Part shown: positions 1-64,000 of the stretch, piece after piece | Position numbering within the stretch: position 1 is the first letter of the stretch | Layout of the letters: every line of letters starts with the position of its first letter | Assembly (NCBI GenBank): GCA_030745875.1 | Contig: JASLNT010000050.1 | Coordinates: forward strand, 3,115-67,114 | Source of the DNA: Phycisphaerae bacterium | GTDB taxonomy: Bacteria > Planctomycetota > Phycisphaerae > SM23-33 | Length of the DNA stretch: 64,000 nt | Direction: 5' to 3' | The notes under the pieces: model-generated | Database searches by the model: none | What the model was told of the DNA's origin: nothing | Seen by the model: only the letters and a program-made list of their open reading frames with translations | Made by a program: the position numbers and the translations under genes

Positions 1-1
1 G

Positions 2-58
2 GGTTACAGCGAAGAGAACATCCGAAAACTCTACGAAGCAGGCGCAATCGCGCAATAA
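2..58 (+). CDS. 3' end of an unidentified CDS cut by the window edge
   Basis: The frame starting at nt 2 is open from the edge. It reads GYSEENIRKLYEAGAIAQ and ends at TAA 56-58. It is too short to assign. Confidence 0.3.
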   Translation, partial: GYSEENIRKLYEAGAIAQ

Positions 59-79
59 CGATACACAGGACTCGTGCGT

Positions 80-1129
80 ATGAAAGCTGCAGTATACGAA
101 GGACAGGAAACGATTGTGGTAAGGGACGTGCCCGATCCGGTGTTGGAGGACGGCGAGGTGCTCCTGAAGATAGAAGCGTGCTGCGTATGCGGTTCGGACC
201 GACGCACCTACCGCCACGGGCACGCCAGCATACCCCCGCCTCGCGTACTGGGGCATGAATTCTGCGGTACGGTTGTCGAATCGCGTGCGGCCGATCACGT
301 CGACATCAAGGTCGGCGATCGCGTTGTGATGTACATCGTTATGCCCTGCGGCGCCTGCCAACCCTGCCGGGAGGGCAAGGTTAATATCTGCCTTACCCGC
401 AAGACGATGGCGTATCACTTTGACGGCGGTTACGCCGAATACACGAAGATCCCCGCGGTCGCGGTTTCCGCGGGCAGTCTTGTCAAAGTAGAGTCAGATA
501 CGCCATCTCCGCACATGGCGCTCAGCGAGCCGACCGGGTGCGCCATCAACGCGCACGGGCACCTCAAGATCGGGTTAAAAGACACCGTTGCAGTGTTCGG
601 GGCCGGTCCCGTCGGAATTATTCACGCGGTGCTTGCCCGTTTGCAGGGTGCGCAGAAGGTCTTCATGCTGGCTCATCCGGGCAGTCGGCTGACTGGCGCT
701 GAAGCGTTCGATGTTGACGCGTGCGTAGCGGTGACCGACGACGGATCCCACAAGGAGGAAATCATGCGACTGACCGGAGGAGCCGGATGCAGCGTGGTCA
801 TCAGCGCCTGCAACAGCGCCCAGGCCCAGATCGACGCGGTCGAAATCGCAGCACGGTCCGGACGGATCGAGTATTTCGGCGGGCTGCCGAAATCAAACCC
901 AACCGCTGCGCTGAACACCAATCTTCTGCACTACAAGGAGATCACGGTTACCGGATCGTTCTCGGAGAAGATGAGCGACTTCCAGGCGGCTGTGGCGTTG
1001 ATCCAGAGCGGACGTTTCCCCGCCGACAAACTGGTCACCCACATGCTGCCGCTCGATCGCATGACAGAGGCTTTTGATTTGATGGACGCCGGCGCGTGCC
1101 TTAAACCGTGTATTGATCCCCGATTGTGA
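80..1129 (+). CDS. Zn-dependent medium-chain dehydrogenase/reductase (threonine/sorbitol dehydrogenase-like)
   Basis: The track ORF starts at GTG 74, but ATG 80 lies 9 nt after AGGA (67-70). Motifs seen: catalytic Cys region CVCGSD, GHE motif VLGHEFCG, structural-Zn motif CGACQPCREGKVNIC (C-x2-C-x2-C-x7-C) and Rossmann motif FGAGPVG. Confidence 0.85.
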   Translation: MKAAVYEGQETIVVRDVPDPVLEDGEVLLKIEACCVCGSDRRTYRHGHASIPPPRVLGHEFCGTVVESRAADHVDIKVGDRVVMYIVMPCGACQPCREGKVNICLTRKTMAYHFDGGYAEYTKIPAVAVSAGSLVKVESDTPSPHMALSEPTGCAINAHGHLKIGLKDTVAVFGAGPVGIIHAVLARLQGAQKVFMLAHPGSRLTGAEAFDVDACVAVTDDGSHKEEIMRLTGGAGCSVVISACNSAQAQIDAVEIAARSGRIEYFGGLPKSNPTAALNTNLLHYKEITVTGSFSEKMSDFQAAVALIQSGRFPADKLVTHMLPLDRMTEAFDLMDAGACLKPCIDPRL

Positions 1130-1195
1130 CGATGTGATCGGTCTGAATATCATGTTCATTGGCTGAAGTTTTTCAGACAAATGTAAGAATGTCGG

Positions 1196-1224
1196 TTGAC
1201 GAAAAGCCGCGTTTGTGATACACT
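1196..1224 (+). promoter_or_regulatory. sigma70-like promoter candidate (TTGACG-N17-TACACT)
   Basis: -35 TTGACG at 1196-1201, a 17-nt spacer, -10 TACACT at 1219-1224. It sits inside a 392-nt gap upstream of the PEP-CTERM gene. Confidence 0.3.
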
Positions 1225-1521
1225 ACGGCAGCGGTAGAAATTGTTGTTTAGGAAGTCCATCGGTATTTACGGAGGCCGTACCACGACCCGGTATTGCGAC
1301 GTCTTGAGCCAGACGATCGGGTCGAACAAGAATGAGGGAAAGACAGTTCTTGGAATGTCTGTTTTTCCTTTCCCGACGCGTGCGCACCTGATTTGCGCCT
1401 TCGTGCGATGAATGTGTATGAGAGGTCTGCGCGCACTGACGCTGTGTGAGCGATGTCATGCAGTTAACAATGAGGATACAGATATACTCTGGATATCCCG
1501 AGCGAGGAATGGAGTAGGACC

Positions 1522-2157
1522 ATGAGCAAGATTATGAACAATTATCGTATGCCTGTCGCAGTGATGATCGCAGTACTGGCGATTACGGCGGCTGGCGGTT
1601 TCGCCGCACCGGTTTCAGTTTTCACCGACAGAACAGCCTGGGAGGCGGCTATAGGCGGAGTAGACTGGACTGTGGACTTTGAAGGTTATGCGGTCGATAC
1701 GCCCTTTCACACAGTTGCTGTCGATGTCGGACCGTTTTCGCTGGAGCAGACAGGGACCTCGACCTCGACATGGCGCAACAGTATCAAAACGACCGGTTAC
1801 GCCGACATGTACACTGACTTCGGAGCTGTCGAAGTTGACCTTACTCTGGATGTGCCCGTTTACGCATGGGGCGCCGATTTCTTCGACCTGGACGGAGAAC
1901 TGCTGAATCTTGAACTTATCGGCGACGACAACCAGGTAGTCGAGGTCACGCAGTCGACAGGCTTTTTTGGAATTGTCACATCTTCAACGGCCGTACAAAT
2001 AAGCAAGATCACCTTTGTCTCGCGAACCGAGGATCTGGGCACGTCGGGTGAAACTTTCGAAATGGACGATGTAGCGGGCGCCGTGCCCGAACCGGCGACG
2101 CTGTCGCTCCTGACTATTGGCGGGCTGGGGCTGGCCTGGAGACGCAGGCGAAGATAA
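1522..2157 (+). CDS. secreted PEP-CTERM sorting-domain protein
   Basis: N-terminal signal peptide (MPVAVMIAVLAITAAGGFA). The C-terminus VPEPATLSLLTIGGLGLAWRRRRR has the full PEP motif, hydrophobic helix and Arg cluster. SD GAGGAATGGAG lies upstream. Confidence 0.8.
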   Translation: MSKIMNNYRMPVAVMIAVLAITAAGGFAAPVSVFTDRTAWEAAIGGVDWTVDFEGYAVDTPFHTVAVDVGPFSLEQTGTSTSTWRNSIKTTGYADMYTDFGAVEVDLTLDVPVYAWGADFFDLDGELLNLELIGDDNQVVEVTQSTGFFGIVTSSTAVQISKITFVSRTEDLGTSGETFEMDDVAGAVPEPATLSLLTIGGLGLAWRRRRR

Positions 2158-2339
2158 CGCCTCAGGGCGGTCGATTATACTTTTCGGGCTTCTGCGACTG
2201 AGATGTCGGCCTGCCGAGCCGAGCGTTGTTCGCCGGACTCTCCGTGCGGTTTCATATTGAACCGCGATTTGCGGGGAGGCGGTGGATGCGATTGCCTTAC
2301 GGGCGCTGCGTCACCTGCGCGGATTGGCTCGGAAGTGAT

Positions 2340-3227
2340 CTATCGCTCCGGCTGGACGAACACCTTTGAAGGCTTGAGGGTCGGTCCGTTCGGTGTGTCG
2401 ACCAGTTCTGCGATTGCGATTAATCGTCCGGAGAGATCTGTAACCGCGACTTCCGGTATCGCGTCTTGCCGCGCCGTCGACAGCCTCACCATCTTCCCCA
2501 TAGCGAGACGATTCGCGTCGTCCGAATCCACTTTGATTTCGGACAGTGCGTCGAGGGCTTTGATGGGATCGATGAGGTCTGCGGCGGGGTTCAGGTTGTC
2601 GAGATTGATCGCCCTGGAAATATCGAAGTTCCCGATAGACGTTCGCGTAAGCCCGCTGCAGTATGCTCCCACCCCGAGTTTCTCACCGATATCTCTAGCC
2701 AGCGAGCGGATGTACGTTCCGGCTCCGCATGAAACGTTAATCGTGAGGCTCGGATAGTCGTACTCGACCAATGAAACCTGGTATACGTTCACTTCGCGTG
2801 CGGGGAGATCGAATTCGTGTCCGGCCCGGGCAAGATCGTACGCTCGTTTTCCGTCAACGTGCAGGGCTGAATGGGCGGGGGGAATCTGAGCTATCCTCCC
2901 GACGAATGTTTTCAGGATGCTGTGAATTTCATCAACGTTGACCGGGGCGGCATGGGGGTTTTCAGTGATTTGCCCCGTGATGTCGTGGGTGTCGCTGACG
3001 GCTCCTAGCGTGATGACCGCCCGATAGCCCTTGGTCTGCTGCTGGACGTAGTCCGCCAGTCGCGTGGCCGGTCCGACACACACCACCAACACTCCGTCGG
3101 CGAACGGGTCCAGCGTGCCGGCATGTCCGACCTTACCCTTCCGCCGTCCAACAATCTTCCTTACACGCGAAACGATATCGTGGCTGGTCGGTCCGACGGG
3201 TTTGTTGATGTTTAGCAGTCCGAACAT
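2340..3227 (-). CDS. truB: tRNA pseudouridine(55) synthase TruB
   Basis: MFGLLNINKPVGPTSHDIVSRVRK...GHAGTLDPFADGVLVVCVGPATRL matches the TruB N-terminal and catalytic Asp motif (GTLDP). The start was trimmed to ATG 3227 because the track's 34-aa extension overlaps the upstream gene. Confidence 0.9.
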   Translation of the reverse strand: MFGLLNINKPVGPTSHDIVSRVRKIVGRRKGKVGHAGTLDPFADGVLVVCVGPATRLADYVQQQTKGYRAVITLGAVSDTHDITGQITENPHAAPVNVDEIHSILKTFVGRIAQIPPAHSALHVDGKRAYDLARAGHEFDLPAREVNVYQVSLVEYDYPSLTINVSCGAGTYIRSLARDIGEKLGVGAYCSGLTRTSIGNFDISRAINLDNLNPAADLIDPIKALDALSEIKVDSDDANRLAMGKMVRLSTARQDAIPEVAVTDLSGRLIAIAELVDTPNGPTLKPSKVFVQPER

Positions 3228-3229
3228 GG

Positions 3230-4243
3230 TTAACGAGTCGACTTTACCGGCGGGGAGGGCAGCAGTTTCTTCATTCCCCGTCCCAGTGCGTCTCCAATCA
3301 GGAAGTAGCTTTCGGCGTTTCCGAACCAATGGTGCCCGTGACCGGTGTTGGGCGATTCCCTGGCCGGGCGAGCAAACTGTGCGGTCTTCACGAATATTAC
3401 ATTGCCCTTGAATTCGGCGGGTCTGGCTGCGTCGGCCTGGGCGGTGCGGATAGCAGCCATGTTTCCGCGATTGGCCTTCTCCCCGCCGTTGCCCAGCTCG
3501 CCGATAACCACGGGCAATTTGGGGAGCTTGAATTCCTTGCGGATGTCCTTAATCAGATTCACGAGGTTCTTTGTGTACTGGGGGATTGCTTCCTTCGTGC
3601 ACATGTCGTTCCAACCCTGGAACCATACGAATCCGGCGATCTCGTATCCTTGACCGGCGTAATCGGGGAAGAGTTTCTTGATGTTGGCGAGAGTTCCGCG
3701 GATCTGGGAGATCATTTTCGTGTAGTAGGGGCCCACAGCTCCGCCGCTGCTGGGCGGGCGGAAATCTTTGTACAGGCTCTTTCCGCCCCAGGCGGTTTTT
3801 ATCAGCAGCACTTGCTGATCGTAATGATCTCCTACAACGTGTCCGAACTGCAGTTCAGGACCCATGTGGGCTTTCCCGCCGTAGCTGGTGTACCCGATGG
3901 TCAGCGGGCCGGTCTTGTGCCCGGCTCGCTCGGTCTGGAACGACACCCACACATCCTTTCGCTCGACCCACTTGCCGGACTTGTCCTTAAGGTGTGTGTA
4001 GCGTTTCGCCAGCGGTGAATGTTTCATCACGTGAACGAGATTTCCCTTCCCTCCGTTGTAGTACTTCTCGTGATCCATGGCGACTACGCCTTGTCCCTCC
4101 ATGTTCGACTGGCCGGCGAGAATGAAGACCTTTACCGGTTTCGGGGCGGATTTGCTTTTTTCCGTGGCGGCTTGCGCCGTGGCCGCCGTTCCCAGAATAA
4201 ACAGACCCACAAGCACACCGATACGCATTTTTTGTTGTTTCAT
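3230..4243 (-). CDS. secreted sialate O-acetylesterase-like (DUF303/SGNH-type) carbohydrate esterase
   Basis: Signal peptide MKQQKMRIGVLVGLFILGTAATAQA, then VFILAGQSNMEGQG (the GQSNM block typical of the family). The start was trimmed to ATG 4243, Met70 of the track ORF. Confidence 0.8.
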   Translation of the reverse strand: MKQQKMRIGVLVGLFILGTAATAQAATEKSKSAPKPVKVFILAGQSNMEGQGVVAMDHEKYYNGGKGNLVHVMKHSPLAKRYTHLKDKSGKWVERKDVWVSFQTERAGHKTGPLTIGYTSYGGKAHMGPELQFGHVVGDHYDQQVLLIKTAWGGKSLYKDFRPPSSGGAVGPYYTKMISQIRGTLANIKKLFPDYAGQGYEIAGFVWFQGWNDMCTKEAIPQYTKNLVNLIKDIRKEFKLPKLPVVIGELGNGGEKANRGNMAAIRTAQADAARPAEFKGNVIFVKTAQFARPARESPNTGHGHHWFGNAESYFLIGDALGRGMKKLLPSPPVKSTR

Positions 4244-4452
4244 CACTGCTCCTGCTGAAAGACACAATCTATGGTGGTCCAGCCGGTTAGTTTCTCCTGT
4301 TGCTTGTGGTCTGTCAATCTTTTGCATGGTCTGTGGAGGACTGATTCCGGGCGGTTTCAGGCGTTTTCGGCTGTCAGGGCTCATGTTGCCGACGCCATCT
4401 GACCGATGAATTGCGTTACCGCCGCTAGCGGTCCCAAAATGAGGAATCAAGG

Positions 4453-4911
4453 ATGATGAACACGAACTACACTACTCAAGAAGCAACCGCCCGGCAGAGA
4501 ATACGACATTTCTTCACGCCCGACGAAGCCAATAGTTCGCTTGTGCTGGTCAGGCGGATAGTTGCCGACGTGGTGAAGCATTACGATAGATTGCTGGAAG
4601 TGCACGAGACTGTCGAGGCCCTGGAGGCCGCAGGGCGATTCGGTCAGATTGAGGATGCTCGCGACGAACTGGTTCTGACCGCCGACAGAATCCGCATATG
4701 CCTCGAAGAGATCGAAGATGTCGGGGTCGAGCTCTGCGATTGGGAATTGGGAATAGTTGACTTCCCCGCCATGATCGACGGGCGAGAAGTTCGACTGTGC
4801 TGGCGGTCCGACGAATCGCACGTGACGCACTGGCACGAATTGGATTCGTGCCATCTGGGGCGCTATGAGATCGATACGCTCCGCAGCGCTCATGCGACGA
4901 CATCAGCGTGA
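4453..4911 (+). CDS. DUF2203 family protein
   Basis: FTPDEANSSLVLVRRIV...GVELCDWELGIVDFPAMIDGREVRLCWRSDESHVTHWHE matches my memory of the DUF2203 pattern (FT.eEAn..LP...G..vKD...GLvDFP....g.ev.LCW..gE..i..WH). SD AGGAATCAAGG lies upstream. Confidence 0.7.
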   Translation: MMNTNYTTQEATARQRIRHFFTPDEANSSLVLVRRIVADVVKHYDRLLEVHETVEALEAAGRFGQIEDARDELVLTADRIRICLEEIEDVGVELCDWELGIVDFPAMIDGREVRLCWRSDESHVTHWHELDSCHLGRYEIDTLRSAHATTSA

Positions 4912-5034
4912 TTAGTTCTCCCCAGCCGCCCACCGGCCTCCAAGTTAACATCACAGCGCCGATTCCGCGCGCCGCCGGATCAGCTTGCATACAAATCGCC
5001 GAATGTTTGAGGATTCTGCTTTCCGTGTGAACTT

Positions 5035-5062
5035 TTGATCCGTTCCGAACGTCAAATATACT
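5035..5062 (+). promoter_or_regulatory. sigma70-like promoter candidate (TTGATC-N16-TATACT) upstream of the giant-protein operon
   Basis: -35 at 5035-5040, -10 at 5057-5062, about 90 nt before ATG 5155. Confidence 0.3.
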
Positions 5063-5154
5063 AACGCCCGGACTCTCTAGTATTCCCAAACGTCTGCAGT
5101 GGCCGCTTCGGACGGGCCGGCGGTCCACACAGATCAACACGTGGAGAATTTATC

Positions 5155-8100
5155 ATGATCAAACGCCTGGCGATTACGGGACAATTCCTTACGATAGCGG
5201 CGGTGATGATCGTTTGCGTCACCGGCGCTCACGGACAGGCCACAAGGCCCGGACCGGAAAAAGTCTACATCCCATACGAGAAACTGAAAGATGTATTCGA
5301 ATCCGAAAAGCAGGGCGTCTTCCTTCCGTATGCGGACTTTCAGCGACTGTGGTCCGCCGCCCGCGGGGCGCCAGCTGGGGCTGTCGAATCACCACTGGGA
5401 TACCTGATCTCAACGGCCCGTTTCAGCGGGAAGATCAGCGGTAAGCTGGCGGAGATGAATCTGCTGCTCACCGTTGATATCATGAACGACAAGTGGACGG
5501 AAGTGCCCATCGCACTCGGGCAGGTCGCTGTCGCCGGGACATCATTCAAGACCGCTCCCGACGCCAAGGCCAAACCGCTGCTTCGCGTCGTCAACGGAAA
5601 GTACCGTCTGCTGGTCAAGGGCAAGGGGCGCTGGGTGGTGAGCATCGATTTCGTCAGGCAGCTTGTAACCAAACCCGGGCAAAACGTACTTGAATACCAG
5701 ATGCCCGCCGCGGCGATCAGCACGCTTGAACTGCTGATACCCGAGGAGAATATGAAGGTTGACGTCGAGCCGATGCTGGCGGCCGCAACCAGCCAGGTGA
5801 CCGCGCCCGACAAGACCAAGTCGACCAGGCTCAAGGCGTTTCTCGGATCCGCCGATAAAGTCAAGCTGAGTTGGCGTCCGAGAACGCAGGCCGCAGCGGG
5901 CCTGGCGCCGGTGGTTATCTGCAGCCAATTGCAGCATATCAACGTAGCCGAAGCGCTCATCACCTACGACGTGAAGTTCAACTACGATATCCGTCGCAGA
6001 GGCGTTGACAGTTTCTCGATACAACTGCCCGCGAAGTTCCGCGTGACCGCCGTTGACGGCGCGAACATCAGCAAGTGGGACATCGTGGCCCCCGCCAAAG
6101 CCGGCGCCGCGGCGCCCGCAGTTCAGGAATTGAACGTTAAGCTGTATTCCGAAGCGAAGGGCCCATATTCGCTCACTGTGAAGATGGAGCGTTTCCTCAA
6201 GGACGCTACGCTCACCCAGACGCTGACTCCGATAGTGACCCACCGCGTCCTGCGTCGCACGGGTTTGATAGCGATCACGCATTCGTCCAGGCGGTCGGTG
6301 GAGGTCGCCAACGTCAACAAGGAGCTTGTGCGCGTCGATGTCGGTCGCCTGCCGGCGAACCTGAAATCCCGCCCAGGCGTGACGGCGTATCGATTTACGT
6401 CGGCGGGGTACGGCGCCGATGTCGAGATCGCCACCGTTGCCCCGCGGGCGTCCGTGACGCAGCTATGGGCTCTGGGAGTCAAGAAAGACAACCTGCGCCT
6501 CTACGGGCGGTTGCAGTATTCGGTTGACAGGGCGGGGATATTCTCGGTTTCGATGAAGCTTCCCGAACCGTGGGAGATAACCTCGCTTGGACCGGCGAGC
6601 ATAGTCCACGATTACGAACTTGCGGGCAAGGGCGCCGACCGTACGGTGAACATCACGCTTAAGCGAGAGCTTAGCGGGGCCTTCGCACTGGATCTGGCGG
6701 CCCGGACCTCACGCGACGCTCCCGACGGGGCGGTCAAGTTCACTCTACCCCAACCTGACCCGAAGAACCTGCACAACTACAGCGGGCGGCTGATTCTCCA
6801 CCTGGCCGATTCGCTCCTGGCGGAGGTTTCAGGGCTCGATCAGCTTCAGTCCGTACCCGTCCGCTCGGCTTACCAGATGATGCGGGGCTCGCAAGTGAGC
6901 GCGGTTATGAGCGGGATGTCGCCCGCGATGGCGTTTGAATTCCGCGCCGTTGACAGCGCCAAGGCCGCCGGGGCGTCGTTCAAGACCAGCGTAAAGCCCG
7001 CCCAGGTGTCGGCGATTGTTCATCGCCTGGTGGATATTCAGGATGGATCAGTTCAGCACGAAGCGGTGGTTGCTTATAACGTTCGCTACGCGCCGGTCGA
7101 TACGTTCTACGTGAAAATGCCAGCCGCTCTGGCTGATGCGGGAGTTGACATATCCGGCGCGAACATTAAGGAGAAACCGCTCCTTCCGCCCGATCAGCAT
7201 CCTAAAATGGACACCGCCGAATCCAAGAAGGCCGACGACGCCAAAGACGCTCCGGATATCAAGTGGGCCTGCTACAAGGTCGTTCTGCAGTCTCCGGTTT
7301 CCGGGGAGTATCGCCTGCATGTAACGTGGCGTAAGAGTTACCAGGTCGGCGGCGATGACGGTCCGGCTAGGATTGATGTGCCCCAGGTACTGGCGGCGGG
7401 CGAATTGTCCGACCAGAGCGGTTACATCGCCGTCAAGAAAGCCGCAACCCTCGCCGTCGGAAAGGGCGAGATGAAAGATCTGGTGTTTGGCGATCCGAGC
7501 AGTGCTGCGGATCTTCCCTGGGCTCCGCACCGACGCAATGCGATAATAGCGTTGCGTCACAGCCTGGCGAAATACGAGTTGACTCTGCCCGTGCGGATGC
7601 AGAAAGAAGCTGACGTCTACACCACAATTGCAAATGCTGTGATTGTCGAGCAGGTGCTCGCACGGGACGGCACGCTGAACGGCAGGATGATATGTCTGTT
7701 GTCGACCAGCCGGGGCGACCGCCTCAGGGTGACCATGCCCACCGGAGCCAAAGTCTATCCGTTCATGCTTAACGGGCGTGAGGTGGCGGTTGAATCCCCT
7801 TCTCCGGATGTGCGGATCGTTCAGCTTCCGCATTCGGCTGGGCAGGTCGCCCGGAGCGTGCTTGAGATCACCTATGGGCTCGACGCGGACAGCAGTGCGA
7901 TCAACAGGAAACTGCCCGCCCCGGTGCTTTCGGATGAAGTGCCCGTGCAGAGAACTTTTTGGCGGGTATACGCGCCAGAAGATCATGTTGTGTTGGGCTA
8001 CGATCGCAACTTTGCGATCGACGGCGCCAGCCATATTGACAGTCTGTTCAACAGCGTAGCCACCGGGCACCAGCGGCAACTCGGTAAGTTCCCCGCCCAG

Positions 8101-8520
8101 GGACGTCTGTGGCGTTTCGCACGGCAGGGCGCCGTGGGCGAGTTCTCGATGACGTTGATGAAGCGAGAAATGTTTGTTGGGATTCTATGGGTCGTGATTA
8201 TCCTGCCCGGGGTCGTTCTTCTCAAAGTGCGCGGGTTTACGCGTGCGATTGTTGCGCTGGCGGCGATTACGGGGGCGGCGATTGTTTACCAGTTCAACCC
8301 TTTGCTGGTGAAAAACGCAGCCAGATTCGGCGTTTTTGCGGGTGTGATTGTCCTGTTGCTCTGGTTGGCGCATTGGGTGTTCTTCCGCCTATTGCGAAAA
8401 CGCAAGGCTTCCCTGCCGCCGCCCAGGCCCTTGAGCCCCGAGCCCATCGTAGAGTCCGTCGAAGCAGTCGAACCCATCGAGCAGAGCAGCGAAGAAGGGG
8501 GCGAAAATGAAAACGACTGA
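5155..8520 (+). CDS. giant envelope protein, paralogue unit 1 (signal peptide, ~1000-aa ectodomain, 3 C-terminal TM helices, acidic tail); family unknown
   Basis: 1121-aa ORF. Signal peptide ...CVTGAHGQ. Opening motif KVYIPYEKL...GVFLPYADFQRLW. C-terminal hydrophobic helices (FVGILWVVIILPGVVLL, IVALAAITGAAIVY, FGVFAGVIVLLLWLAHWVFF) followed by an E/S/P-rich tail. It is paralogous to the next two ORFs. Confidence 0.85.
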   Translation: MIKRLAITGQFLTIAAVMIVCVTGAHGQATRPGPEKVYIPYEKLKDVFESEKQGVFLPYADFQRLWSAARGAPAGAVESPLGYLISTARFSGKISGKLAEMNLLLTVDIMNDKWTEVPIALGQVAVAGTSFKTAPDAKAKPLLRVVNGKYRLLVKGKGRWVVSIDFVRQLVTKPGQNVLEYQMPAAAISTLELLIPEENMKVDVEPMLAAATSQVTAPDKTKSTRLKAFLGSADKVKLSWRPRTQAAAGLAPVVICSQLQHINVAEALITYDVKFNYDIRRRGVDSFSIQLPAKFRVTAVDGANISKWDIVAPAKAGAAAPAVQELNVKLYSEAKGPYSLTVKMERFLKDATLTQTLTPIVTHRVLRRTGLIAITHSSRRSVEVANVNKELVRVDVGRLPANLKSRPGVTAYRFTSAGYGADVEIATVAPRASVTQLWALGVKKDNLRLYGRLQYSVDRAGIFSVSMKLPEPWEITSLGPASIVHDYELAGKGADRTVNITLKRELSGAFALDLAARTSRDAPDGAVKFTLPQPDPKNLHNYSGRLILHLADSLLAEVSGLDQLQSVPVRSAYQMMRGSQVSAVMSGMSPAMAFEFRAVDSAKAAGASFKTSVKPAQVSAIVHRLVDIQDGSVQHEAVVAYNVRYAPVDTFYVKMPAALADAGVDISGANIKEKPLLPPDQHPKMDTAESKKADDAKDAPDIKWACYKVVLQSPVSGEYRLHVTWRKSYQVGGDDGPARIDVPQVLAAGELSDQSGYIAVKKAATLAVGKGEMKDLVFGDPSSAADLPWAPHRRNAIIALRHSLAKYELTLPVRMQKEADVYTTIANAVIVEQVLARDGTLNGRMICLLSTSRGDRLRVTMPTGAKVYPFMLNGREVAVESPSPDVRIVQLPHSAGQVARSVLEITYGLDADSSAINRKLPAPVLSDEVPVQRTFWRVYAPEDHVVLGYDRNFAIDGASHIDSLFNSVATGHQRQLGKFPAQGRLWRFARQGAVGEFSMTLMKREMFVGILWVVIILPGVVLLKVRGFTRAIVALAAITGAAIVYQFNPLLVKNAARFGVFAGVIVLLLWLAHWVFFRLLRKRKASLPPPRPLSPEPIVESVEAVEPIEQSSEEGGENEND

Positions 8521-11500
8521 ATACAACACGGATAACAGCGGTTTGGTTTTGCGGAGTCTTCTGGTGCTGGCGGTCCTGGGGTGCGCCTTGCAGTGCGCCT
8601 TCGGAGCCGACGAGGTCGCCGACGCGCCCAAGATCTACGTGCCGTACAAGGACGTTGCGGCCGTAGTTTCAAAAACCGATCGCGCGGTTCTTATGGACCG
8701 CGCCGAATTCAACAAGCTCCTGGCGGCTGCGAAAGCGGCGAGCACAAAGGCCAAACTCACCGACAGCGCTCCGAAACTGGGGCAGATCACGCGTGGAGAT
8801 TATACCGCCGCGGTTAACGGTGAGAACCTGTCGTTGAAGGGCGATCTGGTCATAGAATCGCTCAACACCGAGCCTGTGGTCGTGGAACTGCCGTTCGGCA
8901 GGGTCGGTTTGACCGAGATATTGCTGGACGGAAAGGCCGCGCCCGCGAATTACAACACGCGAGGGCGTCTGGTGCTGATAGTCACCGGGCGAGGCGTTCA
9001 CAAGCTCACGCTGGTCGGTTCGGTGAAGCTGACGGAACTGTCGAGCGGCGGGATGCAGTTTAGCATGGTTCTTCCCACCGCAGTAGCCGGAGCGATGAAA
9101 CTCCAACTGCCCGGAGACCAGGAAGCACACGCCAACGTGCCGGTTGCCGCCACCAAGTACGACAAACAAGGCGATCGCACAATCGTCGACCTGACGCTTG
9201 GCGGATATGGTTCGCTGAGCGTAGCCCTGCTCGGAAATGGGCGGCAGGAAGATCGTAAGGCGATTCTGCTGGGCGAGTCGGCGACCACAGTAGCTCTCAC
9301 GCCGACCGGTCAGACAATGGATTGTCTCTATACTGTCCAGGTCCTCAGGAGAGGTCTGCGCGAACTGGTGTTCAGCCTCGATCCGAACTGGACAATTACG
9401 GACGTTTCGTGTCCGAGTCTGGTGCAGTGGTCCGTTGTTACTCCCGATGGAAAGGGCTCCAAGGAACTGACAGTTCGTCTGCGAAGCGCAACGCGCGGTA
9501 CGCGAGCGCTGCATATCAGGGCGTCGGCGGCTATGGGTGAGATGTCCTGGTCGAGCCCGGCGGTTTCGCTCGTCGGAGCCGGATACCAGAGGGGCTATGT
9601 GCTGGTCGATCCGGGCGAGCAACTGGCTGTGCGCGCCGAGAAACTCATCAGCGCCAGACGCCAGGACATACGAGGCGTGTCTGGAATCGCCGGTATGACG
9701 GGCTCTTCGGGCAGGCTCTACTTCCACTGGGGCGACAAGTGGTCGGTTGGGCTGCAGCTGGCCCAGATCGAGTTGCAGACCCACAGCAAGGACAAGCAGA
9801 TGTTCGTTATTTCGCCGAAGGAGTTGTCTGTGCATTTTGAGGCCGAGGTCACAGCCGTCGGGCGGGAAATGTTCGCGCTGGATTTCATCCTTCCAGGCGA
9901 GAATAGCGGGTGGGACGTTAGCAGTGTCACCGTTAACGGGTCAAAGAAGGGCTTTGAATATCGCACCGCCGCCCAGGGCGCCGGGCGTGTATTGAAACTT
10001 GAGTTAGCCCGTCCGATCGCACCTGAAGCGGTTGCGAAGGTTAACGTGTTGCTTCGACGCGTACCCGAGAAATGGAATTGGTCTTCACGAGGCGGTTCTG
10101 AGAGGGGACCCGTTGTTCGCAAAGTCGCCTTACCGTTGATTCGCTGCGCGGCTGAGAAGTGTTCGGGCCTGGCGGCGGTGGCGGTTGCAGGAGATCTCGA
10201 TGCGGAGGTTTCCACTGCGGCGGCGGAGCTTAAAGGCGTTACGGTGGGTAAGATGGCTCCGCTGGGCCTGGGGCGCAACGTCCGGGCGGCGTATACGTAT
10301 GAAACGGCGCCCAAAGGCGTGCTGGACGTGTCGGTAAGCCGACCGGAACCTCGAATCGCCGCCAATGCCGCCGCGCTGGTCTCGGTGAATCCCTCGGGTG
10401 TTTCGGGGCGATTCGCACTGACCTACAACGTAACGCGCGTAGGGACCAGAACCCTGTATATCCTGGCGGATAAGTCGCTTGGCAGGAAGCTCACTATCGT
10501 TACGCCCGGGCGCCAACTGGCGTCGCGAAGTATCGTAACGCCTGGCGCAGACACACTGGAGTTGCCCAAGAGCGTTAGCGACGCTTATAACCTGTGGCAG
10601 TTGAAACTTGACGCACAGGCTCGGGGCGGTTTGCTGGTAAAGGTCAGTTATGAGCAGGCCCTGCCCGAGGGCGAGTTTTCGGTTGCTATGGTGCGGCCGG
10701 CGGGTGCGGAGCGATCGACAGAAGTGCTCGCCATCGAAGCCACCGAGGAATTGGCGGTTAAGGTTTCGGCACGCCAGGCAAGCGATGTCGACATAAGCGA
10801 TCTGCCTCCTCTCCCGGCTCCGGCTAGAAGGGTGCTCGGGGCGTTTCGTCCGACAGACAACATGCGCGGCGCCGGACCGCTGAGCGAGATCAGCCTGACG
10901 ACCGCGGTTCACGAAAACTACATTATTCCCACCGCTCTGGTCACCGAAGCAAACCTTCGCACCGCTATAGGAGCCGATGGTTCTCAGCAGACCCGGGCGA
11001 GCCTTAAGGTGGTTAACGCGGGCTTGCAGTTCCTCACGATCAAGCTCCCGGAGCGCAGCCGACTGCTTTCGGTTCGCGTGGGCAACCAGCAAGCGAAGCT
11101 CAAACACGATTCCGCCGGTAATTACCAGGTTTCCGTGCCGCAGGGGCGCAAGCCTTTTGCTGTGGCGATGGTCTACGCCACTCCGCCCGGCGCGGAGAAG
11201 ATTCGTCTGAGCGATCTGAAGCTGATTCCCGTAGAGTTGCCCGGTCTGCATATCAACACAGCCAGGTGGACTGTTATTCCTCCATCGGGATTCTCAATAA
11301 CGTCACACGATTCGGACATGTCCCCGGATTATCCGGAGGCTCTGGCTGTCGCCAGCCCCGCAATTGTCGAGCTAGCCAACGCCGCCTCTGATTCCGCTCT
11401 CGGGAAAGGTCGCAAATCGCAGTACTACTCTGCAAGCCGTGACGAAGCTTCTCGCGATAAGGGCGAAAGCGGAGCCGATGCGATTGATCCCGGCGTGATG

Positions 11501-11668
11501 GAGGCTACGGAGGGCGCCGGGGCCGCTCCCCCCCCCCGATTCGATCGGGCGTACGGTGCAGCCTACGACTGTCGATACACCTCGACCGAGAACCCGGCCT
11601 GCAACTCCGAAGAAGCCAGTTTTCCCGGCAGGGACGAAAACGCAGGGGCGTCACACGCTGCCTGTTGA
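8507..11668 (+). CDS. giant envelope protein, paralogue unit 2; the C-terminal end as drawn is probably frame-shifted
   Basis: ATG 8507 overlaps the unit-1 stop by 14 nt, with AAGGGGG SD upstream. Signal peptide LLVLAVLGCALQCAFGA. Motif KIYVPYKDV...AEFNKLL. The last ~45 aa after the C10 run (RFDRAYGAAYDCRYTSTENPAC...) look non-native, and the expected TM module lies in the next frame. Confidence 0.75.
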   Translation: MKTTEYNTDNSGLVLRSLLVLAVLGCALQCAFGADEVADAPKIYVPYKDVAAVVSKTDRAVLMDRAEFNKLLAAAKAASTKAKLTDSAPKLGQITRGDYTAAVNGENLSLKGDLVIESLNTEPVVVELPFGRVGLTEILLDGKAAPANYNTRGRLVLIVTGRGVHKLTLVGSVKLTELSSGGMQFSMVLPTAVAGAMKLQLPGDQEAHANVPVAATKYDKQGDRTIVDLTLGGYGSLSVALLGNGRQEDRKAILLGESATTVALTPTGQTMDCLYTVQVLRRGLRELVFSLDPNWTITDVSCPSLVQWSVVTPDGKGSKELTVRLRSATRGTRALHIRASAAMGEMSWSSPAVSLVGAGYQRGYVLVDPGEQLAVRAEKLISARRQDIRGVSGIAGMTGSSGRLYFHWGDKWSVGLQLAQIELQTHSKDKQMFVISPKELSVHFEAEVTAVGREMFALDFILPGENSGWDVSSVTVNGSKKGFEYRTAAQGAGRVLKLELARPIAPEAVAKVNVLLRRVPEKWNWSSRGGSERGPVVRKVALPLIRCAAEKCSGLAAVAVAGDLDAEVSTAAAELKGVTVGKMAPLGLGRNVRAAYTYETAPKGVLDVSVSRPEPRIAANAAALVSVNPSGVSGRFALTYNVTRVGTRTLYILADKSLGRKLTIVTPGRQLASRSIVTPGADTLELPKSVSDAYNLWQLKLDAQARGGLLVKVSYEQALPEGEFSVAMVRPAGAERSTEVLAIEATEELAVKVSARQASDVDISDLPPLPAPARRVLGAFRPTDNMRGAGPLSEISLTTAVHENYIIPTALVTEANLRTAIGADGSQQTRASLKVVNAGLQFLTIKLPERSRLLSVRVGNQQAKLKHDSAGNYQVSVPQGRKPFAVAMVYATPPGAEKIRLSDLKLIPVELPGLHINTARWTVIPPSGFSITSHDSDMSPDYPEALAVASPAIVELANAASDSALGKGRKSQYYSASRDEASRDKGESGADAIDPGVMEATEGAGAAPPPRFDRAYGAAYDCRYTSTENPACNSEEASFPGRDENAGASHAAC
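11528..11537. repeat. C10 homopolymer at the unit-2/unit-3 reading-frame junction
   Basis: Counted directly: ...GGCCGCT CCCCCCCCCC GATTCG... This is the longest homopolymer I noticed in the window. Confidence 0.95.
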
Positions 11669-14600
11669 CTTGGTGGAGTCTTCGTCGGGCGGTCGAGAAA
11701 TTGTTTTCAGCGGATTGGGAAATCCGCAACTGACTATCTCACTGACGTCAAAATCCATCGGGAAAGGGCATTTGTGGATCGGATTGGCGATTGTGGGGAT
11801 CGCAGGTCTGTGTTTGTTGAATGCCGCCGTAGGCCGCAAGGTTGTATTTATCATTCTTGCCGGCAGTGCTGCGACACTGATGACGATCTGGGTTCCGTCG
11901 CTGGCGCGGGGCGCCAACGGTGCGTTCTACGCCGTCTGCCTGTTGGCGTTGTTCTATCCGGTGGTCGGTCTGTATCGCCTGATCGCCAACTCCCTGACGG
12001 GCGGCAGGTATTATGTTCGCGGGGCGGTTTTGTTGTTGGCGGCGACGGTGCTGTTTGCGACGGGCCGATCGGCTGGGGCGGCGACTAAGGGTAAGGTTTC
12101 CCGACCCGCGCCGTCGAAGACGCCTCCGGTGGTTATTCCGTACGACGGAGACCCCAGCAAGGCCGATACCGCGGGCAAAGTCCTCCTGCCATATAAGCGT
12201 TTTGTGAAGTTGTGGAATCTGTCACATCCCGACCGCAAGATCCAGTCGCCCGCCAGCGGGCTCGTTCCGAACGAGAAGGTGTCGCTGGCCGGAGTTACCT
12301 ACAGTGCTGTGGTGGCTGACAAAAAGATGAACATTACGCTTCAGGCGGAGCTAACCGCTCGGGGCAAGGGGTGGGCTGTCCTGCCGATGGGAATATCCGG
12401 TATGGCGGTGACCACCGCTACACTGGACGGTAAGCCCGCACGCCTGCAGGTTGGGCCTAGGGGGATGGTGCTGGCGGTCCAGGCTCCGGTGTCGGGCAAG
12501 TTCGTGCTGACCGGAGTGACGACGCCAAAATACATCGGCAGGAAGGGCAGGGTGAATCTTTCCCTGCCGTTGCTTCCGCTGGCGGTGATGAAAGTGCGCC
12601 TCGACGATGCGGACTTCGAACTGGAGACTCCCGGTATGGACGGTGTGCTCACCAGCAGCAAAACCGATGCGGGCGTCGTATGGACCGTGCCCCTCGGTTC
12701 GGCGCGAAAGGTCGCGTTGAATTGGTCGCCCAAAGCCGGTACGGGCGCCGCCGACCGGACGCTTTCGGTGTCTGCGACTCACGATATCGGCGTGTTCCAC
12801 TGGGCGTTGGTGGGTGTGAGCAAGATGGCGTACAGCTTCTCCGCCGGTGAGAACGACCGGTTCGAGATGCTTATCCCCGAAGGCGTGTCGATTACGAAGA
12901 TCTCCGGCGCCAACCTTCGCGATCATCGCATAGCTGGCGTTAAAACGCTGGAAGGTCGCAAGTTCAGTGTGGTTGATATTCGCCTGTATCGTCCGGCGAG
13001 CAAGGGATACAGCTTGACAGCCCACTGGATTGGCGATTTGCCCGCGATGGGGCGCCCCGAAAGGCTCTGGTTGCCTCGCGCCGGACGTGTTGGTCGTGAG
13101 GCCGGTTTTGTCCACCTGCACACCGCAGGGGGAATGGTTCTGAAAGTCACGGACGTTAAAGGCGGCAGGCGAAGAGATATCGTAGGTTCCGGACGGTCAT
13201 CCAAGAGCGCCGTTGGGACGGTTCTGGCCGATTCGACCGCGGTGGTTGCTTCCTATCAGTGGCCTTATAGAGATTTTGCGCTGAAGGTTCAGATCTCGCG
13301 ACGCCAGGCGCTGGCGAAGGTTGGTTTGGATCAGCTTGTGCGGGTAAGTTCCGATCGCGTTCAACTGCTCGCTCAGGCGACAATTACTCCCGCAGGGGAG
13401 GGCGGTAAGGGCGGTTCAAGCAGGTTCTTCGGCGCGACGTTCAACCTGCCGAATGATTACGAACTGCTGAGCGTTGTCGGTCCTGACGTTGAGGGATGGC
13501 ACGTGCAGAAATCCTCCGACGGTAAATCGCCTCGCAGACTGCACGTTGGTTTTCGGACTGCGGTGGTGAGATCGCACGTGGCGATAGTGCTTGTCCGCGA
13601 CGATGCAAAGATCGACCGCCTGGTCGTTCCTACAGTCCAAGCTGTCGACCCCGACGGGCGAGTGATAGACGATCAGTTTGGGCGTCTGGCCGTGCAGGTG
13701 GCGCCCGCTCTGGATGCGCATACGGTTTCCAGCAAGCAGTTGACCTCGATCGCGCCGTCGGCTGCCGCGGGTTGGCTCGATAAATCCCAGGTCCGAGCTG
13801 TCCAGTTCGCCTATCGTTACAGGACGCCTGCAATAGCCCTGGAGCTGGCCGTACGAAAACGCCCCACCAAGGTGCGCGTTGAGATAGTCGCCGGCGTATC
13901 GGTGCATCAGTCATCGGCGGATTACACTTATCGCCTGCGATATGCTGTTTCCGGATCGCCGATCGATCGGGTGAGTTTCACCCTTCCCGAGAAGTACGCG
14001 AAGTTGGTCGCCGTGACATCGCGCTATTTGCGGTCGGTGTCATCGGCAGGGGCTCCGGACGGCCGGAAAAAGTGGACTGTCGCACTGACCAACGAACTGA
14101 CCGGTGAGTTTGACATACTGGTGAATTTCGCCCTTCCGATAGACGCATCCACGCACAAATTGCCCGTACCCCGCGTGGTGACCCCCGCGGGCGACGGATA
14201 CCGGGCGGTGCTGGCGATTCAGAATACTTCCAGGCACGAGCTTGCGTTTACTCCGTCCAAGTCAATGAGCCCGCTTCCGGTTACGGCGCAAAAGCGCGTG
14301 CTTGGCTCCAGGGTCAGCAAATCGCTCCAGTACGTTTACCAGGCGTTCGAAGACAACTGGTCGGCGGAGTTGAAGGTCACCCCCGCCAAAGCCGCCAGCC
14401 GCATCCAGGCGATTGTCGATCTCATGGAGTTGAAGACCGTGCTTGACAAGTCCGGTCAGTGTCGCTACCAGGTCGATCTGTCGCTGCATAACCGCAGCGA
14501 ACAGTTCCTCAAAGTTAAGCTTCCAGCCGGACTAAAGTTGTGGTCGGCGCGTGTTGCCGGTCAGGCCGTCAAGCCCGTACTCCCAGCCGGTAAGTCCGGA

Positions 14601-16115
14601 GGGGACTTGGTGCACGTTCCGCTGGTGAAGACTTCGCGAGGCGGTTTGCCTTACAACATCAGGCTTTATTTGGCGGGAAAGAGCGCCCAGGGAATCTCAG
14701 GCGTATCGAGAATCAGCGCCCCGAGCATTCGCATAGTCGGCATCCCGGTCAAGCAGACCACCTGGTCGCTCAGGTTGCCCAAGGGCTTCCGGTATATCAG
14801 GCCCGAAGGCAACATGTCTCCCATCGCCGGTACGGCCGAGAGACTCAGCATCGGTATCGACGTGAAGCTCTCGCAACTCAAGAGGATGTCGAAGTCGTAC
14901 ATGGGCGCCTATAACACCGAGGCCCAGGAACAAGTGTTTCAGAAGAATTGGCGTGAGTCGAATGACGATCTGACCCGCGAGATAGCTGCGAACCAAAACT
15001 TTCTGGATCACAACCGCGATGATCTTGGTGAGAAGGCTTATCAGCGCCTGACCGGCAAGCTCCAGCAGGCCCAGGCCGGTCAGTACGGTCTGGTGCAGGG
15101 TTGGAGCAACGCGGGGTCCGCACAGATCGACGCCAGCGGTAACGTTAACCACTTCCTGAACGGCGGCACGACTAACGCCGGCGTGCTTGAAGTAGAACGC
15201 AACAACACGCTCGTGGTGATTCCGGAGTTTGTCCGGAATGCGGGCAATCTGCAGTTAACAAACATCCGCAACGAATTCGCCGGAAACGCCGCCAAACTCG
15301 CCTCTCGACGCAAGGGCGTAGCGAAGGGCGGTAAAGTCCGGAAGAAGCAACCGACTCCCGGTTATTCAAAGGGCAAGTTCCTGGCGTTGGAGGATGATGA
15401 CAAGAGCAATGAATTGAAGAAAGTGGCCGAAACTCTCGCTGGTGAACAGGAACGTCTCCTGGTCATGCGACAGGACAGGCTTCAAAAGCAGGTCAAGGAT
15501 CTGGGCGATAACCGTCTGGAGCGGTACTTTGGACGGTTGAACATCGCCCAGGGCGATCAGCAGCAAGGACAGGTCGCAGGTAACCTGGAGTTGAACGTTT
15601 CAGGCCGGAGCGTGAATGCTCCAGGCGATTGGGTGACCACATCCGCCAATGGCGCCATTATAGCAGACCCGAACGGACGAGTAGTCACCAACGGCGGTGT
15701 GATTGGAACCAGAAATGTTACTGGCGGGATTGTACTGGGCAATGACGTGACTGTCACAGGCAGCACCGGTGCTGGAACCATCTCGACCGTTGACGGGACA
15801 TTTATCTACGACGTGGGAGGCCCTGGCGGCGGCGGTGGTCGCGGTGAGGGTGACGGAGACAGGTTCGGCGCCGGTTTGGCGGCTGCGGGCGGGATGTTCT
15901 CACTACCGGTGGAACTGCCTGACAGCGGCGGGGAGGTGCTCGATTTCGCCTATCCGGGCGGTGATCCGGAAGTAAGCGTCCTGGCCGTGCCGGCGGACGT
16001 TTGGCGGGCGGGGCGGTCGACGATAGCGATACTGATCGTATTGGCGGTTGTCGGATTGGTCGCGCTGGTCATTCGCAGGATAACAGGAAGATCGCGCCGC
16101 GCTGCGGCGGCGTGA
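11556..16115 (+). CDS. giant envelope protein, paralogue unit 3; its first ~170 aa look like the missing C-terminal TM module of unit 2
   Basis: 1519-aa ORF called from GTG 11556; the frame is open back to 11499. Residues ~30-170 (TLPVDLVESSSGGREIVFSG... plus four hydrophobic helices) resemble the C-terminal modules of units 1 and 3. The last helix (GAVLLLAATVLFATGRSAGA) looks like a signal peptide and precedes VVIPYDGDP...KVLLPYKRFVKLW. The C-terminus has a Gly-rich segment, one TM helix and an Arg-rich tail. Confidence 0.8.
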   Translation: MQPTTVDTPRPRTRPATPKKPVFPAGTKTQGRHTLPVDLVESSSGGREIVFSGLGNPQLTISLTSKSIGKGHLWIGLAIVGIAGLCLLNAAVGRKVVFIILAGSAATLMTIWVPSLARGANGAFYAVCLLALFYPVVGLYRLIANSLTGGRYYVRGAVLLLAATVLFATGRSAGAATKGKVSRPAPSKTPPVVIPYDGDPSKADTAGKVLLPYKRFVKLWNLSHPDRKIQSPASGLVPNEKVSLAGVTYSAVVADKKMNITLQAELTARGKGWAVLPMGISGMAVTTATLDGKPARLQVGPRGMVLAVQAPVSGKFVLTGVTTPKYIGRKGRVNLSLPLLPLAVMKVRLDDADFELETPGMDGVLTSSKTDAGVVWTVPLGSARKVALNWSPKAGTGAADRTLSVSATHDIGVFHWALVGVSKMAYSFSAGENDRFEMLIPEGVSITKISGANLRDHRIAGVKTLEGRKFSVVDIRLYRPASKGYSLTAHWIGDLPAMGRPERLWLPRAGRVGREAGFVHLHTAGGMVLKVTDVKGGRRRDIVGSGRSSKSAVGTVLADSTAVVASYQWPYRDFALKVQISRRQALAKVGLDQLVRVSSDRVQLLAQATITPAGEGGKGGSSRFFGATFNLPNDYELLSVVGPDVEGWHVQKSSDGKSPRRLHVGFRTAVVRSHVAIVLVRDDAKIDRLVVPTVQAVDPDGRVIDDQFGRLAVQVAPALDAHTVSSKQLTSIAPSAAAGWLDKSQVRAVQFAYRYRTPAIALELAVRKRPTKVRVEIVAGVSVHQSSADYTYRLRYAVSGSPIDRVSFTLPEKYAKLVAVTSRYLRSVSSAGAPDGRKKWTVALTNELTGEFDILVNFALPIDASTHKLPVPRVVTPAGDGYRAVLAIQNTSRHELAFTPSKSMSPLPVTAQKRVLGSRVSKSLQYVYQAFEDNWSAELKVTPAKAASRIQAIVDLMELKTVLDKSGQCRYQVDLSLHNRSEQFLKVKLPAGLKLWSARVAGQAVKPVLPAGKSGGDLVHVPLVKTSRGGLPYNIRLYLAGKSAQGISGVSRISAPSIRIVGIPVKQTTWSLRLPKGFRYIRPEGNMSPIAGTAERLSIGIDVKLSQLKRMSKSYMGAYNTEAQEQVFQKNWRESNDDLTREIAANQNFLDHNRDDLGEKAYQRLTGKLQQAQAGQYGLVQGWSNAGSAQIDASGNVNHFLNGGTTNAGVLEVERNNTLVVIPEFVRNAGNLQLTNIRNEFAGNAAKLASRRKGVAKGGKVRKKQPTPGYSKGKFLALEDDDKSNELKKVAETLAGEQERLLVMRQDRLQKQVKDLGDNRLERYFGRLNIAQGDQQQGQVAGNLELNVSGRSVNAPGDWVTTSANGAIIADPNGRVVTNGGVIGTRNVTGGIVLGNDVTVTGSTGAGTISTVDGTFIYDVGGPGGGGGRGEGDGDRFGAGLAAAGGMFSLPVELPDSGGEVLDFAYPGGDPEVSVLAVPADVWRAGRSTIAILIVLAVVGLVALVIRRITGRSRRAAAA

Positions 16116-16139
16116 TTTTCCCGATGATCGAGCCGATGG

Positions 16140-16946
16140 TTACGGTTCCTGCGGCGGTATCGAGTTGTGCCTGTCCATCGCCAGCTTTCCGCGGATCGAT
16201 TCGAGTCTCTGGGACTGCTTTCCGACCCGGCTGACCAGCAGCGACATCGGTTGGCGCCGGTGATCGCGGAAGGTGATGATTATCCGTCCGAACCCGAACA
16301 GCCGTTCGAGGAAGTCGCCGGTGTCCACTCGCGTGGAGTACTCTTCGCGGGAGATCTGCTCGCCGGTTTCGGTCGGACCGGTCTGGATGTTCATGTAGTT
16401 CGGCGTGATAGCAACGTAGTAGAACAGTCCTCGCAGATACGATATCATCACCGCGACTGAAAACAGGCCCGCGATCAGCAGGTAACCCATCCAATCAATG
16501 GCGATGCCGATGTGGCGGAATGACCGTACGAACGGTTCGACCCATCCCAGGAACAGCAGCCACAGGAATATCGCCAAAACACACAGTATCAGGATCAGCA
16601 GTACTTTTATGCTGACGACGTATTCGTCGACCAGGAAGTTTATCGTGAATATCGCAAACCATATTCCACCGATTACCGGGACGGCTCCGTCGGTGAGAAC
16701 GTCCATCTGTACGAGCCCGACAATCAGGCTCGCAATCAGCGACGCGAAGATGGTCGGTACGTAGAGGACCTTGCGGCTCCAGTCGAATGTGACCAGCCAC
16801 TCGTTTATGTCCGGATCCTCGCGTATCTGCTTGCTCACGCGGAGGCGCGTGCGGATCGTCTTTTTCAGCAGGATGAATGTCAGGATTCCCCCGCCCAGGA
16901 CGATAAACGGAACGGCGAAAACGATAATTTTCGATATTGACCACAT
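16140..16946 (-). CDS. multi-pass membrane protein with C-terminal bPH_2 (YdbS/YdbT-like PH) domain
   Basis: Several hydrophobic helices. The C-terminal ...DFLERLFGFGRIIITFRDH... resembles the bacterial PH-domain family. ATG 16946 is preceded by AAAGGTGA; the track start was GTG 16955. Confidence 0.6.
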   Translation of the reverse strand: MWSISKIIVFAVPFIVLGGGILTFILLKKTIRTRLRVSKQIREDPDINEWLVTFDWSRKVLYVPTIFASLIASLIVGLVQMDVLTDGAVPVIGGIWFAIFTINFLVDEYVVSIKVLLILILCVLAIFLWLLFLGWVEPFVRSFRHIGIAIDWMGYLLIAGLFSVAVMISYLRGLFYYVAITPNYMNIQTGPTETGEQISREEYSTRVDTGDFLERLFGFGRIIITFRDHRRQPMSLLVSRVGKQSQRLESIRGKLAMDRHNSIPPQEP

Positions 16947-17042
16947 CGGCGTCACCTTTCACTATTTAAGCGTTAGGACTATTACCCGCAATCGATGACT
17001 ATGATTCTTGACTTCCGAGCTCAGTTGTCAAGTGTCAAGCGC

Positions 17043-17966
17043 CTATGCCCCGTAGAATGTTTCGACGTTGGCGCCCCTGACGTTCTTTCTTATCGTCGCT
17101 TCCAGTGCGTTCAAGTGCTCATCCGGAAGGGCGGTGACCGAGTCGCTGGGCGGTTTACGAGCTATTGTGTGGAGTTGGACCAGGGATATCTCCCCGCCGG
17201 CGTCAAGTATGTCTCTCAGGCGTCGGCAGTATGCTTCGACCTCGCCCGGCGGAGGACCGGCTCCGTCGATGCGGAACATCAGCGTCTGGATCACCACCGG
17301 CCGCAAACGAGCTATATGCGTGATGTCGGCTACGATATTATCGAGCGTTATGTTTCCGACGGGGCGGTTCACTTGCTGGAAGAATTCTTCGGTGCCCGCG
17401 TCGAGCTTAGCCCATATTTCTCCATTATTCTCGTCGAGAATCGGCAGGGCTCGCTGGAATTGCGGTGAGGCCAGACGCGTTGCATTGGTTATCACCACGA
17501 GTTTGACGTCGTCACAGCGGCAGTCCTTTCGAGCCTTTGCCGCCGTCTCGACCGCCCGGTCGAACTCCTTGGTGCAGGTCGGCTCGCCATCGCCGCTGAA
17601 GGCTATATCGTTGATTCTCCGCAGGTCCGCCGGTGTCCCGAGAAAGCGGGGCTCGTTCCAGAGACGACCGTTGCGGGCTTCTTCAATCGCCATGTGAAGC
17701 TCGTCGTGAAGGATCGCCAGATGCACTTCGCCGAGTTCCCGTCCGCATGTGCGGTCGATCTGACAATATATGCATCCGAACGTGCAGCTCATATCGGGAT
17801 TAATATTGACCCCGATGCTCAGACCCTTGGAGCGTCTGGAAATCACAGGGTATACATAGCGACATTCGCGCCATTGCCTGCGATGATCGGAGATTATTTT
17901 GGCCCTGGAATTGTTGGTTTTCGGTTCCACGATGGCATTATAGTCGTGCTGGTGGGCATACTTCAA
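17043..17966 (-). CDS. radical SAM protein (COG0731-like), specific function unknown
   Basis: C-x3-C-x2-C motif CTFGCIYCQ, preceded by VYPVISRRSKGLSIGVNINP. The ORF begins with TTG, so the start is uncertain. Confidence 0.75.
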   Translation of the reverse strand: MKYAHQHDYNAIVEPKTNNSRAKIISDHRRQWRECRYVYPVISRRSKGLSIGVNINPDMSCTFGCIYCQIDRTCGRELGEVHLAILHDELHMAIEEARNGRLWNEPRFLGTPADLRRINDIAFSGDGEPTCTKEFDRAVETAAKARKDCRCDDVKLVVITNATRLASPQFQRALPILDENNGEIWAKLDAGTEEFFQQVNRPVGNITLDNIVADITHIARLRPVVIQTLMFRIDGAGPPPGEVEAYCRRLRDILDAGGEISLVQLHTIARKPPSDSVTALPDEHLNALEATIRKNVRGANVETFYGA

Positions 17967-18001
17967 ATATCAAGTCGTGCAGGGCTTCCGGGCGGTGTGT
18001 G

Positions 18002-18046
18002 AAAAAATGCAAGCCGCTCGGCAGCTATAGACTGCCGGGCGGCTTG
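18002..18046 (-). terminator. rho-independent terminator downstream of the 18244-20763 gene
   Basis: 13-bp stem (CAAGCCGCTCGGC / GCCGGGCGGCTTG with one G-U pair) and an 11-nt loop. On the minus strand it is followed by TTTTTT (plus-strand A6 at 18002-18007). Confidence 0.55.
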
Positions 18047-18243
18047 AGGGATGTCCGCATAGCCCGCTTTAAGTCAAATGCGGCAGGGGTTCAAAGTGGC
18101 ATCTTTCCGATGCTGCCTGCCGTATGGTATCCATCTCCGGAGGGCTGCGTCTTCCAAGTACAGTATATACTACAATCGCAAAATCCGGGGTGCTGTTTTT
18201 GCTTTTTATGCCAAATTTCCAACAAATTCACGCCGATCCAGGG

Positions 18244-20763
18244 TTATTTTCCGTTATTGGGCGCCGAGCCTGTGCTGAAGCGGAAGCGACGCATGGTTTG
18301 CTTGTCGGATGGTGAGTCCAGGGATGTGCTATAGGTGATCTCCCACGTGCGTGATTCGGGGTTGTAGTCGCACTGGGCGAAGCGTGTCGACCGCCATTTT
18401 CCGCCCTCCGACACCTCCAGTTTCGGGTTCCTGTAGTCTGTAAGTCCGGAAATTGTCATCGGAACATAACCCAATCCTCCGGTGACCGTGAATTCCGCCT
18501 GATTGTCGCGCGCCTGGACCATTGTGGGGCGAGTGCGCACGAGCTTCCCGACTGCGACTTTCACCGACAGATCGTTGCCGACGGCTTCTCGGCGTATCAT
18601 CCGCCACGTATCGGCTCCGGCGCCCAGGGCGGTGCGCAAATTCTTGTTCGGACCGTAGTAATCCTTCGCAAATTGCGGGACCGCGACATGCTCGATCACG
18701 GCGCGAACGTAGTCTCCCGGAAGCAACTCCTTGACTCCGGGCGGGGGGATTATGTCAATCAGTGACGTGTTGCGTCCGCGCACCCTGGCTCCGCGTTCCG
18801 CGGCCCATGGTTCGGCGGGCTTTCCGCCCAGTTTCGCCTCCCAACTGCGGATGATAATCCCGCGGTTGGCCCAGGCGCCCCGGTCGTCCTTGCGCCTGAC
18901 GGCTTGGTGCATCGATATCCAGGCGGCGCGCCCTTCGAGTTTCACTGGTTTGGTCTTGTACACGCCTCCGCCCCAACTCGTGTTCCATTCGGCGGCTAGT
19001 CCGGTTTTGTCGCCGCGTGCGAACTTTTTCTCACCGGTGTAGCTGTAGTTGTCTCCCCCGCACTGGAAGAACACCATGCGTTGGAACTTCGCCGGTTTGC
19101 GGACATCGTAGTTGAACTGGTAGACGCCGCGCGTGATGTCGTCGGTGCGGTACAGGCTTGTCGTGTATTGCAGGTCGATCTTGTCGTCGTGCGTTCGTCC
19201 TGCGTAGGTTACTTCGGTCAGGACGGGGCAGTTGCGGCGATGAAGTGTTCTCATACGCGAATGTCGCTGTTTGATTCCCCCCGTGTCGTAGTAGACCAGG
19301 AAGTCGGCCCCGCCGACGTTGTGCGTCCATCCCCACTTGCGTTTGGGCTTGTCGCCCATTGCATAGACCATCAGCGGGCGCGTGTCGAGTACGGACCCTC
19401 CGCGCTGACCGTGGTCGGGTTCGAAGCAGATCGACTCGCCCCATGATCCTATCGCCGCTTCCTCCCACAATTGATTGCCTCCCCATCCGACCAGGCACAA
19501 CTGTGCGTGAGAAACCGCCGGAACTCCGCCGAAATGCGCGCCCACGCTGACATACTCCATCTTCAGGGTCGTCCGGGCCGGGACTGTCAGCATGGTAAGT
19601 CCGCGAAACCACGGACCCTTGTGTCGTCCGGGTTTTCCGGTGTGCCAGTTCTTGGACAGTTGAACCGGCAGGCCTGTGGGATTTCCGTCGGCGTCCCGGA
19701 TAAACGCAGATACGCCCGTGATGCCGATAGTGTGCTTCTTGCCAAAACAAAGCCTGACGATTCGTGGTCGGTCGGCGGTGTTGGTTAGCGTAAGGGCTAC
19801 TCGTTCGACGCGGTTGTTCCGTCCGTCGGAGGAGCGGTCGGTCTGATCGTTTCGCAAACTCACGTAATGCCATCCGTACTCGGGATCGTAGGCGACGTTA
19901 AGATTGGCTTTGGTGGGGTGGGTCTGGGCGGCTGTCGCTTTCACAGGCGTCTGCTCGTCCGTTGCGGCGTTCCTGACCAGCGCAGACACCCCGGCGCCGC
20001 TGGGATAAAGAACCACTCCGATCTTCTTCTCCGTTCCCGCGGTCCAGCCGCCGATCTGCAGGCGAAACGAGCACGTTTTTCCGTGCGCCCCGCGTCCGAC
20101 GGCCGATGGATTCGTCGGAAACAGCACCACGCCGCAGTCGCCCGGACCGGCCAGGGAAAATACTTTTCCGCCCGATAACCTGCCTCCGTGTTTCAACGTG
20201 ACTGTCATTTCCAGCGCGCCGTCGGTGATGTTTGCTCCCGGCGTGACGCGGAGAAGCAGCAGCAATCTGTCCGGCCAGGCTGCGATCTCCATTTCGCTAT
20301 TGGTTCTCGGCGCTCCCTTGTCCCACGCTACGTTAGTCAGGCAGCGTCGCTGGAAGAAACGTCCGGACTCGATCAACTGGCAGTCGGCGGTGTCCACCCG
20401 CTTGCGTTCCGCGATGCGAAACTGGCGCCCGTCGGCGTGAAGCGTGCACTCAAGGTCAATGTCGCTCTTGTCGAATAACTTCCGATTACTCATGACCAGC
20501 GCCTTGGACATTGCGGGCGCGTGGGCCAGCGGCGTAACGTGGGTCAGATTCATCTTCCCGTAGTCAAACGACAGTGCGTAGCGGCTGGTCTGGATATTGA
20601 ATACCTTCGCCTTATCGCCCAGACCGTTGGCCCACCACATGTAAGTGTAGTCTGACGCGTTAGCCAGCACGGATCGCCTGATGTCGTCTCCGTCGCACGG
20701 ACAGGCCGCCGAACCTATAACGATAATCGCCAGGAACCCGACCGGGAGTATTCTCGTTCTCAC
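18244..20763 (-). CDS. large secreted protein of unknown family
   Basis: The long ORF has coding-like composition throughout. GTG 20763 is preceded by GAGAGGTG and gives MRTRILPVGFLAIIVIGSAA, which looks like a signal peptide. I recognise no catalytic motif. Confidence 0.7.
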   Translation of the reverse strand: MRTRILPVGFLAIIVIGSAACPCDGDDIRRSVLANASDYTYMWWANGLGDKAKVFNIQTSRYALSFDYGKMNLTHVTPLAHAPAMSKALVMSNRKLFDKSDIDLECTLHADGRQFRIAERKRVDTADCQLIESGRFFQRRCLTNVAWDKGAPRTNSEMEIAAWPDRLLLLLRVTPGANITDGALEMTVTLKHGGRLSGGKVFSLAGPGDCGVVLFPTNPSAVGRGAHGKTCSFRLQIGGWTAGTEKKIGVVLYPSGAGVSALVRNAATDEQTPVKATAAQTHPTKANLNVAYDPEYGWHYVSLRNDQTDRSSDGRNNRVERVALTLTNTADRPRIVRLCFGKKHTIGITGVSAFIRDADGNPTGLPVQLSKNWHTGKPGRHKGPWFRGLTMLTVPARTTLKMEYVSVGAHFGGVPAVSHAQLCLVGWGGNQLWEEAAIGSWGESICFEPDHGQRGGSVLDTRPLMVYAMGDKPKRKWGWTHNVGGADFLVYYDTGGIKQRHSRMRTLHRRNCPVLTEVTYAGRTHDDKIDLQYTTSLYRTDDITRGVYQFNYDVRKPAKFQRMVFFQCGGDNYSYTGEKKFARGDKTGLAAEWNTSWGGGVYKTKPVKLEGRAAWISMHQAVRRKDDRGAWANRGIIIRSWEAKLGGKPAEPWAAERGARVRGRNTSLIDIIPPPGVKELLPGDYVRAVIEHVAVPQFAKDYYGPNKNLRTALGAGADTWRMIRREAVGNDLSVKVAVGKLVRTRPTMVQARDNQAEFTVTGGLGYVPMTISGLTDYRNPKLEVSEGGKWRSTRFAQCDYNPESRTWEITYSTSLDSPSDKQTMRRFRFSTGSAPNNGK

Positions 20764-20958
20764 TGCAAACACCTCTCTGGCAAGACTATTGCCCAATGGC
20801 GCGATTGGCAAGGGCTAACGTGTAAGTGTATCCGAAGCGGGGATGGTTACAGTGTGTTGTAGTGGTTTTTGCGATAGCGTGAATGTAGGATTGTCAGGAA
20901 CATAATGGTTTGGTCGGGCGTCCAAGTCTGCGTGTCGGATGGACCCGGGAGCAGTCAA

Positions 20959-22647
20959 ATGATGCGGTGTTTTGTAATTATTCTGGCGGTTTGTTCGCAG
21001 GCGGCAGCGGCGGAGCCTGATGGATTCGGCGTCAACAAGGGGCTCGTGCTGCACCTTACGTTCGACAAGGCCGGCAAGCAGGCGATCGACAAGAGTCCGA
21101 AAAAGAACCATGCGGCGGTCCATAACGCCAAGTTCGTTGAGAAAGGCAGGTTCGGCGGGGCTTTCAGTCTGGACGGAAAGGGCGACTACCTTCGCGTTCC
21201 CAACAGCCCCAGCATCGAGATTCGCCGCCAGTTGACGGTGGCTGTCTGGGTCAAACTGCATTCGTTCAATCCCAAGGGTTACGCAAACGAGAACGGTTAT
21301 ATCGTCAACAAGGGGGATGACTACTGGTGGAATCCGGCGTTTGGGTTGGGGTATTCAAAGGGTGCTCACAACGCCCTGTTTCACATCGGCAGCCCCACCG
21401 CCCGCCGGACAGGAATAAGATCGCTACGGGGCGTTACGAAGCTCCAGCCGGGAAAGTGGTATCATCTTGTCGGTGCGTACGACGGCGCCGAGGCCAGGTT
21501 ATACGTCAACGGGAAGCTCGAGAAGACCCAGCCGTTCAAGGGCCTTATTCGGGCCGACAAGGCTCCCGTGCTGCTGGGCGGGGGGCATCTCGGCAGTGGG
21601 GAGTGGGGCAACCAGTTCACCATCGACGCCACCATAGACAGCGTAATGATCTGGAATCGCGCCCTGGGCGACGATGAAGTGCGATCTGTTGCGATCGGCG
21701 CCCCCGTGGGCGTTCCGTTTATCTCACGCGGGGCGAAATTGGATCGCGTTGTGTTGCTGGATGGTAAGAGCGTGTTCTTCGGTAAGATTAACAATAAACG
21801 CTACGTCCTGACGACAAGGCGGGGGAAAATCGAGATCCCGGCTTCGCGGGTGATCGGGATCGTCGTCCACACGGAAGACAAGAACGATACTCTGCGTATT
21901 GTGCTGACAGACTCGCAGGTGCTTTGCGGCAAACTCGAAAACCAGAAACTCGAGATAGACATGTCAGGGTCGAAGCTCAGTATTCCTTTCGAAAATGTTG
22001 AGGAGTGCGGATATCGGATGAGCGCCGATAGATCTATCAGTTCACGGTTCTCCGGAACGATGGTGTCCCTGCGAGACGGTCAAAGGCTTCTGCTGCCCGA
22101 GTTCAAGACGAAACTGCATATAACCACCGGCTACTGCAAAGCGGACCTTCCTCCGGCGAGTATAGTCATGATTCGGGCAGCCGACGTGCAGTGTTTCTCC
22201 CATGTGGTGATTCTGCGCAACGGATCGAGGTTTTCGGGCGTGCTCGGCCCGAAGAAGTGGACGGCAAGGGCCGCTATTGGCGATAAGCTGGAGATCGGGG
22301 AGAGGCAGTTGCTTGCGCTGACATCCGGGGGCGTCAAGTCGATCAAACCCGCCGGAGGCGTCACGATGAAGATGCTCAATGGCGACACTCTCTATGGAAA
22401 ACTGACCGCCAAGACCATCGCCATCCGAACGGAATTCGGAGAGGTGTCGCCCGACGCTGCGGGTGTCAAATCGATCGTGGTAAGCCCCAAAGGCGCTCCG
22501 CCCGCCGTGATGACGATGTGGTCCGGCGCAGCCTACCGAGGCCGATTTGCAGACAAACAGTTGTCTCTGGCTCTATCGCCCGGCGGACCGACGGTGAAAG
22601 TATCGTCGGCTAGGATCGCCTCGATAATCTGGACGCCGCTGAAGTAA
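20959..22647 (+). CDS. secreted LamG (concanavalin-A-like lectin) domain protein with six C-terminal ~55-60-aa repeats
   Basis: ATG 20959 lies after GGGAG. Signal peptide MMRCFVIILAVCSQAAAA. The LamG pattern is GLVLHLTFD...GGAFSLDGKGDYLRVPNS...LTVAVWVK...WYHLVGAYDGAEARLYVNGKL...IDSVMIWNRAL. Confidence 0.8.
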   Translation: MMRCFVIILAVCSQAAAAEPDGFGVNKGLVLHLTFDKAGKQAIDKSPKKNHAAVHNAKFVEKGRFGGAFSLDGKGDYLRVPNSPSIEIRRQLTVAVWVKLHSFNPKGYANENGYIVNKGDDYWWNPAFGLGYSKGAHNALFHIGSPTARRTGIRSLRGVTKLQPGKWYHLVGAYDGAEARLYVNGKLEKTQPFKGLIRADKAPVLLGGGHLGSGEWGNQFTIDATIDSVMIWNRALGDDEVRSVAIGAPVGVPFISRGAKLDRVVLLDGKSVFFGKINNKRYVLTTRRGKIEIPASRVIGIVVHTEDKNDTLRIVLTDSQVLCGKLENQKLEIDMSGSKLSIPFENVEECGYRMSADRSISSRFSGTMVSLRDGQRLLLPEFKTKLHITTGYCKADLPPASIVMIRAADVQCFSHVVILRNGSRFSGVLGPKKWTARAAIGDKLEIGERQLLALTSGGVKSIKPAGGVTMKMLNGDTLYGKLTAKTIAIRTEFGEVSPDAAGVKSIVVSPKGAPPAVMTMWSGAAYRGRFADKQLSLALSPGGPTVKVSSARIASIIWTPLK

Positions 22648-22648
22648 T

Positions 22649-23779
22649 CTAGCGTTTGCAGTTTATCGGCTCGTCGGATACTTCCGTTTTCTCGTCGCGC
22701 AGATGTTTTCCGAGAAACGCTTTGACCCGCTCCTGCGTTTCGGGCTGTTTGAATCCTCCGTGTCCGGCGTCGATCATCTTAATGAAAATCGAGGGTACGC
22801 CCGCTTTAGACAGGGTTTCGTGGATACGCTCGCCCTGGTTGAACGGGACGGTCTGGTCTTTCGTACCGTGCATCGTCAGAACGGGCGCATCGCCTTTCGA
22901 TACGTGCGTTACCGGCGATGCGTTGCGGGCGGCGGCCTTGTTCTTGTGGATGGCTCCGCCGAGGAGTTTCGCTTCCGGCGAGTCCGGCGCGTCGTGCTTC
23001 AATCGGCTGGGATACTTGCCTATCGTCAACATATCCGTTGGTCCGAACCAATTTACGACGCATGTGATGCGGCTGTCGAATTTGAGGTTCTTTCCGATCT
23101 TGCCCTCGAGTTCCTTGACGTCTCCCGATACGCCCAGCATCGCCGCCAAATGCCCGCCCGCCGACGTGCCCCAGACTGCGATGCGGTCGGGGTTGAGATT
23201 GTGTTTCTTCGCGTTGGCTTTGAGGTGGCGGATGGCGGCTTTACAGTCGTGAATCTGCGCCGGCCAGATCGCTTCTTTGCTCAGCCGATATCCGATCGAT
23301 GCGCCCGCGTATTGACCCGATTCGACGAACGGGGCGACCATTCGCATTCCGCCGGATTTGTTGCCCGCACGCCAGGCTCCGCCGTGAATGAACACCACCA
23401 ACGGAAGAGGTTTGTCGGACTTGCGGGTCTTGGGCAGGAACAGATCGAGGGTCTGGCGAGGATTGTCATTGGCGGCGTAGGATATGTCGCGGATGGCGTT
23501 TATGTTTTTGTTCTGCGGTCTGCGATTATTGCGACGCCCTCGAGACAGGAAGTCCAGGTGCTCCTTTACGGAGATAAACCCGTTCTTGTCCGTATCGACC
23601 CGGTCGAAATTCCTCCGCGGACCTTCGGGCAGTTCGTCGCGCGAGAGCTTGAGATCTGAGTTGCGATCCCATTTCTTGAACAAGGCGTTGGGTTTGGGGG
23701 TTTTGTCGGCGGCCTGTATTGGTGTCGAATGTGACAGGCATGCGGTTAGCAACGCGGTAATCGTTAGAATTCTGGTCAT
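22649..23779 (-). CDS. secreted alpha/beta-hydrolase (esterase/lipase-type) with N-terminal EF-hand pair
   Basis: Signal peptide present. EF-hand-like DRNSDLKLSRDEL and DTDKNGFISVKEHL. Oxyanion region VFIHGGAW, nucleophile elbow GTSAGGH, and C-terminal DAGHGG. Confidence 0.8.
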   Translation of the reverse strand: MTRILTITALLTACLSHSTPIQAADKTPKPNALFKKWDRNSDLKLSRDELPEGPRRNFDRVDTDKNGFISVKEHLDFLSRGRRNNRRPQNKNINAIRDISYAANDNPRQTLDLFLPKTRKSDKPLPLVVFIHGGAWRAGNKSGGMRMVAPFVESGQYAGASIGYRLSKEAIWPAQIHDCKAAIRHLKANAKKHNLNPDRIAVWGTSAGGHLAAMLGVSGDVKELEGKIGKNLKFDSRITCVVNWFGPTDMLTIGKYPSRLKHDAPDSPEAKLLGGAIHKNKAAARNASPVTHVSKGDAPVLTMHGTKDQTVPFNQGERIHETLSKAGVPSIFIKMIDAGHGGFKQPETQERVKAFLGKHLRDEKTEVSDEPINCKR

Positions 23780-23910
23780 GGGATTTCTCCTGGCGCAGAC
23801 GATAGTATCGGTTCATCAAGATGCTTCCGCAAGGATAGTAACTTGTGCGGGAGAAAGGTAACATTGAAATACATTTCGCTCGTGGAACTTCCCAACGGTA
23901 CAATCGGCGG

Positions 23911-24843
23911 ATGGTTTCTCCGGATGCAGAACTCACCGCTGTGGTTTGCGACCTCGCGATTGAGGTCGGTTTTTCACGCGCCGGGGTCGCGCCGGCCGGT
24001 GATTTGGGCTGTAGCGAGAAGTTCGACGAGTGGGTGGCGCGGGGTTGGCATGCGGATATGACGTATATGGGACTGCACGAGTCTAAACGCAGACGTCCCG
24101 ATCTACTGGTTCCCGGAGCCGTTAGCGTGCTTTCCCTGGCGGTGGGATATGCTCCGGACGGCGAGGATTCAACTGAGGGCGCCCCGGGATACATTGCACG
24201 GTTCGCACGTGGACGGGACTATCACAAGGTGCTCAAGCGTTGGTGCCGCGAACTAATGGACCGTCTGTGCGAGATTGCCCCGGACTTTGCCGGGCGCGCG
24301 TTTGTGGACACCGCACCGGTTATGGAGCGGTCGCTGGCGGCTGCGGCCGGGCTGGGCTGGATCGGGCGGAACGGATGTCTGATAGTCGATGGGCTGGGCA
24401 GTTACGTGGTGCTTTGCGAGATAGTATCAAATCTTCCGCTGGTCCCCGGGAGTCCGGTCGAGCGGGCGTGCGATGAGTGTGACGCATGTATCCGGGCCTG
24501 CCCGACGGGCGCTCTCGATGCCGACGGCCTGGTCGACTCGCGAAAGTGCCTCAGTTATCTGACGATTGAGCATCGCGGGCCTGCGACTGAGGAGATGATA
24601 AGCTGCAATCGCAGTCTGTACGGATGCGATCTCTGCCAGGAAGCCTGCCCGCATAACAGCGACCTCACGCCCGGTGATGACGAACTGATATCGTGGAACG
24701 GTCCGGAGATCAGGTTGGCTGACGTAGGGGGCTGGACCGCCGAGGATTGGGACATCGCCACGCGCGGACGGGCGATCAGGCGTGCGAAATACGACATGTT
24801 CATTCGGAACGCCGTGACCGCTGCGGCGCGACTCGTCGAGTGA
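23911..24843 (+). CDS. queG: tRNA epoxyqueuosine(34) reductase QueG
   Basis: Ferredoxin-type motifs CDECDACIRACPTGAL and CDLCQEACPHN, plus the CLSYLTIEHRG block typical of QueG. The start was trimmed to ATG 23911. Confidence 0.85.
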   Translation: MVSPDAELTAVVCDLAIEVGFSRAGVAPAGDLGCSEKFDEWVARGWHADMTYMGLHESKRRRPDLLVPGAVSVLSLAVGYAPDGEDSTEGAPGYIARFARGRDYHKVLKRWCRELMDRLCEIAPDFAGRAFVDTAPVMERSLAAAAGLGWIGRNGCLIVDGLGSYVVLCEIVSNLPLVPGSPVERACDECDACIRACPTGALDADGLVDSRKCLSYLTIEHRGPATEEMISCNRSLYGCDLCQEACPHNSDLTPGDDELISWNGPEIRLADVGGWTAEDWDIATRGRAIRRAKYDMFIRNAVTAAARLVE

Positions 24844-24912
24844 TTCGGATTTGACTCCGGCCGCATAAACGCGGTATAAGGACCAAACTACCGTTCAAGC
24901 AGGATTAACACC

Positions 24913-25500
24913 ATGACCGACAACGCAAAACCAGACAAGAAAATCGATATCGACGCGATCAGCCAGGCAGTCAGACAGATATTGCTGGCGGTAGGGGAGG
25001 ATCCCGACCGCCAGGGCCTTAAGGACACTCCAAATCGCGTCGCCAGAATGTACGCTGAATTGTTCAGCGGGATGGACCAGGACGCCGGGAAGCACCTGAA
25101 GGTCCACTTCGACGAGCAATACGACGAGATGGTTGTCCTGCGCGATATCCCGTTCTATTCGGTCTGCGAGCATCACCTCCTGCCGTTCATGGGCAAGGCG
25201 CACGTGGCGTATCTTCCGGACGGTAAGGTTGTGGGCATATCGAAACTCGCTCGCGTGGTCGACACGTTCGCCCACCGACCGCAGGTGCAGGAGCGCCTGA
25301 CCTGCCAGATAGCCGACGCGCTCATGGATCAGCTCAACGCGCGCGGAGTGGGTGTTATTATCGAAGCCACTCACACGTGCATGACGATCCGAGGCGTAAA
25401 AAAACCTAACGCCGAAATGGTTACCTCGGTAATGCGAGGCCTGTTCAAATCGAATCTCGCCACACGCACCGAAGCTATGAAGCTGCTGACCGGCAGGTGA
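24913..25500 (+). CDS. folE: GTP cyclohydrolase I (FolE type 1)
   Basis: 195 aa. [22 protein letters not shown]...RPQVQERLT matches the FolE active-site block. Confidence 0.92.
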
Positions 25501-25574
25501 TGACGAGCACCGGCGCAAACCCCAGTTTCCCGATTTGCGTTTTGTTCCCGTGCGTAACTTGCCGAGGAAATTAA

Positions 25575-27824
<2,250 letters not shown>

Positions 27825-27838
27825 GAAGGTTTGTCTTC

Positions 27839-30067
27839 TCAGTGACGCACTTGTATTCGATTGCCTGATTTGGTGATCTGGATTCTCTCCAGCGTCACCA
27901 AGCCCCATTTGTCGGCTTCCACCTTACCGTTCTGAATAGCTTTATCTCCGCCCAGAGGCGTGTTGGTCCACGTGAACGTTTTTCCTGGCGGACATTTGAA
28001 TTGTTGTAGGCGGCGTGGGGTTACGTTTGCAGTGCACTTGTCGGCTGGGGCGTTGGGCATCAGTTTCACGGTCATCTCCCACCGATCGGGCTTGTCGACG
28101 ATTGCCCCGGTGTCCCAATACAACCAACGATTCGCGTATCCCGACGGGTCGCCGTCGTAGGGGTCCTTCATTATGCGACCTTCACGGTTCTTGTGTTCGG
28201 CGGGCGAGGCGAGCTTCTTGCCCGTGCCCGGGTCCCCGTCGAGACTGCATTTTGTGAAGGCGGGCAGAGATGCGTCCGTGCGGATGTCGAGCGGTAGGGA
28301 ATTGCCTGAGGCGCCCGGTCCGGGAAGCACAGCTCGAACGCCGTGTCCGCCGAGAGCCCAGTGGAAAACGTGCGGCTGGCGGGCTTCCTGGAGGGCTTGA
28401 AAGTACGCCAACGCCTGAGGCCAGCCGATAGCTCCGTCATCCTTACCGTTGCCGAAACAGATTAGCGGCATGGATGTTCCCGGGTGCTTTCGAATCCAGG
28501 CCGCATCGTCGAAGTGTTCAAAGGCGGTGGTTCCGCTTTCGTGTTTGAGTTTCCAGTCAAGCCTGCCGTAGCACAATTCGTACGAACCCAGGAAACGAGG
28601 CGTACGCGCCGGTATGTGTACGCCCACCCACGACGAGACCCACGCCACGCGCTTGGGTCGGTGCGTTGCGTAGACCGGGGCGCCCGAACCGCCCATCGAG
28701 TTTCCGGCTGCTATGGTTCGAGTTGGGTCTATTCGGTAGTTGGCGCAGACCCAGTCGAAGAACGCATCATATCGCTTTTGCGTGTACGATCGGACCACGC
28801 CGGTGGACCACGATTTCCACGTGCCTTTGGCCTGGTGGTATCCGGTCCACCAGTCGTACGGAATCTGGTTTGTCGACACAAGCACGGTTGTCGCCGGCGG
28901 GCGATTATACCACCATCCGTACCCTCCATTCAGGCTTCCGCCCCAGCAGTGGAACGCCATGCACGCCGGCGCGGGCCACTTGACCTTGTCCGGGACCGCA
29001 ACCAGGTAATCGAAAGGGCGGCTGGGGATGTTCGAGCGCGGAGGGGCCTCCCAGCGAACGTAGTATCGCAGCGTGGGCCTGGTGTGGTACATGAACTTGT
29101 CGGGCTTTTCGGTTCGCTGGAGGATCGGCTCGCCCGGGCCGACGATTTCGTCTATCGGACCGATCGTATTCATGTCGCCGAACTTCTCCAGGTCCTCGGC
29201 CCCGTTCACGGCGACAGTCACCGCATACCACGCCTTGCCCGCTTTGACCGGATTGTGTGCGTAGACGCCCACGCCGGGCTTCACCGGACCCTTGCCGTCC
29301 TCGACGGCGTAACGCAGCGCGGGCTTGTCCTTCTTCGGGTAGATTCCGTAATACTCACCGTTCCAGCAGGTAAGCGGTTGGATTTCGTCGATCAGCACGG
29401 CCTGGCCGATAGTCTTCGCTGAGATTGGCTCGCTGGATCGGTATATGCGATACGTGGTTTTTTTTGCCCCCGCATCAAGCTTCTTACGGGCGGCGCGGAG
29501 TTCGGCGATCGTGAGTTTTGTTGCAGTGATCGGTGCGTTGAACTCGTCAAATGTCAGTATTGTCTGTCCGGCGCGATGGCGGGCCTTCAAGTTCGACACG
29601 GTCGGTCCGGGGGCGGGGACCTTGCCTGCGGAAGTTACGTCCAGCCGGATCGTCTTGCCGTCCCATCCGGGCAGCGACTCGATCTTCAGCGTAAGGGTCC
29701 GTCCGGTCTTTAGCGCTGCGATTGCGGCCTCGGTGACGTCGAAGCTCCTGTAACGCGGTGGCGCGAGCGGTAAGGGCTTGCCTGCAGCCGTAACGCTGAT
29801 CCTCGCCAGCGCCTCGCGTTTCTGTCCGGAGAAAACCGGGCGTTTCATGTGGACTCGAGCGCGATATACATGGGTCTTCCCGATGGCCGAGAGATCAAAC
29901 GTGACGGTCGGCGAAGCGATTTTGACGGTATTGGCATGCGTTGCGTCGCCGCCTCCGAAAGTTGTCGTAACGGCCCCGTCAAGCAGCGCCGCCGGGAAAC
30001 AGACAAGCAGTCCAACGGCTGCGATGCTACTTATCATACGAAATGAAGACTGATGTGAATGAGTCAT
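27839..30067 (-). CDS. secreted multidomain protein, paralogue A of a tandem triplet; alpha/beta-hydrolase-like core with an intact G-N-S-M-G-G elbow
   Basis: 742 aa with SD AGGAAAGGA. N-terminal module TTTFGGGD...[10 protein letters not shown]...VYRARV (DNRLRE/CBM-like). The core has [21 protein letters not shown] and LGGHG. The conserved C-terminal beta module ends ...[11 protein letters not shown]. Confidence 0.8.
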
Positions 30068-30115
30068 TCCGCTGTCCTTTCCTGGGCTATGATCCGGCCG
30101 CCTCAGACCGGCGCA

Positions 30116-32329
30116 TCACTCGGTGCGGCGGATTGTAAGGCGGCTTTTCTGTTTGCCCAGACGCAGGTTCTTCACCGTCACCAGCCCCCATTTATCAGCA
30201 ACAGCCCTGCCGGACTGGAACGGTTTTGCGTCTTTGGCGTTCGAGTGTGTCCATGCAAATCGCTGGCCCGCCTTTGCTTTGAACTTGCGGCATCGGCGGG
30301 GGGTCAGGTCGGTAGTGCATGTTTCGGCGGGGCAGTTGTCTCGCAGGCTGACGGTGATCTCGAATTTGTCGGGCTCATCAAGCAGCGTCTCGGGCTGCCA
30401 AATCTGGTATAGATTGATCCCTCCGCCTTTTTCCGCATCGGTGTGGTCGCCGTCGCCGGGCGTGTGGTCCAGCGAGCAGTTTCCGAAGGCGGGCAGCGCC
30501 TGATCGCGCCTGATGCGTGTCACCAGATCGCGCAGAGGTCTGACACCACCGGGTCCGTTGGACGACCAGTTGGCTGCGAACGCCCGCTTTGTCGAGGCCA
30601 TTGCGTGGATCATTTCGGGCCAGGGCATGAAGCCGAAATCGCCGATCGTGTGGCTGGGATATGCTCCGTAGGCCGGCCAGCACAACCAGTATGGCAGCTC
30701 CACTGTCGGATTCCGGCGCACCCACTTGGCGAGGTTCATGTACTCCCACTGGTCGACGCCGCGCCAGTTCTTGGAGCCCTTCGGGTACGGTCCCCATTTC
30801 CAACCGTGCTTCTGGGCCTCCTTGCCGATGGCGATATTCCCGTATCCGTTAGACATGACAACGGAGAAGACGTCCCCGTGTCGCAGCGCCCAGTGGGCCA
30901 TCTGCCCCCAGATGTAAGTACGCTGCGGGTCGAGGTGCAGGTCTTTCCTCGACAGCGCCCATGCTGCAGCCGACAGGACGCGCCGCTGCGGGTAGTTGTG
31001 GACGACGCCCTGCTTGTAGCTTCCCAGCGTGCCGATACACTCATGAAATCCCTGCCACATGCCGCCCTCGGCCAGGCCGACCGTCAGTACGCCCTTGAGG
31101 TGTCTTCTGGCCCGATGCCAACCCGGATTGCTCATCTCCGTAGCCGAGCCGCCGTGGGTGGTCTGCTTGACAAACAGCCCCAACTTACGTTTCGGCGTGC
31201 CTGGGGGAGTGTCCTTCCACCTGGCGACGAATACTTCTGAAACGTGGGGCACGTTGTGGTACGGCGGGCTCAGCCAGGCGCTGTAAACATCCACAACGCA
31301 TTGACCGCCCCGGGGGTCTTTGCGGCTGCGCTGGTGGATGAGTGCGGGGAACCTCGCCGGTTTTTCATCTACGGGTTTGGTCAGGGCTGCGCCGCCGAAA
31401 CTTCCGACCGCCTCCCGCCCGTCGACCGCCGTCGAGACAGCGTAGTACAACCGAGCGAGTTTGGCGGCGGTGGACACCGCCAGGCCCGTCGCGCGGGGCA
31501 GGGGCGGGCCGTTCGGCGTTATGCGGTATCGGGTCATCACGTGATTCAACGCCAGATTTCGACCAGGGCGAAGTGGAGACCTTTTTGTTTTCGTGCCCTG
31601 GTTCGGGTGCTCGGTGTTCCGAATGGCCAGCAGATTCCAGGCTGGTGTCACCGCAGGTATCTCGATCGCGAGTCGGGCCTGGGCGATTGTCCCGGATGTT
31701 ATGGGCTTTGTGTGCACGTAGATTCTGTAGGCGACGCGCCGTTTGGCGCGGGCGCGCAGTATGGCCTGGTCGAACGCCTCGAATGCAGGGGCGTCAGCGC
31801 CGACGACATCCTCGATTTCCCGCCAGGTCAGGAACGTCTGGCCGGATTGGTGGACGGCCCGCAACTGCGTGACCTGGCGCAAAGGCTTCTTGATCGTCCC
31901 GAGATAACTGACCTCCAGCACGGCCTGGTCGAACCTGACGCCCCCGTCGGCCTCGATACGCAGGCCGAGATTGCTCTTGGCGTCCGCCGTCCAGGCTCCG
32001 ACTGCTTCGGCGGCGTCGAAGGTCACGTAGTCCGGCGGGCGCAGCAGCAGTGGTTTCTCACCCGCGACGCCGACGGGTGTCACACGCACCTCGGCCCCGT
32101 GCCGATGTCCCCGGGTATCAGTGCGGAGGACCGCCCGAATGATATTCTTCCCGGCAACGGCGCTGAGGTCGAACTGCAATGCCTGCCGGGACGCCTTCAA
32201 CGTTCCGCGGTGCTCGCAGTGCGGGGCGTTGCCGAAAGTTGTCGTAATCAAACCCTTCTCGGCGGCGAGCGTTCTTCCGGCCGGCAGGATCAACGCGATG
32301 ATCGTCAAGAAACTCCAAAGGGCTTTCAT
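30116..32329 (-). CDS. secreted multidomain protein, paralogue B of the triplet; predicted nucleophile and His positions substituted
   Basis: 737 aa. ATG 32329 overlaps the stop of paralogue C (ATGA), with SD GGAGGTGGAG. Signal peptide MKALWSFLTIIALILPAGRTLAA. The architecture matches A, but the elbow region reads IWGQMAHWA. Confidence 0.8.
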   Translation of the reverse strand: MKALWSFLTIIALILPAGRTLAAEKGLITTTFGNAPHCEHRGTLKASRQALQFDLSAVAGKNIIRAVLRTDTRGHRHGAEVRVTPVGVAGEKPLLLRPPDYVTFDAAEAVGAWTADAKSNLGLRIEADGGVRFDQAVLEVSYLGTIKKPLRQVTQLRAVHQSGQTFLTWREIEDVVGADAPAFEAFDQAILRARAKRRVAYRIYVHTKPITSGTIAQARLAIEIPAVTPAWNLLAIRNTEHPNQGTKTKRSPLRPGRNLALNHVMTRYRITPNGPPLPRATGLAVSTAAKLARLYYAVSTAVDGREAVGSFGGAALTKPVDEKPARFPALIHQRSRKDPRGGQCVVDVYSAWLSPPYHNVPHVSEVFVARWKDTPPGTPKRKLGLFVKQTTHGGSATEMSNPGWHRARRHLKGVLTVGLAEGGMWQGFHECIGTLGSYKQGVVHNYPQRRVLSAAAWALSRKDLHLDPQRTYIWGQMAHWALRHGDVFSVVMSNGYGNIAIGKEAQKHGWKWGPYPKGSKNWRGVDQWEYMNLAKWVRRNPTVELPYWLCWPAYGAYPSHTIGDFGFMPWPEMIHAMASTKRAFAANWSSNGPGGVRPLRDLVTRIRRDQALPAFGNCSLDHTPGDGDHTDAEKGGGINLYQIWQPETLLDEPDKFEITVSLRDNCPAETCTTDLTPRRCRKFKAKAGQRFAWTHSNAKDAKPFQSGRAVADKWGLVTVKNLRLGKQKSRLTIRRTE

Positions 32330-34743
32330 TTCTCCACCTCCTTCGTCTCAAGCCGCACGATCAGCCGCGCTGGCGCCGCGAAGGTTACGTTAGCTATGGG
32401 GATGTGCCCGTGCTCATCGACTTTCGTCCGACCGCGCTGAAGTAGTTTCTTGGACTTCAGATCCGTTGTGGTCCACTGCAACTTCACCCCGCGTTTCGGG
32501 GCAAATCGCTGCAGGTTACGGATCGTCACGTCGCACGCCACTTTGCCTGCGTAGGTTACGTCAGGGGCGGTGTAGATCGTTATTTCCAATCGATCGGGTT
32601 GATCGACGATAGTCTCGCTGTTCCACCGCGGGCGCGTGTTGAGTCGGCTTCCGCCCCCGTATCCTCGCTTGCCCGTGTCGAAATGCGTCTCGAAGAACTT
32701 CGCGTTTGGGCTGCGAACCAGGGCGTTGCAGGCGAGCACAGGGCGGTCAGTGCGCGGTTCGAACTCCTCGGCCGGAAGCGGCACGTGGGCTCTTCCGCCC
32801 CAGAAGAAGGGCGCCATTACCGCGTTTCGCGTGTCGAGATACGCCTTCATCAGCTCGGTTTCCTGCTTCCATGTTACGTGCATTGCCCCGGCCCCGAGCG
32901 AGATAAAGGGCAGAGTCTTGCGATCTCCGACGGAGCGCACGTAGGCCGGAAGGTTTACTTCGTCCCATATCTTCTTGCCGCTTTGGGCCTCGATGCCCCA
33001 GGCGATACGGCCCCAGACGGCGACCATGTCTTTTCTGCGTGTGTCGCTACGGTCGCCTCTTCCGTAGCGGCTGTAGACGTCGGGTGTCTGGCGGGGATCC
33101 GGATCGGGAGAGTTCTCTGCGCAGATGTAGGCGATCTTCCCCGGGCGCCGCAGACCGTATTGCAGCGCGGCCGTACCGCCCAGATACCCTCTTCCGCCGC
33201 ATGAAACCCGGCCCGCGTCGGCGCCGAACTTTCTCAACGCCCATTCGGTAAACGCCTCGGTGCGGCGTGCGAAGAATGGTTGGACCTTGCCCTGCTTCAG
33301 CGATCGCAGCGTTCCCAGCGATTCGTGGTATCCATAACCGAACGACCGAATCGGCGCGTCGTGGGGCGAGAGTATGATCGCGTCCTTGCGGTGGGGCCAG
33401 GGCGGTTTGAGATAGCGTTGGCGGTAGTCGTGGAAAAAAATGACCATTCGTTTCGCCGCAGCTGTCGCGAAATCCCGCGGTAGGAACACGCCCCAGTTGT
33501 AATACTGGTTTGGCAGGTGGCTGTGCGGGGGCGCCGACCACTGCACGTATTGATTCCGCCTACCCGGGTAATCGTAGAAGACCGTCACGTCCGGTTGTCC
33601 CTGAAGGACCGGCTGGCCCGGGCCGACTACCTCGCCCAGGGCTTGCCCCGTCGTATTGGCTCCGGAGAAATCGCGCGTGTTCGCCACACCATCGGCGACA
33701 GATACAACCGCGTAGTACGCCCGGCCGGGCTTTTTGGGCTGGTGCACGTAGAGCCCCATGTGGGGCTCCAGCGGTTTGGCGGGGACGATCGCCAGGCGAC
33801 CAATGCGCACTTCGCCCATCTCGGGCATGTCCGGATGATACTTTGAGAAGTAATTATTGCGGGCCAGGCGTTTGGCGAAATCAGTGTCTTCGAGCGCCCT
33901 GCGTCGGTGAATTGCTATGAGTTGGTCGACGGAACGCCCCCGGATGTTGTAGCCGCTCATAGGCTTGACTTCGCCGAGCAGGCGGGCTTTGGCGAGCGTG
34001 TCGGCTGTTATGCGTTCGGCGCTGCGATAGATGCGATAGCGAAGCTCGCTCCTGGCGTCCATCGTGTCGAGTTGCTGCTTCATCGCCGCCCACGTCGGAG
34101 CCTTGCTGGAGGAACGATCGTCGGTTTCGCGGAAGACGATGAAAGTCTGCCCGGCCCGATGCAGGACCTTCAAACCGCTTGCCTGGGCGGGGACCTTGCC
34201 AACTTCGCCTTCGTAGGCTACGTCCAGAGCGACTGCGTCGCGACGCCACAGCGGACACGCGCGGACCAGGAATCCGCCGTTGGGCTTACCCGCCGCCCAT
34301 GCGCGAACGGCCCCGGTGGCGTCGAAACGGTCGTACCAGGGACCGCGAAGCTTCAATGTGTCTCCGACTTCGGCGGGCTTATCACCAGCCTTGAACGCTG
34401 CCCCCAGAGGGCGAATATCGATGTCGCGCACCGCCTCGTCCTGCCGGCCGTCAATTGCCCGAGTCCGGAATATTCGCAAGTCCGCCCGGTAGATTCTCAC
34501 GTCTTTCGGCAGGGTCGACAGGTCGAATCGCACCACGTGCTGATTTTCGCTGGTCGGGAGGATCTCGCAGCCTTTGGCCTTCCTCGGCTGGGGGGGGCGA
34601 TCAGCCGGCTTGGCGCTGCCATTGGACGGCGGGGGAGTTTGCGGTGCTTGACCCCATCGTTGCGTCACAATCCCCGCCTGTGCTGAGACGCACAAGACGC
34701 TCAGGGAGAAGACGGCGGACACGCTGAGCTGCGCTGGGCTCAT
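32326..34743 (-). CDS. secreted multidomain protein, paralogue C of the triplet; elbow reads GGRGYLGG
   Basis: The start was trimmed to ATG 34743 (after AGGAAGATT), giving MSPAQLSVSAVFSLSVLCVSAQAG. It shares the FDLS N-terminal module, the YRIYRS region, the core and the C-terminal beta module with A and B. Confidence 0.8.
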   Translation of the reverse strand: MSPAQLSVSAVFSLSVLCVSAQAGIVTQRWGQAPQTPPPSNGSAKPADRPPQPRKAKGCEILPTSENQHVVRFDLSTLPKDVRIYRADLRIFRTRAIDGRQDEAVRDIDIRPLGAAFKAGDKPAEVGDTLKLRGPWYDRFDATGAVRAWAAGKPNGGFLVRACPLWRRDAVALDVAYEGEVGKVPAQASGLKVLHRAGQTFIVFRETDDRSSSKAPTWAAMKQQLDTMDARSELRYRIYRSAERITADTLAKARLLGEVKPMSGYNIRGRSVDQLIAIHRRRALEDTDFAKRLARNNYFSKYHPDMPEMGEVRIGRLAIVPAKPLEPHMGLYVHQPKKPGRAYYAVVSVADGVANTRDFSGANTTGQALGEVVGPGQPVLQGQPDVTVFYDYPGRRNQYVQWSAPPHSHLPNQYYNWGVFLPRDFATAAAKRMVIFFHDYRQRYLKPPWPHRKDAIILSPHDAPIRSFGYGYHESLGTLRSLKQGKVQPFFARRTEAFTEWALRKFGADAGRVSCGGRGYLGGTAALQYGLRRPGKIAYICAENSPDPDPRQTPDVYSRYGRGDRSDTRRKDMVAVWGRIAWGIEAQSGKKIWDEVNLPAYVRSVGDRKTLPFISLGAGAMHVTWKQETELMKAYLDTRNAVMAPFFWGGRAHVPLPAEEFEPRTDRPVLACNALVRSPNAKFFETHFDTGKRGYGGGSRLNTRPRWNSETIVDQPDRLEITIYTAPDVTYAGKVACDVTIRNLQRFAPKRGVKLQWTTTDLKSKKLLQRGRTKVDEHGHIPIANVTFAAPARLIVRLETKEVEK

Positions 34744-34803
34744 AATCTTCCTCGCTCTACTGTACACAATAACGAAATCTGAACAAGAGAACCCGAGTTT
34801 GCT

Positions 34804-35739
34804 CTACTTCAGCACTTCGCCTTTGGTGACGTCGCCCTTGGCGTCCAGGAGGAACAGGCCCGAAATCGCGCTGAGTCGTTTGTCGTAGACTTTCCAGACG
34901 ACCTTCTTGTCGGGGGTGATCTCGAAGAACTGAGGATTCCCGCCGTACCATCCGGTCACCGTGTTTCCGTTGCTCAGGCGCTGCAGGCCGCAGACGAATT
35001 TGCATTTGAAGCCTTCGGGCTGGTCCTTCGGCTCGAACTTCCAGACGATCTTGTCCTTGGGGTCGATCTCCACGATCGTGCCCGTTCCACCGGTCGTAAT
35101 CAGCGTATTGCCGTTCTTCAACCGCAGCACGCCGTGCAGTTTGGCGCTCTTTACGCCCAGTGCGTTCAGGTCGATTGTCCGGACGATCTTGCCCGCCCCG
35201 TCGAGTTCCTTTACGACACCCTCGCCCGTGAACGCCACCACGTACGTTCCCTTGGCGGTCTTGCGAGCCATACGGAACTGATCGTGAATCTTTGTGGTTG
35301 TCGTGGTGAGCTTGATCTCTTTGGCGACCTTGCCCTGGCGGTCGACCTCGACCAGGCGGCTGGTCCCGCATTCGCAGATCAGGACATTCCCGTTGGGCAG
35401 CGGTTGACAGGAGTGGATCTCGAGCCCCTTGACGTTCGGGGCCTTGTATTCCCATACGACCTTCTTGTCCTTGACGGTCACCTCTTTGGCGCCGGTGCGA
35501 TGGCAGAACAGGAGGTTCCCGTTGGGCAGCTTCCAGACGTCCTGGACGTTTCTGGCGGGGTATTCCCACTCGATTTCGCCCTTGGGCGAGACTATACAAA
35601 TTTTGCCTGCTCGGAAGCATTGGGCGATGAACGGATGGGATATCTTCGCGGGCTTCGGGTCGGCGGCTTGGCAATTTGCAAAGAAAACACCGGCCGTTGC
35701 CAGCAGAACAGCCGAAGCCAACACGCTGTTTCGGTTCAT
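34804..35739 (-). CDS. secreted beta-propeller protein (PQQ/BamB-like repeats)
   Basis: Signal peptide MNRNSVLASAVLLATAGVFFANCQA. Repeated blade-like segments (VWEY..., LPNGNLLF, LPNGNVLI, LKNGNTLI, LSNGNTV). SD AAAGGAA lies upstream. Confidence 0.7.
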   Translation of the reverse strand: MNRNSVLASAVLLATAGVFFANCQAADPKPAKISHPFIAQCFRAGKICIVSPKGEIEWEYPARNVQDVWKLPNGNLLFCHRTGAKEVTVKDKKVVWEYKAPNVKGLEIHSCQPLPNGNVLICECGTSRLVEVDRQGKVAKEIKLTTTTTKIHDQFRMARKTAKGTYVVAFTGEGVVKELDGAGKIVRTIDLNALGVKSAKLHGVLRLKNGNTLITTGGTGTIVEIDPKDKIVWKFEPKDQPEGFKCKFVCGLQRLSNGNTVTGWYGGNPQFFEITPDKKVVWKVYDKRLSAISGLFLLDAKGDVTKGEVLK

Positions 35740-35810
35740 GGTCGATTCCTTTCAGATTGGGTGCGTAGAAGAGCCCTCAAGCCTACCAGAACGTTCCGAC
35801 GCCTGCAATC

Positions 35811-36818
35811 TTAGTCGGCGTAGAAGGCGTCTGGCGCCAGTTCGTCGAAACCGCCGCCGGCGTGCAGATGGCGTCGGACATCCATGCACAGATCGCATTT
35901 GGAGATGTAGGCGTCGTTTTTGGGCTCGTAATTGTGATGCTCGCCGGCCCACTGCATCAGGGCGTGGGGCCCGCCGGTAGCCAGGCGCCAGAAGATCGGA
36001 TGACTTTCCGACGTGATTTTCGGGTGCAGGTCGCCGATCCTCCCCGCTGCAATACCGGGGCAGAGACCGGTGAACAGGTTTCCGAACGGATCGATGTGAA
36101 AGTGGCTGGTGTCGGCAAGAGTCTCGCCGCATCGGCATGAGCGATAGTGCTCGGCGGGTTGGGCCTGGTAGCCTTCGCGGAGTTCTTCGAGTACGCGTCC
36201 GCCCGGGATCAGGCCGTAGATATCCCCGACAGGGCCGACCCGATCTCCCAAACCGGCGGCTTGGCGGAATTCCGCCAGCGTGTTGGTCTTGTCGGCGGGC
36301 ATTTGCGACAGGGCCTGGTAGAACTGCGGTATCCAGACTATCACCCCGCCGCGCCCGAATACTTCGATGGCGGCTTCTACGCACGCTTGCGTCCGGGCGA
36401 ACGGGATGAACTCGTTGTGGTAGGGCGATGCGCTTACCAGGACGCCCGGAAGCCCGGCCTGGGCGAGTTTGGAGAAGCCTTCGCGGGCGGTCTTGCCGTC
36501 GGTGCACCACATTCCGTTTGTTTCCAGATAGCTCAACCGGACGCCCATCGGTGCGGCCAGTGCGACCACGTCGGCAAGCAGGTCCATCTTCAGCGCGGCT
36601 TCTCCGCCGGCGAGATGAACGTCGCGGAGTCGCGGTTCGCCGGCCAGTGCGGCGAACACTTCTTCGGCCCGTTCGAGAGACATCCACGTGTCGGCCTGCT
36701 GCGGCGAACATCGGTACAGGCAATGCTTGCACTTGTTGGTGCAGCGGTAGGTGAGCATAATTCCGCCCGACGTGAGCGGGGGAATCGTAAGAGTTGTGTC
36801 CGATGATTGCTGATCCAT
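35811..36818 (-). CDS. radical SAM protein with Cys-rich C-terminal (SPASM/twitch-like) region
   Basis: C-x3-C-x2-C motif CTNKCKHC near the N-terminus (GGIMLTYRCTNKCKHCLYRC). Additional C-terminal cysteines at CRCG, CPG and CDLC. Confidence 0.8.
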   Translation of the reverse strand: MDQQSSDTTLTIPPLTSGGIMLTYRCTNKCKHCLYRCSPQQADTWMSLERAEEVFAALAGEPRLRDVHLAGGEAALKMDLLADVVALAAPMGVRLSYLETNGMWCTDGKTAREGFSKLAQAGLPGVLVSASPYHNEFIPFARTQACVEAAIEVFGRGGVIVWIPQFYQALSQMPADKTNTLAEFRQAAGLGDRVGPVGDIYGLIPGGRVLEELREGYQAQPAEHYRSCRCGETLADTSHFHIDPFGNLFTGLCPGIAAGRIGDLHPKITSESHPIFWRLATGGPHALMQWAGEHHNYEPKNDAYISKCDLCMDVRRHLHAGGGFDELAPDAFYAD

Positions 36819-36826
36819 TAGGCGCG

Positions 36827-38179
36827 TCAGATCGGTTTTCCACCGATGGGACCTGTGGTTGGTACGGGGAAAGTGGTTCCGCCGGCGGGGAAGACCGTCA
36901 CCTTCTGCGGGTCCGAGCCGAGGAGCTTTTCGGCGGCTGCGAAGGCGTCTTCGGGCGTTGGGAATACTTCGAGTCCGGGGAAGTTCGCTCCGGTTTCGTG
37001 CAGGCTGCGCGCCACCAGGAAAATCGGATTGCGGTGAATCGTCTGCAGACCCATTCGCACGAAGAATCCCGCATCTCCAGCCAGCCTGGGAACCAACCGC
37101 AGCAGCAGCGAACAGAGCGCCTCAGGCCCCAGCCACCTGACTATCCTTCTGGTCCAGGCCGCACTGAGAGGCCATTTGGGCGGGTCCATTCCGTTGAGCC
37201 CCGCTTCGCAGCGCGACAGGCATATTATCACGCCTCCGGGGCGGGCCGCCCATCGCGTGTTAGCCACCGCCTTGAACGATTGCCATAAATCGAAATCACG
37301 CGGAAATGCGTTGGTTATAAGCACATCCGCCAGCGGAGCCGGCGTGATTATCCCGCAGGCTATCGAGCACTGTTTGGCCAGCATTCGTTGCGTGGATATC
37401 GGGTCTCCGGCTCCGATGTGAACGGGTCGATCATTATCATCGAGCATGTAATGCACCGCGAACGTCACGCCTCCGTAGGCGTCCAGCAGCTTCCCGCCGG
37501 CGTCTATCGCCGCCCGCATTGCGTTCTTCTCCGCGTCGGTCCCCACCATCTGTTTCGCGCGCCTGGTAAGGCCCAGGCGATGAAGCGGGCGGATCGTGTC
37601 CAGGTGACTGCATCCGGGGAATATCATCTTGAACCCGCCGCCGAAACCGGCCTGCAGGTGAGGGCAAACAGCCGATATTACGATTCGCAGGTCCGCTTGT
37701 GCGACTCGTTTGTCGACGAGATAATCAATCTTGCCCGCCGATCCGACCGAGACGTACTTGTTGCGATCGTGCCACGGGTTGTTTCTCCACTTGAGCTTGT
37801 CGACTTCCGGTCCGAGCTTCTCGGCGGCTTCTGCTTCGGTCATCGGAGGGTGCATTCCGTTTGCGAAGACCACTTCGACCTGATCGTCGGAGATGTTTGC
37901 GTGGCGGATTTCGCGCATCACGGTTTCCAGAATCTTGGAGACCGGTGAATGGCGGGTGATGTCTTCGACCACCAGGACAATGCGTCCGTTCGGTCTGGCT
38001 CCGAGCAGTTTACCCAGCGGCAGGGCGGTGTCGGGCTTGTTCAAAGCCGCCGCCAGACGGACAGGCCAGGCTTCCTTTCCGGGGCGCAACTGGCTTTCAG
38101 CGGTCTGCTGGACCGACCAGTTGTCGGGCAGCTCAATCGATAGACCTTTGTCGCTCCATGGTACGGAGATCGATGGCAT
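36827..38179 (-). CDS. LarA-like (DUF2088, nickel-pincer-dependent racemase/epimerase family) protein
   Basis: IVLVVEDITRHSP, FANGMHPPMT and VISAVCPHLQAGFGGGFKMIFPGC resemble the LarA N-domain blocks, including the GG-x-K motif. ATG 38179 (after AAAGGAA) gives MPSISVPWSDKGLSIELPDNW, a typical LarA start. The track start is 38239. Confidence 0.75.
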   Translation of the reverse strand: MPSISVPWSDKGLSIELPDNWSVQQTAESQLRPGKEAWPVRLAAALNKPDTALPLGKLLGARPNGRIVLVVEDITRHSPVSKILETVMREIRHANISDDQVEVVFANGMHPPMTEAEAAEKLGPEVDKLKWRNNPWHDRNKYVSVGSAGKIDYLVDKRVAQADLRIVISAVCPHLQAGFGGGFKMIFPGCSHLDTIRPLHRLGLTRRAKQMVGTDAEKNAMRAAIDAGGKLLDAYGGVTFAVHYMLDDNDRPVHIGAGDPISTQRMLAKQCSIACGIITPAPLADVLITNAFPRDFDLWQSFKAVANTRWAARPGGVIICLSRCEAGLNGMDPPKWPLSAAWTRRIVRWLGPEALCSLLLRLVPRLAGDAGFFVRMGLQTIHRNPIFLVARSLHETGANFPGLEVFPTPEDAFAAAEKLLGSDPQKVTVFPAGGTTFPVPTTGPIGGKPI

Positions 38180-38201
38180 TGGCGTTGGATTCCTTTTACT
38201 C

Positions 38202-39071
38202 TCAGGCGGGTCCGCCTGCGAGGCGACCGACGATAACATGATAAACGTTCAACGGTTCGGGAATCGAGACGAAATCTCCGAAGCCCGCCTGGGCGAACAA
38301 CGCCGACAGCTGCTCGGGGCTTCGATGGATCATATGCAGGCCCATTACGCGACGGAAGAACCGGTCCGTACCGTGGGCTTTGGAGATACTATTGAACACC
38401 ACAGATCCCCCCGGAGCCATTACTTCGGCCAGCGCCTTGACTATGTCGACGATCTGCTCGTCAGTCAGATACTCGCAGATACCAATCATCTTTACGACAA
38501 CCGGCGGGGGATCGAGCACATCCTTGACGTCTCGCACGTCGCCCTGAACGTACTTCACGCGATCGCCCACACCGCAGCTCTCAGCCAACTCGCGTCCGTA
38601 GTCAAACGCATCTGAGCTTATATCCACCAGCGTGGCGTACGAGCTTTCGGGCGCTTCGAGAAGGGCGTCGATGATGATTCTGCCCGGACCGGCTCCCAGG
38701 CACAACGCGTGGACTCCGTTTTCGGTTCCGTTATCGGCCTGTTCGATGAGCCTGGTCAGCAGCGTGGCCGCCAGGATACGACGATTCCGCAACGCCATAC
38801 TCATCGCGCCGCCATTGACGAGGAACTTGTCGGCGATCTGTTTGGGCTTTCCGTGGTAGCTTATCACCATCGATTTCCATCCGCCCGGATCGTTCCAGTT
38901 GCACTGGGCAAGCTCGCTCTTACCGAACCGCAGGGCGGCTTTCATTGCTACGGCGGGGATGTAGTTCACCAGCGGATTGAGCAGAGCCCGCTTCAGCACG
39001 CGCTTGACAGGCCCGATCCGTTCGAACTCAAGGTCGCCGACCCATGAATGTATTTCCTGATTCTGGTCCAT
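38202..39071 (-). CDS. class I SAM-dependent methyltransferase (Methyltransf_20-like)
   Basis: SAM-binding motif I ALCLGAGPGRII, then the acidic post-I residue in TLVDIS and GDVRDV. Its stop overlaps the start of the LarA-like gene. Confidence 0.8.
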   Translation of the reverse strand: MDQNQEIHSWVGDLEFERIGPVKRVLKRALLNPLVNYIPAVAMKAALRFGKSELAQCNWNDPGGWKSMVISYHGKPKQIADKFLVNGGAMSMALRNRRILAATLLTRLIEQADNGTENGVHALCLGAGPGRIIIDALLEAPESSYATLVDISSDAFDYGRELAESCGVGDRVKYVQGDVRDVKDVLDPPPVVVKMIGICEYLTDEQIVDIVKALAEVMAPGGSVVFNSISKAHGTDRFFRRVMGLHMIHRSPEQLSALFAQAGFGDFVSIPEPLNVYHVIVGRLAGGPA

Positions 39072-39426
39072 TGGCGAGAGTATACGCGCATCGACTCCCC
39101 ACAGACAAAGAGATTCTCATCTCGCCGGTCGGTTTGATCGGACCAGGTTCACATTTGGTTCACACTTTTTTCCGGCATGGGGATTGCCTGGAACGGGCGG
39201 TGATATTGAAAGCGAAAGTGATGGGTTAATGTAACGTATGAGTGTGTAAGTAGTTATGGCAACAGGCGGAGCGAAGGTGTCGGGAGGGTCGATAGCTGTT
39301 CGATAGTTCACACCGGAGCGAACTGTGAATGTCGCCCTCCGGTCGGTTTGGTCGGGAACATATCTCATGATATGTGCGTCATATTACGTGTAGCGTTCCG
39401 TCGGTATTCAGAGAAAGGGTTGTGCT

Positions 39427-40845
39427 ATGGCGAAATGGAGATCGTGTGCGGGCGTTCTGGTTGTGGCGATCGTGTTGGGCGTCGCGGCGGGAGCCCCAGC
39501 CGAGTCGGTAAGTTCGCACCACGGACCCGCCTGGCGATCCTACACCAAGCCCACGTCGATTGTCTTCAGCGCTGACGGCCGCCGGATCACCGCGAAATAC
39601 TGGCGCGCCGCAACGAATCGCCCCGGAACCGACTGGGCCGCATTTGTCGTCAAGTGGGATCTCGTCGACAAGAAACGAACGATCACGCCGGACGCCTCGC
39701 CCTCGAGGTCCAAACACACCTGGTCGCCCCCATCGACCGCTACGGATAAGGAGTTGGCGGCCGCAAAGCGTCTCCGCCTGCTTAAGCTTATCGGCCGGGG
39801 CGATCGCGTCCGCCTCAGCAGCGACGGAAAGCTGGTTGCGATCTGTGCTCGCGGCAAGACCGTCCTGCGCAAGAGCGACGGGAAACTCATCAAGACATTT
39901 CCAGCGGGCGGGGGCCAGGCCGCATTCAGCCCTGACTCCAAACGCCTCGCCGCGGCCGACTATCGCGGTATCATCCGCATATGGGACATTGCAACGTCGA
40001 AGCTCCTCCGCACGCTTCGCCTCGACGACCACAATGAGAACACCGTCCTGGCCGCAGCCGTCCAGATCGCAAGCAAATTCGGCGACCCGAAGGGCAATCG
40101 CAAGAGAATCCGACAGGCCGTCGCCAGCGCCGCCCGCCTGGGCGCCAAAATCGTCGTTCTGCCCGAAACTGCCGTAACCGGGTACATGACGTACGATATC
40201 AAGACCGCCTGGCGAGTTCCCGGACGCAACATCAGCGATGAGTTGCAGGGCTCCGATCCCAAGGACGCCGCCGAGACCGTTCCCGGCCCGTCGACAAAAT
40301 TCTTTGCACCGCTGGCCAAACAGTACGGGATATACCTTACTGTCCCGCTCCTGGAAATCGACCGCAAGAGCGGAAAGCACTACAACACTTCGGTCCTGCT
40401 GGGCCCCGACGGGAAGATACTCATCCACTATCGCAAGCGGAATCCGTGGATATGGGCCGAGATGGGCTGGGCCGAAGAGGGCAATCTGGGCAATCCCGTG
40501 GTCGACACGCCGTTCGGGCGCCTGGGTCTGCTTATCTGCTTCGATGTCCACGATCAGTTCAAAGTGATGAGCAAGAAGAAGATCGACACGCTGCTCTATT
40601 CCATCGCCTGGGTCGACGGCGCCGGAAGCGACTGGTTTTCGGTGCAGCTTCCGTCCAGGGCAAAAGAATGCGCGTTCAATGTCATCGGAGCCAACTGGAC
40701 CCTTCCGAAGGATTTTAAACCGAAATGGCACGGTTACGGTAAGAGTCTGATCATCTCATCCAAGGGCAAGATCCTCGCCAAAGCCGCCAAAGACCTGTCC
40801 GAAGAAACAGTCTTCGCCGAGATCCCAATCCCAAAGGCCAAGTAG
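39427..40845 (+). CDS. secreted fusion protein: WD40-like repeats plus carbon-nitrogen hydrolase (nitrilase superfamily) domain
   Basis: Signal peptide MAKWRSCAGVLVVAIVLGVAAGAPA. WD-like segments include FSPDSKRLAAADYRGIIRIWDIATSKLLRTL. CN-hydrolase E-K-C blocks are VVLPETAVTGY, HYRKRNPW and LLICFDVHD. Confidence 0.8.
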   Translation: MAKWRSCAGVLVVAIVLGVAAGAPAESVSSHHGPAWRSYTKPTSIVFSADGRRITAKYWRAATNRPGTDWAAFVVKWDLVDKKRTITPDASPSRSKHTWSPPSTATDKELAAAKRLRLLKLIGRGDRVRLSSDGKLVAICARGKTVLRKSDGKLIKTFPAGGGQAAFSPDSKRLAAADYRGIIRIWDIATSKLLRTLRLDDHNENTVLAAAVQIASKFGDPKGNRKRIRQAVASAARLGAKIVVLPETAVTGYMTYDIKTAWRVPGRNISDELQGSDPKDAAETVPGPSTKFFAPLAKQYGIYLTVPLLEIDRKSGKHYNTSVLLGPDGKILIHYRKRNPWIWAEMGWAEEGNLGNPVVDTPFGRLGLLICFDVHDQFKVMSKKKIDTLLYSIAWVDGAGSDWFSVQLPSRAKECAFNVIGANWTLPKDFKPKWHGYGKSLIISSKGKILAKAAKDLSEETVFAEIPIPKAK

Positions 40846-40962
40846 CCCCCCCGATTGCCCCAAGCTCTTATCGCCCAAAGGCCGCCCGGTGCTCTCTCGC
40901 TGACGCATCAATGCGGCGAGTTCGGCCTCCCCCGCAGCCTCAATGCTGTCACGATGTTTCAT
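40846..40962 (-). pseudogene. possible relic of the C-terminal tail of an IS200/RayT-like (COG1943) transposase-family gene
   Basis: The short minus-strand reading MKHRDSIEAAGEAELAALMRQRESTGRPLGDKSLG resembles, from memory, the ...L.AIRR....GRPLGS... tail of those proteins. No catalytic domain is present. Confidence 0.25.
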
Positions 40963-41161
40963 TATCTTGCCCTTTTGTGCATAATGACACGTCTTGCAGG
41001 CCTTGCATGACGCCATGCGTCTCAAGCGGGCAACCGCCGGCCCGTTGATCTGCGAGTGACGAGGTTTTTGTTATTGTGTTATTGGTTCATTCAGATGTTC
41101 GTGCGATTCATAATCGAAGACGACAATTCGATTGCGATCAAGAAACAGTGAGGACCCGCCC

Positions 41162-43501
41162 GTGAAAAGGATGTTTTTAAAGAGTGTTCTTGTCGCCGCT
41201 TTAATTCTTGGATGCCGCGGCGCCGCGGTGCTTGCTGCGCCCGCCAAGGCGCCCGGGCGCATTGTGATATTTGTCCCGGTTCCCGATCAGGCCGGGTGGG
41301 GTGAGATGGCGTATCTGGCGGGGGTTCCGGCTGGAATGGTCGCCACCGGCGGTAAACCCGCGGTGATAGCCCTGCCGGGCAAGGGCGATATCGGCGTGGA
41401 AATTCGCGACTACCTGAAAAGATACAAACCCGCGCGGACATATGCAGTTTCCAGTGAAACCGCCTGCGCCGCGGCGGTGGAGTTGTCAAAGGCGTTCTGG
41501 AAAGCCAGCCCGACAGCGGTGCTCTGCGGGCCGGATGATTACGCATCAGCGCTGGCTGGCTCGTCGCTTGCCAGCCGCCTGGGCGCACCGCTGCTGTTCT
41601 GCGGCCGCGATACAGGGCGAGAGTTGAGCAGGCTTGGCGTCAAGCGAGTGATCGTGATGGGCAAGGCGAAGTTCAGTTCGAGCCATGTGAAGGTCACTCG
41701 CCTGGCCGACGCCAAAGCCATGCTCGTCTGGATGCGGAAGAACGGACACAAGATCACCTATATCGCAGCGGTGAATCCGACTGATCGGACCGATACGGTC
41801 ATCAGGAAGCTGTCGCTGGCCGGTTCGCTGCTGGCGGCCGGACGCGGCGGGGCGGTGCTTCCGCTGAACTACAAGTCGCGATGGAAAACCTCGTTTGCGG
41901 GCGAACCGCTCAAGGGCGACCCGCCCAAGGGCGTCACCGTCAAGAAGCGGTCAAAGAACAAGAAGGACCTCCCGCGAACCGGCGTGATAAAACTCGACGG
42001 GAAGGACTACGCCTTCGCCGCCACGATAAAACCGTATCGTCTCTACATTGACTTCAACGGAGACGGAGCGTTTGACGCCAAGGGCGAGGAGCCCCTGAAG
42101 GCCGGTGACATTGTGACGCTTGGCGATAAGTCGTATGCGATAACCCTGGGGGGCAATAGCGGTGTCGGCAGGGCGGACGTCCGGTTGAGCTGGCCTACCG
42201 CGCAGGAAGTTTGCGACGACCTGAAGGCCTTCTATCAAGCCGCCGGAGCCCCTCCGGAGCATCTGTGCATCGTGGGCTTTCCCGACTCATTTCCGCAAGC
42301 GGTGATTCAGCGAGAGCCCAGCGCCCGGTACGGCGACGTGCTGACCGATTACCCCTACGCCAACACCGACGCCGACGCGTTTGCGGAAATCGCCGTCGCG
42401 CGCCTGATCGGTGAGAATGCGTCGCTGGCGACACTGTATGCAAGCCGGGTGCTCACTTACGAATCTTTGCTGGATGCATCGTGGAAGGACGAAATCGGGC
42501 AGGCGCGTTGGGAGAATTCGTATTGGCCCCTATTCGAGAATCGCGGTTTCACCAGGCAGCACCACCACGACGTGGACGACTTGAAGTGGCTCGTCAAGCC
42601 CGCCAAGGACGTCAGGGGCAAGCGGGAAAGGGAGTTAGGCCAGTCATCGCCGCTGTCGAACGTAGCGGCGATTACGCACATCGCCCACTCCAATTGGAAA
42701 GCCCTCGGGCAGACTTATACCTGGAATTCGACGGTTCTGCTGGCTCCGGCGATGGTTGAGTCCGGCGGGTGTTTGACCGCGACGTTGGACCGCGACGCGG
42801 AATATCGGACGGTGGTGGCCAGGTTCCTGCGAAATGGCGCGGTGGGATTTGTTGGTAATATTCGCCCCGGCATAGGGCACCAGGAGCACCTGCGGATGGC
42901 GTTCTGGAACGGGGTGCTGGACGCCAAAACGATCGGCCAGGCGCACCGCATGTCGCAGAACAGCATGTGCCTTGAGGCGATGGACCGTGGGCAGCTGGAA
43001 AGAGGCGGCCCCCTGCGTTACAGCTTGAACATCCGCATGTTGTTTGGCGATCCGGCGTTTCGCATGAGACTGCCCGCGGCTCCGAAGACGACGGCGGCGC
43101 ATGTGACGGTCAAGGGCGATACGGTGACGGTGCATGGTCCCGGGGCGTGGTGGCCGGTTGATATTCGCGTACCGGAAGATTGGAAGAAGTGGACGGGCAA
43201 GAAACTCTACGTTTGTCGCGGACCCGGGGTCTACGTGTCGAGGAACTGGTGCGGCGGCGGGTACGGGATCGAGCGACATTGCGTAAACGCTTCGATCCGC
43301 ACATCCAAGAAAATCAAGAGCATCAGGCAAATCCAAAGCCCGCCGGCGCCGCTCGGGTGGAACGAGAAGTTCTGGTCCGACGAACACGCCGACGGGACGC
43401 GAACCTATAGTTGGCGAGTTCGCCTGCTGGACTTCGACCAGCCAACCGGTAAGATCACCAACAAGATCGACCGCGTCGACTACCGCATTGAATGGGAGTA
43501 A
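41162..43501 (+). CDS. secreted clan-CD cysteine peptidase, C25 (gingipain)-like, with N-terminal CW_binding_2-like repeats
   Basis: GTG 41162 lies after GAGGA (alternative start ATG 41171). Signal peptide present. N-terminal segments look like cell-wall-binding repeat 2 (YASALAGSSLASRLGAPLLF...VKRVIVMG). C25-like blocks are LCIVGFPDSFPQ, TDYPYANTDADAFAEIAVARLIG...YES, His in THIAHSNW and Cys in ESGGCLTA. Confidence 0.65.
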   Translation: MKRMFLKSVLVAALILGCRGAAVLAAPAKAPGRIVIFVPVPDQAGWGEMAYLAGVPAGMVATGGKPAVIALPGKGDIGVEIRDYLKRYKPARTYAVSSETACAAAVELSKAFWKASPTAVLCGPDDYASALAGSSLASRLGAPLLFCGRDTGRELSRLGVKRVIVMGKAKFSSSHVKVTRLADAKAMLVWMRKNGHKITYIAAVNPTDRTDTVIRKLSLAGSLLAAGRGGAVLPLNYKSRWKTSFAGEPLKGDPPKGVTVKKRSKNKKDLPRTGVIKLDGKDYAFAATIKPYRLYIDFNGDGAFDAKGEEPLKAGDIVTLGDKSYAITLGGNSGVGRADVRLSWPTAQEVCDDLKAFYQAAGAPPEHLCIVGFPDSFPQAVIQREPSARYGDVLTDYPYANTDADAFAEIAVARLIGENASLATLYASRVLTYESLLDASWKDEIGQARWENSYWPLFENRGFTRQHHHDVDDLKWLVKPAKDVRGKRERELGQSSPLSNVAAITHIAHSNWKALGQTYTWNSTVLLAPAMVESGGCLTATLDRDAEYRTVVARFLRNGAVGFVGNIRPGIGHQEHLRMAFWNGVLDAKTIGQAHRMSQNSMCLEAMDRGQLERGGPLRYSLNIRMLFGDPAFRMRLPAAPKTTAAHVTVKGDTVTVHGPGAWWPVDIRVPEDWKKWTGKKLYVCRGPGVYVSRNWCGGGYGIERHCVNASIRTSKKIKSIRQIQSPPAPLGWNEKFWSDEHADGTRTYSWRVRLLDFDQPTGKITNKIDRVDYRIEWE

Positions 43502-44011
43502 CGACCTGGCCGAAGAAGCAGTCCACGCCGAAATCTCGATACCTGCGTCTGGCGGTTGCGGGCTGGGCGGTGAATGATTAAGTAAGATATTCCCGGGATT
43601 AGGCCTGATCCCGACACCCTGTGTATGACGGATAACTGATGCCTGATCACTGCCTGTTAATTCCTATCAAATAGGTCGTATTGCAGCCACTTATTTAAGT
43701 ATATGCAGTGGTTTTGGTTTGGAGATATGGGGATGTCATGCTATAGTAGCAATTGCTCTGCTAAGCTTCGGGAGCGGCAGAGCGGAATTCGACCTGAGCC
43801 GGTCGAATCTAAAACGAGGTATGGGCGTTACAGCTTTTTTGCACGACCTTAAGGTCGGATATCCGCCGCGTCGAAGATCCGCCTTTGGCGGAGCGGGCGG
43901 AGCCGAACGAATTCCCCTACATAGAGGGCTTGTGTGTTGCGCCTCGGGCGGGCGTTGTCGCGCCTTCTAAATACCGATACGCAATGAATATCTGAAGAAA
44001 GGGATGCGATT

Positions 44012-47000
44012 ATGAATGAACGTGCGAATATTACCGTGCTTTGCAGTGTTGTTGCGTTGGCTGTTCTAGGGGCCGGGTCGCTCCAGGCCGCTGACTACAA
44101 TTGGAATGTGGGCGACGGCGCGTTTGATACGCCTTCTTCCTGGGATCCGGCCGGGCCTCCGGCGGGTGGAGACACCGCGCTGTTCGCACTGCCCGGATCA
44201 CATACCGTAACCTTTGGCAGCAGCCCCGCAAACGGGTTGCTGTCCATCTCGTACGGCGACTATGATTTCAATCTACAGGGCAATACGTACACTCTGAATA
44301 CCGGGGTATCTGTTACTGTAGGAGATGAGGCGGGATCCGAGGCAAGCCTGACCCTGCTGGACGGAACGCTATCGGGGAGAAATGCCGGCATTGGCTACCA
44401 AGCCGGCTCGGACGGCACGGTGACGGTGGACGGCGCGGGATCGTTCTGGACGAACTCGTTCAACTTCTACGTCGGGAAATATGGCTCGGGCGCGCTGAAC
44501 ATTCTGAATGGCGGGGCCGTGTCGAGCAGTTCAACTTCTTACCAACGGGGCTCCCACATTGGGGCCTACAACGGCTCGAACGGTACGGTGACAGTGGACG
44601 GGGCGGGATCGATCTGGACGGATTCGGGTAATATGTATATTGGCGGTTTGTATAATGCCGCTGGGGGGACAGGCGAACTGACCGTCAGCAACGGTGGTTC
44701 TGTCAGCGTAACGGGTACGCTTAAACTTTGGTCCGGAGGCACGCTGAATATCAGCAACGGAAACATCTCGTCGGCATCAATGGTAAATGTCGGCGGTACG
44801 GTGAACATCAGCGACGGAAACATCTCGACCGCGTCGATGACAAATAACGGCGGTGCGGTGAACTTTGATAACGGCACGCTCACAACCGAATCGTTCCAGA
44901 GTGCGGCCGATAGTCTGAGCGGCGTGGGCGTAATCAATACCCATGGTTTGGCAAGCGATGTCGATCTGGTTTTCGACGCCGAAAACGGTCTGACGCAAAT
45001 CTTGACGATCGACGGACCCGGACAGGACATCACTGTGAACCTGGATGCGGACGGTTCGGGAGCAATGGGCGCCGGATACGGAGGTGAGGGCTCAATGCAC
45101 ATCTCTGATGGTGTTGCACTGCAGTCAACCCACGGCTACATCGGCTACGCTGTCGGCTCGAACGGTACGGTGACGGCCGATGGGTCGGGATCGACCTGGA
45201 CAAACTCGAAAATCCTCTATGTCGGCTCCAGCGGCACGGGCGTGCTGAACGTTCTCAATGGCGGCGCGGTGTCGAACGCCTCCGGCTACGTCGGGCGCTA
45301 TGTCGGGTCGGACGGTACGGTGACGGTGGACGGGTCGGGATCGACCTGGACAAACTCGGGCGCTCTGTATATCGCCGGTTCGAATAGTTCCGGGGGCACA
45401 GGCGAACTGACCGTCAGCAACGGTGGTTCTGTCAATGTAACGGGTACGCTTAAACTTTGGTCCGGAGGCACGCTGAACATCAGCGACGGAAACGTCTCGG
45501 CTGCGTCGGTGATAAATAACGGCGGTGCGGTGAACTTCGATAACGGTACGCTCACAACCGAATTGCTCCAGAGCGCCGCGGATAATCTGAGCGGCGTGGG
45601 CGTGATCAACACCAATAGTTTGGTAAGTGATGTCAATCTTGTGTTCGACGCGGCAAACGGTCTGACGCAAGTCTTGACGATCGACGGACCCGGGCAGGAC
45701 ATCACTGTGAATCTGGACGCCGACGGTTCGGGACCAATGGGCGCCGGATACGGCGGCGAGGGCTCAATGCACATCTCCGATGCTTTGACACTGCAGTCGA
45801 CCGACGGCTACGTCGGCTACGAAGCCGGCTCGAACGGTACGGTGACGGTGGACGGTGCGGGATCGACCTGGACAAACTCGAGTTTCCTCCAGGTCGGCTT
45901 CTACGGCACGGGCGCGCTGAACGTTCTCAATGGCGGCGCGGTGTCGAACACCTACGCCTACGTCGGGCGCTATGTCGGCTCGGACGGTACAGTGACGGTG
46001 GACGGTGCGGGATCGACCTGGACAAACTCGAGTTTCTTCCAGGTCGGCGCCAATGGCACGGGCGTGCTGAACGTTCTCAATGGCGGCGCGGTGTCGAACA
46101 AGTCCGGTTCCGTCGGGACCTCTGTCGGCTCGGACGGTAGGGTGACTGTGGATGGGGCGGGATCGACCTGGACAAACTTGCAATCCTTCAAGGTCGGCGC
46201 CAATGGCGCGGGCGTGCTGAACGTTCTCAATGGCGGCGCGGTGTCGAACACCGCCGGCTACGTCGGCTACGCTGTCGGCTCGAACGGTACGGTGACTGTG
46301 GATGGTGCGGGATCGACCTGGACAAACTCGAGTTTCCTCATGGTCGGCTCCAACGGCACAGGCGCGCTGAACGTTCTCAATGGCGGCGCGGTGTCGAACA
46401 CCTTCGGCTACGTCGGGCGCTATGTCGGCTCGGACGGTACAGTGATCGTGGACGGTGCGGGATCGACCTGGACAAACTCGGGTTCCCTCCTGGTCGGCGT
46501 CAACGGCACAGGCACGCTGAACGTTCTCAATGGCGGCGCGGTGTCGAGCGCATACGGCTACGTCGGGCTCCATGCCGGCTCGGGCGGTACAGTAACGGTG
46601 GCCGGCGCAGGATCGACCTGGGCAAATTCGGACGGTCTGTATATCGGCGGTTGGTCCAATTCCACCGGGGGAGCCGGGCAGGTCACTGTCGATAACGGCG
46701 GCTTGGTCAGCGTCGGGATGCAGTTGGAGGTCTGGCGCGAAGGAACGTTGGACACGACCAGCAGCGGAGAAGTTGTCGTCGGCGGAGCGGCTGTCGGCGC
46801 CGCCGGCAGCCTCACAATCGGTTCTGACGCCGCGGGCGAATTCAGCGTTGTCGACGGCGGCGGCGTATCGAACTCCACAGGATACATTGGATATTCCAGC
46901 GGCTCGGTCGGCGCCGCGACGGTGGACGGGGCGGGATCGACCTGGGCGAACTCGAATAGCCTGTATATCGGCGGTTCGTCGAGTTCCGCCGGTGGGACAG

Positions 47001-48643
47001 GCGAGTTGACGATCAGCAACGACGGTTCTGTCCATGCAACCAATACGCTTAAACTGTGGTCCGGCGGCACGCTGAACGTCAGTGGCGGAAACATCTCGGC
47101 CGCGTTGATGATAAATGACGGCGGTACGGTGAACTTCACGTCCGGCCGGCTCAATTGCACCGGAGAATTCTCTCTTGGTACGGACGAATTCCTGGGCTCC
47201 AGCGTGACTCTGGGTCCCGCGATGACCCTGTCTGTCGGCGATACGCTTGAACTAATGTCCGGAAGTACGCTGAACGTCAGCGGTGGAACCGTCTCGGCCG
47301 CCGCGATGGTCAATTCCGGAGGCACGGCGAACTTTACGTCCGGCTGGGTCAATTGCACCGGAGATTTCTCCGTAGCCCCGGGCGAATTCCTCGGCTCAAA
47401 CCCGACGCTGGGTTCCGGGACAACCCTGTCTGTCGCCGGGACGCTGACGATCGACAGTCTTTCGGATCTGACGTTGAACGGCGGGAGGCTCTCGGCGGGC
47501 TCTCTACAGGCGTACGGCGAATTTACGTTCAACAGCGGAACGTTCGTCCTGACCGACGGCGATCTGACAATCGGCGCCGGCGGGCAGTTGGGGAGCACTG
47601 TGGAACTGTCGAGCGGGCAGGCGGTCGAGGTGACTAACACGACCACAGTTAACGCCGAAGGAATGATAACGCTTGATCGCGGATCCCTGTTGAGCGGGGA
47701 ACTGGCCAACGACGGGCTGGTGCGTTTGGAATCGCTGGCTTCAGTACTGAGCGGCGGGGTTGTGACCAACCGCGGCGAGATATCCGGCACGGGCCGCATC
47801 AGCGCGATGCTGGTTAACGAAATCGCCGGCGAGGTCCGCGCCGGCACCGGCGAGCAGTTGCGATTCAGCGGTTTGGGCAACAGCAACGCCGGAAGTATCG
47901 AAGCGATCGGCGGCGAGGTTGAGTTCACCGGCGATCTGACGAACGCAGCGTCTACGGGGCTGATCACCGGGCGTAACGCCATGTTACGATTTGCTGGAGG
48001 CCTTACCAACGCCGGTTCGGTGGCCCTGAGCTTCGGGACGTCGGATATCTTCGGCGATATCGACAACGAGGAAAGCGGGCGAATCGTGATTTCCGGCGCC
48101 GGAAACGCAACGTTCTACGACGATCTGGTTAACGACGGCTCGGTTCGCATCAGCGCCGGATCGAGCGCGGTGTACTTCGGCGAGGTCTCCGGGTCGGGCA
48201 GCTTTATCGGGACGGGTACGAACTACTTCGAAGGCGACCTTTGCCCGGGCTCGAGCCCCGGCGAGTTGGACTTCGGCGGCGATGTGGTGTTCGGACCGTT
48301 TTCCTCGCTTCAAATCGAACTCGGCGGAATGCTCATCGGAGATGAGCACGACTGCCTGAACGTGGCCGGCGTTCTGACACTGAGCGGAACGCTTGATGTG
48401 GCGTTGATCGGCGATTTCACTCCCGCTGGCGGCGACACGTTCGACATACTCAACTGGGGCGCCCTGGCGGGTGCAACGTTTGACGAAGTCAACCTGCCCG
48501 AACTGAGCGACGGACTGGACTGGGACACCTCGGAGTTGTACACCATCGGCGAATTGAGCGTCACACCCGAACCGGCGACCGCAGCGGCGTTGCTGCTGGG
48601 CCTGGGCGCCGTTATTCGCCGCCGGAGGAAGCGATTGGCATAA
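44012..48643 (+). CDS. giant PEP-CTERM-anchored repeat protein (beta-helix/adhesin-like)
   Basis: 1543 aa with SD AAAGGGA. Signal peptide present. Dozens of G/N/S/T/V-rich repeats (GTVTVDGAGSTWTNS...GTGxLNVLNGGAVSN). The C-terminus VTPEPATAAALLLGLGAVIRRRRKRLA is a PEP-CTERM signal. Confidence 0.9.
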   Translation: MNERANITVLCSVVALAVLGAGSLQAADYNWNVGDGAFDTPSSWDPAGPPAGGDTALFALPGSHTVTFGSSPANGLLSISYGDYDFNLQGNTYTLNTGVSVTVGDEAGSEASLTLLDGTLSGRNAGIGYQAGSDGTVTVDGAGSFWTNSFNFYVGKYGSGALNILNGGAVSSSSTSYQRGSHIGAYNGSNGTVTVDGAGSIWTDSGNMYIGGLYNAAGGTGELTVSNGGSVSVTGTLKLWSGGTLNISNGNISSASMVNVGGTVNISDGNISTASMTNNGGAVNFDNGTLTTESFQSAADSLSGVGVINTHGLASDVDLVFDAENGLTQILTIDGPGQDITVNLDADGSGAMGAGYGGEGSMHISDGVALQSTHGYIGYAVGSNGTVTADGSGSTWTNSKILYVGSSGTGVLNVLNGGAVSNASGYVGRYVGSDGTVTVDGSGSTWTNSGALYIAGSNSSGGTGELTVSNGGSVNVTGTLKLWSGGTLNISDGNVSAASVINNGGAVNFDNGTLTTELLQSAADNLSGVGVINTNSLVSDVNLVFDAANGLTQVLTIDGPGQDITVNLDADGSGPMGAGYGGEGSMHISDALTLQSTDGYVGYEAGSNGTVTVDGAGSTWTNSSFLQVGFYGTGALNVLNGGAVSNTYAYVGRYVGSDGTVTVDGAGSTWTNSSFFQVGANGTGVLNVLNGGAVSNKSGSVGTSVGSDGRVTVDGAGSTWTNLQSFKVGANGAGVLNVLNGGAVSNTAGYVGYAVGSNGTVTVDGAGSTWTNSSFLMVGSNGTGALNVLNGGAVSNTFGYVGRYVGSDGTVIVDGAGSTWTNSGSLLVGVNGTGTLNVLNGGAVSSAYGYVGLHAGSGGTVTVAGAGSTWANSDGLYIGGWSNSTGGAGQVTVDNGGLVSVGMQLEVWREGTLDTTSSGEVVVGGAAVGAAGSLTIGSDAAGEFSVVDGGGVSNSTGYIGYSSGSVGAATVDGAGSTWANSNSLYIGGSSSSAGGTGELTISNDGSVHATNTLKLWSGGTLNVSGGNISAALMINDGGTVNFTSGRLNCTGEFSLGTDEFLGSSVTLGPAMTLSVGDTLELMSGSTLNVSGGTVSAAAMVNSGGTANFTSGWVNCTGDFSVAPGEFLGSNPTLGSGTTLSVAGTLTIDSLSDLTLNGGRLSAGSLQAYGEFTFNSGTFVLTDGDLTIGAGGQLGSTVELSSGQAVEVTNTTTVNAEGMITLDRGSLLSGELANDGLVRLESLASVLSGGVVTNRGEISGTGRISAMLVNEIAGEVRAGTGEQLRFSGLGNSNAGSIEAIGGEVEFTGDLTNAASTGLITGRNAMLRFAGGLTNAGSVALSFGTSDIFGDIDNEESGRIVISGAGNATFYDDLVNDGSVRISAGSSAVYFGEVSGSGSFIGTGTNYFEGDLCPGSSPGELDFGGDVVFGPFSSLQIELGGMLIGDEHDCLNVAGVLTLSGTLDVALIGDFTPAGGDTFDILNWGALAGATFDEVNLPELSDGLDWDTSELYTIGELSVTPEPATAAALLLGLGAVIRRRRKRLA
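44570..45780 (+). repeat. intragenic segmental duplication (two ~0.5-kb copies, ~44570-45110 and ~45300-45780)
   Basis: The copies are collinear at nucleotide and protein level (GTVTVDG.GS.WT.SG..YI.G....GGTGELTVSNGGSV.VTGTLKLWSGGTLNIS...DGPGQDITVNLDADGSG.MGAGYGGEGSMHISD). Copy 1 carries an extra 60 nt. A third, more diverged copy lies near 46900-47160. Confidence 0.85.
45811..46710 (+). repeat. six tandem 150-nt (50-aa) coding repeats
   Basis: The anchor GATCGACCTGGACAAACT recurs at 45861, 46011, 46161, 46311 and 46461, with a variant at 46611. CGTCGG unit starts fall at 45811, 45961, 46111, 46261, 46411 and 46561. Units 1 and 4 differ at about 14 of 150 positions by my count. Confidence 0.9.
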
Positions 48644-48883
48644 CGGCGCGGCAGTAGGGAGCCGGCAGGCGGCGACGGCGAAAACCTAACGGCGGGTATC
48701 CAGGCCGAGGGATACAATACGTAATTATGAAGTTTCGTGCATACGGAAGGCGTGATGGAGTATTGCATCCCTTGATCGAAGCCGGTAGGAAAAAGACAAG
48801 CCGGCAAGAAAACAATGGATCGACCGTTTCTAATAGACAGGCTGGTTCTGACATTACATCTAAGAGACTTAAGGAAAACCACA

Positions 48884-50329
48884 ATGAAAAAACTCTCCAT
48901 TGCAATCTTACTGCTGCTGACGCTAACCGTTACGGCTCCGCTGGCCCAGGGGCTCGAGCTTTCGCCTATGTTCACCGACCATGCTGTTCTGCAGCAGGGG
49001 ATGGAAGTTCCTGTCTGGGGTTGGGCCAAGCCCGACTCGGCGGTGAGCGTCGCCTTCGCAGGGCAAACCGCCAAGACCAAGGCCGACAAGAATGGCGCGT
49101 GGAGCCTGAAGCTCAAATCGCTTAAGGTCGACAAGAAGCCGCAAAAAATGACCATAACCGGTGACGGCGCCACTATCACGCTTTCCGACATCCTCGTCGG
49201 CGAGGTCTGGTTCTGCTCGGGTCAATCGAATATGGAGCAGACAGTCACACGCGAGGGAATCGGTTACGGCGGCAGCATTATGCCCAAGCACGTCAAGCCA
49301 GACGAGCTCGGCTTGATTCGTCACATCAAGTTCCCGCATAAACAGGCCAAACAGCCTGTCAGGAAGACCGCAGTCAAGATGCCCTGGACTGTTTGCTCTT
49401 CCAAGACGGTCGGCCACTTCACTGCCGCCGGTTTCTACTTCGCCACCGTAATCAACAAAGAGCTCGGCGTGCCCGTCGGCCTGATTGGCTGCAACTGGGG
49501 CGGCTGCAGAATTGAGCCCTGGATACCTCAAGAGGGTTACGACGTCATGAAGGGATTCGACAAGAATTGGAAGCCGAGAGGTTACTCGGGAATGTTCAAC
49601 GGGATGGGCGCCACCGCGGCGCCTTACGCGATCCGCGGAGCAATCTGGTACCAGGGCGAATCCAACGGCGGCGAGGGTGAAACCTACTTCCAGAAGAAGA
49701 AGGCTCTCTATGAAGGCTGGAAGAAGGTCTGGGCCCAAGGCGACTTCCCGCTCTATTTCGCACAGCTCGCCAGTTTCAGGGCTCCCAACGCAAATCCCGC
49801 CGGCGGTGACGGTTGGGCGAAAGTCCGAGAAGCACAGCGAAAATGTCTCACGCTGCCCAACACAGGGATGGCGGTCCTGACCGACATTGGTGATCCTCGC
49901 AACATTCATCCTCTCAATAAGTACGACGTCGGCCGGCGCCTGGCGCTCTGGGCGCTCGCTAAGGACTACGGAAAGAAAGACCTCGTCTATTCCGGGCCGC
50001 TATTCAAGTCCGCTGAGTTCAAAGACGGTAAGGCGACGATCACCTTTGACCATTGCAAGGGCCTCAAGGCCGCCCTGAAAGAACGCGGTAAAAAGAATAT
50101 TGAGGACCCCAAACCTGTGGACGCCCTCAAAGGCTTCGCCATCGCCGGAGCCGACAAGAAATGGGTCTGGGCGGATGCAAAGATCCAGGGCGATAAAGTC
50201 GTCCTGAGCTCCAAGGAAGTCAAGCAGCCCGTTGCGGCGCGTTACTTGTTCACTATGAACACCGCCCACGGCACGCTTTACAACGGCGCCAACCTGCCAG
50301 CCGCTCCGTTCCGCACGGATGATTGGTAA
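48884..50329 (+). CDS. secreted sialate O-acetylesterase-like (DUF303) carbohydrate esterase
   Basis: ATG 48884 lies after AAGGAAAACC. Signal peptide MKKLSIAILLLLTLTVTAPLAQG. VGEVWFCSGQSNME and IWYQGESN blocks are present. Confidence 0.85.
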   Translation: MKKLSIAILLLLTLTVTAPLAQGLELSPMFTDHAVLQQGMEVPVWGWAKPDSAVSVAFAGQTAKTKADKNGAWSLKLKSLKVDKKPQKMTITGDGATITLSDILVGEVWFCSGQSNMEQTVTREGIGYGGSIMPKHVKPDELGLIRHIKFPHKQAKQPVRKTAVKMPWTVCSSKTVGHFTAAGFYFATVINKELGVPVGLIGCNWGGCRIEPWIPQEGYDVMKGFDKNWKPRGYSGMFNGMGATAAPYAIRGAIWYQGESNGGEGETYFQKKKALYEGWKKVWAQGDFPLYFAQLASFRAPNANPAGGDGWAKVREAQRKCLTLPNTGMAVLTDIGDPRNIHPLNKYDVGRRLALWALAKDYGKKDLVYSGPLFKSAEFKDGKATITFDHCKGLKAALKERGKKNIEDPKPVDALKGFAIAGADKKWVWADAKIQGDKVVLSSKEVKQPVAARYLFTMNTAHGTLYNGANLPAAPFRTDDW

Positions 50330-50358
50330 ACTGTCGCGCCGGACAGGATTGAAGGTGT

Positions 50359-50377
50359 CTCCGGAATTCGGAGTTTT
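50359..50377 (+). terminator. small rho-independent terminator candidate
   Basis: CTCCG-GAATT-CGGAG followed by TTTT, 30 nt after the esterase stop. The stem is only 5 bp. Confidence 0.4.
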
Positions 50378-50412
50378 CAACATCCAATCAGCGGCGTTCA
50401 TTGGGCCAAGGG

Positions 50413-52812
50413 TCAGTTCTTCCGTTTGACCAGGCGGCATTGGAGCACTCTGCCGGTTGCCTTGCCCTTGCGCGCCTGAAACCGGACGGTAACCTTGTCT
50501 TTCTTCTCGCACAGATCCATCGGAATCGTATACGTGACGTTGAAGGGCTTGGCGTTCTTCTTTGCTTTGAACGTTTGGGTTGTGATCTGGCGTTTGTCGA
50601 CCTGGATGTCAAACTCGCAGTCTTCGGCTCCGACGTACGTGACTGTCATGTCGGCCACTCGACTGGCCGGGAGCTTCATGTCGTAGGAGAACCAGGCTCC
50701 GTCGCGGGCGTATCTGGCGGGTTGATCGTCGGCTCGGGCGATAATCGATTCGGAGTCCTTGAAGTTGTGAGCCTTCTCGGATCTCTCCAAAGGCGTTACG
50801 CTGTCGACAGTGCGGGCGGCTAGATCCTTCAATATCGCCCGGGCGTCTTTGCGTTTGGCGTCTTTGGCTTTCCAGGCCTGCTCGGTAGTCAGGTCCCAAT
50901 AGACGGTGTACCGCTGATGGTGGGCTTTGTAGAAGGGGATCAGCGAGATGTCGGCGGGGCGGCCGACACCGACGGTCTTGAATTCGAGCGGTTTTCCGGC
51001 GATGGGCTTTACCCACTGGTCCACCGGTTTGCCGACAGCCGTCAGGTCCGGTACGTCCGGGGTTGGGGTCCCGTTGTAGGCCCGGTGCTCGACCTGGGCG
51101 TAGGGCATCTCGCCGGTGAATCCGGCGCGTCCAAGTTGCCCGGCCAGCAGGATCGGACCGTACATGATCGCGACTCTTTGCGGTGCGTTTTCCATTGCCT
51201 CCAACCGCAAGCTCATCGGAAGAGCAACGTTTACCGTATCCCCTTTGCTCCACAACCTGTCGATCGAGAGATACTGTCCGGGCTTGCTGGATGTATCGAC
51301 CTTCCGACCGTTGACGGTGATTTTCAAGACCGGTCCTGCCCAGGACGGATGGCGGATCTTCAACGCCGCCCGGACGGGTTTGTCGCAGTCGAATACGAAA
51401 CGGGTCTTCGGTTCGTAGGGGAATTTCGTCTGCTGGCTGATTTTCAGGCCTTTGGCTCGCCAAGTCAGCTCCGAGGCGATAAACAGGTTCACGTACAGGC
51501 TCTTGTCGTCGTGGAAGTAGATGCTGTCGCCGTATTTTACGTGGTTTTCCAGGCCGCTGCCCGTGCAGCACCAGAAACTGTTGTCCGGCGAGTTGTAGGT
51601 GTGGAAGTGCCCGGGCTTGAGCGAGCAGAAGTAGATCGTGGCGCCTTTCCCGGGTTCCTGAGACGCCAGTATGTGGTTGTACAGCGCCCGCTCGTAGTAG
51701 TCGGCGTACTGAGTGTCAGCCGTCCATGCGAACAGATGCCGCGTCAGTCTCAGCATGTTATACGTGTTGCATGTTTCGGCGGTGCTTGGGGTCAAACGCT
51801 TCCACAGCTCGCCCTTGGAGCGGAAATGTTCGCGTTCGCTGTTGCCTCCGTTGACGTAGGATCGATTTCGCACGACTTCCTCCCAGAAGAATTCGGCAGC
51901 CGTGCGGAGGTCCCGGTTCCCGGTAAGTTCGTACTGCCTGGCCGCTCCGACGACCTTTGGGACCTGCGTGTTTGCGTGCAGGCCTTCAAGGCGATCCTGA
52001 CGTTTGGACAGCGGATCGAGCACGAACCTGTGATTGAAGCGGGTCGCCAGTTTCAGGTGCTCGGGTCTGGCGGTTAAGGCGTAGATGTCGGCGAGCACTT
52101 CGTTCATTCCGCCGATTTCGCATTGGAACATGGTCTCGAACTGATCGGCGGTCAGCTTGCCGGTGACCTTGTCGGCCCAGTCGGTCATCGCCACTACGAT
52201 CGTCTTGGCCTTCTCGTTGTTGCAGTAACGATGCGCGTCGACGAGCCCGGCGTACAGTTTGTGAAGGTTGTACCACGGGACCCATCCCCCGTTCAGGCCG
52301 AACTTTTTGGCTTCGATCTTACCGGCTGCGAGTTCCGCGAAGATCCGCTTGGCCTCGGGAACTCCGCCGACGTATCCGTTTCCGTAGACTTTCTGGCAGA
52401 TCTCAAGTTCGTCGACGATATAGTTGACCCGGTCGGCGAACTGTTTGTCGCCCGACGCGGCGTACATCATCGAACACGCCGACATGTAATGCCCGAGTAT
52501 GTGCCCGGTAAGCCCCAGGCGCTCCCACCCGCCGTAATCCTCGGCTTTGGGCTCCAGGCCGGCTCGCTTCCGGATAAGCGCCAGGAGCCTGTCGGGCTCA
52601 AGCTCAAGCAGGTATTTGGCGTCGAGGTCCATGGCGCTCTTGAAAGGCCCGTCCGACAGTCGAACGTCCTTAAGGCTGAAGGCGCGAGCCTTGATCGGGA
52701 TTTTCGGCGCGACGAGGTATTTCACATCGGTCTGCTGAGGCGCCGACGTGCAGGCCGGGAGAGTTGTTGCAAGGGCGGTTGTCAACGCGATCAGCAGCTT
52801 CTTCATTTTCAT
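50413..52812 (-). CDS. glycoside hydrolase family 127 (beta-L-arabinofuranosidase-like, DUF1680)
   Basis: 799 aa with a signal peptide. Blocks HILGHYMSA, NTYNMLRLTRHLF, YERALYNHILASQ and the FWCCTGSGLENH Cys motif typical of GH127. Confidence 0.85.
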   Translation of the reverse strand: MKMKKLLIALTTALATTLPACTSAPQQTDVKYLVAPKIPIKARAFSLKDVRLSDGPFKSAMDLDAKYLLELEPDRLLALIRKRAGLEPKAEDYGGWERLGLTGHILGHYMSACSMMYAASGDKQFADRVNYIVDELEICQKVYGNGYVGGVPEAKRIFAELAAGKIEAKKFGLNGGWVPWYNLHKLYAGLVDAHRYCNNEKAKTIVVAMTDWADKVTGKLTADQFETMFQCEIGGMNEVLADIYALTARPEHLKLATRFNHRFVLDPLSKRQDRLEGLHANTQVPKVVGAARQYELTGNRDLRTAAEFFWEEVVRNRSYVNGGNSEREHFRSKGELWKRLTPSTAETCNTYNMLRLTRHLFAWTADTQYADYYERALYNHILASQEPGKGATIYFCSLKPGHFHTYNSPDNSFWCCTGSGLENHVKYGDSIYFHDDKSLYVNLFIASELTWRAKGLKISQQTKFPYEPKTRFVFDCDKPVRAALKIRHPSWAGPVLKITVNGRKVDTSSKPGQYLSIDRLWSKGDTVNVALPMSLRLEAMENAPQRVAIMYGPILLAGQLGRAGFTGEMPYAQVEHRAYNGTPTPDVPDLTAVGKPVDQWVKPIAGKPLEFKTVGVGRPADISLIPFYKAHHQRYTVYWDLTTEQAWKAKDAKRKDARAILKDLAARTVDSVTPLERSEKAHNFKDSESIIARADDQPARYARDGAWFSYDMKLPASRVADMTVTYVGAEDCEFDIQVDKRQITTQTFKAKKNAKPFNVTYTIPMDLCEKKDKVTVRFQARKGKATGRVLQCRLVKRKN

Positions 52813-52927
52813 TTCGCCAGTTCCTAAGAGTTTCCCGTAAACATATGAAAAGCGCGGATTGTATTCTTGTCCAAGGCGATAGTGTTGTCAACGCCGCGTG
52901 CTGAACGCCCCCGCGGCGGGTGACAAG

Positions 52928-54466
52928 TCAGTCTTCGATCAGAGTGATGTCCGTGGTCGGTTTCTTGTATTTCTTCTTGGCGATATACGATTTGGCGTCG
53001 TCCACCATCTTCCTGGTGATCTTGAATTCGTAGTTGCGATAGTCCTTTAGCTTCAGGTCGCCGACCCAGAAGAATCCCCACTTGTCGAAGAAATCCGTCA
53101 GGTCCGTCTCGCCGACGTCGCAGCATATCTTCACGAACTCAAACTGGTTTTTGATCGAATCGTTTCCTCGGCCCGCATCGGGGGTAAGTCGCATCTTTTC
53201 CATAACGTCGGCGTAGAAATCCGCCTTGCCGTTTCGCGAGAAGTACAGATGCAGCTGCCAAAACGGGACCAGGCGTTGGAATACGTCGCCGACGGCGAGA
53301 TACGATTTTTTCGGATTCGCGTTGATAATGTTCTTGCGCGCCGCAGCGTACTTTCGGGATTTTTTCAGGCGGCTGGCGTTGCCCATTTTGATGCAGGTGT
53401 AGAGCGTGAGAATGTTGTTGCTGACTTCGGTCATTCCGCCCCATGTGATCTGGCGCAATTGCATTGCGTGCCCGACCTCGTGACAGAAGCCCCAGCACGG
53501 GTCGCCGACGACGACCACGCTGGGGTCTGCGACCATTCGCATAGTGCCCTTGTTGCCCAGATACGCCATCCCGTCACGATCGCGGAACATGTAATAGTGG
53601 AAGTTAACTCGCGCCAGGATGCGATTCCGGGGCAGCTTCTTGTACTTGACCAGCCCCATCAGCGTGTAGTGATGGTTGAGCATTGTGTCGTAGTTGTTGA
53701 TCAGCTTGACGCCCTTGCTGCGGGTGTAGACGTTGAACCATTCAACCGGATAGGCGACCTGGATGTGCTTGCCCCGAGCGTCCAGGACGGGGCTTACGGC
53801 GTTGTCCAGCAGGCGGTCCCAGTCCTTGTTGGTGTGTTTGGCGATGTCGAAGAATCCGTTCACTTTTCCGGTGAGGAAGTGAACGGTCACCTTGGGCGCC
53901 TTGTCGGCGTCGTCGTCAAAATAGCTGACGTATGCGTTGCCCGCCTTCTTCACGTCGATCACGTTCAGGCCCGTCTTCAGTTCAAACTGCTGACGGTGCA
54001 GACCCCATCCGCCGCGGTCCTTCCAGGGGTTGTATCCTTTCGGCGGTTTTCGCATCCATTCGGGGATCAGCAGCGATAGTCTCTTCCCAGACGTGTCGCC
54101 TACGAAGACCGCGTTTTGCCCCGCCTCCAGGTACATGCCCGTGATATTCTCGTAACGGCTGAAGCCCGAGCCCAGCTTTAAGACCCTCCCCAGTTCGCGG
54201 GGCGAAGGATACGCCTGGTAGCTTGCAGCTCGATACGTCCTGTCGTACTTGTCCTTGAGCATCTCGCCAGAGGCTTTCTTGAGCAGTTTGCTCTTGAAGC
54301 GGCCGATATCTTTGACCTTTACGCTGGTCTTCAACCGGCTGCAGCTTGCGTCCGTGAAGAACTGCATGTCGGACTTTATCGCCTTAGTGTCGATCCCGGC
54401 TCCGAAAGCAGCGGTCGATAATGACACAAACAAAACGGACAGAACACATCTTTTCATGTTACTCAT
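52928..54466 (-). CDS. secreted M60-like (enhancin-type) zinc metallopeptidase
   Basis: The start was trimmed to ATG 54466 (54457 is also possible). Signal peptide MKRCVLSVLFVSLSTAAFGAG. HExxH motif in WGFCHEVGHAMQ. Confidence 0.8.
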   Translation of the reverse strand: MSNMKRCVLSVLFVSLSTAAFGAGIDTKAIKSDMQFFTDASCSRLKTSVKVKDIGRFKSKLLKKASGEMLKDKYDRTYRAASYQAYPSPRELGRVLKLGSGFSRYENITGMYLEAGQNAVFVGDTSGKRLSLLIPEWMRKPPKGYNPWKDRGGWGLHRQQFELKTGLNVIDVKKAGNAYVSYFDDDADKAPKVTVHFLTGKVNGFFDIAKHTNKDWDRLLDNAVSPVLDARGKHIQVAYPVEWFNVYTRSKGVKLINNYDTMLNHHYTLMGLVKYKKLPRNRILARVNFHYYMFRDRDGMAYLGNKGTMRMVADPSVVVVGDPCWGFCHEVGHAMQLRQITWGGMTEVSNNILTLYTCIKMGNASRLKKSRKYAAARKNIINANPKKSYLAVGDVFQRLVPFWQLHLYFSRNGKADFYADVMEKMRLTPDAGRGNDSIKNQFEFVKICCDVGETDLTDFFDKWGFFWVGDLKLKDYRNYEFKITRKMVDDAKSYIAKKKYKKPTTDITLIED

Positions 54467-54509
54467 ATTATGGGAACCTTGTTTGGAAGGGCGTCTTCGT
54501 CGGCGCCGT

Positions 54510-55763
54510 TTATTTCCCGGCGACGTCATAAACGCCGAGTTTATCACCATAGCGGATATAGAGCCTCCCGCCGCACACGACGGGATGCGCCCAGGTGGGC
54601 CTCTTGCCCCAATCCTTGATCTTGAGACGCCCGGTGACTTCGAACCCGGTGTCGGTATGTTTGGCTAGGACCATTTTTCCATCGTCCGAGTAGAGGTAGA
54701 ACATCCCGTCGGCGAAGGTGAGGCAGGCGTTGGGGTATTTATACGAGGATCGTACGGGAAAGGACTTGGAGATGTTCTTGCCCGACTTGAAATCAACGCA
54801 TATCCAGGGCGCGGACCTGTTGCCCAATTCGGCGTATCCGTAGAGCCTGCCATTGTCCAGAATGATCCCTCCCTGCTTGTTGTCGAGCGTCCTGTTATGC
54901 CACTGCAGTTTAACCGAACAGTTGTCGCCCGAAACTCCGAGTCGCAGCGAGGTGGTTCCCTTCCTGACGCAGCCCGAGACGATTAGAAAACCCTCGTGGA
55001 AGATCGGCGTTGTGATGTTTTCATCGAAGTAGACCTTGTGCGGATACCTCCACAGCAGTTTTCCGTCAGAGGCCCGCACGCCGACTATCGACTCCGACAT
55101 TGCCGTTACAATCTGCCTGAGCCCTTTGTACTCAATCAGTATCGGCGAGGCGTAACCGGGCTTGTCGCCGGAGCCTTTGCACGTCCAGACGACCTTACCG
55201 GTCTTCCTGTTCAGGGCGACCATGCTGACATCCGGGCCGCCCGGCGTGCAGATAACCTTGTCGTCGAATACGAGCGGTGATTCGGCCAGACCCCATATGA
55301 TGTTGCGCCCGCCGAATTTCTTCATGATGTCAACCGACCAGACCGGCTGGCCGTTGTCGGCCTTGAGGCATGCGAGATTCCCGATCCCGCTGAGGTGATA
55401 GAGCAGCCCGTCGGTTATCGTCGGAGTGGAGCGGGTCCCGGGATACGACTTCTTCCAGGCCCGCCCGTTCTTCCTGGTCCAGACCTTCTTTCCGTTCATA
55501 TCCATTGCGGTTATGACGCAATCGCCATCGATACTCCCGGTGGTGTAGATTCTCTTGGCGGCGATTGCAACAGTCGAGTATCCCTCGCCGATTCCCGCGG
55601 TCTCCCAGACGCGCGAAGGACCGCCTTCGGGCCATTTCTTCAACAACCCCTTGTCGAGGGATTTGTTGTCGCGATTCGGTCCGTGGAACTGCGGCCAGTC
55701 GGCGGCGGAGACTGATGCGGCGACTACCAGAACCAGCGATATAGCGTATTTCATCGAAAGCAT
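54510..55763 (-). CDS. secreted PQQ-like/BamB-like beta-propeller repeat protein
   Basis: ATG 55763 lies after GGAGAAAGGA. Signal peptide, then AADWPQFHGPNRDNKS, the typical opening of this family. Repeated blade motifs follow. Confidence 0.8.
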   Translation of the reverse strand: MLSMKYAISLVLVVAASVSAADWPQFHGPNRDNKSLDKGLLKKWPEGGPSRVWETAGIGEGYSTVAIAAKRIYTTGSIDGDCVITAMDMNGKKVWTRKNGRAWKKSYPGTRSTPTITDGLLYHLSGIGNLACLKADNGQPVWSVDIMKKFGGRNIIWGLAESPLVFDDKVICTPGGPDVSMVALNRKTGKVVWTCKGSGDKPGYASPILIEYKGLRQIVTAMSESIVGVRASDGKLLWRYPHKVYFDENITTPIFHEGFLIVSGCVRKGTTSLRLGVSGDNCSVKLQWHNRTLDNKQGGIILDNGRLYGYAELGNRSAPWICVDFKSGKNISKSFPVRSSYKYPNACLTFADGMFYLYSDDGKMVLAKHTDTGFEVTGRLKIKDWGKRPTWAHPVVCGGRLYIRYGDKLGVYDVAGK

Positions 55764-55910
55764 GTCCTTTCTCCCCGAGTTCTCCAGCCGACGATCATCG
55801 GCGACCTTTGCGACAGTTTCATCGCGAATCGCTAGATCAGCAAGCATTTTCTCCGCCTGGCGACGAGGAAACTCTGATTCAATTCAAGCGACACCGGGAA
55901 ATCGGCGCCT

Positions 55911-57386
55911 CTACTTCTTGTCCTTGACCTCCGGCCAGATGCGTCCGACTTCGTTCATTGTCATCGAGACGAGTTTCACGTCGCCTCCGGCGGACGTGAG
56001 GCCCAGGCTTGAGTCTTTGGGCGTAAACGGGAGATTCGCCGAATACGAGAACACCCCGCCGGCTGAGAAAACTTCGAGCTGAGACCAGTCAACCAGCATG
56101 CGGACGGTCAAAACGCCGTTGGCGTCGGGTTTGAGGGCTTTGGGCTTGTCCGGAACGGGTTTATTGCGGTGCGATCGCATGCCGTGGAACATCTTGTTCT
56201 TGATGTCGTATTTGAGCTTTATATTGGCGATCTGGAAGTTGATTTCCGTCGCCTTGGTCTCTTTCAGGTCGAACACGGCTGTCATGTCGAACGTTTTGGA
56301 CTTGGTGTTTTCCAGGAAGTTTTTGCCTTCCTTAAGAGTTTCGTTCTTCCAGGTCTTCGTGCCCTTGTAGAGATTCTTGATCGTTGCGATAGGTGTGCGG
56401 GTTATGCGCATTTTTCCTTCGTAGGTCACCAGGCCCACTTCGACCGGGAACGTCGCGTGTCGCTCCCAGCCCTTTTCTCCCACGCCCCCGTTCCAGTGAT
56501 CGTGCCAGGCGAGTTGCAGCAGCGCCTTGGTCGGCAGGTTCGGGCGGAAGAACGTTTGTGCGGCGTAGAAGTCCGGGCCGACGTCCATGACGAGCTTGTC
56601 CTGCTCCTTTGTGAACGTTTTCCCGTCGAACTGTCCGACAAGATAAGAACCGTTGGCGTCCTGCAGCACCCATTTCACCTTGCTCTTGTCGCCGTCGAGC
56701 GGGATTTCGTAGATGTCCGGGCATTCGAAACCGAACCGGATATTGCTGAGCTTCTCCCACTTGATCAGGTCCTTGGAACCGTAGAAGGTTGTCCCGCGTT
56801 CGAAGATCGCCAATATCCACGTTTTCGTGGGCTCGTACAGGAATACGTGCGGATCGCGCGGATTGGCGCCGCGAGTGGGGTTGGCTACGGGATTGGCTTT
56901 GTAATCGTGCCATTTCTTCCCGCCGTCATTGCTCCAGGCCAGGCACGTGCCCGACGCCGTGCCGGTGTAGATGGCGACCATGGCTTCCTTTTTCGATCCG
57001 GTGATCTTTTCTGCGGTTTCGCCCGAGACCACAACACCGCTGCCGGAATAGACCTGGTGCCCGCTTACGTTCTTGGTTTCCTTCGGCAGGAAGGTCTTTT
57101 GGGGGATCAGCGCCACGCCTTCATCGGTCCAGTGCAGCAGGTCCTTGCTGGTCGCGTACCCGCCGTGACGAATCCGCTTGCCCCACTGGTAGATCATGTG
57201 GTACTTGCCGTCATGATACATCAACGCGTTAACATCGTTCATCCATTCCGATTTGGGGCTGAAATGAAACTGTCCGCGAAAGTCCTCGGTATAGGTGACG
57301 TTCTTGGGATGCGGGTCGTACTGTGCGTTGGACACGGACGCCTGCATGGCGAGGGCGATAACGAATGCGAGAGCCAGATGTTTCAT
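55911..57386 (-). CDS. glycoside hydrolase family 32 (fructan/levan/sucrose hydrolase-type)
   Basis: Signal peptide present. GH32 signature blocks: WMNDVNA (WMNDPNG-type nucleophile motif), RDPHVF (RDP) and FECPDIYE (EC). Confidence 0.9.
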   Translation of the reverse strand: MKHLALAFVIALAMQASVSNAQYDPHPKNVTYTEDFRGQFHFSPKSEWMNDVNALMYHDGKYHMIYQWGKRIRHGGYATSKDLLHWTDEGVALIPQKTFLPKETKNVSGHQVYSGSGVVVSGETAEKITGSKKEAMVAIYTGTASGTCLAWSNDGGKKWHDYKANPVANPTRGANPRDPHVFLYEPTKTWILAIFERGTTFYGSKDLIKWEKLSNIRFGFECPDIYEIPLDGDKSKVKWVLQDANGSYLVGQFDGKTFTKEQDKLVMDVGPDFYAAQTFFRPNLPTKALLQLAWHDHWNGGVGEKGWERHATFPVEVGLVTYEGKMRITRTPIATIKNLYKGTKTWKNETLKEGKNFLENTKSKTFDMTAVFDLKETKATEINFQIANIKLKYDIKNKMFHGMRSHRNKPVPDKPKALKPDANGVLTVRMLVDWSQLEVFSAGGVFSYSANLPFTPKDSSLGLTSAGGDVKLVSMTMNEVGRIWPEVKDKK

Positions 57387-57683
57387 GACTGAATGCTCCT
57401 CTTCCTGAGTTTCTGTTTGTATCCTGGTGTTTAACGTTCCAGGCTCGACGCTATTGGCTGAAACTGAGCGAATAGAGTTCTGCGCCCCTTAGTTTGCCCG
57501 GGGCGCCTGGCCTGTCGGCGTCGACAAGTTCTCGCGCATATCATCCGACAATGGGCTATTGTACTCAAGAGTGTGACCGGAACCAGCAAATCCGGGCTAA
57601 TGCTTCGAGGCGTTCCCGGACGATAAGAAATATCAGTAATAGGGAGGGGCTTGTAACGTCAAAGGGACATCGAGGCAATTGGA

Positions 57684-57881
57684 ATGACGAAACGCGAAAT
57701 AATAGACGGAATACTTCGGTTCAATCGAAGTGCTGACCCGGGTTTTCTCTCGCAGTTCAACAGCGTGGAACTTGCCGAATACCTCGATCACCTTGAGGCG
57801 GCCGAACGGACCGTCATCGCTCGCGGGCCAAGCCCGTGGGAAGGTACATTCGAATACGACGGCGTACCGCAATACGCCTGA
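57684..57881 (+). CDS. small hypothetical protein (65 aa)
   Basis: ATG with GAGG 10 nt upstream, balanced composition, and a strong terminator 50 nt downstream. No family recognised. Confidence 0.4.
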   Translation: MTKREIIDGILRFNRSADPGFLSQFNSVELAEYLDHLEAAERTVIARGPSPWEGTFEYDGVPQYA

Positions 57882-57931
57882 TAACCGTAACCGACGGTGG
57901 AATATCGAACCATCGCTCTGCGACAAGTGAA

Positions 57932-57960
57932 AACCCCGATGAGAATCGGGGTTTCTTCTT
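57932..57960 (+). terminator. rho-independent terminator
   Basis: AACCCCGAT-GAGA-ATCGGGGTT (9-bp stem) followed by TCTTCTT. An A-run on the 5' side means it could also work in the other direction. Confidence 0.6.
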
Positions 57961-58040
57961 GCGCTTCACGTTCTCCGGCTGGATCGGACGAGCATGAGGA
58001 GGGGGAGAGCACTTTTTTGAACTTTTAGCTCAGGGGGGCA

Positions 58041-58068
58041 TTGACACAGGCGAGATAAGCTGTATATT
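58041..58068 (+). promoter_or_regulatory. consensus-like sigma70 promoter for tRNA-Asp (TTGACA-N16-TATATT)
   Basis: -35 at 58041-58046, -10 at 58063-58068, about 50 nt upstream of the tRNA 5' end. Confidence 0.5.
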
Positions 58069-58119
58069 ACGTGACCCGCGGTTGGTGGTTGTCACACCAT
58101 CGGCGGCGACCAGACGCAC

Positions 58120-58194
58120 GGGACCGTAGCTCAATTTGGTTAGAGCACCGGACTGTCGATCCGGAGGTTGCGGGTTCGAATCCCGTCGGTCTCG
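58120..58194 (+). tRNA. tRNA-Asp (anticodon GUC)
   Basis: Folded by hand. Acceptor GGGACCG/CGGTCTC (one G-U pair). D-arm GTAGCTCAATTTGGTTAGAGCAC. Anticodon stem CCGGA/TCCGG with loop CTGTCGA, giving anticodon GTC. T-arm GCGGG-TTCGAAT-CCCGT. Discriminator G. CCA is not encoded. Confidence 0.93.
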
Positions 58195-58203
58195 TTTGAA
58201 ACA

Positions 58204-58238
58204 AGGCCCGTCACGGAAGTGGCGGGCCTCGTTTATTT
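58204..58238. terminator. bidirectional terminator hairpin between tRNA-Asp (+) and the PAP2 gene (-)
   Basis: AGGCCCGTCAC-GGAA-GTGGCGGGCCT (11-bp stem with one G-U pair) followed by CGTTTATTT on the plus strand. It lies immediately after the PAP2 stop on the minus strand. Confidence 0.6.
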
Positions 58239-59080
58239 CACTCAACGGCGCCGCCGGGCGCTTCGTCTGTATTCTCACGTGAACTCGCGGGCTCCAGGTG
58301 CCTTTCATACCAGATGGATTTGTCCATACCCATCAGGTAATAAAGAATGAGTGCAGTCAGATATACAATTCCGGCGGACCAGAGTATATCGGATGGGAAA
58401 TGCCCGCCCTGCACATTGCGTCCAAAACCTACGAGCCCTCCGTATATCATCACAGCCCAGAATGCCCGACGTTTGTATTTTGTGTTTCGCAAGATGAAGA
58501 AGAAGATAAACATAAAGAAGGCAAATGAAGCGTGTCCTGACGGGAATGAGTTGTGAAGGCCCTGTGGGGGGTAGTATTTCTTGTACAGATCCCAGAATAG
58601 TCCGGTCTTCCTGCTCAGGCGCGCCATGCGTTTTTCATTCGGCACGTAAGGGCCTTTGACAAATAACGGGATGTATTCCGCAGTTCCGCCAAATTCGATA
58701 ACGTTGTATGGTCTTGGGCGGCCCCAGTGCTCTTTGAGCATCAGATTCGTGATCAGCCCGGGTCCGATCGCGGCGACTGCAATCGCATATACCGCCATCT
58801 TGCGGTGCTTCTTCAGGTTGTTTGCAAAAAACCCTCCAACCAAAGCCGCCAGAAAACCCGAAATGACAACGCATGGAACAATACGACTGTATTTATACAG
58901 GAAGTACCACGGCTCGGTGCGTTTGACAAACGTGTTGACCTCCGCACTCCAGAATAACGACTCAAAATCCATGTCAAGATTTGTGAAGACAAATACCGCA
59001 CTCAGTCCGAGAAGTATCGCCAGAGCAATGAATATGTCTTTCATCATGCTCTTGGCGCGGCTTGGTGGTGTTTCATTCAT
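58238..59080 (-). CDS. PAP2-family (type 2 phosphatidic acid/lipid phosphate) phosphatase, membrane protein
   Basis: The three PAP2 motifs are present: KEHWGRPRP, PSGHAS and GRNVQGGHFPSD. Several TM helices. G+C is markedly lower than in the neighbours. Confidence 0.88.
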   Translation of the reverse strand: MNETPPSRAKSMMKDIFIALAILLGLSAVFVFTNLDMDFESLFWSAEVNTFVKRTEPWYFLYKYSRIVPCVVISGFLAALVGGFFANNLKKHRKMAVYAIAVAAIGPGLITNLMLKEHWGRPRPYNVIEFGGTAEYIPLFVKGPYVPNEKRMARLSRKTGLFWDLYKKYYPPQGLHNSFPSGHASFAFFMFIFFFILRNTKYKRRAFWAVMIYGGLVGFGRNVQGGHFPSDILWSAGIVYLTALILYYLMGMDKSIWYERHLEPASSRENTDEAPGGAVE

Positions 59081-59128
59081 CGTTTGTTATGTGTTCCCGG
59101 TGGGGCGGCCCCGAGTCGATTTGCAGGC

Positions 59129-59157
59129 AATATAACACCCGATCACGCATCAGTCAA
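59129..59157 (-). promoter_or_regulatory. sigma70-like promoter candidate for the PAP2 gene (TTGACT-N17-TATATT on the minus strand)
   Basis: -35 is the reverse complement of 59152-59157 and -10 the reverse complement of 59129-59134, about 50 nt upstream of ATG 59080. Confidence 0.4.
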
Positions 59158-59200
59158 AGACGGGATTCCGCCATCCGGTTTGCGATCGGGAGATCGAGAG

Positions 59201-61288
59201 CTAGCCTTGGGCCTGGATTGCCGTTATCGCCACCGTGTTGACCACGTCCGGGACGGTGCAGCCGCGGGACAGGTCGTTTACGGGTTTCTTCAGGCCCTGC
59301 ATCACCGGTCCGATAGCCACCACACCCGCGGTTCGCTGGACGGCTTTGTAGGTGTTGTTGCCCGTGTTGAGGTCGGGGAAGATGAACACCGTGGCGCGTC
59401 CGGCGACCTTGCTGTCGGGCATTTTCTTCTTTGCGACGCTCAGGTCCGACGCCGCATCGTATTGCATCGGTCCGTCGACCTCCAGGTCCGGTGAGAGTTC
59501 TCGGACCTTTTCCGTGGCCTGTCGAACGCGATCCACGTCCTGGCCGGATCCGGATTCGCCCGACGAATACGACAGCATCGCCACTCGGGGCTCAATACCG
59601 AACATTCTCGCCGTCTCGGCCGAACTGAGCGCGATCTGCGCCAATTCCTCTGCGGTGGGATTCGGGTTGATCGCGCAGTCTCCGTAGACAACGACGCGGT
59701 CTTCCAGGCACATCAGGAACACGCTGGAGGCCAGTTCGCATCCCGGTCTGGTCTTGACTATCTGGAACGCCGGGCGAATCGTGTGTGCGGTGGTGTGTGC
59801 GGCTCCGGAGACCATTCCGTCTGCGAGCCCTTCCTGGACCATCATCGTACCGAAGTAGCTCACGTCGGTCATCGTGTCTCTGGCGGCGTCGGGCACTACG
59901 CCCTTGTGCTTGCGCAACTCGACATATCGCTCGACAAAGTCCTCTCGCCAGGGCGAAGTCAACGGGTCGACGATGTCGACGCCTTCAATGGATACTCCCA
60001 ATGCGGTTGCGGCTGACAGTACTTCCTCCTCGACCCCGAGCAGCGTAATGTCGACCACGTTGCGGAGCAGCAGGATCTCAGTCGCCCGTAGAATGCGCGG
60101 GTCGGAGCCTTCGGGAAGGACTATTCGCTTGCGGTCGGATTTCGCCCTGTGCAGAAGTTCGTATTCGAACATCAGCGGCGTCATGCGGTCGGACCGCGTG
60201 ATTGACAGTTGCTCGCCGAGTTCGTCCAAGGGCATATGGTTCTCGGTGAGTTTGAGAGCGGCTGCGATCTTGCGCTCGCTTTCGGGTTTGATCGTTCCGA
60301 CTACTCCGGCGGCCTGCATGGCTGCGGTGAATGTGTCGGTGCTTACCGAAAGAATTGGTACTCGTTGCTTTCCCAGGCCCTCGAGCAGGCGGTGCACCTG
60401 CGGAACGTGCGGGATGTCTCCGGTTAGCAGCAGGCCCGCTACGCGCGGATAAGTAGTCGCAGCATCCGCCAGAATAACGCCTATCGCGACGTCGGCGCGA
60501 TCGTGGGGCGTTATTATCATGCAGTTGTCCTCAATGTGGTCCAGAACGTTAGCCAGCCCCATCGCGGCGATTATGAATGAGTCCACTTCGCGGCGGAGCC
60601 CTTCGGCGGTGGGAGTCAGCGGTGTTGCGTCCAGAGCAGCCGCGATTTCCCCGACCGTGGGGTTCGACAGCATCGGATCCTCCGGAAGCACGTAAACCCG
60701 ACCCGTCACGCGATTGCTCTTGTCAAGCGCGTCGCGAACGGCCTGGGCCTGTTGCGGATCGGTGCGATTGGCGACTGTCGCCAGCACATCGCAGTTCTGC
60801 GCATCCAATGACTCGAGCATTACCCCGACTGCCGCGACGGTTTGGGAGGGGGTCTTGTCGGCCGCGTTTACAACGGGGAGGACCTGGCAGTTCAGATTGT
60901 TGGCGATGTCGGCGTTGAAGTCGAACTCCAGCGGGGCGGCGATTCCGGTGTAGTCGGTGCCCACGCAGACGACATAATCGTATTCGGTTTGGATGTCCCT
61001 GTACTTGGAGATGATCCGGGAGTGCATTTCATCTGTTTTTCCGTCCACCACGAGGCGTCGCATTGTCTTGTGGGTGACGCCCCAGAAGCGTTCGCGATCG
61101 TCACCCAGACCGTAACGAGCGGCTATCAGGCCGATCAGATTGTCCGGTGAGTCGCTGCTTGCGCGTATTACCGGGCGGAAGAACCCGACGCTATGTCCCC
61201 TGGCCGCCAGATGATTGATCACGCCAAGAGCGATGATCGACTTCCCGCTGCCTGCTTCGGCGCCCGCGATATAAATACTTCTCGCCAC
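59201..61288 (-). CDS. pta: phosphate acetyltransferase, long (E. coli-type) form
   Basis: 695 aa. N-terminal P-loop-like domain (IYIAGAEAGSGKS), a central DRTGG-type region and a C-terminal PTA_PTB catalytic domain (...AIGPVMQGLKKPVNDLSRG...). Confidence 0.92.
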   Translation of the reverse strand: MARSIYIAGAEAGSGKSIIALGVINHLAARGHSVGFFRPVIRASSDSPDNLIGLIAARYGLGDDRERFWGVTHKTMRRLVVDGKTDEMHSRIISKYRDIQTEYDYVVCVGTDYTGIAAPLEFDFNADIANNLNCQVLPVVNAADKTPSQTVAAVGVMLESLDAQNCDVLATVANRTDPQQAQAVRDALDKSNRVTGRVYVLPEDPMLSNPTVGEIAAALDATPLTPTAEGLRREVDSFIIAAMGLANVLDHIEDNCMIITPHDRADVAIGVILADAATTYPRVAGLLLTGDIPHVPQVHRLLEGLGKQRVPILSVSTDTFTAAMQAAGVVGTIKPESERKIAAALKLTENHMPLDELGEQLSITRSDRMTPLMFEYELLHRAKSDRKRIVLPEGSDPRILRATEILLLRNVVDITLLGVEEEVLSAATALGVSIEGVDIVDPLTSPWREDFVERYVELRKHKGVVPDAARDTMTDVSYFGTMMVQEGLADGMVSGAAHTTAHTIRPAFQIVKTRPGCELASSVFLMCLEDRVVVYGDCAINPNPTAEELAQIALSSAETARMFGIEPRVAMLSYSSGESGSGQDVDRVRQATEKVRELSPDLEVDGPMQYDAASDLSVAKKKMPDSKVAGRATVFIFPDLNTGNNTYKAVQRTAGVVAIGPVMQGLKKPVNDLSRGCTVPDVVNTVAITAIQAQG

Positions 61289-61475
61289 TTTATCGGCCTC
61301 ACCTTCCCGCCCCGCATGACCGCGGGCGAATGTGTACTGAGCCTGCGCTCTGGAAAACAGCGGTGTTTATACCTTATCGAGCGCGACATTGCCATGCGGC
61401 CCCTGGAACGCTCCGGCGTATGGAACTGTCGCACTGCGGACTGTATGATTGCAGTATTGCGAAGGGAGCAGATCT

Positions 61476-61907
61476 ATGGACTTATGCGTCATAGGCCGTG
61501 TCGTATCGGATCGCACCGCCCACCAGTGGGGACAGTGGCGCCGCAGCCGCTGCGAAATCCATGTTAACGGCGACTACGCAGACGGACTTTCCGGGCTTGA
61601 GGACTTCTCTCACGTTCTCGTGGTCTACGCGATGGACAACATGGGGAAGGTTCGAATGAAAGTTACTCCCCAGGGCAAGGACAGTTCTCCGGAAGTCGGC
61701 GTGTTTGCGTCTCGGTGTCCGTGGCGCCCGACTCCGATCGGCGTAACCGCTGTTAAGCTGCTGGGCGTGGACGGTGCGGTACTGAGCGTTGAAGGGCTTG
61801 ATGCGATTGACGGGACCGAAGTGCTCGACATAAAACCGTACATGCCTCAGTACGATGCGGTCGAGGACTGCCGCTATCCCGCCTGGGTCGATCAGTTGGA
61901 GTTCTGA
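61476..61907 (+). CDS. trmO: TsaA/YaeB-family tRNA methyltransferase (TrmO-like)
   Basis: ATG 61476 lies after GAAGGGAG. RPTPIGVTAVKLLGVDGAVLSVEGLDAIDGTEVLDIKPYMP matches the TsaA-like domain. Confidence 0.8.
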   Translation: MDLCVIGRVVSDRTAHQWGQWRRSRCEIHVNGDYADGLSGLEDFSHVLVVYAMDNMGKVRMKVTPQGKDSSPEVGVFASRCPWRPTPIGVTAVKLLGVDGAVLSVEGLDAIDGTEVLDIKPYMPQYDAVEDCRYPAWVDQLEF

Positions 61908-63661
61908 TCCGCCAAGGCGCGGAAATTGGCCACCGCTTCGCTCGTACGCAAATAGCGGTCGTAGACGCGCAGGCGAACGATCTCCACGCCGGTGTCGGGC
62001 GGGAGTTTGATTCTCCCGCCCCCGACAGACCCGATCCTGCGGTCGAATCGTCCCCATCCGAATTGGCGCGGGTGTGTCGCGCCGTCGCAGAATTGCCCGT
62101 CGACTACGCAACTGACAACGCCCGGTCCGCCGTCTACAATGAAAACGACGTGGTGTCGGCGACCTGTCTTCAGGAGGCCTTTATCCACGCACCACCGGCC
62201 GCTGCGGACTCCATCGCTGAACGATATCTCCAGAGTTCCGTCTTTCGTCTTGGCGACGGTTATTCCCTTGCCCTTACCGCCCTGACGAGAGTCCACGATC
62301 ACCTGCGGGCCTTTCAGATTGGAGATGCGAATCCGCATGTCGATAGTGAAACCGCCGCGCTGCGAGAGGTCGCCCAGTTTCGGCAAGGGCGCGCCGTTGC
62401 GCCTGGCCCGGGCCAACTGCTTACCCGAGAGATCGACCACCAGCCCGCGCTTGGTTTCCGTCTTGCAGTCAAACTGCGACCAGAGGCCCGACAGCAGGGA
62501 TGGATCGATCTCGTGGACGCGGGCGACTTCCTTCTCCGTCTCGGTCACCCAGTAGCGATCCTTTATTTCGATCAGATCCGGATAGCTCATCCGTTTCTTG
62601 GGGTTGTCGTGGTACAGCAGTATTTCAGGTTGCGACCATCGGATAACGCCTTCAACTTCGACCCCGCCGCACAGCCAGACCGGATTGCGGTCGGCGTAAG
62701 TCTTTCCACCGTGTTGGTGACACCAGAACAGGAACTTACCGTTCCCGCATCGCCATATCTTGGGGCAGGCTCGCGGATGCCTAATAATGCGCCCGCCGGG
62801 CGAGTACCGCATCGCCTTCGGTTCAGACCAGGTCGTCCCGCCGTTGCGAGTGTAGGAGATCGCGGGGAATCCCTTTGTTGTGCGATAGACGCAAGCCAGG
62901 TGTCCCGGTTTGGACAGAGATGCAAGATTGTGCTCTTCCTGCACCGACCCGAATTTAGCGTTCTTTATCCCGCCTGAGCCTTTGGGGAGCATCTCCCAGC
63001 GGATCTTTGTCGGGTCCTTTTCGGTGAGGATGTTGTCACTGCGGAACAGCCATCCCTCACCTTCGCCCAGAAAGTATTTGCCCAGCTTGGTGAAAGAGAA
63101 GTAGACCGTGTCGCCTACTGTGATCGGTTTGCAGATGCCCCAGAAGTGATGGACCACCTTGCCTTTATGACGTATCGTATCGCACGTGGTGGTGCGCATC
63201 GGAAGGCGATGTCGCTGTTTGGACCACGTGCGCCCGCCATCGTCAGAGTACTTGAAGGCGTACCATCCGTGCGTGTCGTCGCGCCCGAGATGCACTTTGT
63301 CGCCGTTGTAAGTGTAGAACGCGTAGATTCGTCCGAACCTGGTAAGCAGCGGGCACGCCCAGGAAGCCGATGGTCCGTCTGGGGATTCTATGGCGATTAG
63401 TTTCGACCAGGTCTTGCCCCGATCGTTGCTGACCGCGGCTGCTACGTGCTGCCCGCCGGCGCCTTCGCGACCCTTGCCCGTAGTCAGCACGCACACCCAT
63501 CGGCCGCTTGGCGTGACTGTTACATATGGTTGGTCTGCATATTTCAGTGCGGGCATTACCCTCCCTGTTTCAACATTACGCAGGTCTTCAGCGCAGAGGG
63601 GCGCTGCAATCAGGCAGGCTGTCAGGCAGGCGGTGATCCTATATATCTGGTGTCTTCTCAC
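61892..63661 (-). CDS. secreted BNR/Asp-box sialidase-like (GH33-type) enzyme fused to a C-terminal LamG domain
   Basis: Asp-boxes SNDRGKTWS, SDDGGRTWS and TRNGGTTWS. The C-terminus is LamG-like (HHVVFIVDGGPGVVSCVVDGQF). GTG 63661 is preceded by GAGGA and gives MRRHQIYRITACLTACLIAAPLCA, a signal peptide. Starts further upstream would overlap the preceding gene. Confidence 0.8.
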   Translation of the reverse strand: MRRHQIYRITACLTACLIAAPLCAEDLRNVETGRVMPALKYADQPYVTVTPSGRWVCVLTTGKGREGAGGQHVAAAVSNDRGKTWSKLIAIESPDGPSASWACPLLTRFGRIYAFYTYNGDKVHLGRDDTHGWYAFKYSDDGGRTWSKQRHRLPMRTTTCDTIRHKGKVVHHFWGICKPITVGDTVYFSFTKLGKYFLGEGEGWLFRSDNILTEKDPTKIRWEMLPKGSGGIKNAKFGSVQEEHNLASLSKPGHLACVYRTTKGFPAISYTRNGGTTWSEPKAMRYSPGGRIIRHPRACPKIWRCGNGKFLFWCHQHGGKTYADRNPVWLCGGVEVEGVIRWSQPEILLYHDNPKKRMSYPDLIEIKDRYWVTETEKEVARVHEIDPSLLSGLWSQFDCKTETKRGLVVDLSGKQLARARRNGAPLPKLGDLSQRGGFTIDMRIRISNLKGPQVIVDSRQGGKGKGITVAKTKDGTLEISFSDGVRSGRWCVDKGLLKTGRRHHVVFIVDGGPGVVSCVVDGQFCDGATHPRQFGWGRFDRRIGSVGGGRIKLPPDTGVEIVRLRVYDRYLRTSEAVANFRALADQNSN

Positions 63662-63674
63662 GATTCCTCGTTTG

Positions 63675-64000
63675 CTATCGTCCGGCGCGGAGTTGTTTGG
63701 CGGATTGGCTGCCTCCATTGAGCACGTGCAGCAGCGGCAGGGGGCGGTCGACTCCTTCGATGAAACTCGGCCGTTTCCGCCACGGCGTGCTCGACAACAC
63801 ATTGGTCAGGTCCATCCAATGTTGAAAACGCGCCACGGGCAGATCCTGGATCATGTGGAAATGATTAGCCGGGGCGTACTGTTTGTATTCGGTCATGGAT
63901 GCGTACTTCGGCACGATCCACGTGTGCGGCCAGGTGATGTTGGACGATCGGGCGACCGCGCGGGCGAGCCTGGTCGGCAGCGAGATCGTCGCCGCCTCGT
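63675..64000 (-). CDS. 3' part of an unidentified CDS that continues beyond the window
   Basis: The minus-strand frame is open from nt 64000 (…EAATISLPTRLARAVARSSNITWPHTWIVPKYASMTEYKQYAPANHFHMIQDLP…) down to the stop at 63675-63677. Family not recognised. Confidence 0.5.
   Translation of the reverse strand, partial: EAATISLPTRLARAVARSSNITWPHTWIVPKYASMTEYKQYAPANHFHMIQDLPVARFQHWMDLTNVLSSTPWRKRPSFIEGVDRPLPLLHVLNGGSQSAKQLRAGR

Follow-up and report, generated by a model that had tools for sequence, protein, structure and literature searches.

Ribophorin I and PIG-T act as scaffolds for membrane complexes. Among envelope proteins, BatD (aerotolerance operon), DUF4139/MuiA, VIT-vWA proteins and alpha-2-macroglobulin-like protease traps are described families in which a signal peptide, a beta-sandwich array and a C-terminal membrane anchor offer a general likeness to the locus reported here. 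This locus lies on the plus strand of a 64-kb stretch of DNA (the window); all coordinates below refer to that strand. The region very probably contains two genes, A (5155-8520) and B (8507-16115), forming an operon of a Phycisphaerae-type planctomycete that encodes three paralogous units; the account as a whole, processing and function included, is rather more likely than not. As the preliminary description had stated, no named family fits: no Pfam, NCBIfam, PADLOC or PHROGs match was obtained, and when PDB sequences were searched with a profile, the only matches were chance ones to TM helices (E 0.2 or worse).

Three ORFs are present, at 5155-8520 (1121 aa), 8507-11668 (1053 aa) and 11556-16115 (1519 aa, start codon GTG); neighbouring ORFs share 14 nt (ORF1 and ORF2) and 113 nt (ORF2 and ORF3). 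ORF2 starts at an ATG inside ...GAAAATGAAAACGACTGA, and its MKTTE... start is kept in the closest relatives. These ORFs had been taken for three genes, whereas relatives carry two, the second being a natural two-unit fusion of ~2500 aa. In 33 of 33 related loci, counting only those that reach far enough to judge, a gene A of ~1100 aa precedes one unbroken ORF of 2450-2900 codons, and locus L059 likewise has A and then one B ORF; homologues of B are 2400-2660 aa long. In a tblastn search with the 2513-aa protein of locus L001, residues 2-953 aligned to the ORF2 frame and residues 1003-2502 to the ORF3 frame, the frame switch falling between 11428 and 11583. This interval contains a C10 homopolymer (11528-11537), downstream of the last stop codon preceding ORF3 in its own frame and upstream of the ORF2 stop. 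Removal of one C from the run yields an uninterrupted ORF of 2535 aa, colinear with the proteins of L001, L003 and L005, with the predicted peptide ...AAPPPDSIGRTVQ... over the junction. When only distant A-type homologues (<=27% identity to ORF1) were used to build a profile, it matched ORF2 residues 35-942 (E=8e-95), its C-terminal part (positions 967-1068) matched ORF3 residues 43-145, and in the repaired protein a single profile domain crossed the junction (B residues 35-1161). ORF2 and ORF3 are almost certainly the two halves of one gene B, an ancient head-to-tail fusion of two units. The strand module and membrane helices of unit 2 (TLPVDLVESSSGGREIVFSG...), formerly placed in ORF2, are found in the ORF3 frame instead (ORF3 residues 31-148). 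The 113-nt overlap was left by a frameshift and is not a sign of translational coupling, and the third 'signal peptide' lies within a polypeptide chain. A and B, by contrast, are tightly coupled: their overlap measures 14 nt here, with a purine-rich stretch upstream, and 4 nt in L059. Consensus scans gave a weak sigma-70-like promoter match (9/12) at 5035-5062, ~93 nt upstream of A, and a weak terminator-like GC hairpin with a short T run at 16095-16109, at the end of B.

The frameshift may be a homopolymer error of assembly or sequencing, or it may be a genuine indel of recent origin that +1 slippage on CCC-C perhaps makes leaky. Were the split real and functional, the organism would make three proteins: A, a soluble periplasmic unit 2 (the anchorless ORF2), and an ORF3 product, begun at the internal GTG or another start codon, that carries the unit 2 anchor and unit 3. 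The frameshift is indeed present in the sequence as given, and the source's own gene caller assigned ORF3 a 1447-aa product (P0121). The other long homopolymers of the window, T8 and G8, sit in uninterrupted ORFs (27839-30067 and 32326-34767), so the assembly is not riddled with homopolymer errors. A functional split is nevertheless unlikely: among ~34 related loci the frameshift is seen in this genome only and none of the relatives is split. The break falls exactly at the longest homopolymer of the window, the only one of 10 nt, and the out-of-frame tail of ORF2 past it (RFDRAYGAAYDCRY... to the stop, 11538-11668; last 44 residues) has no counterpart in any relative and lies outside the real protein, whose homology continues in the ORF3 frame. 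The ORF3 product would also begin without a signal peptide, ~60-70 residues before a helix that needs its N-terminal side outside the membrane, an awkward topology. Somewhat less probable again is a regulatory role, in which the run would tune the amount of full-length B as a phase-variable slipped-strand switch or by +1 ribosomal frameshifting or transcriptional slippage. Consecutive prolines stall ribosomes. The required shift would be +1 on CCC-CCC-CCC-C, in a non-conserved, probably disordered linker that tolerates length changes. For tRNA-Pro, CCC-C is a classic site of +1 slippage (PMC7577736). However, C10 is not a conserved recoding site, since the run is absent from the linker stretch shown of the three closest relatives examined (L001, L003 and L005); no stimulatory element was noticed, and two pattern scans of metagenome contigs found no C10 length variants.

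The three units encoded by A and B are true paralogues built on one common plan. BLASTP gave E=2e-19 for ORF1 vs ORF3 (over ~1000 aa), 2e-9 for ORF1 vs ORF2 and 4e-12 for ORF2 vs ORF3, and the distant-member profile matches ORF1 at 1e-232 and ORF3 at 2e-97. In each unit a signal peptide is followed by a duplicated h-h-h-P-Y motif near the mature N-terminus, five beta-sandwich modules with a ribophorin-I/VIT-like fold, of which the middle three are clear repeats, the motif W-x-h-x-x-P-x-G-[FY] (h = hydrophobic), a linker, a beta-hairpin and one to three TM helices. Linker length differs strongly by unit (about 35, 130 and 400 aa). The opening motif and W-x-[VL]-x-x-P-x-G[FY], both noted previously, sit in alignment columns that vary little or not at all (Y38, P40, W66 and W936 in A; P195, Y196, W220, W1070, P1075 and G1077 in ORF3).

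Gene A encodes a single unit of 1121 aa, defined by its ORF, its hundreds of full-length homologues (~1100 aa) and an AF2 model with pLDDT 79. A hydrophobicity scan places the signal peptide at aa 1-27 (5155-5235), with cleavage probably at ...VTGAHG/QA; homologues carry A-x-A type sites 10-40 aa ahead of the motif. The N-terminal motif with its two h-h-h-P-Y boxes, KVYIPY...GVFLPYADFQRLW, occupies 5260-5352. Y38 and P40 are invariant and P58, Y59, L65 and W66 at least 90% conserved among members 19-27% identical to A; the motif has pLDDT <50 in the monomer model. AF2 secondary structure delimits the beta-sandwich modules D1-D5 (aa 80-950, 5392-8004), of which D2, D3 and D4 match one another in hhalign with a probability of 98.6-99.8%, and D1 and D5 match more weakly. 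The W-x-V-x-x-P motif of A, WRVYAPEDH, lies at 7960-7986 (W936 invariant, P941 at least 90% conserved). A membrane-proximal beta-hairpin (aa 984-1003) and three TM helices (aa 1004-1086) at 8104-8412 were assigned from the AF2 model and the hydrophobicity scan.

Gene B begins with a signal peptide of 33 aa (8507-8605; hydrophobicity scan, probable cleavage at ...CAFG/AD). The unit 2 motif KIYVPY...AVLMDRAEFNKLL (8630-8722) is conserved in the B consensus, and the beta-sandwich ectodomain (8759-11332) includes WTVIPPSGF at 11267-11293. In the ORF3 frame, the unit 2 strand module (GRHTLPVDLVE...) and TM helices 1-3 lie at 11646-11999; G31, L35, P36 and V37 of the strand module are invariant (ORF3 numbering), and the helices (ORF3 residues 65-148) are confident in AF2 model 2. 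The unit 3 motif, VVIPYDGDP...KVLLPYKRFVKLWN (12129-12218), has P195, Y196, K208, Y213, L219, W220 and N221 invariant. Five beta-sandwich modules of unit 3 (12273-14795, model 2) include WSLRLPKGF at 14763-14789. They are followed by three long B-specific helices (ORF3 aa 1089-1194, 14820-15137; pLDDT ~84-88 in model 2) with conserved N/Q/R positions, and at 15138-15893 by a partly conserved charged stretch, probably helical, and a variable Gly-rich linker, both read from the alignment consensus and the sequence. The unit 3 strand module (MFSLPVELPDSGGEVLDFAYPGGD...) and a single C-terminal TM helix occupy 15894-16073. L1454 and F1464 of the strand module are invariant, and S1449, L1450, P1451, V1452, P1455 and D1463 at least 90% conserved. 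The hydrophobicity scan places the helix at B residues 2504-2522, where more distant homologues have three. The conserved N-motif is unplaced in either monomer model; docking of the unit 3 N-motif on the unit 2 strand module was considered and is unsupported by model 2.

The internal signal-peptide-like element of B (RYYVRGAVLLLAATVLFATGRSAGA/A, 12003-12080, putative cleavage site as marked) meets the -3/-1 rule at one aligned column in 32/40 B homologues, with A at position -1 in 29 of the 40 and variable flanks. Its hydrophobic core is short in the window's sequence (~12-15 residues), and in model 2 the helix has low pLDDT and is unpacked against TM1-3. Since B retains this internal element and its conserved A-x-A site, signal peptidase may process the B product as a polyprotein. 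Such processing is nearly an even bet; signal peptidase I would cut B at the internal A-x-A into two mature proteins in a fixed 1:1 ratio, and tight coupling of B to A would then give the units at roughly 1:1:1. Conservation of the A-x-A could instead reflect other constraints.

The family is widespread and unannotated in Planctomycetota and Lentisphaerota, with at least 5400 clusters at 50% identity, every member bearing the source name 'hypothetical protein'. Across 55 loci, A and B are the only genes conserved together, and each flanking gene cluster recurs in five loci at most. The DUF2203 gene (4453-4911) and the gene for a 271-aa protein (16140-16955), previously named as possible partners, are not linked to the A+B pair and recur in the 2-4 closest relatives only, and the 271-aa product, described as a PH-domain protein, has no Pfam match at E up to 0.1. 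In one Lentisphaeria locus the 10 kb upstream of B contain no A homologue, and a MAG bearing the label Desulfobacterales carries A but lacks B, so an obligatory A+B complex is not universal.

The units probably have a periplasmic, membrane-anchored topology, as predicted by the hydrophobicity scan and both AF2 models; the ectodomains would face the periplasm from an anchor in the cytoplasmic membrane. It is improbable that they are instead released or surface-exposed proteins of the adhesin or S-layer type. Giant proteins of repeated beta-sandwich domains are found among many adhesins, and weak Foldseek matches to biofilm-associated protein, pilus proteins and DUF11 were obtained; yet PEP-CTERM, T9SS CTD, autotransporter and LPXTG domains were not found, near-identical tandem repetition is absent, and every unit has conserved helical membrane anchors at its C-terminal end. 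Membership in a characterised envelope family that would explain the function is very improbable, although Foldseek matched ITIH1 VIT, A2M/C5/CD109 and M1-aminopeptidase N-domains. The A2M-type matches are of low probability with TM-scores <0.1. Models of BatD, DUF4139, DUF4140, VIT, vWA and A2M found no match among the proteins of the window (E up to 0.1) or among 34 diverse family members (E up to 1), MuiA was likewise absent, and there was no NCBIfam/TIGRFAM match. No BatA/B/C, MoxR, DUF58, vWA or PBP1c gene adjoins the pair in loci with annotated flanks. Of enzyme signatures, neither the thioester motif C-x-E-Q, nor HExxH, nor any Pfam domain was found.

A hetero-oligomeric envelope assembly, as suggested in the preliminary description, is a reasonable inference, in which the three units might form a non-catalytic periplasmic scaffold; this function is proposed tentatively, from domain type and topology. 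Two independent models (A and model 2) gave the same top Foldseek matches, headed by ribophorin I/Ost1 (E 2e-10 to 4e-10) and including integrin alpha legs, ITIH1 VIT, PIG-T and the N-domains of LTA4 hydrolase and IRAP. TM-scores are low (0.1-0.3), the beta-sandwich matches are generic, and the pTM of 0.40-0.47 leaves inter-domain geometry uncertain. The role proposed for the units would be analogous to that of ribophorin I and PIG-T.

The region from 5155 to 16115 contains three consecutive ORFs on the plus strand, at 5155-8520 (1121 aa), 8507-11668 (1053 aa) and 11556-16115 (1519 aa, GTG start), which overlap by 14 nt (ORF1/ORF2) and 113 nt (ORF2/ORF3), as reported in the preliminary description. 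The ATG of ORF2 is located inside gaagggggcgaaaATGaaaacgacTGA, also as described, and the start MKTTE... is common to the closest relatives. The proposed paralogy of the three ORFs was borne out by BLASTP and profile comparisons, with similarity well beyond chance. ORF1 matches ORF3 over approximately 1000 residues (E=2e-19) and ORF2 with E=2e-9, while ORF2 and ORF3 match each other with E=4e-12. A profile of distant homologues (sequences of ≤27% identity to ORF1 only; the window and close relatives were excluded) matches all three, with E-values of 1e-232, 8e-95 and 2e-97 for ORF1, ORF2 and ORF3, respectively. The motifs picked out in the preliminary description correspond to invariant or nearly invariant columns in the family alignments.

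The three-gene structure, however, was a misreading. Relatives carry the counterpart of ORF1 (gene A, unit 1), followed by one uninterrupted gene B, of which ORF2 and ORF3 (together 8507-16115) are the two halves (units 2 and 3). A single gene follows A in the related loci L001, whose A protein is 84% identical, and L002, with lengths of 2513 aa and 2536 aa, respectively. The same order, A and then a single open frame of 2450-2900 codons, was found in 33 of the 33 distinct loci that reach far enough; these were drawn from 54 loci of species-representative genomes, and on the shorter contigs of this set the frame after A is uninterrupted to the contig end. The layout is repeated in locus L059, with an A/B overlap of 4 nt. 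Homologues of ORF3 in the protein database have 2400-2660 aa, the sole exception being the window's own gene call of 1447 aa. The composition of ORF3 points the same way: its alignment with ORF1 begins only at residue ~151, and the strand module and three membrane helices at residues 31-148 represent the C-terminal end of a unit. The C-terminal part of the profile (positions 967-1068) matches ORF3 residues 43-145.

In tblastn, residues 2-953 of the L001 protein map to the ORF2 frame (8573-11428) and residues 1003-2502 to the ORF3 frame (11583-16079). Between the two segments, at 11528-11537, lies a run of ten C residues, the longest homopolymer of the 64-kb window and the only one of 10 nt. 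It is part of a coding linker and encodes Pro-Pro-Pro, the ORF2 frame reading GCT CCC CCC CCC CGA. The 44 residues of ORF2 past the run match nothing. Removal of one C results in an uninterrupted ORF of 2535 aa, colinear with the relatives L001, L003 and L005, in which one profile domain (residues 35-1161) crosses the junction. The apparent third gene of the region is thus not a gene but the product of a frameshift at a homopolymer.

The extra C is either an artefact of assembly or a genuine indel. Metagenome contigs scanned for the pattern showed no length variants of the C-tract, and no record of the window's own ORF3 product was retrieved. The shift required at the run is +1 on CCC-C, which is a known slippery context for tRNA-Pro (PMC7577736), and a real frameshift could therefore be leaky. 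The linker that holds the C-tract is variable and probably disordered. Since the run is not present in the linker stretches of the three relatives compared (L001, L003 and L005), it is not a conserved recoding signal.

Protein A begins with a signal peptide (aa 1-27) and a double PY motif of two h-h-h-P-Y boxes (aa 36-66), followed by an all-beta ectodomain (aa 80-950) that includes WRVYAPEDH (aa 936-944). A short one-helix linker leads to a beta-hairpin (aa 984-1003), and three TM helices (aa 1004-1086) and a Pro/Glu-rich tail complete the protein. In this and the other units the membrane anchors are predicted from hydrophobicity and the models. The AF2 model of A has a mean pLDDT of 79 and a pTM of 0.47, so that the domains are well defined and their mutual arrangement is not. 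The ectodomain consists of five beta-sandwich modules (D1-D5). When a diverse alignment was split into five segments and these were compared with hhalign, D2, D3 and D4 were found to be homologous modules of ~180 aa (probability 98.6-99.8%), with D1 and D5 more remote (D1-D5 85%, D3-D5 90%). An RGD at A residues 853-855 (7711-7719) was treated as coincidental and is probably structural; it is part of TSRGDRL, a D5 strand that is almost invariant in the A subfamily, and units 2 and 3 do not share it, reading NAGLQF and NRSEQF at the equivalent positions.

Repaired B starts with a signal peptide and unit 2, which comprises the double PY motif, an ectodomain and WTVIPPSGF. A linker of ~130 aa with the C-tract, the strand module with three TM helices, and a fourth, shorter hydrophobic segment lead to unit 3, with its own double PY motif, five modules and WSLRLPKGF. 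Three long helices, a further partly conserved charged stretch and a variable Gly-rich stretch come next, and the protein ends in a strand module, one TM helix and an Arg-rich tail. In the more remote B proteins (homologues P0132-P0180) the last 100 residues close with three TM helices, as in A; the clade of the window keeps only one and appears to have lost the other two. The tether from D5 to the hairpin differs by unit (~35, 130 and 400 residues), which argues against three equivalent rigid stalks. Docking of the unit 3 double PY motif on the strand module of unit 2 was considered and found unsupported, both elements being of low confidence in the AF2 model of ORF3 residues 1-1200.

All the hallmarks of a cleavable signal peptide are seen in the fourth hydrophobic segment of B, where basic residues and a short hydrophobic core precede a small-x-small site. 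Among 40 aligned B proteins, position -1 is A in 29, and the residue two columns earlier is one of A, T, V, G and S in 38; 32 of the 40 follow the -3/-1 rule at one aligned column, and the flanking residues vary freely. In the second AF2 model the helix of this segment is of low confidence and lies outside the confident bundle of TM1-3. The three TM helices that precede the segment would orient it from cytoplasm to periplasm. This is the orientation that signal peptidase I requires. The segment thus combines an n-region, a short core, a c-region according to the -3/-1 rule and the orientation of a signal-peptidase-processed polyprotein. From these features, the A-x-A conservation and the orientation we infer that B is a polyprotein, cleaved to give unit 3 and a unit 2 that ends in four helices. 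A-type proteins throughout the family likewise have an [IV]Y[IV]PY box 10-40 residues after a typical A-x-A site; the double PY motif therefore probably marks the mature N-terminus of every unit.

Clustered at 50% identity, the family comprises at least 5415 representatives with E<=0.001, and 1402 at E<=1e-30, among them proteins of the A type (1100-1300 aa) and of the B type (2200-2700 aa). Members with a named source come from Phycisphaerae, Sedimentisphaerales, other Planctomycetota and Lentisphaeria MAGs, and in addition from single MAGs that are labelled as Desulfobacterales or Opitutae. Every member seen is named 'hypothetical protein' in its source. Large envelope proteins annotated as hypothetical abound in this phylum. 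The sequence of each unit is well conserved, and approximately 11 kb of each genome is given to the A+B pair. A Lentisphaeria locus on a 3.98-Mb contig (L057) has a B-type gene and no A homologue within 10 kb upstream (a 1091-aa ORF located there was rejected as a candidate, not being homologous to A), and a MAG labelled Desulfobacterales (L058) has an A-type gene without B. Unless the missing partner lies elsewhere in these genomes, the two genes thus need not occur as a pair in every case.

Clustering of the flanking ORFs of 55 loci showed that only A and B recur over this set, the next commonest clusters being present in five loci or fewer. The preliminary description had placed a DUF2203 gene and a PH-domain membrane protein beside the operon. 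The DUF2203 gene itself was confirmed (4453-4911, plus strand, E=2e-27), and its linkage to A and B extends to the closest relatives only. The 271-aa ORF at 16140-16955 (minus strand) has no Pfam or NCBIfam match at E<=0.1, to a PH domain or otherwise, and it is conserved in only four closely related loci. The DUF2203, 271-aa and radical-SAM genes are common to just two to four of the closest relatives, and the recurrence of the first two is synteny by descent and not linkage. Fe-S/NADH-oxidoreductase genes found upstream in one subclade are unrelated, and the flanks of other loci consist of unrelated metabolic genes. In the window, A and B are bracketed by a tentative promoter-like site (5035-5062) and a tentative terminator-like hairpin (16095-16109).

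Several other features of the window were recorded. An antisense ORF (4447-4893) covers the DUF2203 stretch, and the gene caller picked the minus strand there in L001. At 1522-2157 (plus strand), a small protein carries a PEP-CTERM sorting motif (E=5e-7); it has a counterpart in L001, and its presence implies that the genome encodes an exosortase system. A second giant ORF (44012-48643, plus strand, 1543 aa), without a Pfam match and without likeness to A or B, lies a short way downstream of a gingipain-like Peptidase_C25 protein that carries a CWB2 domain (41132-43501, plus strand). Three large ORFs on the minus strand, at 18244-20811 (855 aa), 30116-32329 (737 aa) and 32326-34767 (813 aa), have no significant Pfam family. 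The other long homopolymers, T8 at 29458 and G8 at 34590, sit within long uninterrupted ORFs. The only Rfam match of the window is a single tRNA gene (58120-58194, plus strand); neither the Rfam search nor the searches of the window for tandem repeats and additional paralogues revealed anything relevant to A and B.

The preliminary description had named BatD and DUF4139 as families that might explain these proteins. Both share with A and B a general plan of signal peptide, beta-sandwich domains and C-terminal anchor. BatD (PF13584) was rejected, as no profile match was obtained for ORF1-3 (E<=0.1) or for 34 diverse members (E<=1); the annotated flanks are unrelated genes, with none of the BatA/BatB (vWA), BatC (TPR), MoxR ATPase or DUF58 neighbours. 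DUF4139/DUF4140 (MuiA, TIGR02231) was rejected likewise, with neither a Pfam nor an NCBIfam match. The claim of an unrecognised family stands. An A2M/thioester relationship shares the same fate: C-x-E-Q is absent from A and B, which have neither a thioester nor a zinc motif, there is no Pfam match, and A2M, C5 and CD109 trail with low probability in Foldseek. Anti-phage defense or phage structural proteins were also considered; PADLOC gave a single chance-level match (E=0.0026, with no stretch passing alone) and PHROGs gave none. More generally, Pfam had no match for the A/B proteins of the window at E<=0.1, and among the 34 diverse members (E<=1) no family was matched by more than one, with BatD, DUF4139, VIT, Ribophorin_I and A2M absent; NCBIfam, PADLOC and PHROGs yielded nothing meaningful or consistent. 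Profiles from close and from diverse alignments matched nothing among PDB sequences, or only TM helices by chance, and no description of the A/B family was found in the literature searched. By every sequence test run, A and B fall outside the BatD, DUF4139/MuiA, VIT, ribophorin and A2M families.

Two independently modelled units were compared with the PDB using Foldseek, and both give the same picture. Ribophorin I/Ost1 is the top match for both models (E 2e-10 to 4e-10, probability 1.0, ~430 columns), with TM-scores of only 0.21-0.30 on the target. Integrin alpha legs follow (E 1e-8 to 1e-9, ~800 columns, TM-scores 0.13-0.18), and then ITIH1 (VIT), PIG-T (E 3e-5) and the N-domains of LTA4 hydrolase and IRAP. 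The local matches to VIT and M1 N-domains (6fpy, 7zyf, 3fts) have probability 1.0 over 200-270 columns, and a viral library adds ITI-like and M1-aminopeptidase-like proteins, also with probability 1.0. The low TM-scores (0.1-0.3) reflect the comparison of a chain of five domains with chains that are shorter or arranged differently. We read these model-based matches as similarity of fold class rather than proven homology. Against a VIT identity (PF08487/PF13757), the VIT and VIT_2 models are unmatched, and A and B contain neither a vWA nor a peptidase domain and lack HExxH. The integrin leg is likewise a chain of beta-sandwich domains with a membrane anchor at its C-terminus, but A and B lack the beta-propeller head, and the likeness is that of a generic domain string; NOMO-type multi-Ig spacers have such a chain and anchor as well.

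Beyond the two-gene structure, the three-unit paralogy and the repeat architecture shown here, a function may be proposed. According to topology rules the ectodomains would be periplasmic and tethered to the cytoplasmic membrane, and the conservation of the internal signal peptide suggests that it is cut. No catalytic or sorting domains are recognizable in A or B. Ribophorin I/Ost1 (oligosaccharyltransferase) and PIG-T (GPI transamidase) are non-catalytic scaffolding subunits. Because these closest folds belong to scaffolding subunits whose membrane topology is the same, the products may, by analogy, form a non-catalytic scaffold, a tentative reading to which we give a probability of about one in three. 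Three paralogous units at a fixed ratio suggest a pseudo-threefold hetero-assembly, and the invariant double PY motif, which cannot be placed in the models, looks like an interaction element. Joined together, these elements would describe a machine of Planctomycetota and Lentisphaerota only, inner-membrane-anchored, periplasmic and pseudo-threefold, made of A and two B halves released by signal peptidase from a bacterial membrane polyprotein, with the double PY motif at each mature N-terminus as docking element. Such a machine might determine an unusual envelope architecture (periplasm width, membrane invagination, surface-structure anchoring), or else serve as a ribophorin-like accessory of a membrane enzyme; this whole picture is speculative and unlikely.

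The cell plan of this bacterial group is still debated. Should the processing and the three-unit assembly be true, A and B would be a new envelope component of the group, and B would also be one of the very few bacterial membrane polyproteins. The family is widespread, large and uncharacterized, with no Pfam or NCBIfam model matching its members. Two genes, three units, 15 beta-sandwich modules and a putative internal signal peptide now provide annotators and experimentalists with a concrete object.

Among known systems, A and B resemble the ribophorin I/PIG-T kind, with a signal peptide, a non-cytoplasmic tandem beta-sandwich ectodomain and a C-terminal membrane helix as anchor. There is, however, no sequence relationship: the PF04597 model is unmatched, Ost1/RPN1 was not retrieved by the profile search of PDB sequences, and no transferase partner (STT3-type oligosaccharyltransferase) is linked to the pair in the flanks of the 55 loci. 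Ribophorin I and PIG-T belong to the eukaryotic ER and have two sandwich domains and a single TM helix, whereas A and B have five modules and one to three TM helices per unit, in three units encoded by two genes. A precedent for the proposed processing of B is the FbcH cytochrome b/c1 precursor of Bradyrhizobium, a bacterial membrane polyprotein whose internal signal peptide is reportedly cleaved to give two mature membrane proteins at fixed stoichiometry; the proteins are unrelated, and for B it is the A-x-A conservation that points to cleavage. New in comparison with these systems are the undescribed family and, as its sequence features suggest, the unusual polyprotein arrangement of B.

Follow-up and report, generated by a model that had tools for sequence, protein, structure and literature searches.

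A methyltransferase gene paired with a putative nickel-pincer racemase gene is a core trait of a marine Phycisphaerae family

Introduction

Genomic context has been the main route so far to the substrates of LarA-superfamily enzymes. Most phylogenetic groups of the superfamily are still without a known substrate (PMC11770544), and the described members include LarA of Lactobacillus plantarum (5HUQ/6C1W), the malate racemase Mar2/LarAH6 (6D6Z), and the broad-spectrum LarAH2 of I. pallida (9EID). The DUF362 family is the sister of DUF2088, the family of the LarA-like proteins, and served as outgroup in the same study (PMC11770544). Among methyltransferases, the structure 3OCJ is BPP1064, the Bordetella orthologue of FmtB of B. 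pertussis (BP2936), crystallized with a palmitate-like ligand (PMC5426589). The FmtB report presents FmtB as a proposed free-fatty-acid carboxyl methyltransferase, with support in vivo only and an activity that was not reproduced in vitro (PMC5426589), and the text consulted mentions no LarA partner. For radical SAM enzymes, the peptide epimerase YydG/EpeE of Bacillus subtilis (8AI1-8AI6) is the nearest described case to the protein considered below.

The window analyzed here is a stretch of 64,000 nucleotides from a Phycisphaerae bacterium (GCA_030745875.1, contig JASLNT010000050.1), in which genes for a SAM-dependent methyltransferase (MTase), a LarA homologue (LarAH), a radical SAM enzyme, and a secreted beta-propeller stand in close succession. 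Genomic comparison points to a functional unit of two genes, MTase and then LarAH, rather than a four-gene cluster, with the radical SAM and propeller genes as local add-ons.

Results

Locus organization

The four tightly packed minus-strand open reading frames of the initial annotation were all recovered, their domain calls hold (Methyltransf_20, Lar_N, Radical_SAM, and Mala_s_1-like matches), and the gaps of 8 nt between the LarAH stop and the radical SAM start and of 71 nt between the radical SAM and propeller genes were correct (Table 1). The overlap reported between the MTase stop and the LarA-like start was an artefact of taking the longest open reading frame (36827-38239), as the LarA homologue starts in 43/43 homologous loci at the ATG matching window position 38179 (Met21 of the long frame), and the true spacer carries a motif (AAAGGA or GGA) that recurs in most of the 43 loci. 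Long open frames had also hinted at MTase-LarAH fusion proteins; a stop codon lies between both genes in 43/43 loci and fusions were therefore rejected. No riboswitch or other RNA element was matched in Rfam at E <= 1, a scan for promoters and terminators displayed nothing beyond the shuffled expectation, and a search for transcript evidence found the sequence only in DNA runs, from seawater metagenomes.

Table 1. Features of the MTase-LarAH locus and its surroundings (window coordinates).
Feature	Coordinates	Strand	Remarks
MTase, SAM-dependent, Methyltransf_20 type, 289 aa	38202..39071	-	PF12147; first gene of conserved pair
MTase-LarAH spacer, 22 nt	38180..38201	-	AAAGGA Shine-Dalgarno-like motif; sequence TGAGAGTAAAAGGAATCCAACGCCAATG
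LarAH, 450 aa from conserved ATG	36827..38179	-	Lar_N; second gene of conserved pair
Radical SAM enzyme, 335 aa, probable auxiliary Fe-S site	35811..36818	-	Radical_SAM; accessory gene
Secreted beta-propeller, 311 aa, Mala_s_1-like	34804..35739	-	PF22701; accessory gene, multi-copy family
Variable insert between LarAH and folE-queG, ~11.3 kb	25575..36818	not assigned (.)	
folE	24913-25500	+	Pfam GTP_cyclohydroI; synteny anchor
queG	23845-24843	+	Pfam QueG_DUF1730/Fer4_16; synteny anchor

Conservation and distribution of the MTase-LarAH pair

A single-protein locus search of genome contigs returned four near-identical loci only; the census comprised all 92 genomes of the same marine Phycisphaerae family. 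LarAH was present in 87/92 genomes and MTase in 85/92, with MTase as the immediate upstream neighbor, in the same orientation as LarAH, in 84 of the 87 and in one further genome with a frameshifted LarAH (85/87), while the remaining two LarAH genomes without an adjoining MTase may represent contig ends. MTase without LarAH did not occur in the census (0 cases), the same five genomes were devoid of both genes, and two of these five were >93 % complete. The arrangement was also maintained in 41/41 non-window loci, spanning LarAH identities of 41-88 % and three families of the class. Outside the class, LarAH orthologues were found in 0 of 300 sampled genomes of the phylum at E <= 1e-60, and within this sampling the pair is confined to Phycisphaerae. 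LarAH relatives at 34-36 % identity (family f103) had no MTase, so that the pairing marks a subgroup and not all related LarAHs.

Recurrent neighbors of the pair were limited to folE/queG (7/26 loci) and an uncharacterized small protein (12/26), and no conserved neighbor from a hydroxy-acid pathway was identified among the 26 loci. The folE-queG genes directly follow LarAH in L008, the P0005 contig, L059, L060, L061, L065, and L069, and are the ancestral convergent neighbors of the pair. Within the family the pair is present in single copy and counts as a core trait, and a functional link between the two genes is very strongly supported by synteny and joint presence and absence.

LarAH, a putative nickel-pincer racemase

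LarAH matched Lar_N (PF09861) with 126 bits against a cut-off of 23.3, a domain present in all listed homologues, and its best PDB matches were Mar2, LarA of I. pallida, and LarA of L. plantarum (LarA_Lp). In the alignment, Arg75, His108, His174, Lys184, His200, Gln295, and Lys298 of LarA_Lp were all retained. LarAH H110 and H174 align with the two catalytic histidines (His108 and His174 of 6C1W; His108 and His171 of Mar2), K184 with the GG.K cofactor-tethering lysine, and H200 with the downstream Ni-ligand histidine, while the motifs D.TR and W-Q-x-x-K correspond to DHTR and Y-Q-x-x-K of LarA_Lp with Arg75, Gln295, and Lys298, which bind the substrate carboxylate/hydroxyl. Across 48 orthologues R76, H110, H174, Q300, and K303 were invariant and K184 and H200 nearly so (at least 90 %). 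The tethering lysine that the initial annotation saw in the GG-x-K motif is hence kept, as are the catalytic residues whose loss from the DUF2088 protein it had named as a counter-indication, and judged from these residues the enzyme looks functional.

The C-terminal third of LarAH diverged from the canonical LarA_C domain: PF21113 scored 25.7 bits against a cut-off of 25 with only profile positions 6-54 of 152 aligned, and the PDB alignments end near residue 330-350. LarAH also fell below every cut-off of the curated NCBIfam equivalogs (LarA, LarAH5, LarAH6, LarAH10, LarAH14-16, and LarAH18), the top score being 176.9 bits (LarAH6, cut-off 500) and the others 28-168 bits versus cut-offs of 460-740. 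The absence of larB, larC, and larE from the window, as first noted, was confirmed; a genome-wide check identified LarB (293.5 bits), LarC (228.1 bits), and LarE (326.4 bits) on contigs C11, C67, and C16, all above the curated cut-offs, which removes the worry over missing genes for biosynthesis of the nickel-pincer nucleotide (NPN). LarC was encoded in 84/92 family genomes, and LarAH is one of only two LarA homologues in this genome that could use NPN. By homology, LarAH is a putative NPN-dependent 2-hydroxyacid racemase/epimerase of an uncharacterized subgroup.

The methyltransferase

MTase matched PF12147 with 43.7 bits against a cut-off of 21, as did 50/50 family members, and Methyltransf_25 was also matched. 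SAM motif I (L123-C-L-G-A-G-P-G130) and D150, the acidic residue after strand 2, were invariant, and the AlphaFold model (pLDDT 93.9) displayed a Rossmann core preceded by a strongly conserved N-terminal helical cap, in which NW.DPGGW and ALRNRR are invariant motifs of the Phycisphaerae proteins. The only full-length structural match in Foldseek was 3OCJ (TMq 0.72, TMt 0.70), with other fold matches, including DnrK, PhzM, and CurJ, at TM ~0.5 and restricted to the core. The best sequence match was the carboxyl methyltransferase CmoM, again spanning the Rossmann core only. The invariant R95, R97, R240, R241, and R250 would fit an anionic substrate. MTase resembles carboxyl methyltransferases in its modeled fold, and carboxyl methylation of a (fatty) acid may be its reaction. 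MTase relatives of 36-38 % identity from a different planctomycete family lie, with no LarAH, in an operon of lipid- or natural-product-like type. The fold hits also included DsyB, whose substrate is a 2-hydroxy acid, but a DMSP-type reading of MTase was dropped because this match covered the Rossmann core only and ranked no better than dozens of other O-methyltransferases.

Accessory genes and the variable insert

The radical SAM protein matched Radical_SAM with 36.4 bits, and its CX3CX2C cysteines C26, C30, and C33 were invariant in 42 homologues. Of the extra C-terminal cysteines first likened to SPASM/twitch domains, C253 (CPG) and C308/C311 (CDLC) were equally invariant in the 42 homologues and those of "CRC" were not, with no match to the SPASM domain PF13186 in Pfam; C253, C308, and C311 could hold one auxiliary cluster together with His239/His241. 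The gene is accessory and outside the conserved pair. It adjoins LarAH in only 2/92 family genomes, just 7/92 encode an orthologue of at least 50 % identity, and three of five same-genus genomes are without it. In other Planctomycetota, homologues of ~55 % identity are solitary and have unrelated neighbors. The proposal of MTase, LarAH, and radical SAM as a conserved trio is not supported, the genes not being kept as neighbors elsewhere, an outcome that the initial annotation had itself named as refuting, and the 83-codon open reading frame put forward as a precursor peptide had no counterpart in close relatives. No common small neighboring open reading frame was found beside the radical SAM homologues elsewhere. 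Given the 8-nt spacing, a functional link between the radical SAM enzyme and the pair is conceivable in this particular genus.

Besides the propeller and radical SAM genes, the ~11.3-kb insert encodes a DPP-IV-type peptidase and three secreted DNRLRE/esterase-like paralogues. A contig with an 89 % identical LarAH displayed the order MTase-LarAH-folE-queG-BD-FAE-LamG, with none of the insert genes and no radical SAM gene, and in G388, a genome of the same genus, the insert position is occupied only by the radical SAM gene and a different esterase-like gene. The propeller (PF22701, 88.5 bits) belongs to a family with about nine further tblastn loci in the genome, of which six are nearly full length (E-values from 1.6e-67 to 9e-06 across the nine), and among the loci examined it stood beside the radical SAM gene only in the metagenomic contig L014. 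Their position makes co-transcription of the radical SAM and propeller genes with the pair probable in this genome, but the pair does not depend on them.

Discussion

Proposed function of the pair

The reading we favor, and hold to be probable, is that LarAH and MTase act on the same 2-hydroxy acid by inversion of its stereocentre followed by irreversible methylation. By analogy with all characterized LarA homologues, LarAH would bind NPN supplied by the LarB, LarC, and LarE of other contigs and invert the C2 stereocentre of a 2-hydroxy-carboxylic acid, its two catalytic histidines acting as acid and base while a hydride passes to and from the pincer cofactor via a transient 2-oxo intermediate. 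MTase would be a small-molecule SAM-dependent enzyme with a helical substrate cap and would act on the same acid, with esterification of the carboxylate as the most likely reaction and methylation at another position as a less likely one. Racemization is freely reversible and methylation is irreversible, so that the pairing would give the pathway a direction toward one stereoisomer of the methylated 2-hydroxy acid. More tentatively, the pair may constitute a dedicated nickel-pincer pathway to a single stereoisomer of a 2-hydroxy acid that is methyl-esterified or methylated in another way and is possibly hydrophobic or fatty. This product would serve the whole marine family as core metabolite, lipid component, or signal; if true, NPN enzymes would gain a new physiological role, and LarAH would be the first racemase driven one way by coupled SAM methylation.

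Alternative explanations

It is unlikely that a single dedicated pathway unites MTase and LarAH with the radical SAM enzyme, and perhaps the propeller, such that the radical SAM enzyme performs a further step, such as a second epimerization or a C-H functionalization, on the same metabolite, cofactor, or peptide. The tight junction to LarAH (8 nt here and ~11 nt in G388, with no intervening terminator above chance), the LarAH-radical SAM(-propeller) order in three related sources (this genome, G388, and contig L014), and a closest fold to the epimerase EpeE/YydG would suit such a scheme, but the gene is rare beside LarAH and in the family at large, is lacking on the contig with the 89 % identical LarAH, has solitary homologues elsewhere in Planctomycetota, and has no conserved peptide gene nearby. 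Inherited synteny devoid of shared function is the least probable explanation for the MTase-LarAH adjacency itself: the family is a single lineage and common descent could account for part of the conservation, yet in three families gene order, strand, and short spacer persist at LarAH identities as low as 41 % despite the turnover of all other neighbors, and the five genomes that lost one gene also lost the other.

Two further possibilities concern what is methylated. MTase might have a maturation or regulatory role, methylating LarAH or the nickel-pincer cofactor of LarAH rather than acting on the LarAH substrate, and strict one-to-one co-occurrence with adjacency would likewise be expected of an enzyme and its maturase, as would the lack of any other conserved pathway enzyme nearby. 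This is improbable, as the fold and best matches of MTase (3OCJ, DnrK, PhzM, and CurJ) belong to methyltransferases of small molecules whose helical cap is closed, related MTases occur in a lipid- or natural-product-like operon that has no LarAH, and the characterized LarA homologues all work without a methyltransferase (PMC7583248, PMC11770544). Slightly less probable again is that LarAH is an oxidoreductase exposing a 2-oxo acid on which MTase performs C-methylation, yielding a beta-methylated 2-hydroxy acid. SgvM (8rxg) and MppJ, which catalyze C-methylation of alpha-keto acids, were among the hits of the structural and sequence searches with MTase, but they rank no better than dozens of O- and N-methyltransferases (TM ~0.5; sequence E-values 0.14-0.6) and the MppJ-type metal-binding histidine motif was not identified in MTase. 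LarA chemistry does run via a bound 2-oxo intermediate (PMC7583248), although its release or exposure is not known for LarA enzymes.

For this LarAH subgroup, the strictly co-inherited methyltransferase provides a clear context signal, and the pair is a core trait of the lineage. If the two reactions are coupled, they would illustrate how a thermodynamically neutral racemase gains direction. The radical SAM and propeller genes can be set apart as passengers, which leaves a narrower target than a four-gene pathway.

Comparison with known systems

The radical SAM protein shares with YydG/EpeE, its best sequence-family and fold match, the CX3CX2C motif and further conserved cysteines for a second cluster. 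It differs in scoring 59.8 bits against the YydG family TIGR04078 (cut-off 300) with only the N-terminal 125 positions matching, in a fold similarity of only TM 0.52-0.56, and in lacking a YydF-like peptide gene, its homologues being solitary in varied contexts.

MTase and FmtB/3OCJ have the same whole-protein architecture of helical cap and Rossmann core (TM 0.72), whereas their identity is only ~14 %, a remote link, 3OCJ was missing from a profile-to-sequence search at E <= 1, and the Phycisphaerae cap has invariant motifs of its own. A DUF362-Fer4 gene lies two genes downstream of the 36-38 % identical MTase homologue in another planctomycete family (two genomes only), so that the MTase family meets a LarA-related fold twice, which hints at a wider partnership between these methyltransferases and LarA-fold enzymes. 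That operon (f66) differs in also encoding KAS, an alpha/beta-hydrolase, GH3, and a second MTase, and its DUF362 protein aligned with LarAH without significance in hhalign.

LarAH shares its N-terminal fold family with L. plantarum LarA, Mar2/LarAH6, and I. pallida LarAH2, along with the tethering lysine, the Ni-binding histidine, both catalytic histidines, and the carboxylate-binding Arg/Gln/Lys, in a genome that contains larB, larC, and larE. The NPMN-dependent AKR family (PMC13524815) was also considered and rejected as unrelated in fold. LarAH differs from the three LarA-superfamily enzymes in its scores of 177 bits or less against subgroup cut-offs of 460-740, its divergent C-terminal third, and its strict methyltransferase pairing, a context that two LarA-superfamily surveys and their supplements do not describe (the word "methyltransferase" occurs 0 times). 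The MTase-LarAH pair extends a known enzyme family modestly, in a form not described before.

The Methyltransferase-LarA Pair

Comparative analysis revealed that the methyltransferase (MTase) and the LarA homologue (LarAH) form a fixed, co-inherited pair. In a first comparison of seven LarA-like homologues (58-89% identity) from metagenome and genome contigs, a Methyltransf_20 gene lay immediately upstream in 7/7 cases and the downstream gene was different in each. A tblastn analysis of the fetched loci (41 non-window loci, or 43 including two copies of the window genome's own locus) placed MTase immediately upstream in all loci with a LarAH at least 41% identical, spanning three families of the class; three remoter LarAHs (34-36% identity) were without MTase. 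The census of all 92 available genomes of the window genome's family identified LarAH in 87 and MTase in 85, with MTase immediately upstream on the same strand in 84 genomes plus one carrying a frameshifted LarAH. MTase without LarAH was found in no genome, LarAH without a detected MTase in two (the LarAH match being 2-3 kb from one contig end), and both genes were missing from the same five genomes, two of them >93% complete. LarC was present in 84/92 of these genomes, and a sample of 300 genomes from elsewhere in the phylum yielded no LarAH orthologue. The two surveys of the LarA superfamily and their supplements nowhere mention a methyltransferase, and a search of a collection of papers for PF12147/Methyltransf_20 found nothing. 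The finding is best described as an uncharacterized LarA subgroup whose distinguishing feature is its obligatory methyltransferase partner, providing a clean genomic-context signal for LarAH and opening a direct experiment.

The initial annotation had described four packed minus-strand genes, which were present where it placed them, with the domain assignments of all four borne out by Pfam and NCBIfam and the gaps between LarAH and the radical SAM gene (8 nt) and between the latter and the propeller gene (71 nt) both correct. Its observation as a whole was confirmed with minor corrections only. The reported overlap of the MTase stop with the LarAH start did not hold, as the start was the ATG matching window position 38179 in 43/43 homologous loci and therefore 22 nt, including AAAGGA, separate the two genes.

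Coordinates of the genes and regions discussed (window positions unless another contig or locus is named)
Feature	Position	Strand	Description
MTase	38202-39071	-	289 aa; Methyltransf_20 (43.7 bits), Methyltransf_25 (Pfam)
LarAH	36827-38239	-	470 aa as longest ORF; Lar_N (126 bits), partial LarA_C (25.7 bits)
Radical SAM	35811-36818	-	335 aa; Radical_SAM (36.4 bits); best NCBIfam YydG (59.8 bits, cut-off 300)
Propeller	34804-35739	-	311 aa; Mala_s_1-like (88.5 bits)
Variable insert	25575-36818		~11.3 kb, between folE and LarAH
folE, queG, esterase, and LamG genes	20905-25500
Second radical SAM gene	17043-17966	-	307 aa; unrelated to the first; beyond an 855-aa protein
WD40-like/CN-hydrolase fusion	39427-40845	+	Divergent from MTase
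Small conserved protein	57684-57881	+	65 aa; no significant Pfam match
Secreted protein of G388	L069 9407-10378	-	323 aa; GQSNMSG motif
Further LarA-like gene, window genome	C11:14624-15931	+	~430 aa; outside the window
Operon with MTase homologue	L086 3921-11943	-	Also in L085; another Planctomycetota family

Active Site and Cofactor Supply of LarAH

Alignment of 48 LarAH orthologues and comparison with solved LarA structures upheld the retention of the catalytic and cofactor residues, including the cofactor-tethering lysine that the initial annotation had proposed. R76, H110, H174, Q300, and K303 were invariant (Lactobacillus plantarum LarA Arg75, His108, His174, Gln295, and Lys298, respectively), while K184 and H200 (Lys184 and His200) were conserved in at least 90%. 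With these seven residues conserved, LarAH therefore agrees in all residue-level tests with a 2-hydroxy-acid racemase/epimerase dependent on the nickel-pincer nucleotide (NPN). The genome-wide search for the NPN biosynthesis genes suggested in the initial annotation found LarB (293 bits), LarC (228 bits), and LarE (326 bits), all above the curated cut-offs and each encoded on a separate contig of the window genome (6.2 Mb, 131 contigs). On all features that could be tested, LarAH belongs by sequence to the LarA superfamily. It fell into no characterized subgroup (top NCBIfam equivalog score 177 bits vs. a cut-off of 500) and its C-terminal third departs from the canonical LarA_C domain. One more LarA-like gene of the window genome, on contig C11, encodes a protein ~29% identical to LarAH that keeps the R/H/H/K/H motifs (DHTR, GTHR, PHEVVGFSGGAKY, and a downstream His), with no adjoining MTase seen as far as checked.

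The Radical SAM Gene and the Flanks of the Pair

The initial annotation had further proposed that the four genes serve one pathway, and its interpretation was partly supported: LarAH is intact and has a real, previously undescribed partner in MTase. The MTase-LarAH-radical SAM trio was not conserved as neighbors, an outcome that the initial annotation had itself named as speaking against its proposal. Radical SAM orthologues with at least 50% identity occurred in only 7/92 family genomes, the gene was wholly absent from 3/5 genomes of the same genus, and it adjoined LarAH only in the window genome and in G388 of that genus. Homologues ~55% identical in other Planctomycetota were single genes in unrelated contexts (ThiF/HU, ETF/TPR, and YjbQ/DUF1540). 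The propeller had about nine further tblastn loci in the window genome (E 1.6e-67 to 9e-06), six near full length. A three- or four-gene pathway is therefore not supported, with the radical SAM gene beside LarAH in 2/92 genomes and the propeller multi-copy. From their position, both genes are predicted to be probably co-transcribed with the pair in the window genome; a promoter and terminator scan of the locus gave no informative signal. In two genomes of another genus of the family (contigs G416:C59 and G614:C45), a radical SAM orthologue 56-57% identical lay on the same contig as MTase-LarAH, ~15 kb off and not adjoining.

The radical SAM model (pLDDT 94.4) had the peptide epimerase EpeE/YydG as closest fold (TM 0.52-0.56). 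Six cysteines were invariant, namely the three of the CX3CX2C motif together with C253, C308, and C311; the extra C-terminal cysteines of the initial annotation thus stood in part, those of its "CRC" motif not being conserved. No conserved peptide gene was found beside the radical SAM gene at the window locus or in the homologue neighborhoods elsewhere.

The contig with the LarAH 89% identical to that of the window displayed the order MTase, LarAH, folE, queG, BD-FAE esterase, and LamG, followed by later genes, and the four genes from folE to LamG recur in the window. There, however, folE and LarAH are separated by an insert that encodes, besides the radical SAM protein and the propeller, three secreted paralogues and a DPP-IV-type peptidase. 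Within this slot, G388 carries the radical SAM gene accompanied only by an esterase-like gene of another kind. Because relatives lack the insert or have a different one, the slot counts as a variable region. The G388 protein, in place of the propeller and paralogue triplet, resembles a sialate-O-acetylesterase or SASA-type esterase, confirming that the slot gathers differing secreted hydrolase genes. The second radical SAM gene of the window, in contrast to that next to LarAH, belongs to the conserved backbone, the contig with the 89% identical LarAH having a matching order of 839-aa protein, 92-aa protein, and 307-aa radical SAM.

On the other flank, the WD40-like/CN-hydrolase fusion adjoins MTase-LarAH in the nearest relatives (loci L013, L014, L017, and L019; 58-73% identity) and is missing from remoter family members, making it a genus-level neighbor. 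The small conserved protein (start MTKR(Q/E)(L/I)IDxI..NRSA.P.FL..F...EL..YL.HL., with a frequent WLF end in longer homologues) is encoded divergently next to MTase in 12/26 related loci and 18.6 kb from it in the window genome, such that this flank has likewise been enlarged by inserted genes (CN-hydrolase, C25 peptidase, and a PEP-CTERM giant).

Proposed Chemistry and Similarity to Known Systems

MTase homologues 36-38% identical from another planctomycete family were encoded in an operon without LarAH, in the order ketoacyl synthase, alpha/beta-hydrolase, GH3 adenylating enzyme, MTase homologue, second MTase, DUF362-ferredoxin, and DUF1571, which looks like a pathway for a fatty-acid-derived product. 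DUF362, which served as an outgroup in PMC11770544, is the sister family of DUF2088, and the operon has this type of MTase encoded close to a LarA-related fold where LarAH is lacking. A profile comparison of LarAH with the operon's DUF362 protein was not significant, so that this proximity is only a lead.

LarAH is predicted to use NPN to invert the stereocentre of a 2-hydroxy acid. The MTase of the pair would methylate the same acid on which LarAH acts, most probably on its carboxylate, and this methylation would draw the freely reversible racemization one way. LarAH would act first and MTase second, because binding via Arg75, Gln295, and Lys298 needs a free carboxylate. Some LarAHs are known to accept hydrophobic 2-hydroxy acids (PMC11770544), so by analogy the substrate here could be of this type or a 2-hydroxy fatty acid. 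In the Phycisphaerae MTases, the N-terminal cap is highly conserved and several arginines of the protein are invariant, features that would fit an anionic small substrate.

The reactions of the pair probably extend LarA chemistry already described. Nearly all PDB matches of the MTase model (pLDDT 93.9) covered only the Rossmann core (TM ~0.5) of small-molecule O-, N-, or C-methyltransferases, and the best PDB sequence match was CmoM, likewise methyl-ester-forming. The sole full-length structural match was 3OCJ (TM 0.72), the Bordetella parapertussis orthologue of the proposed fatty-acid methyltransferase FmtB of B. pertussis, crystallized with a palmitate-like ligand whose carboxylate points towards the SAM site; FmtB is reported to increase cellular fatty-acid methyl esters in vivo, but activity in vitro was not obtained (PMC5426589). 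MTase therefore has a small-molecule methyltransferase fold, and its nearest full-length relative binds a carboxylic acid.
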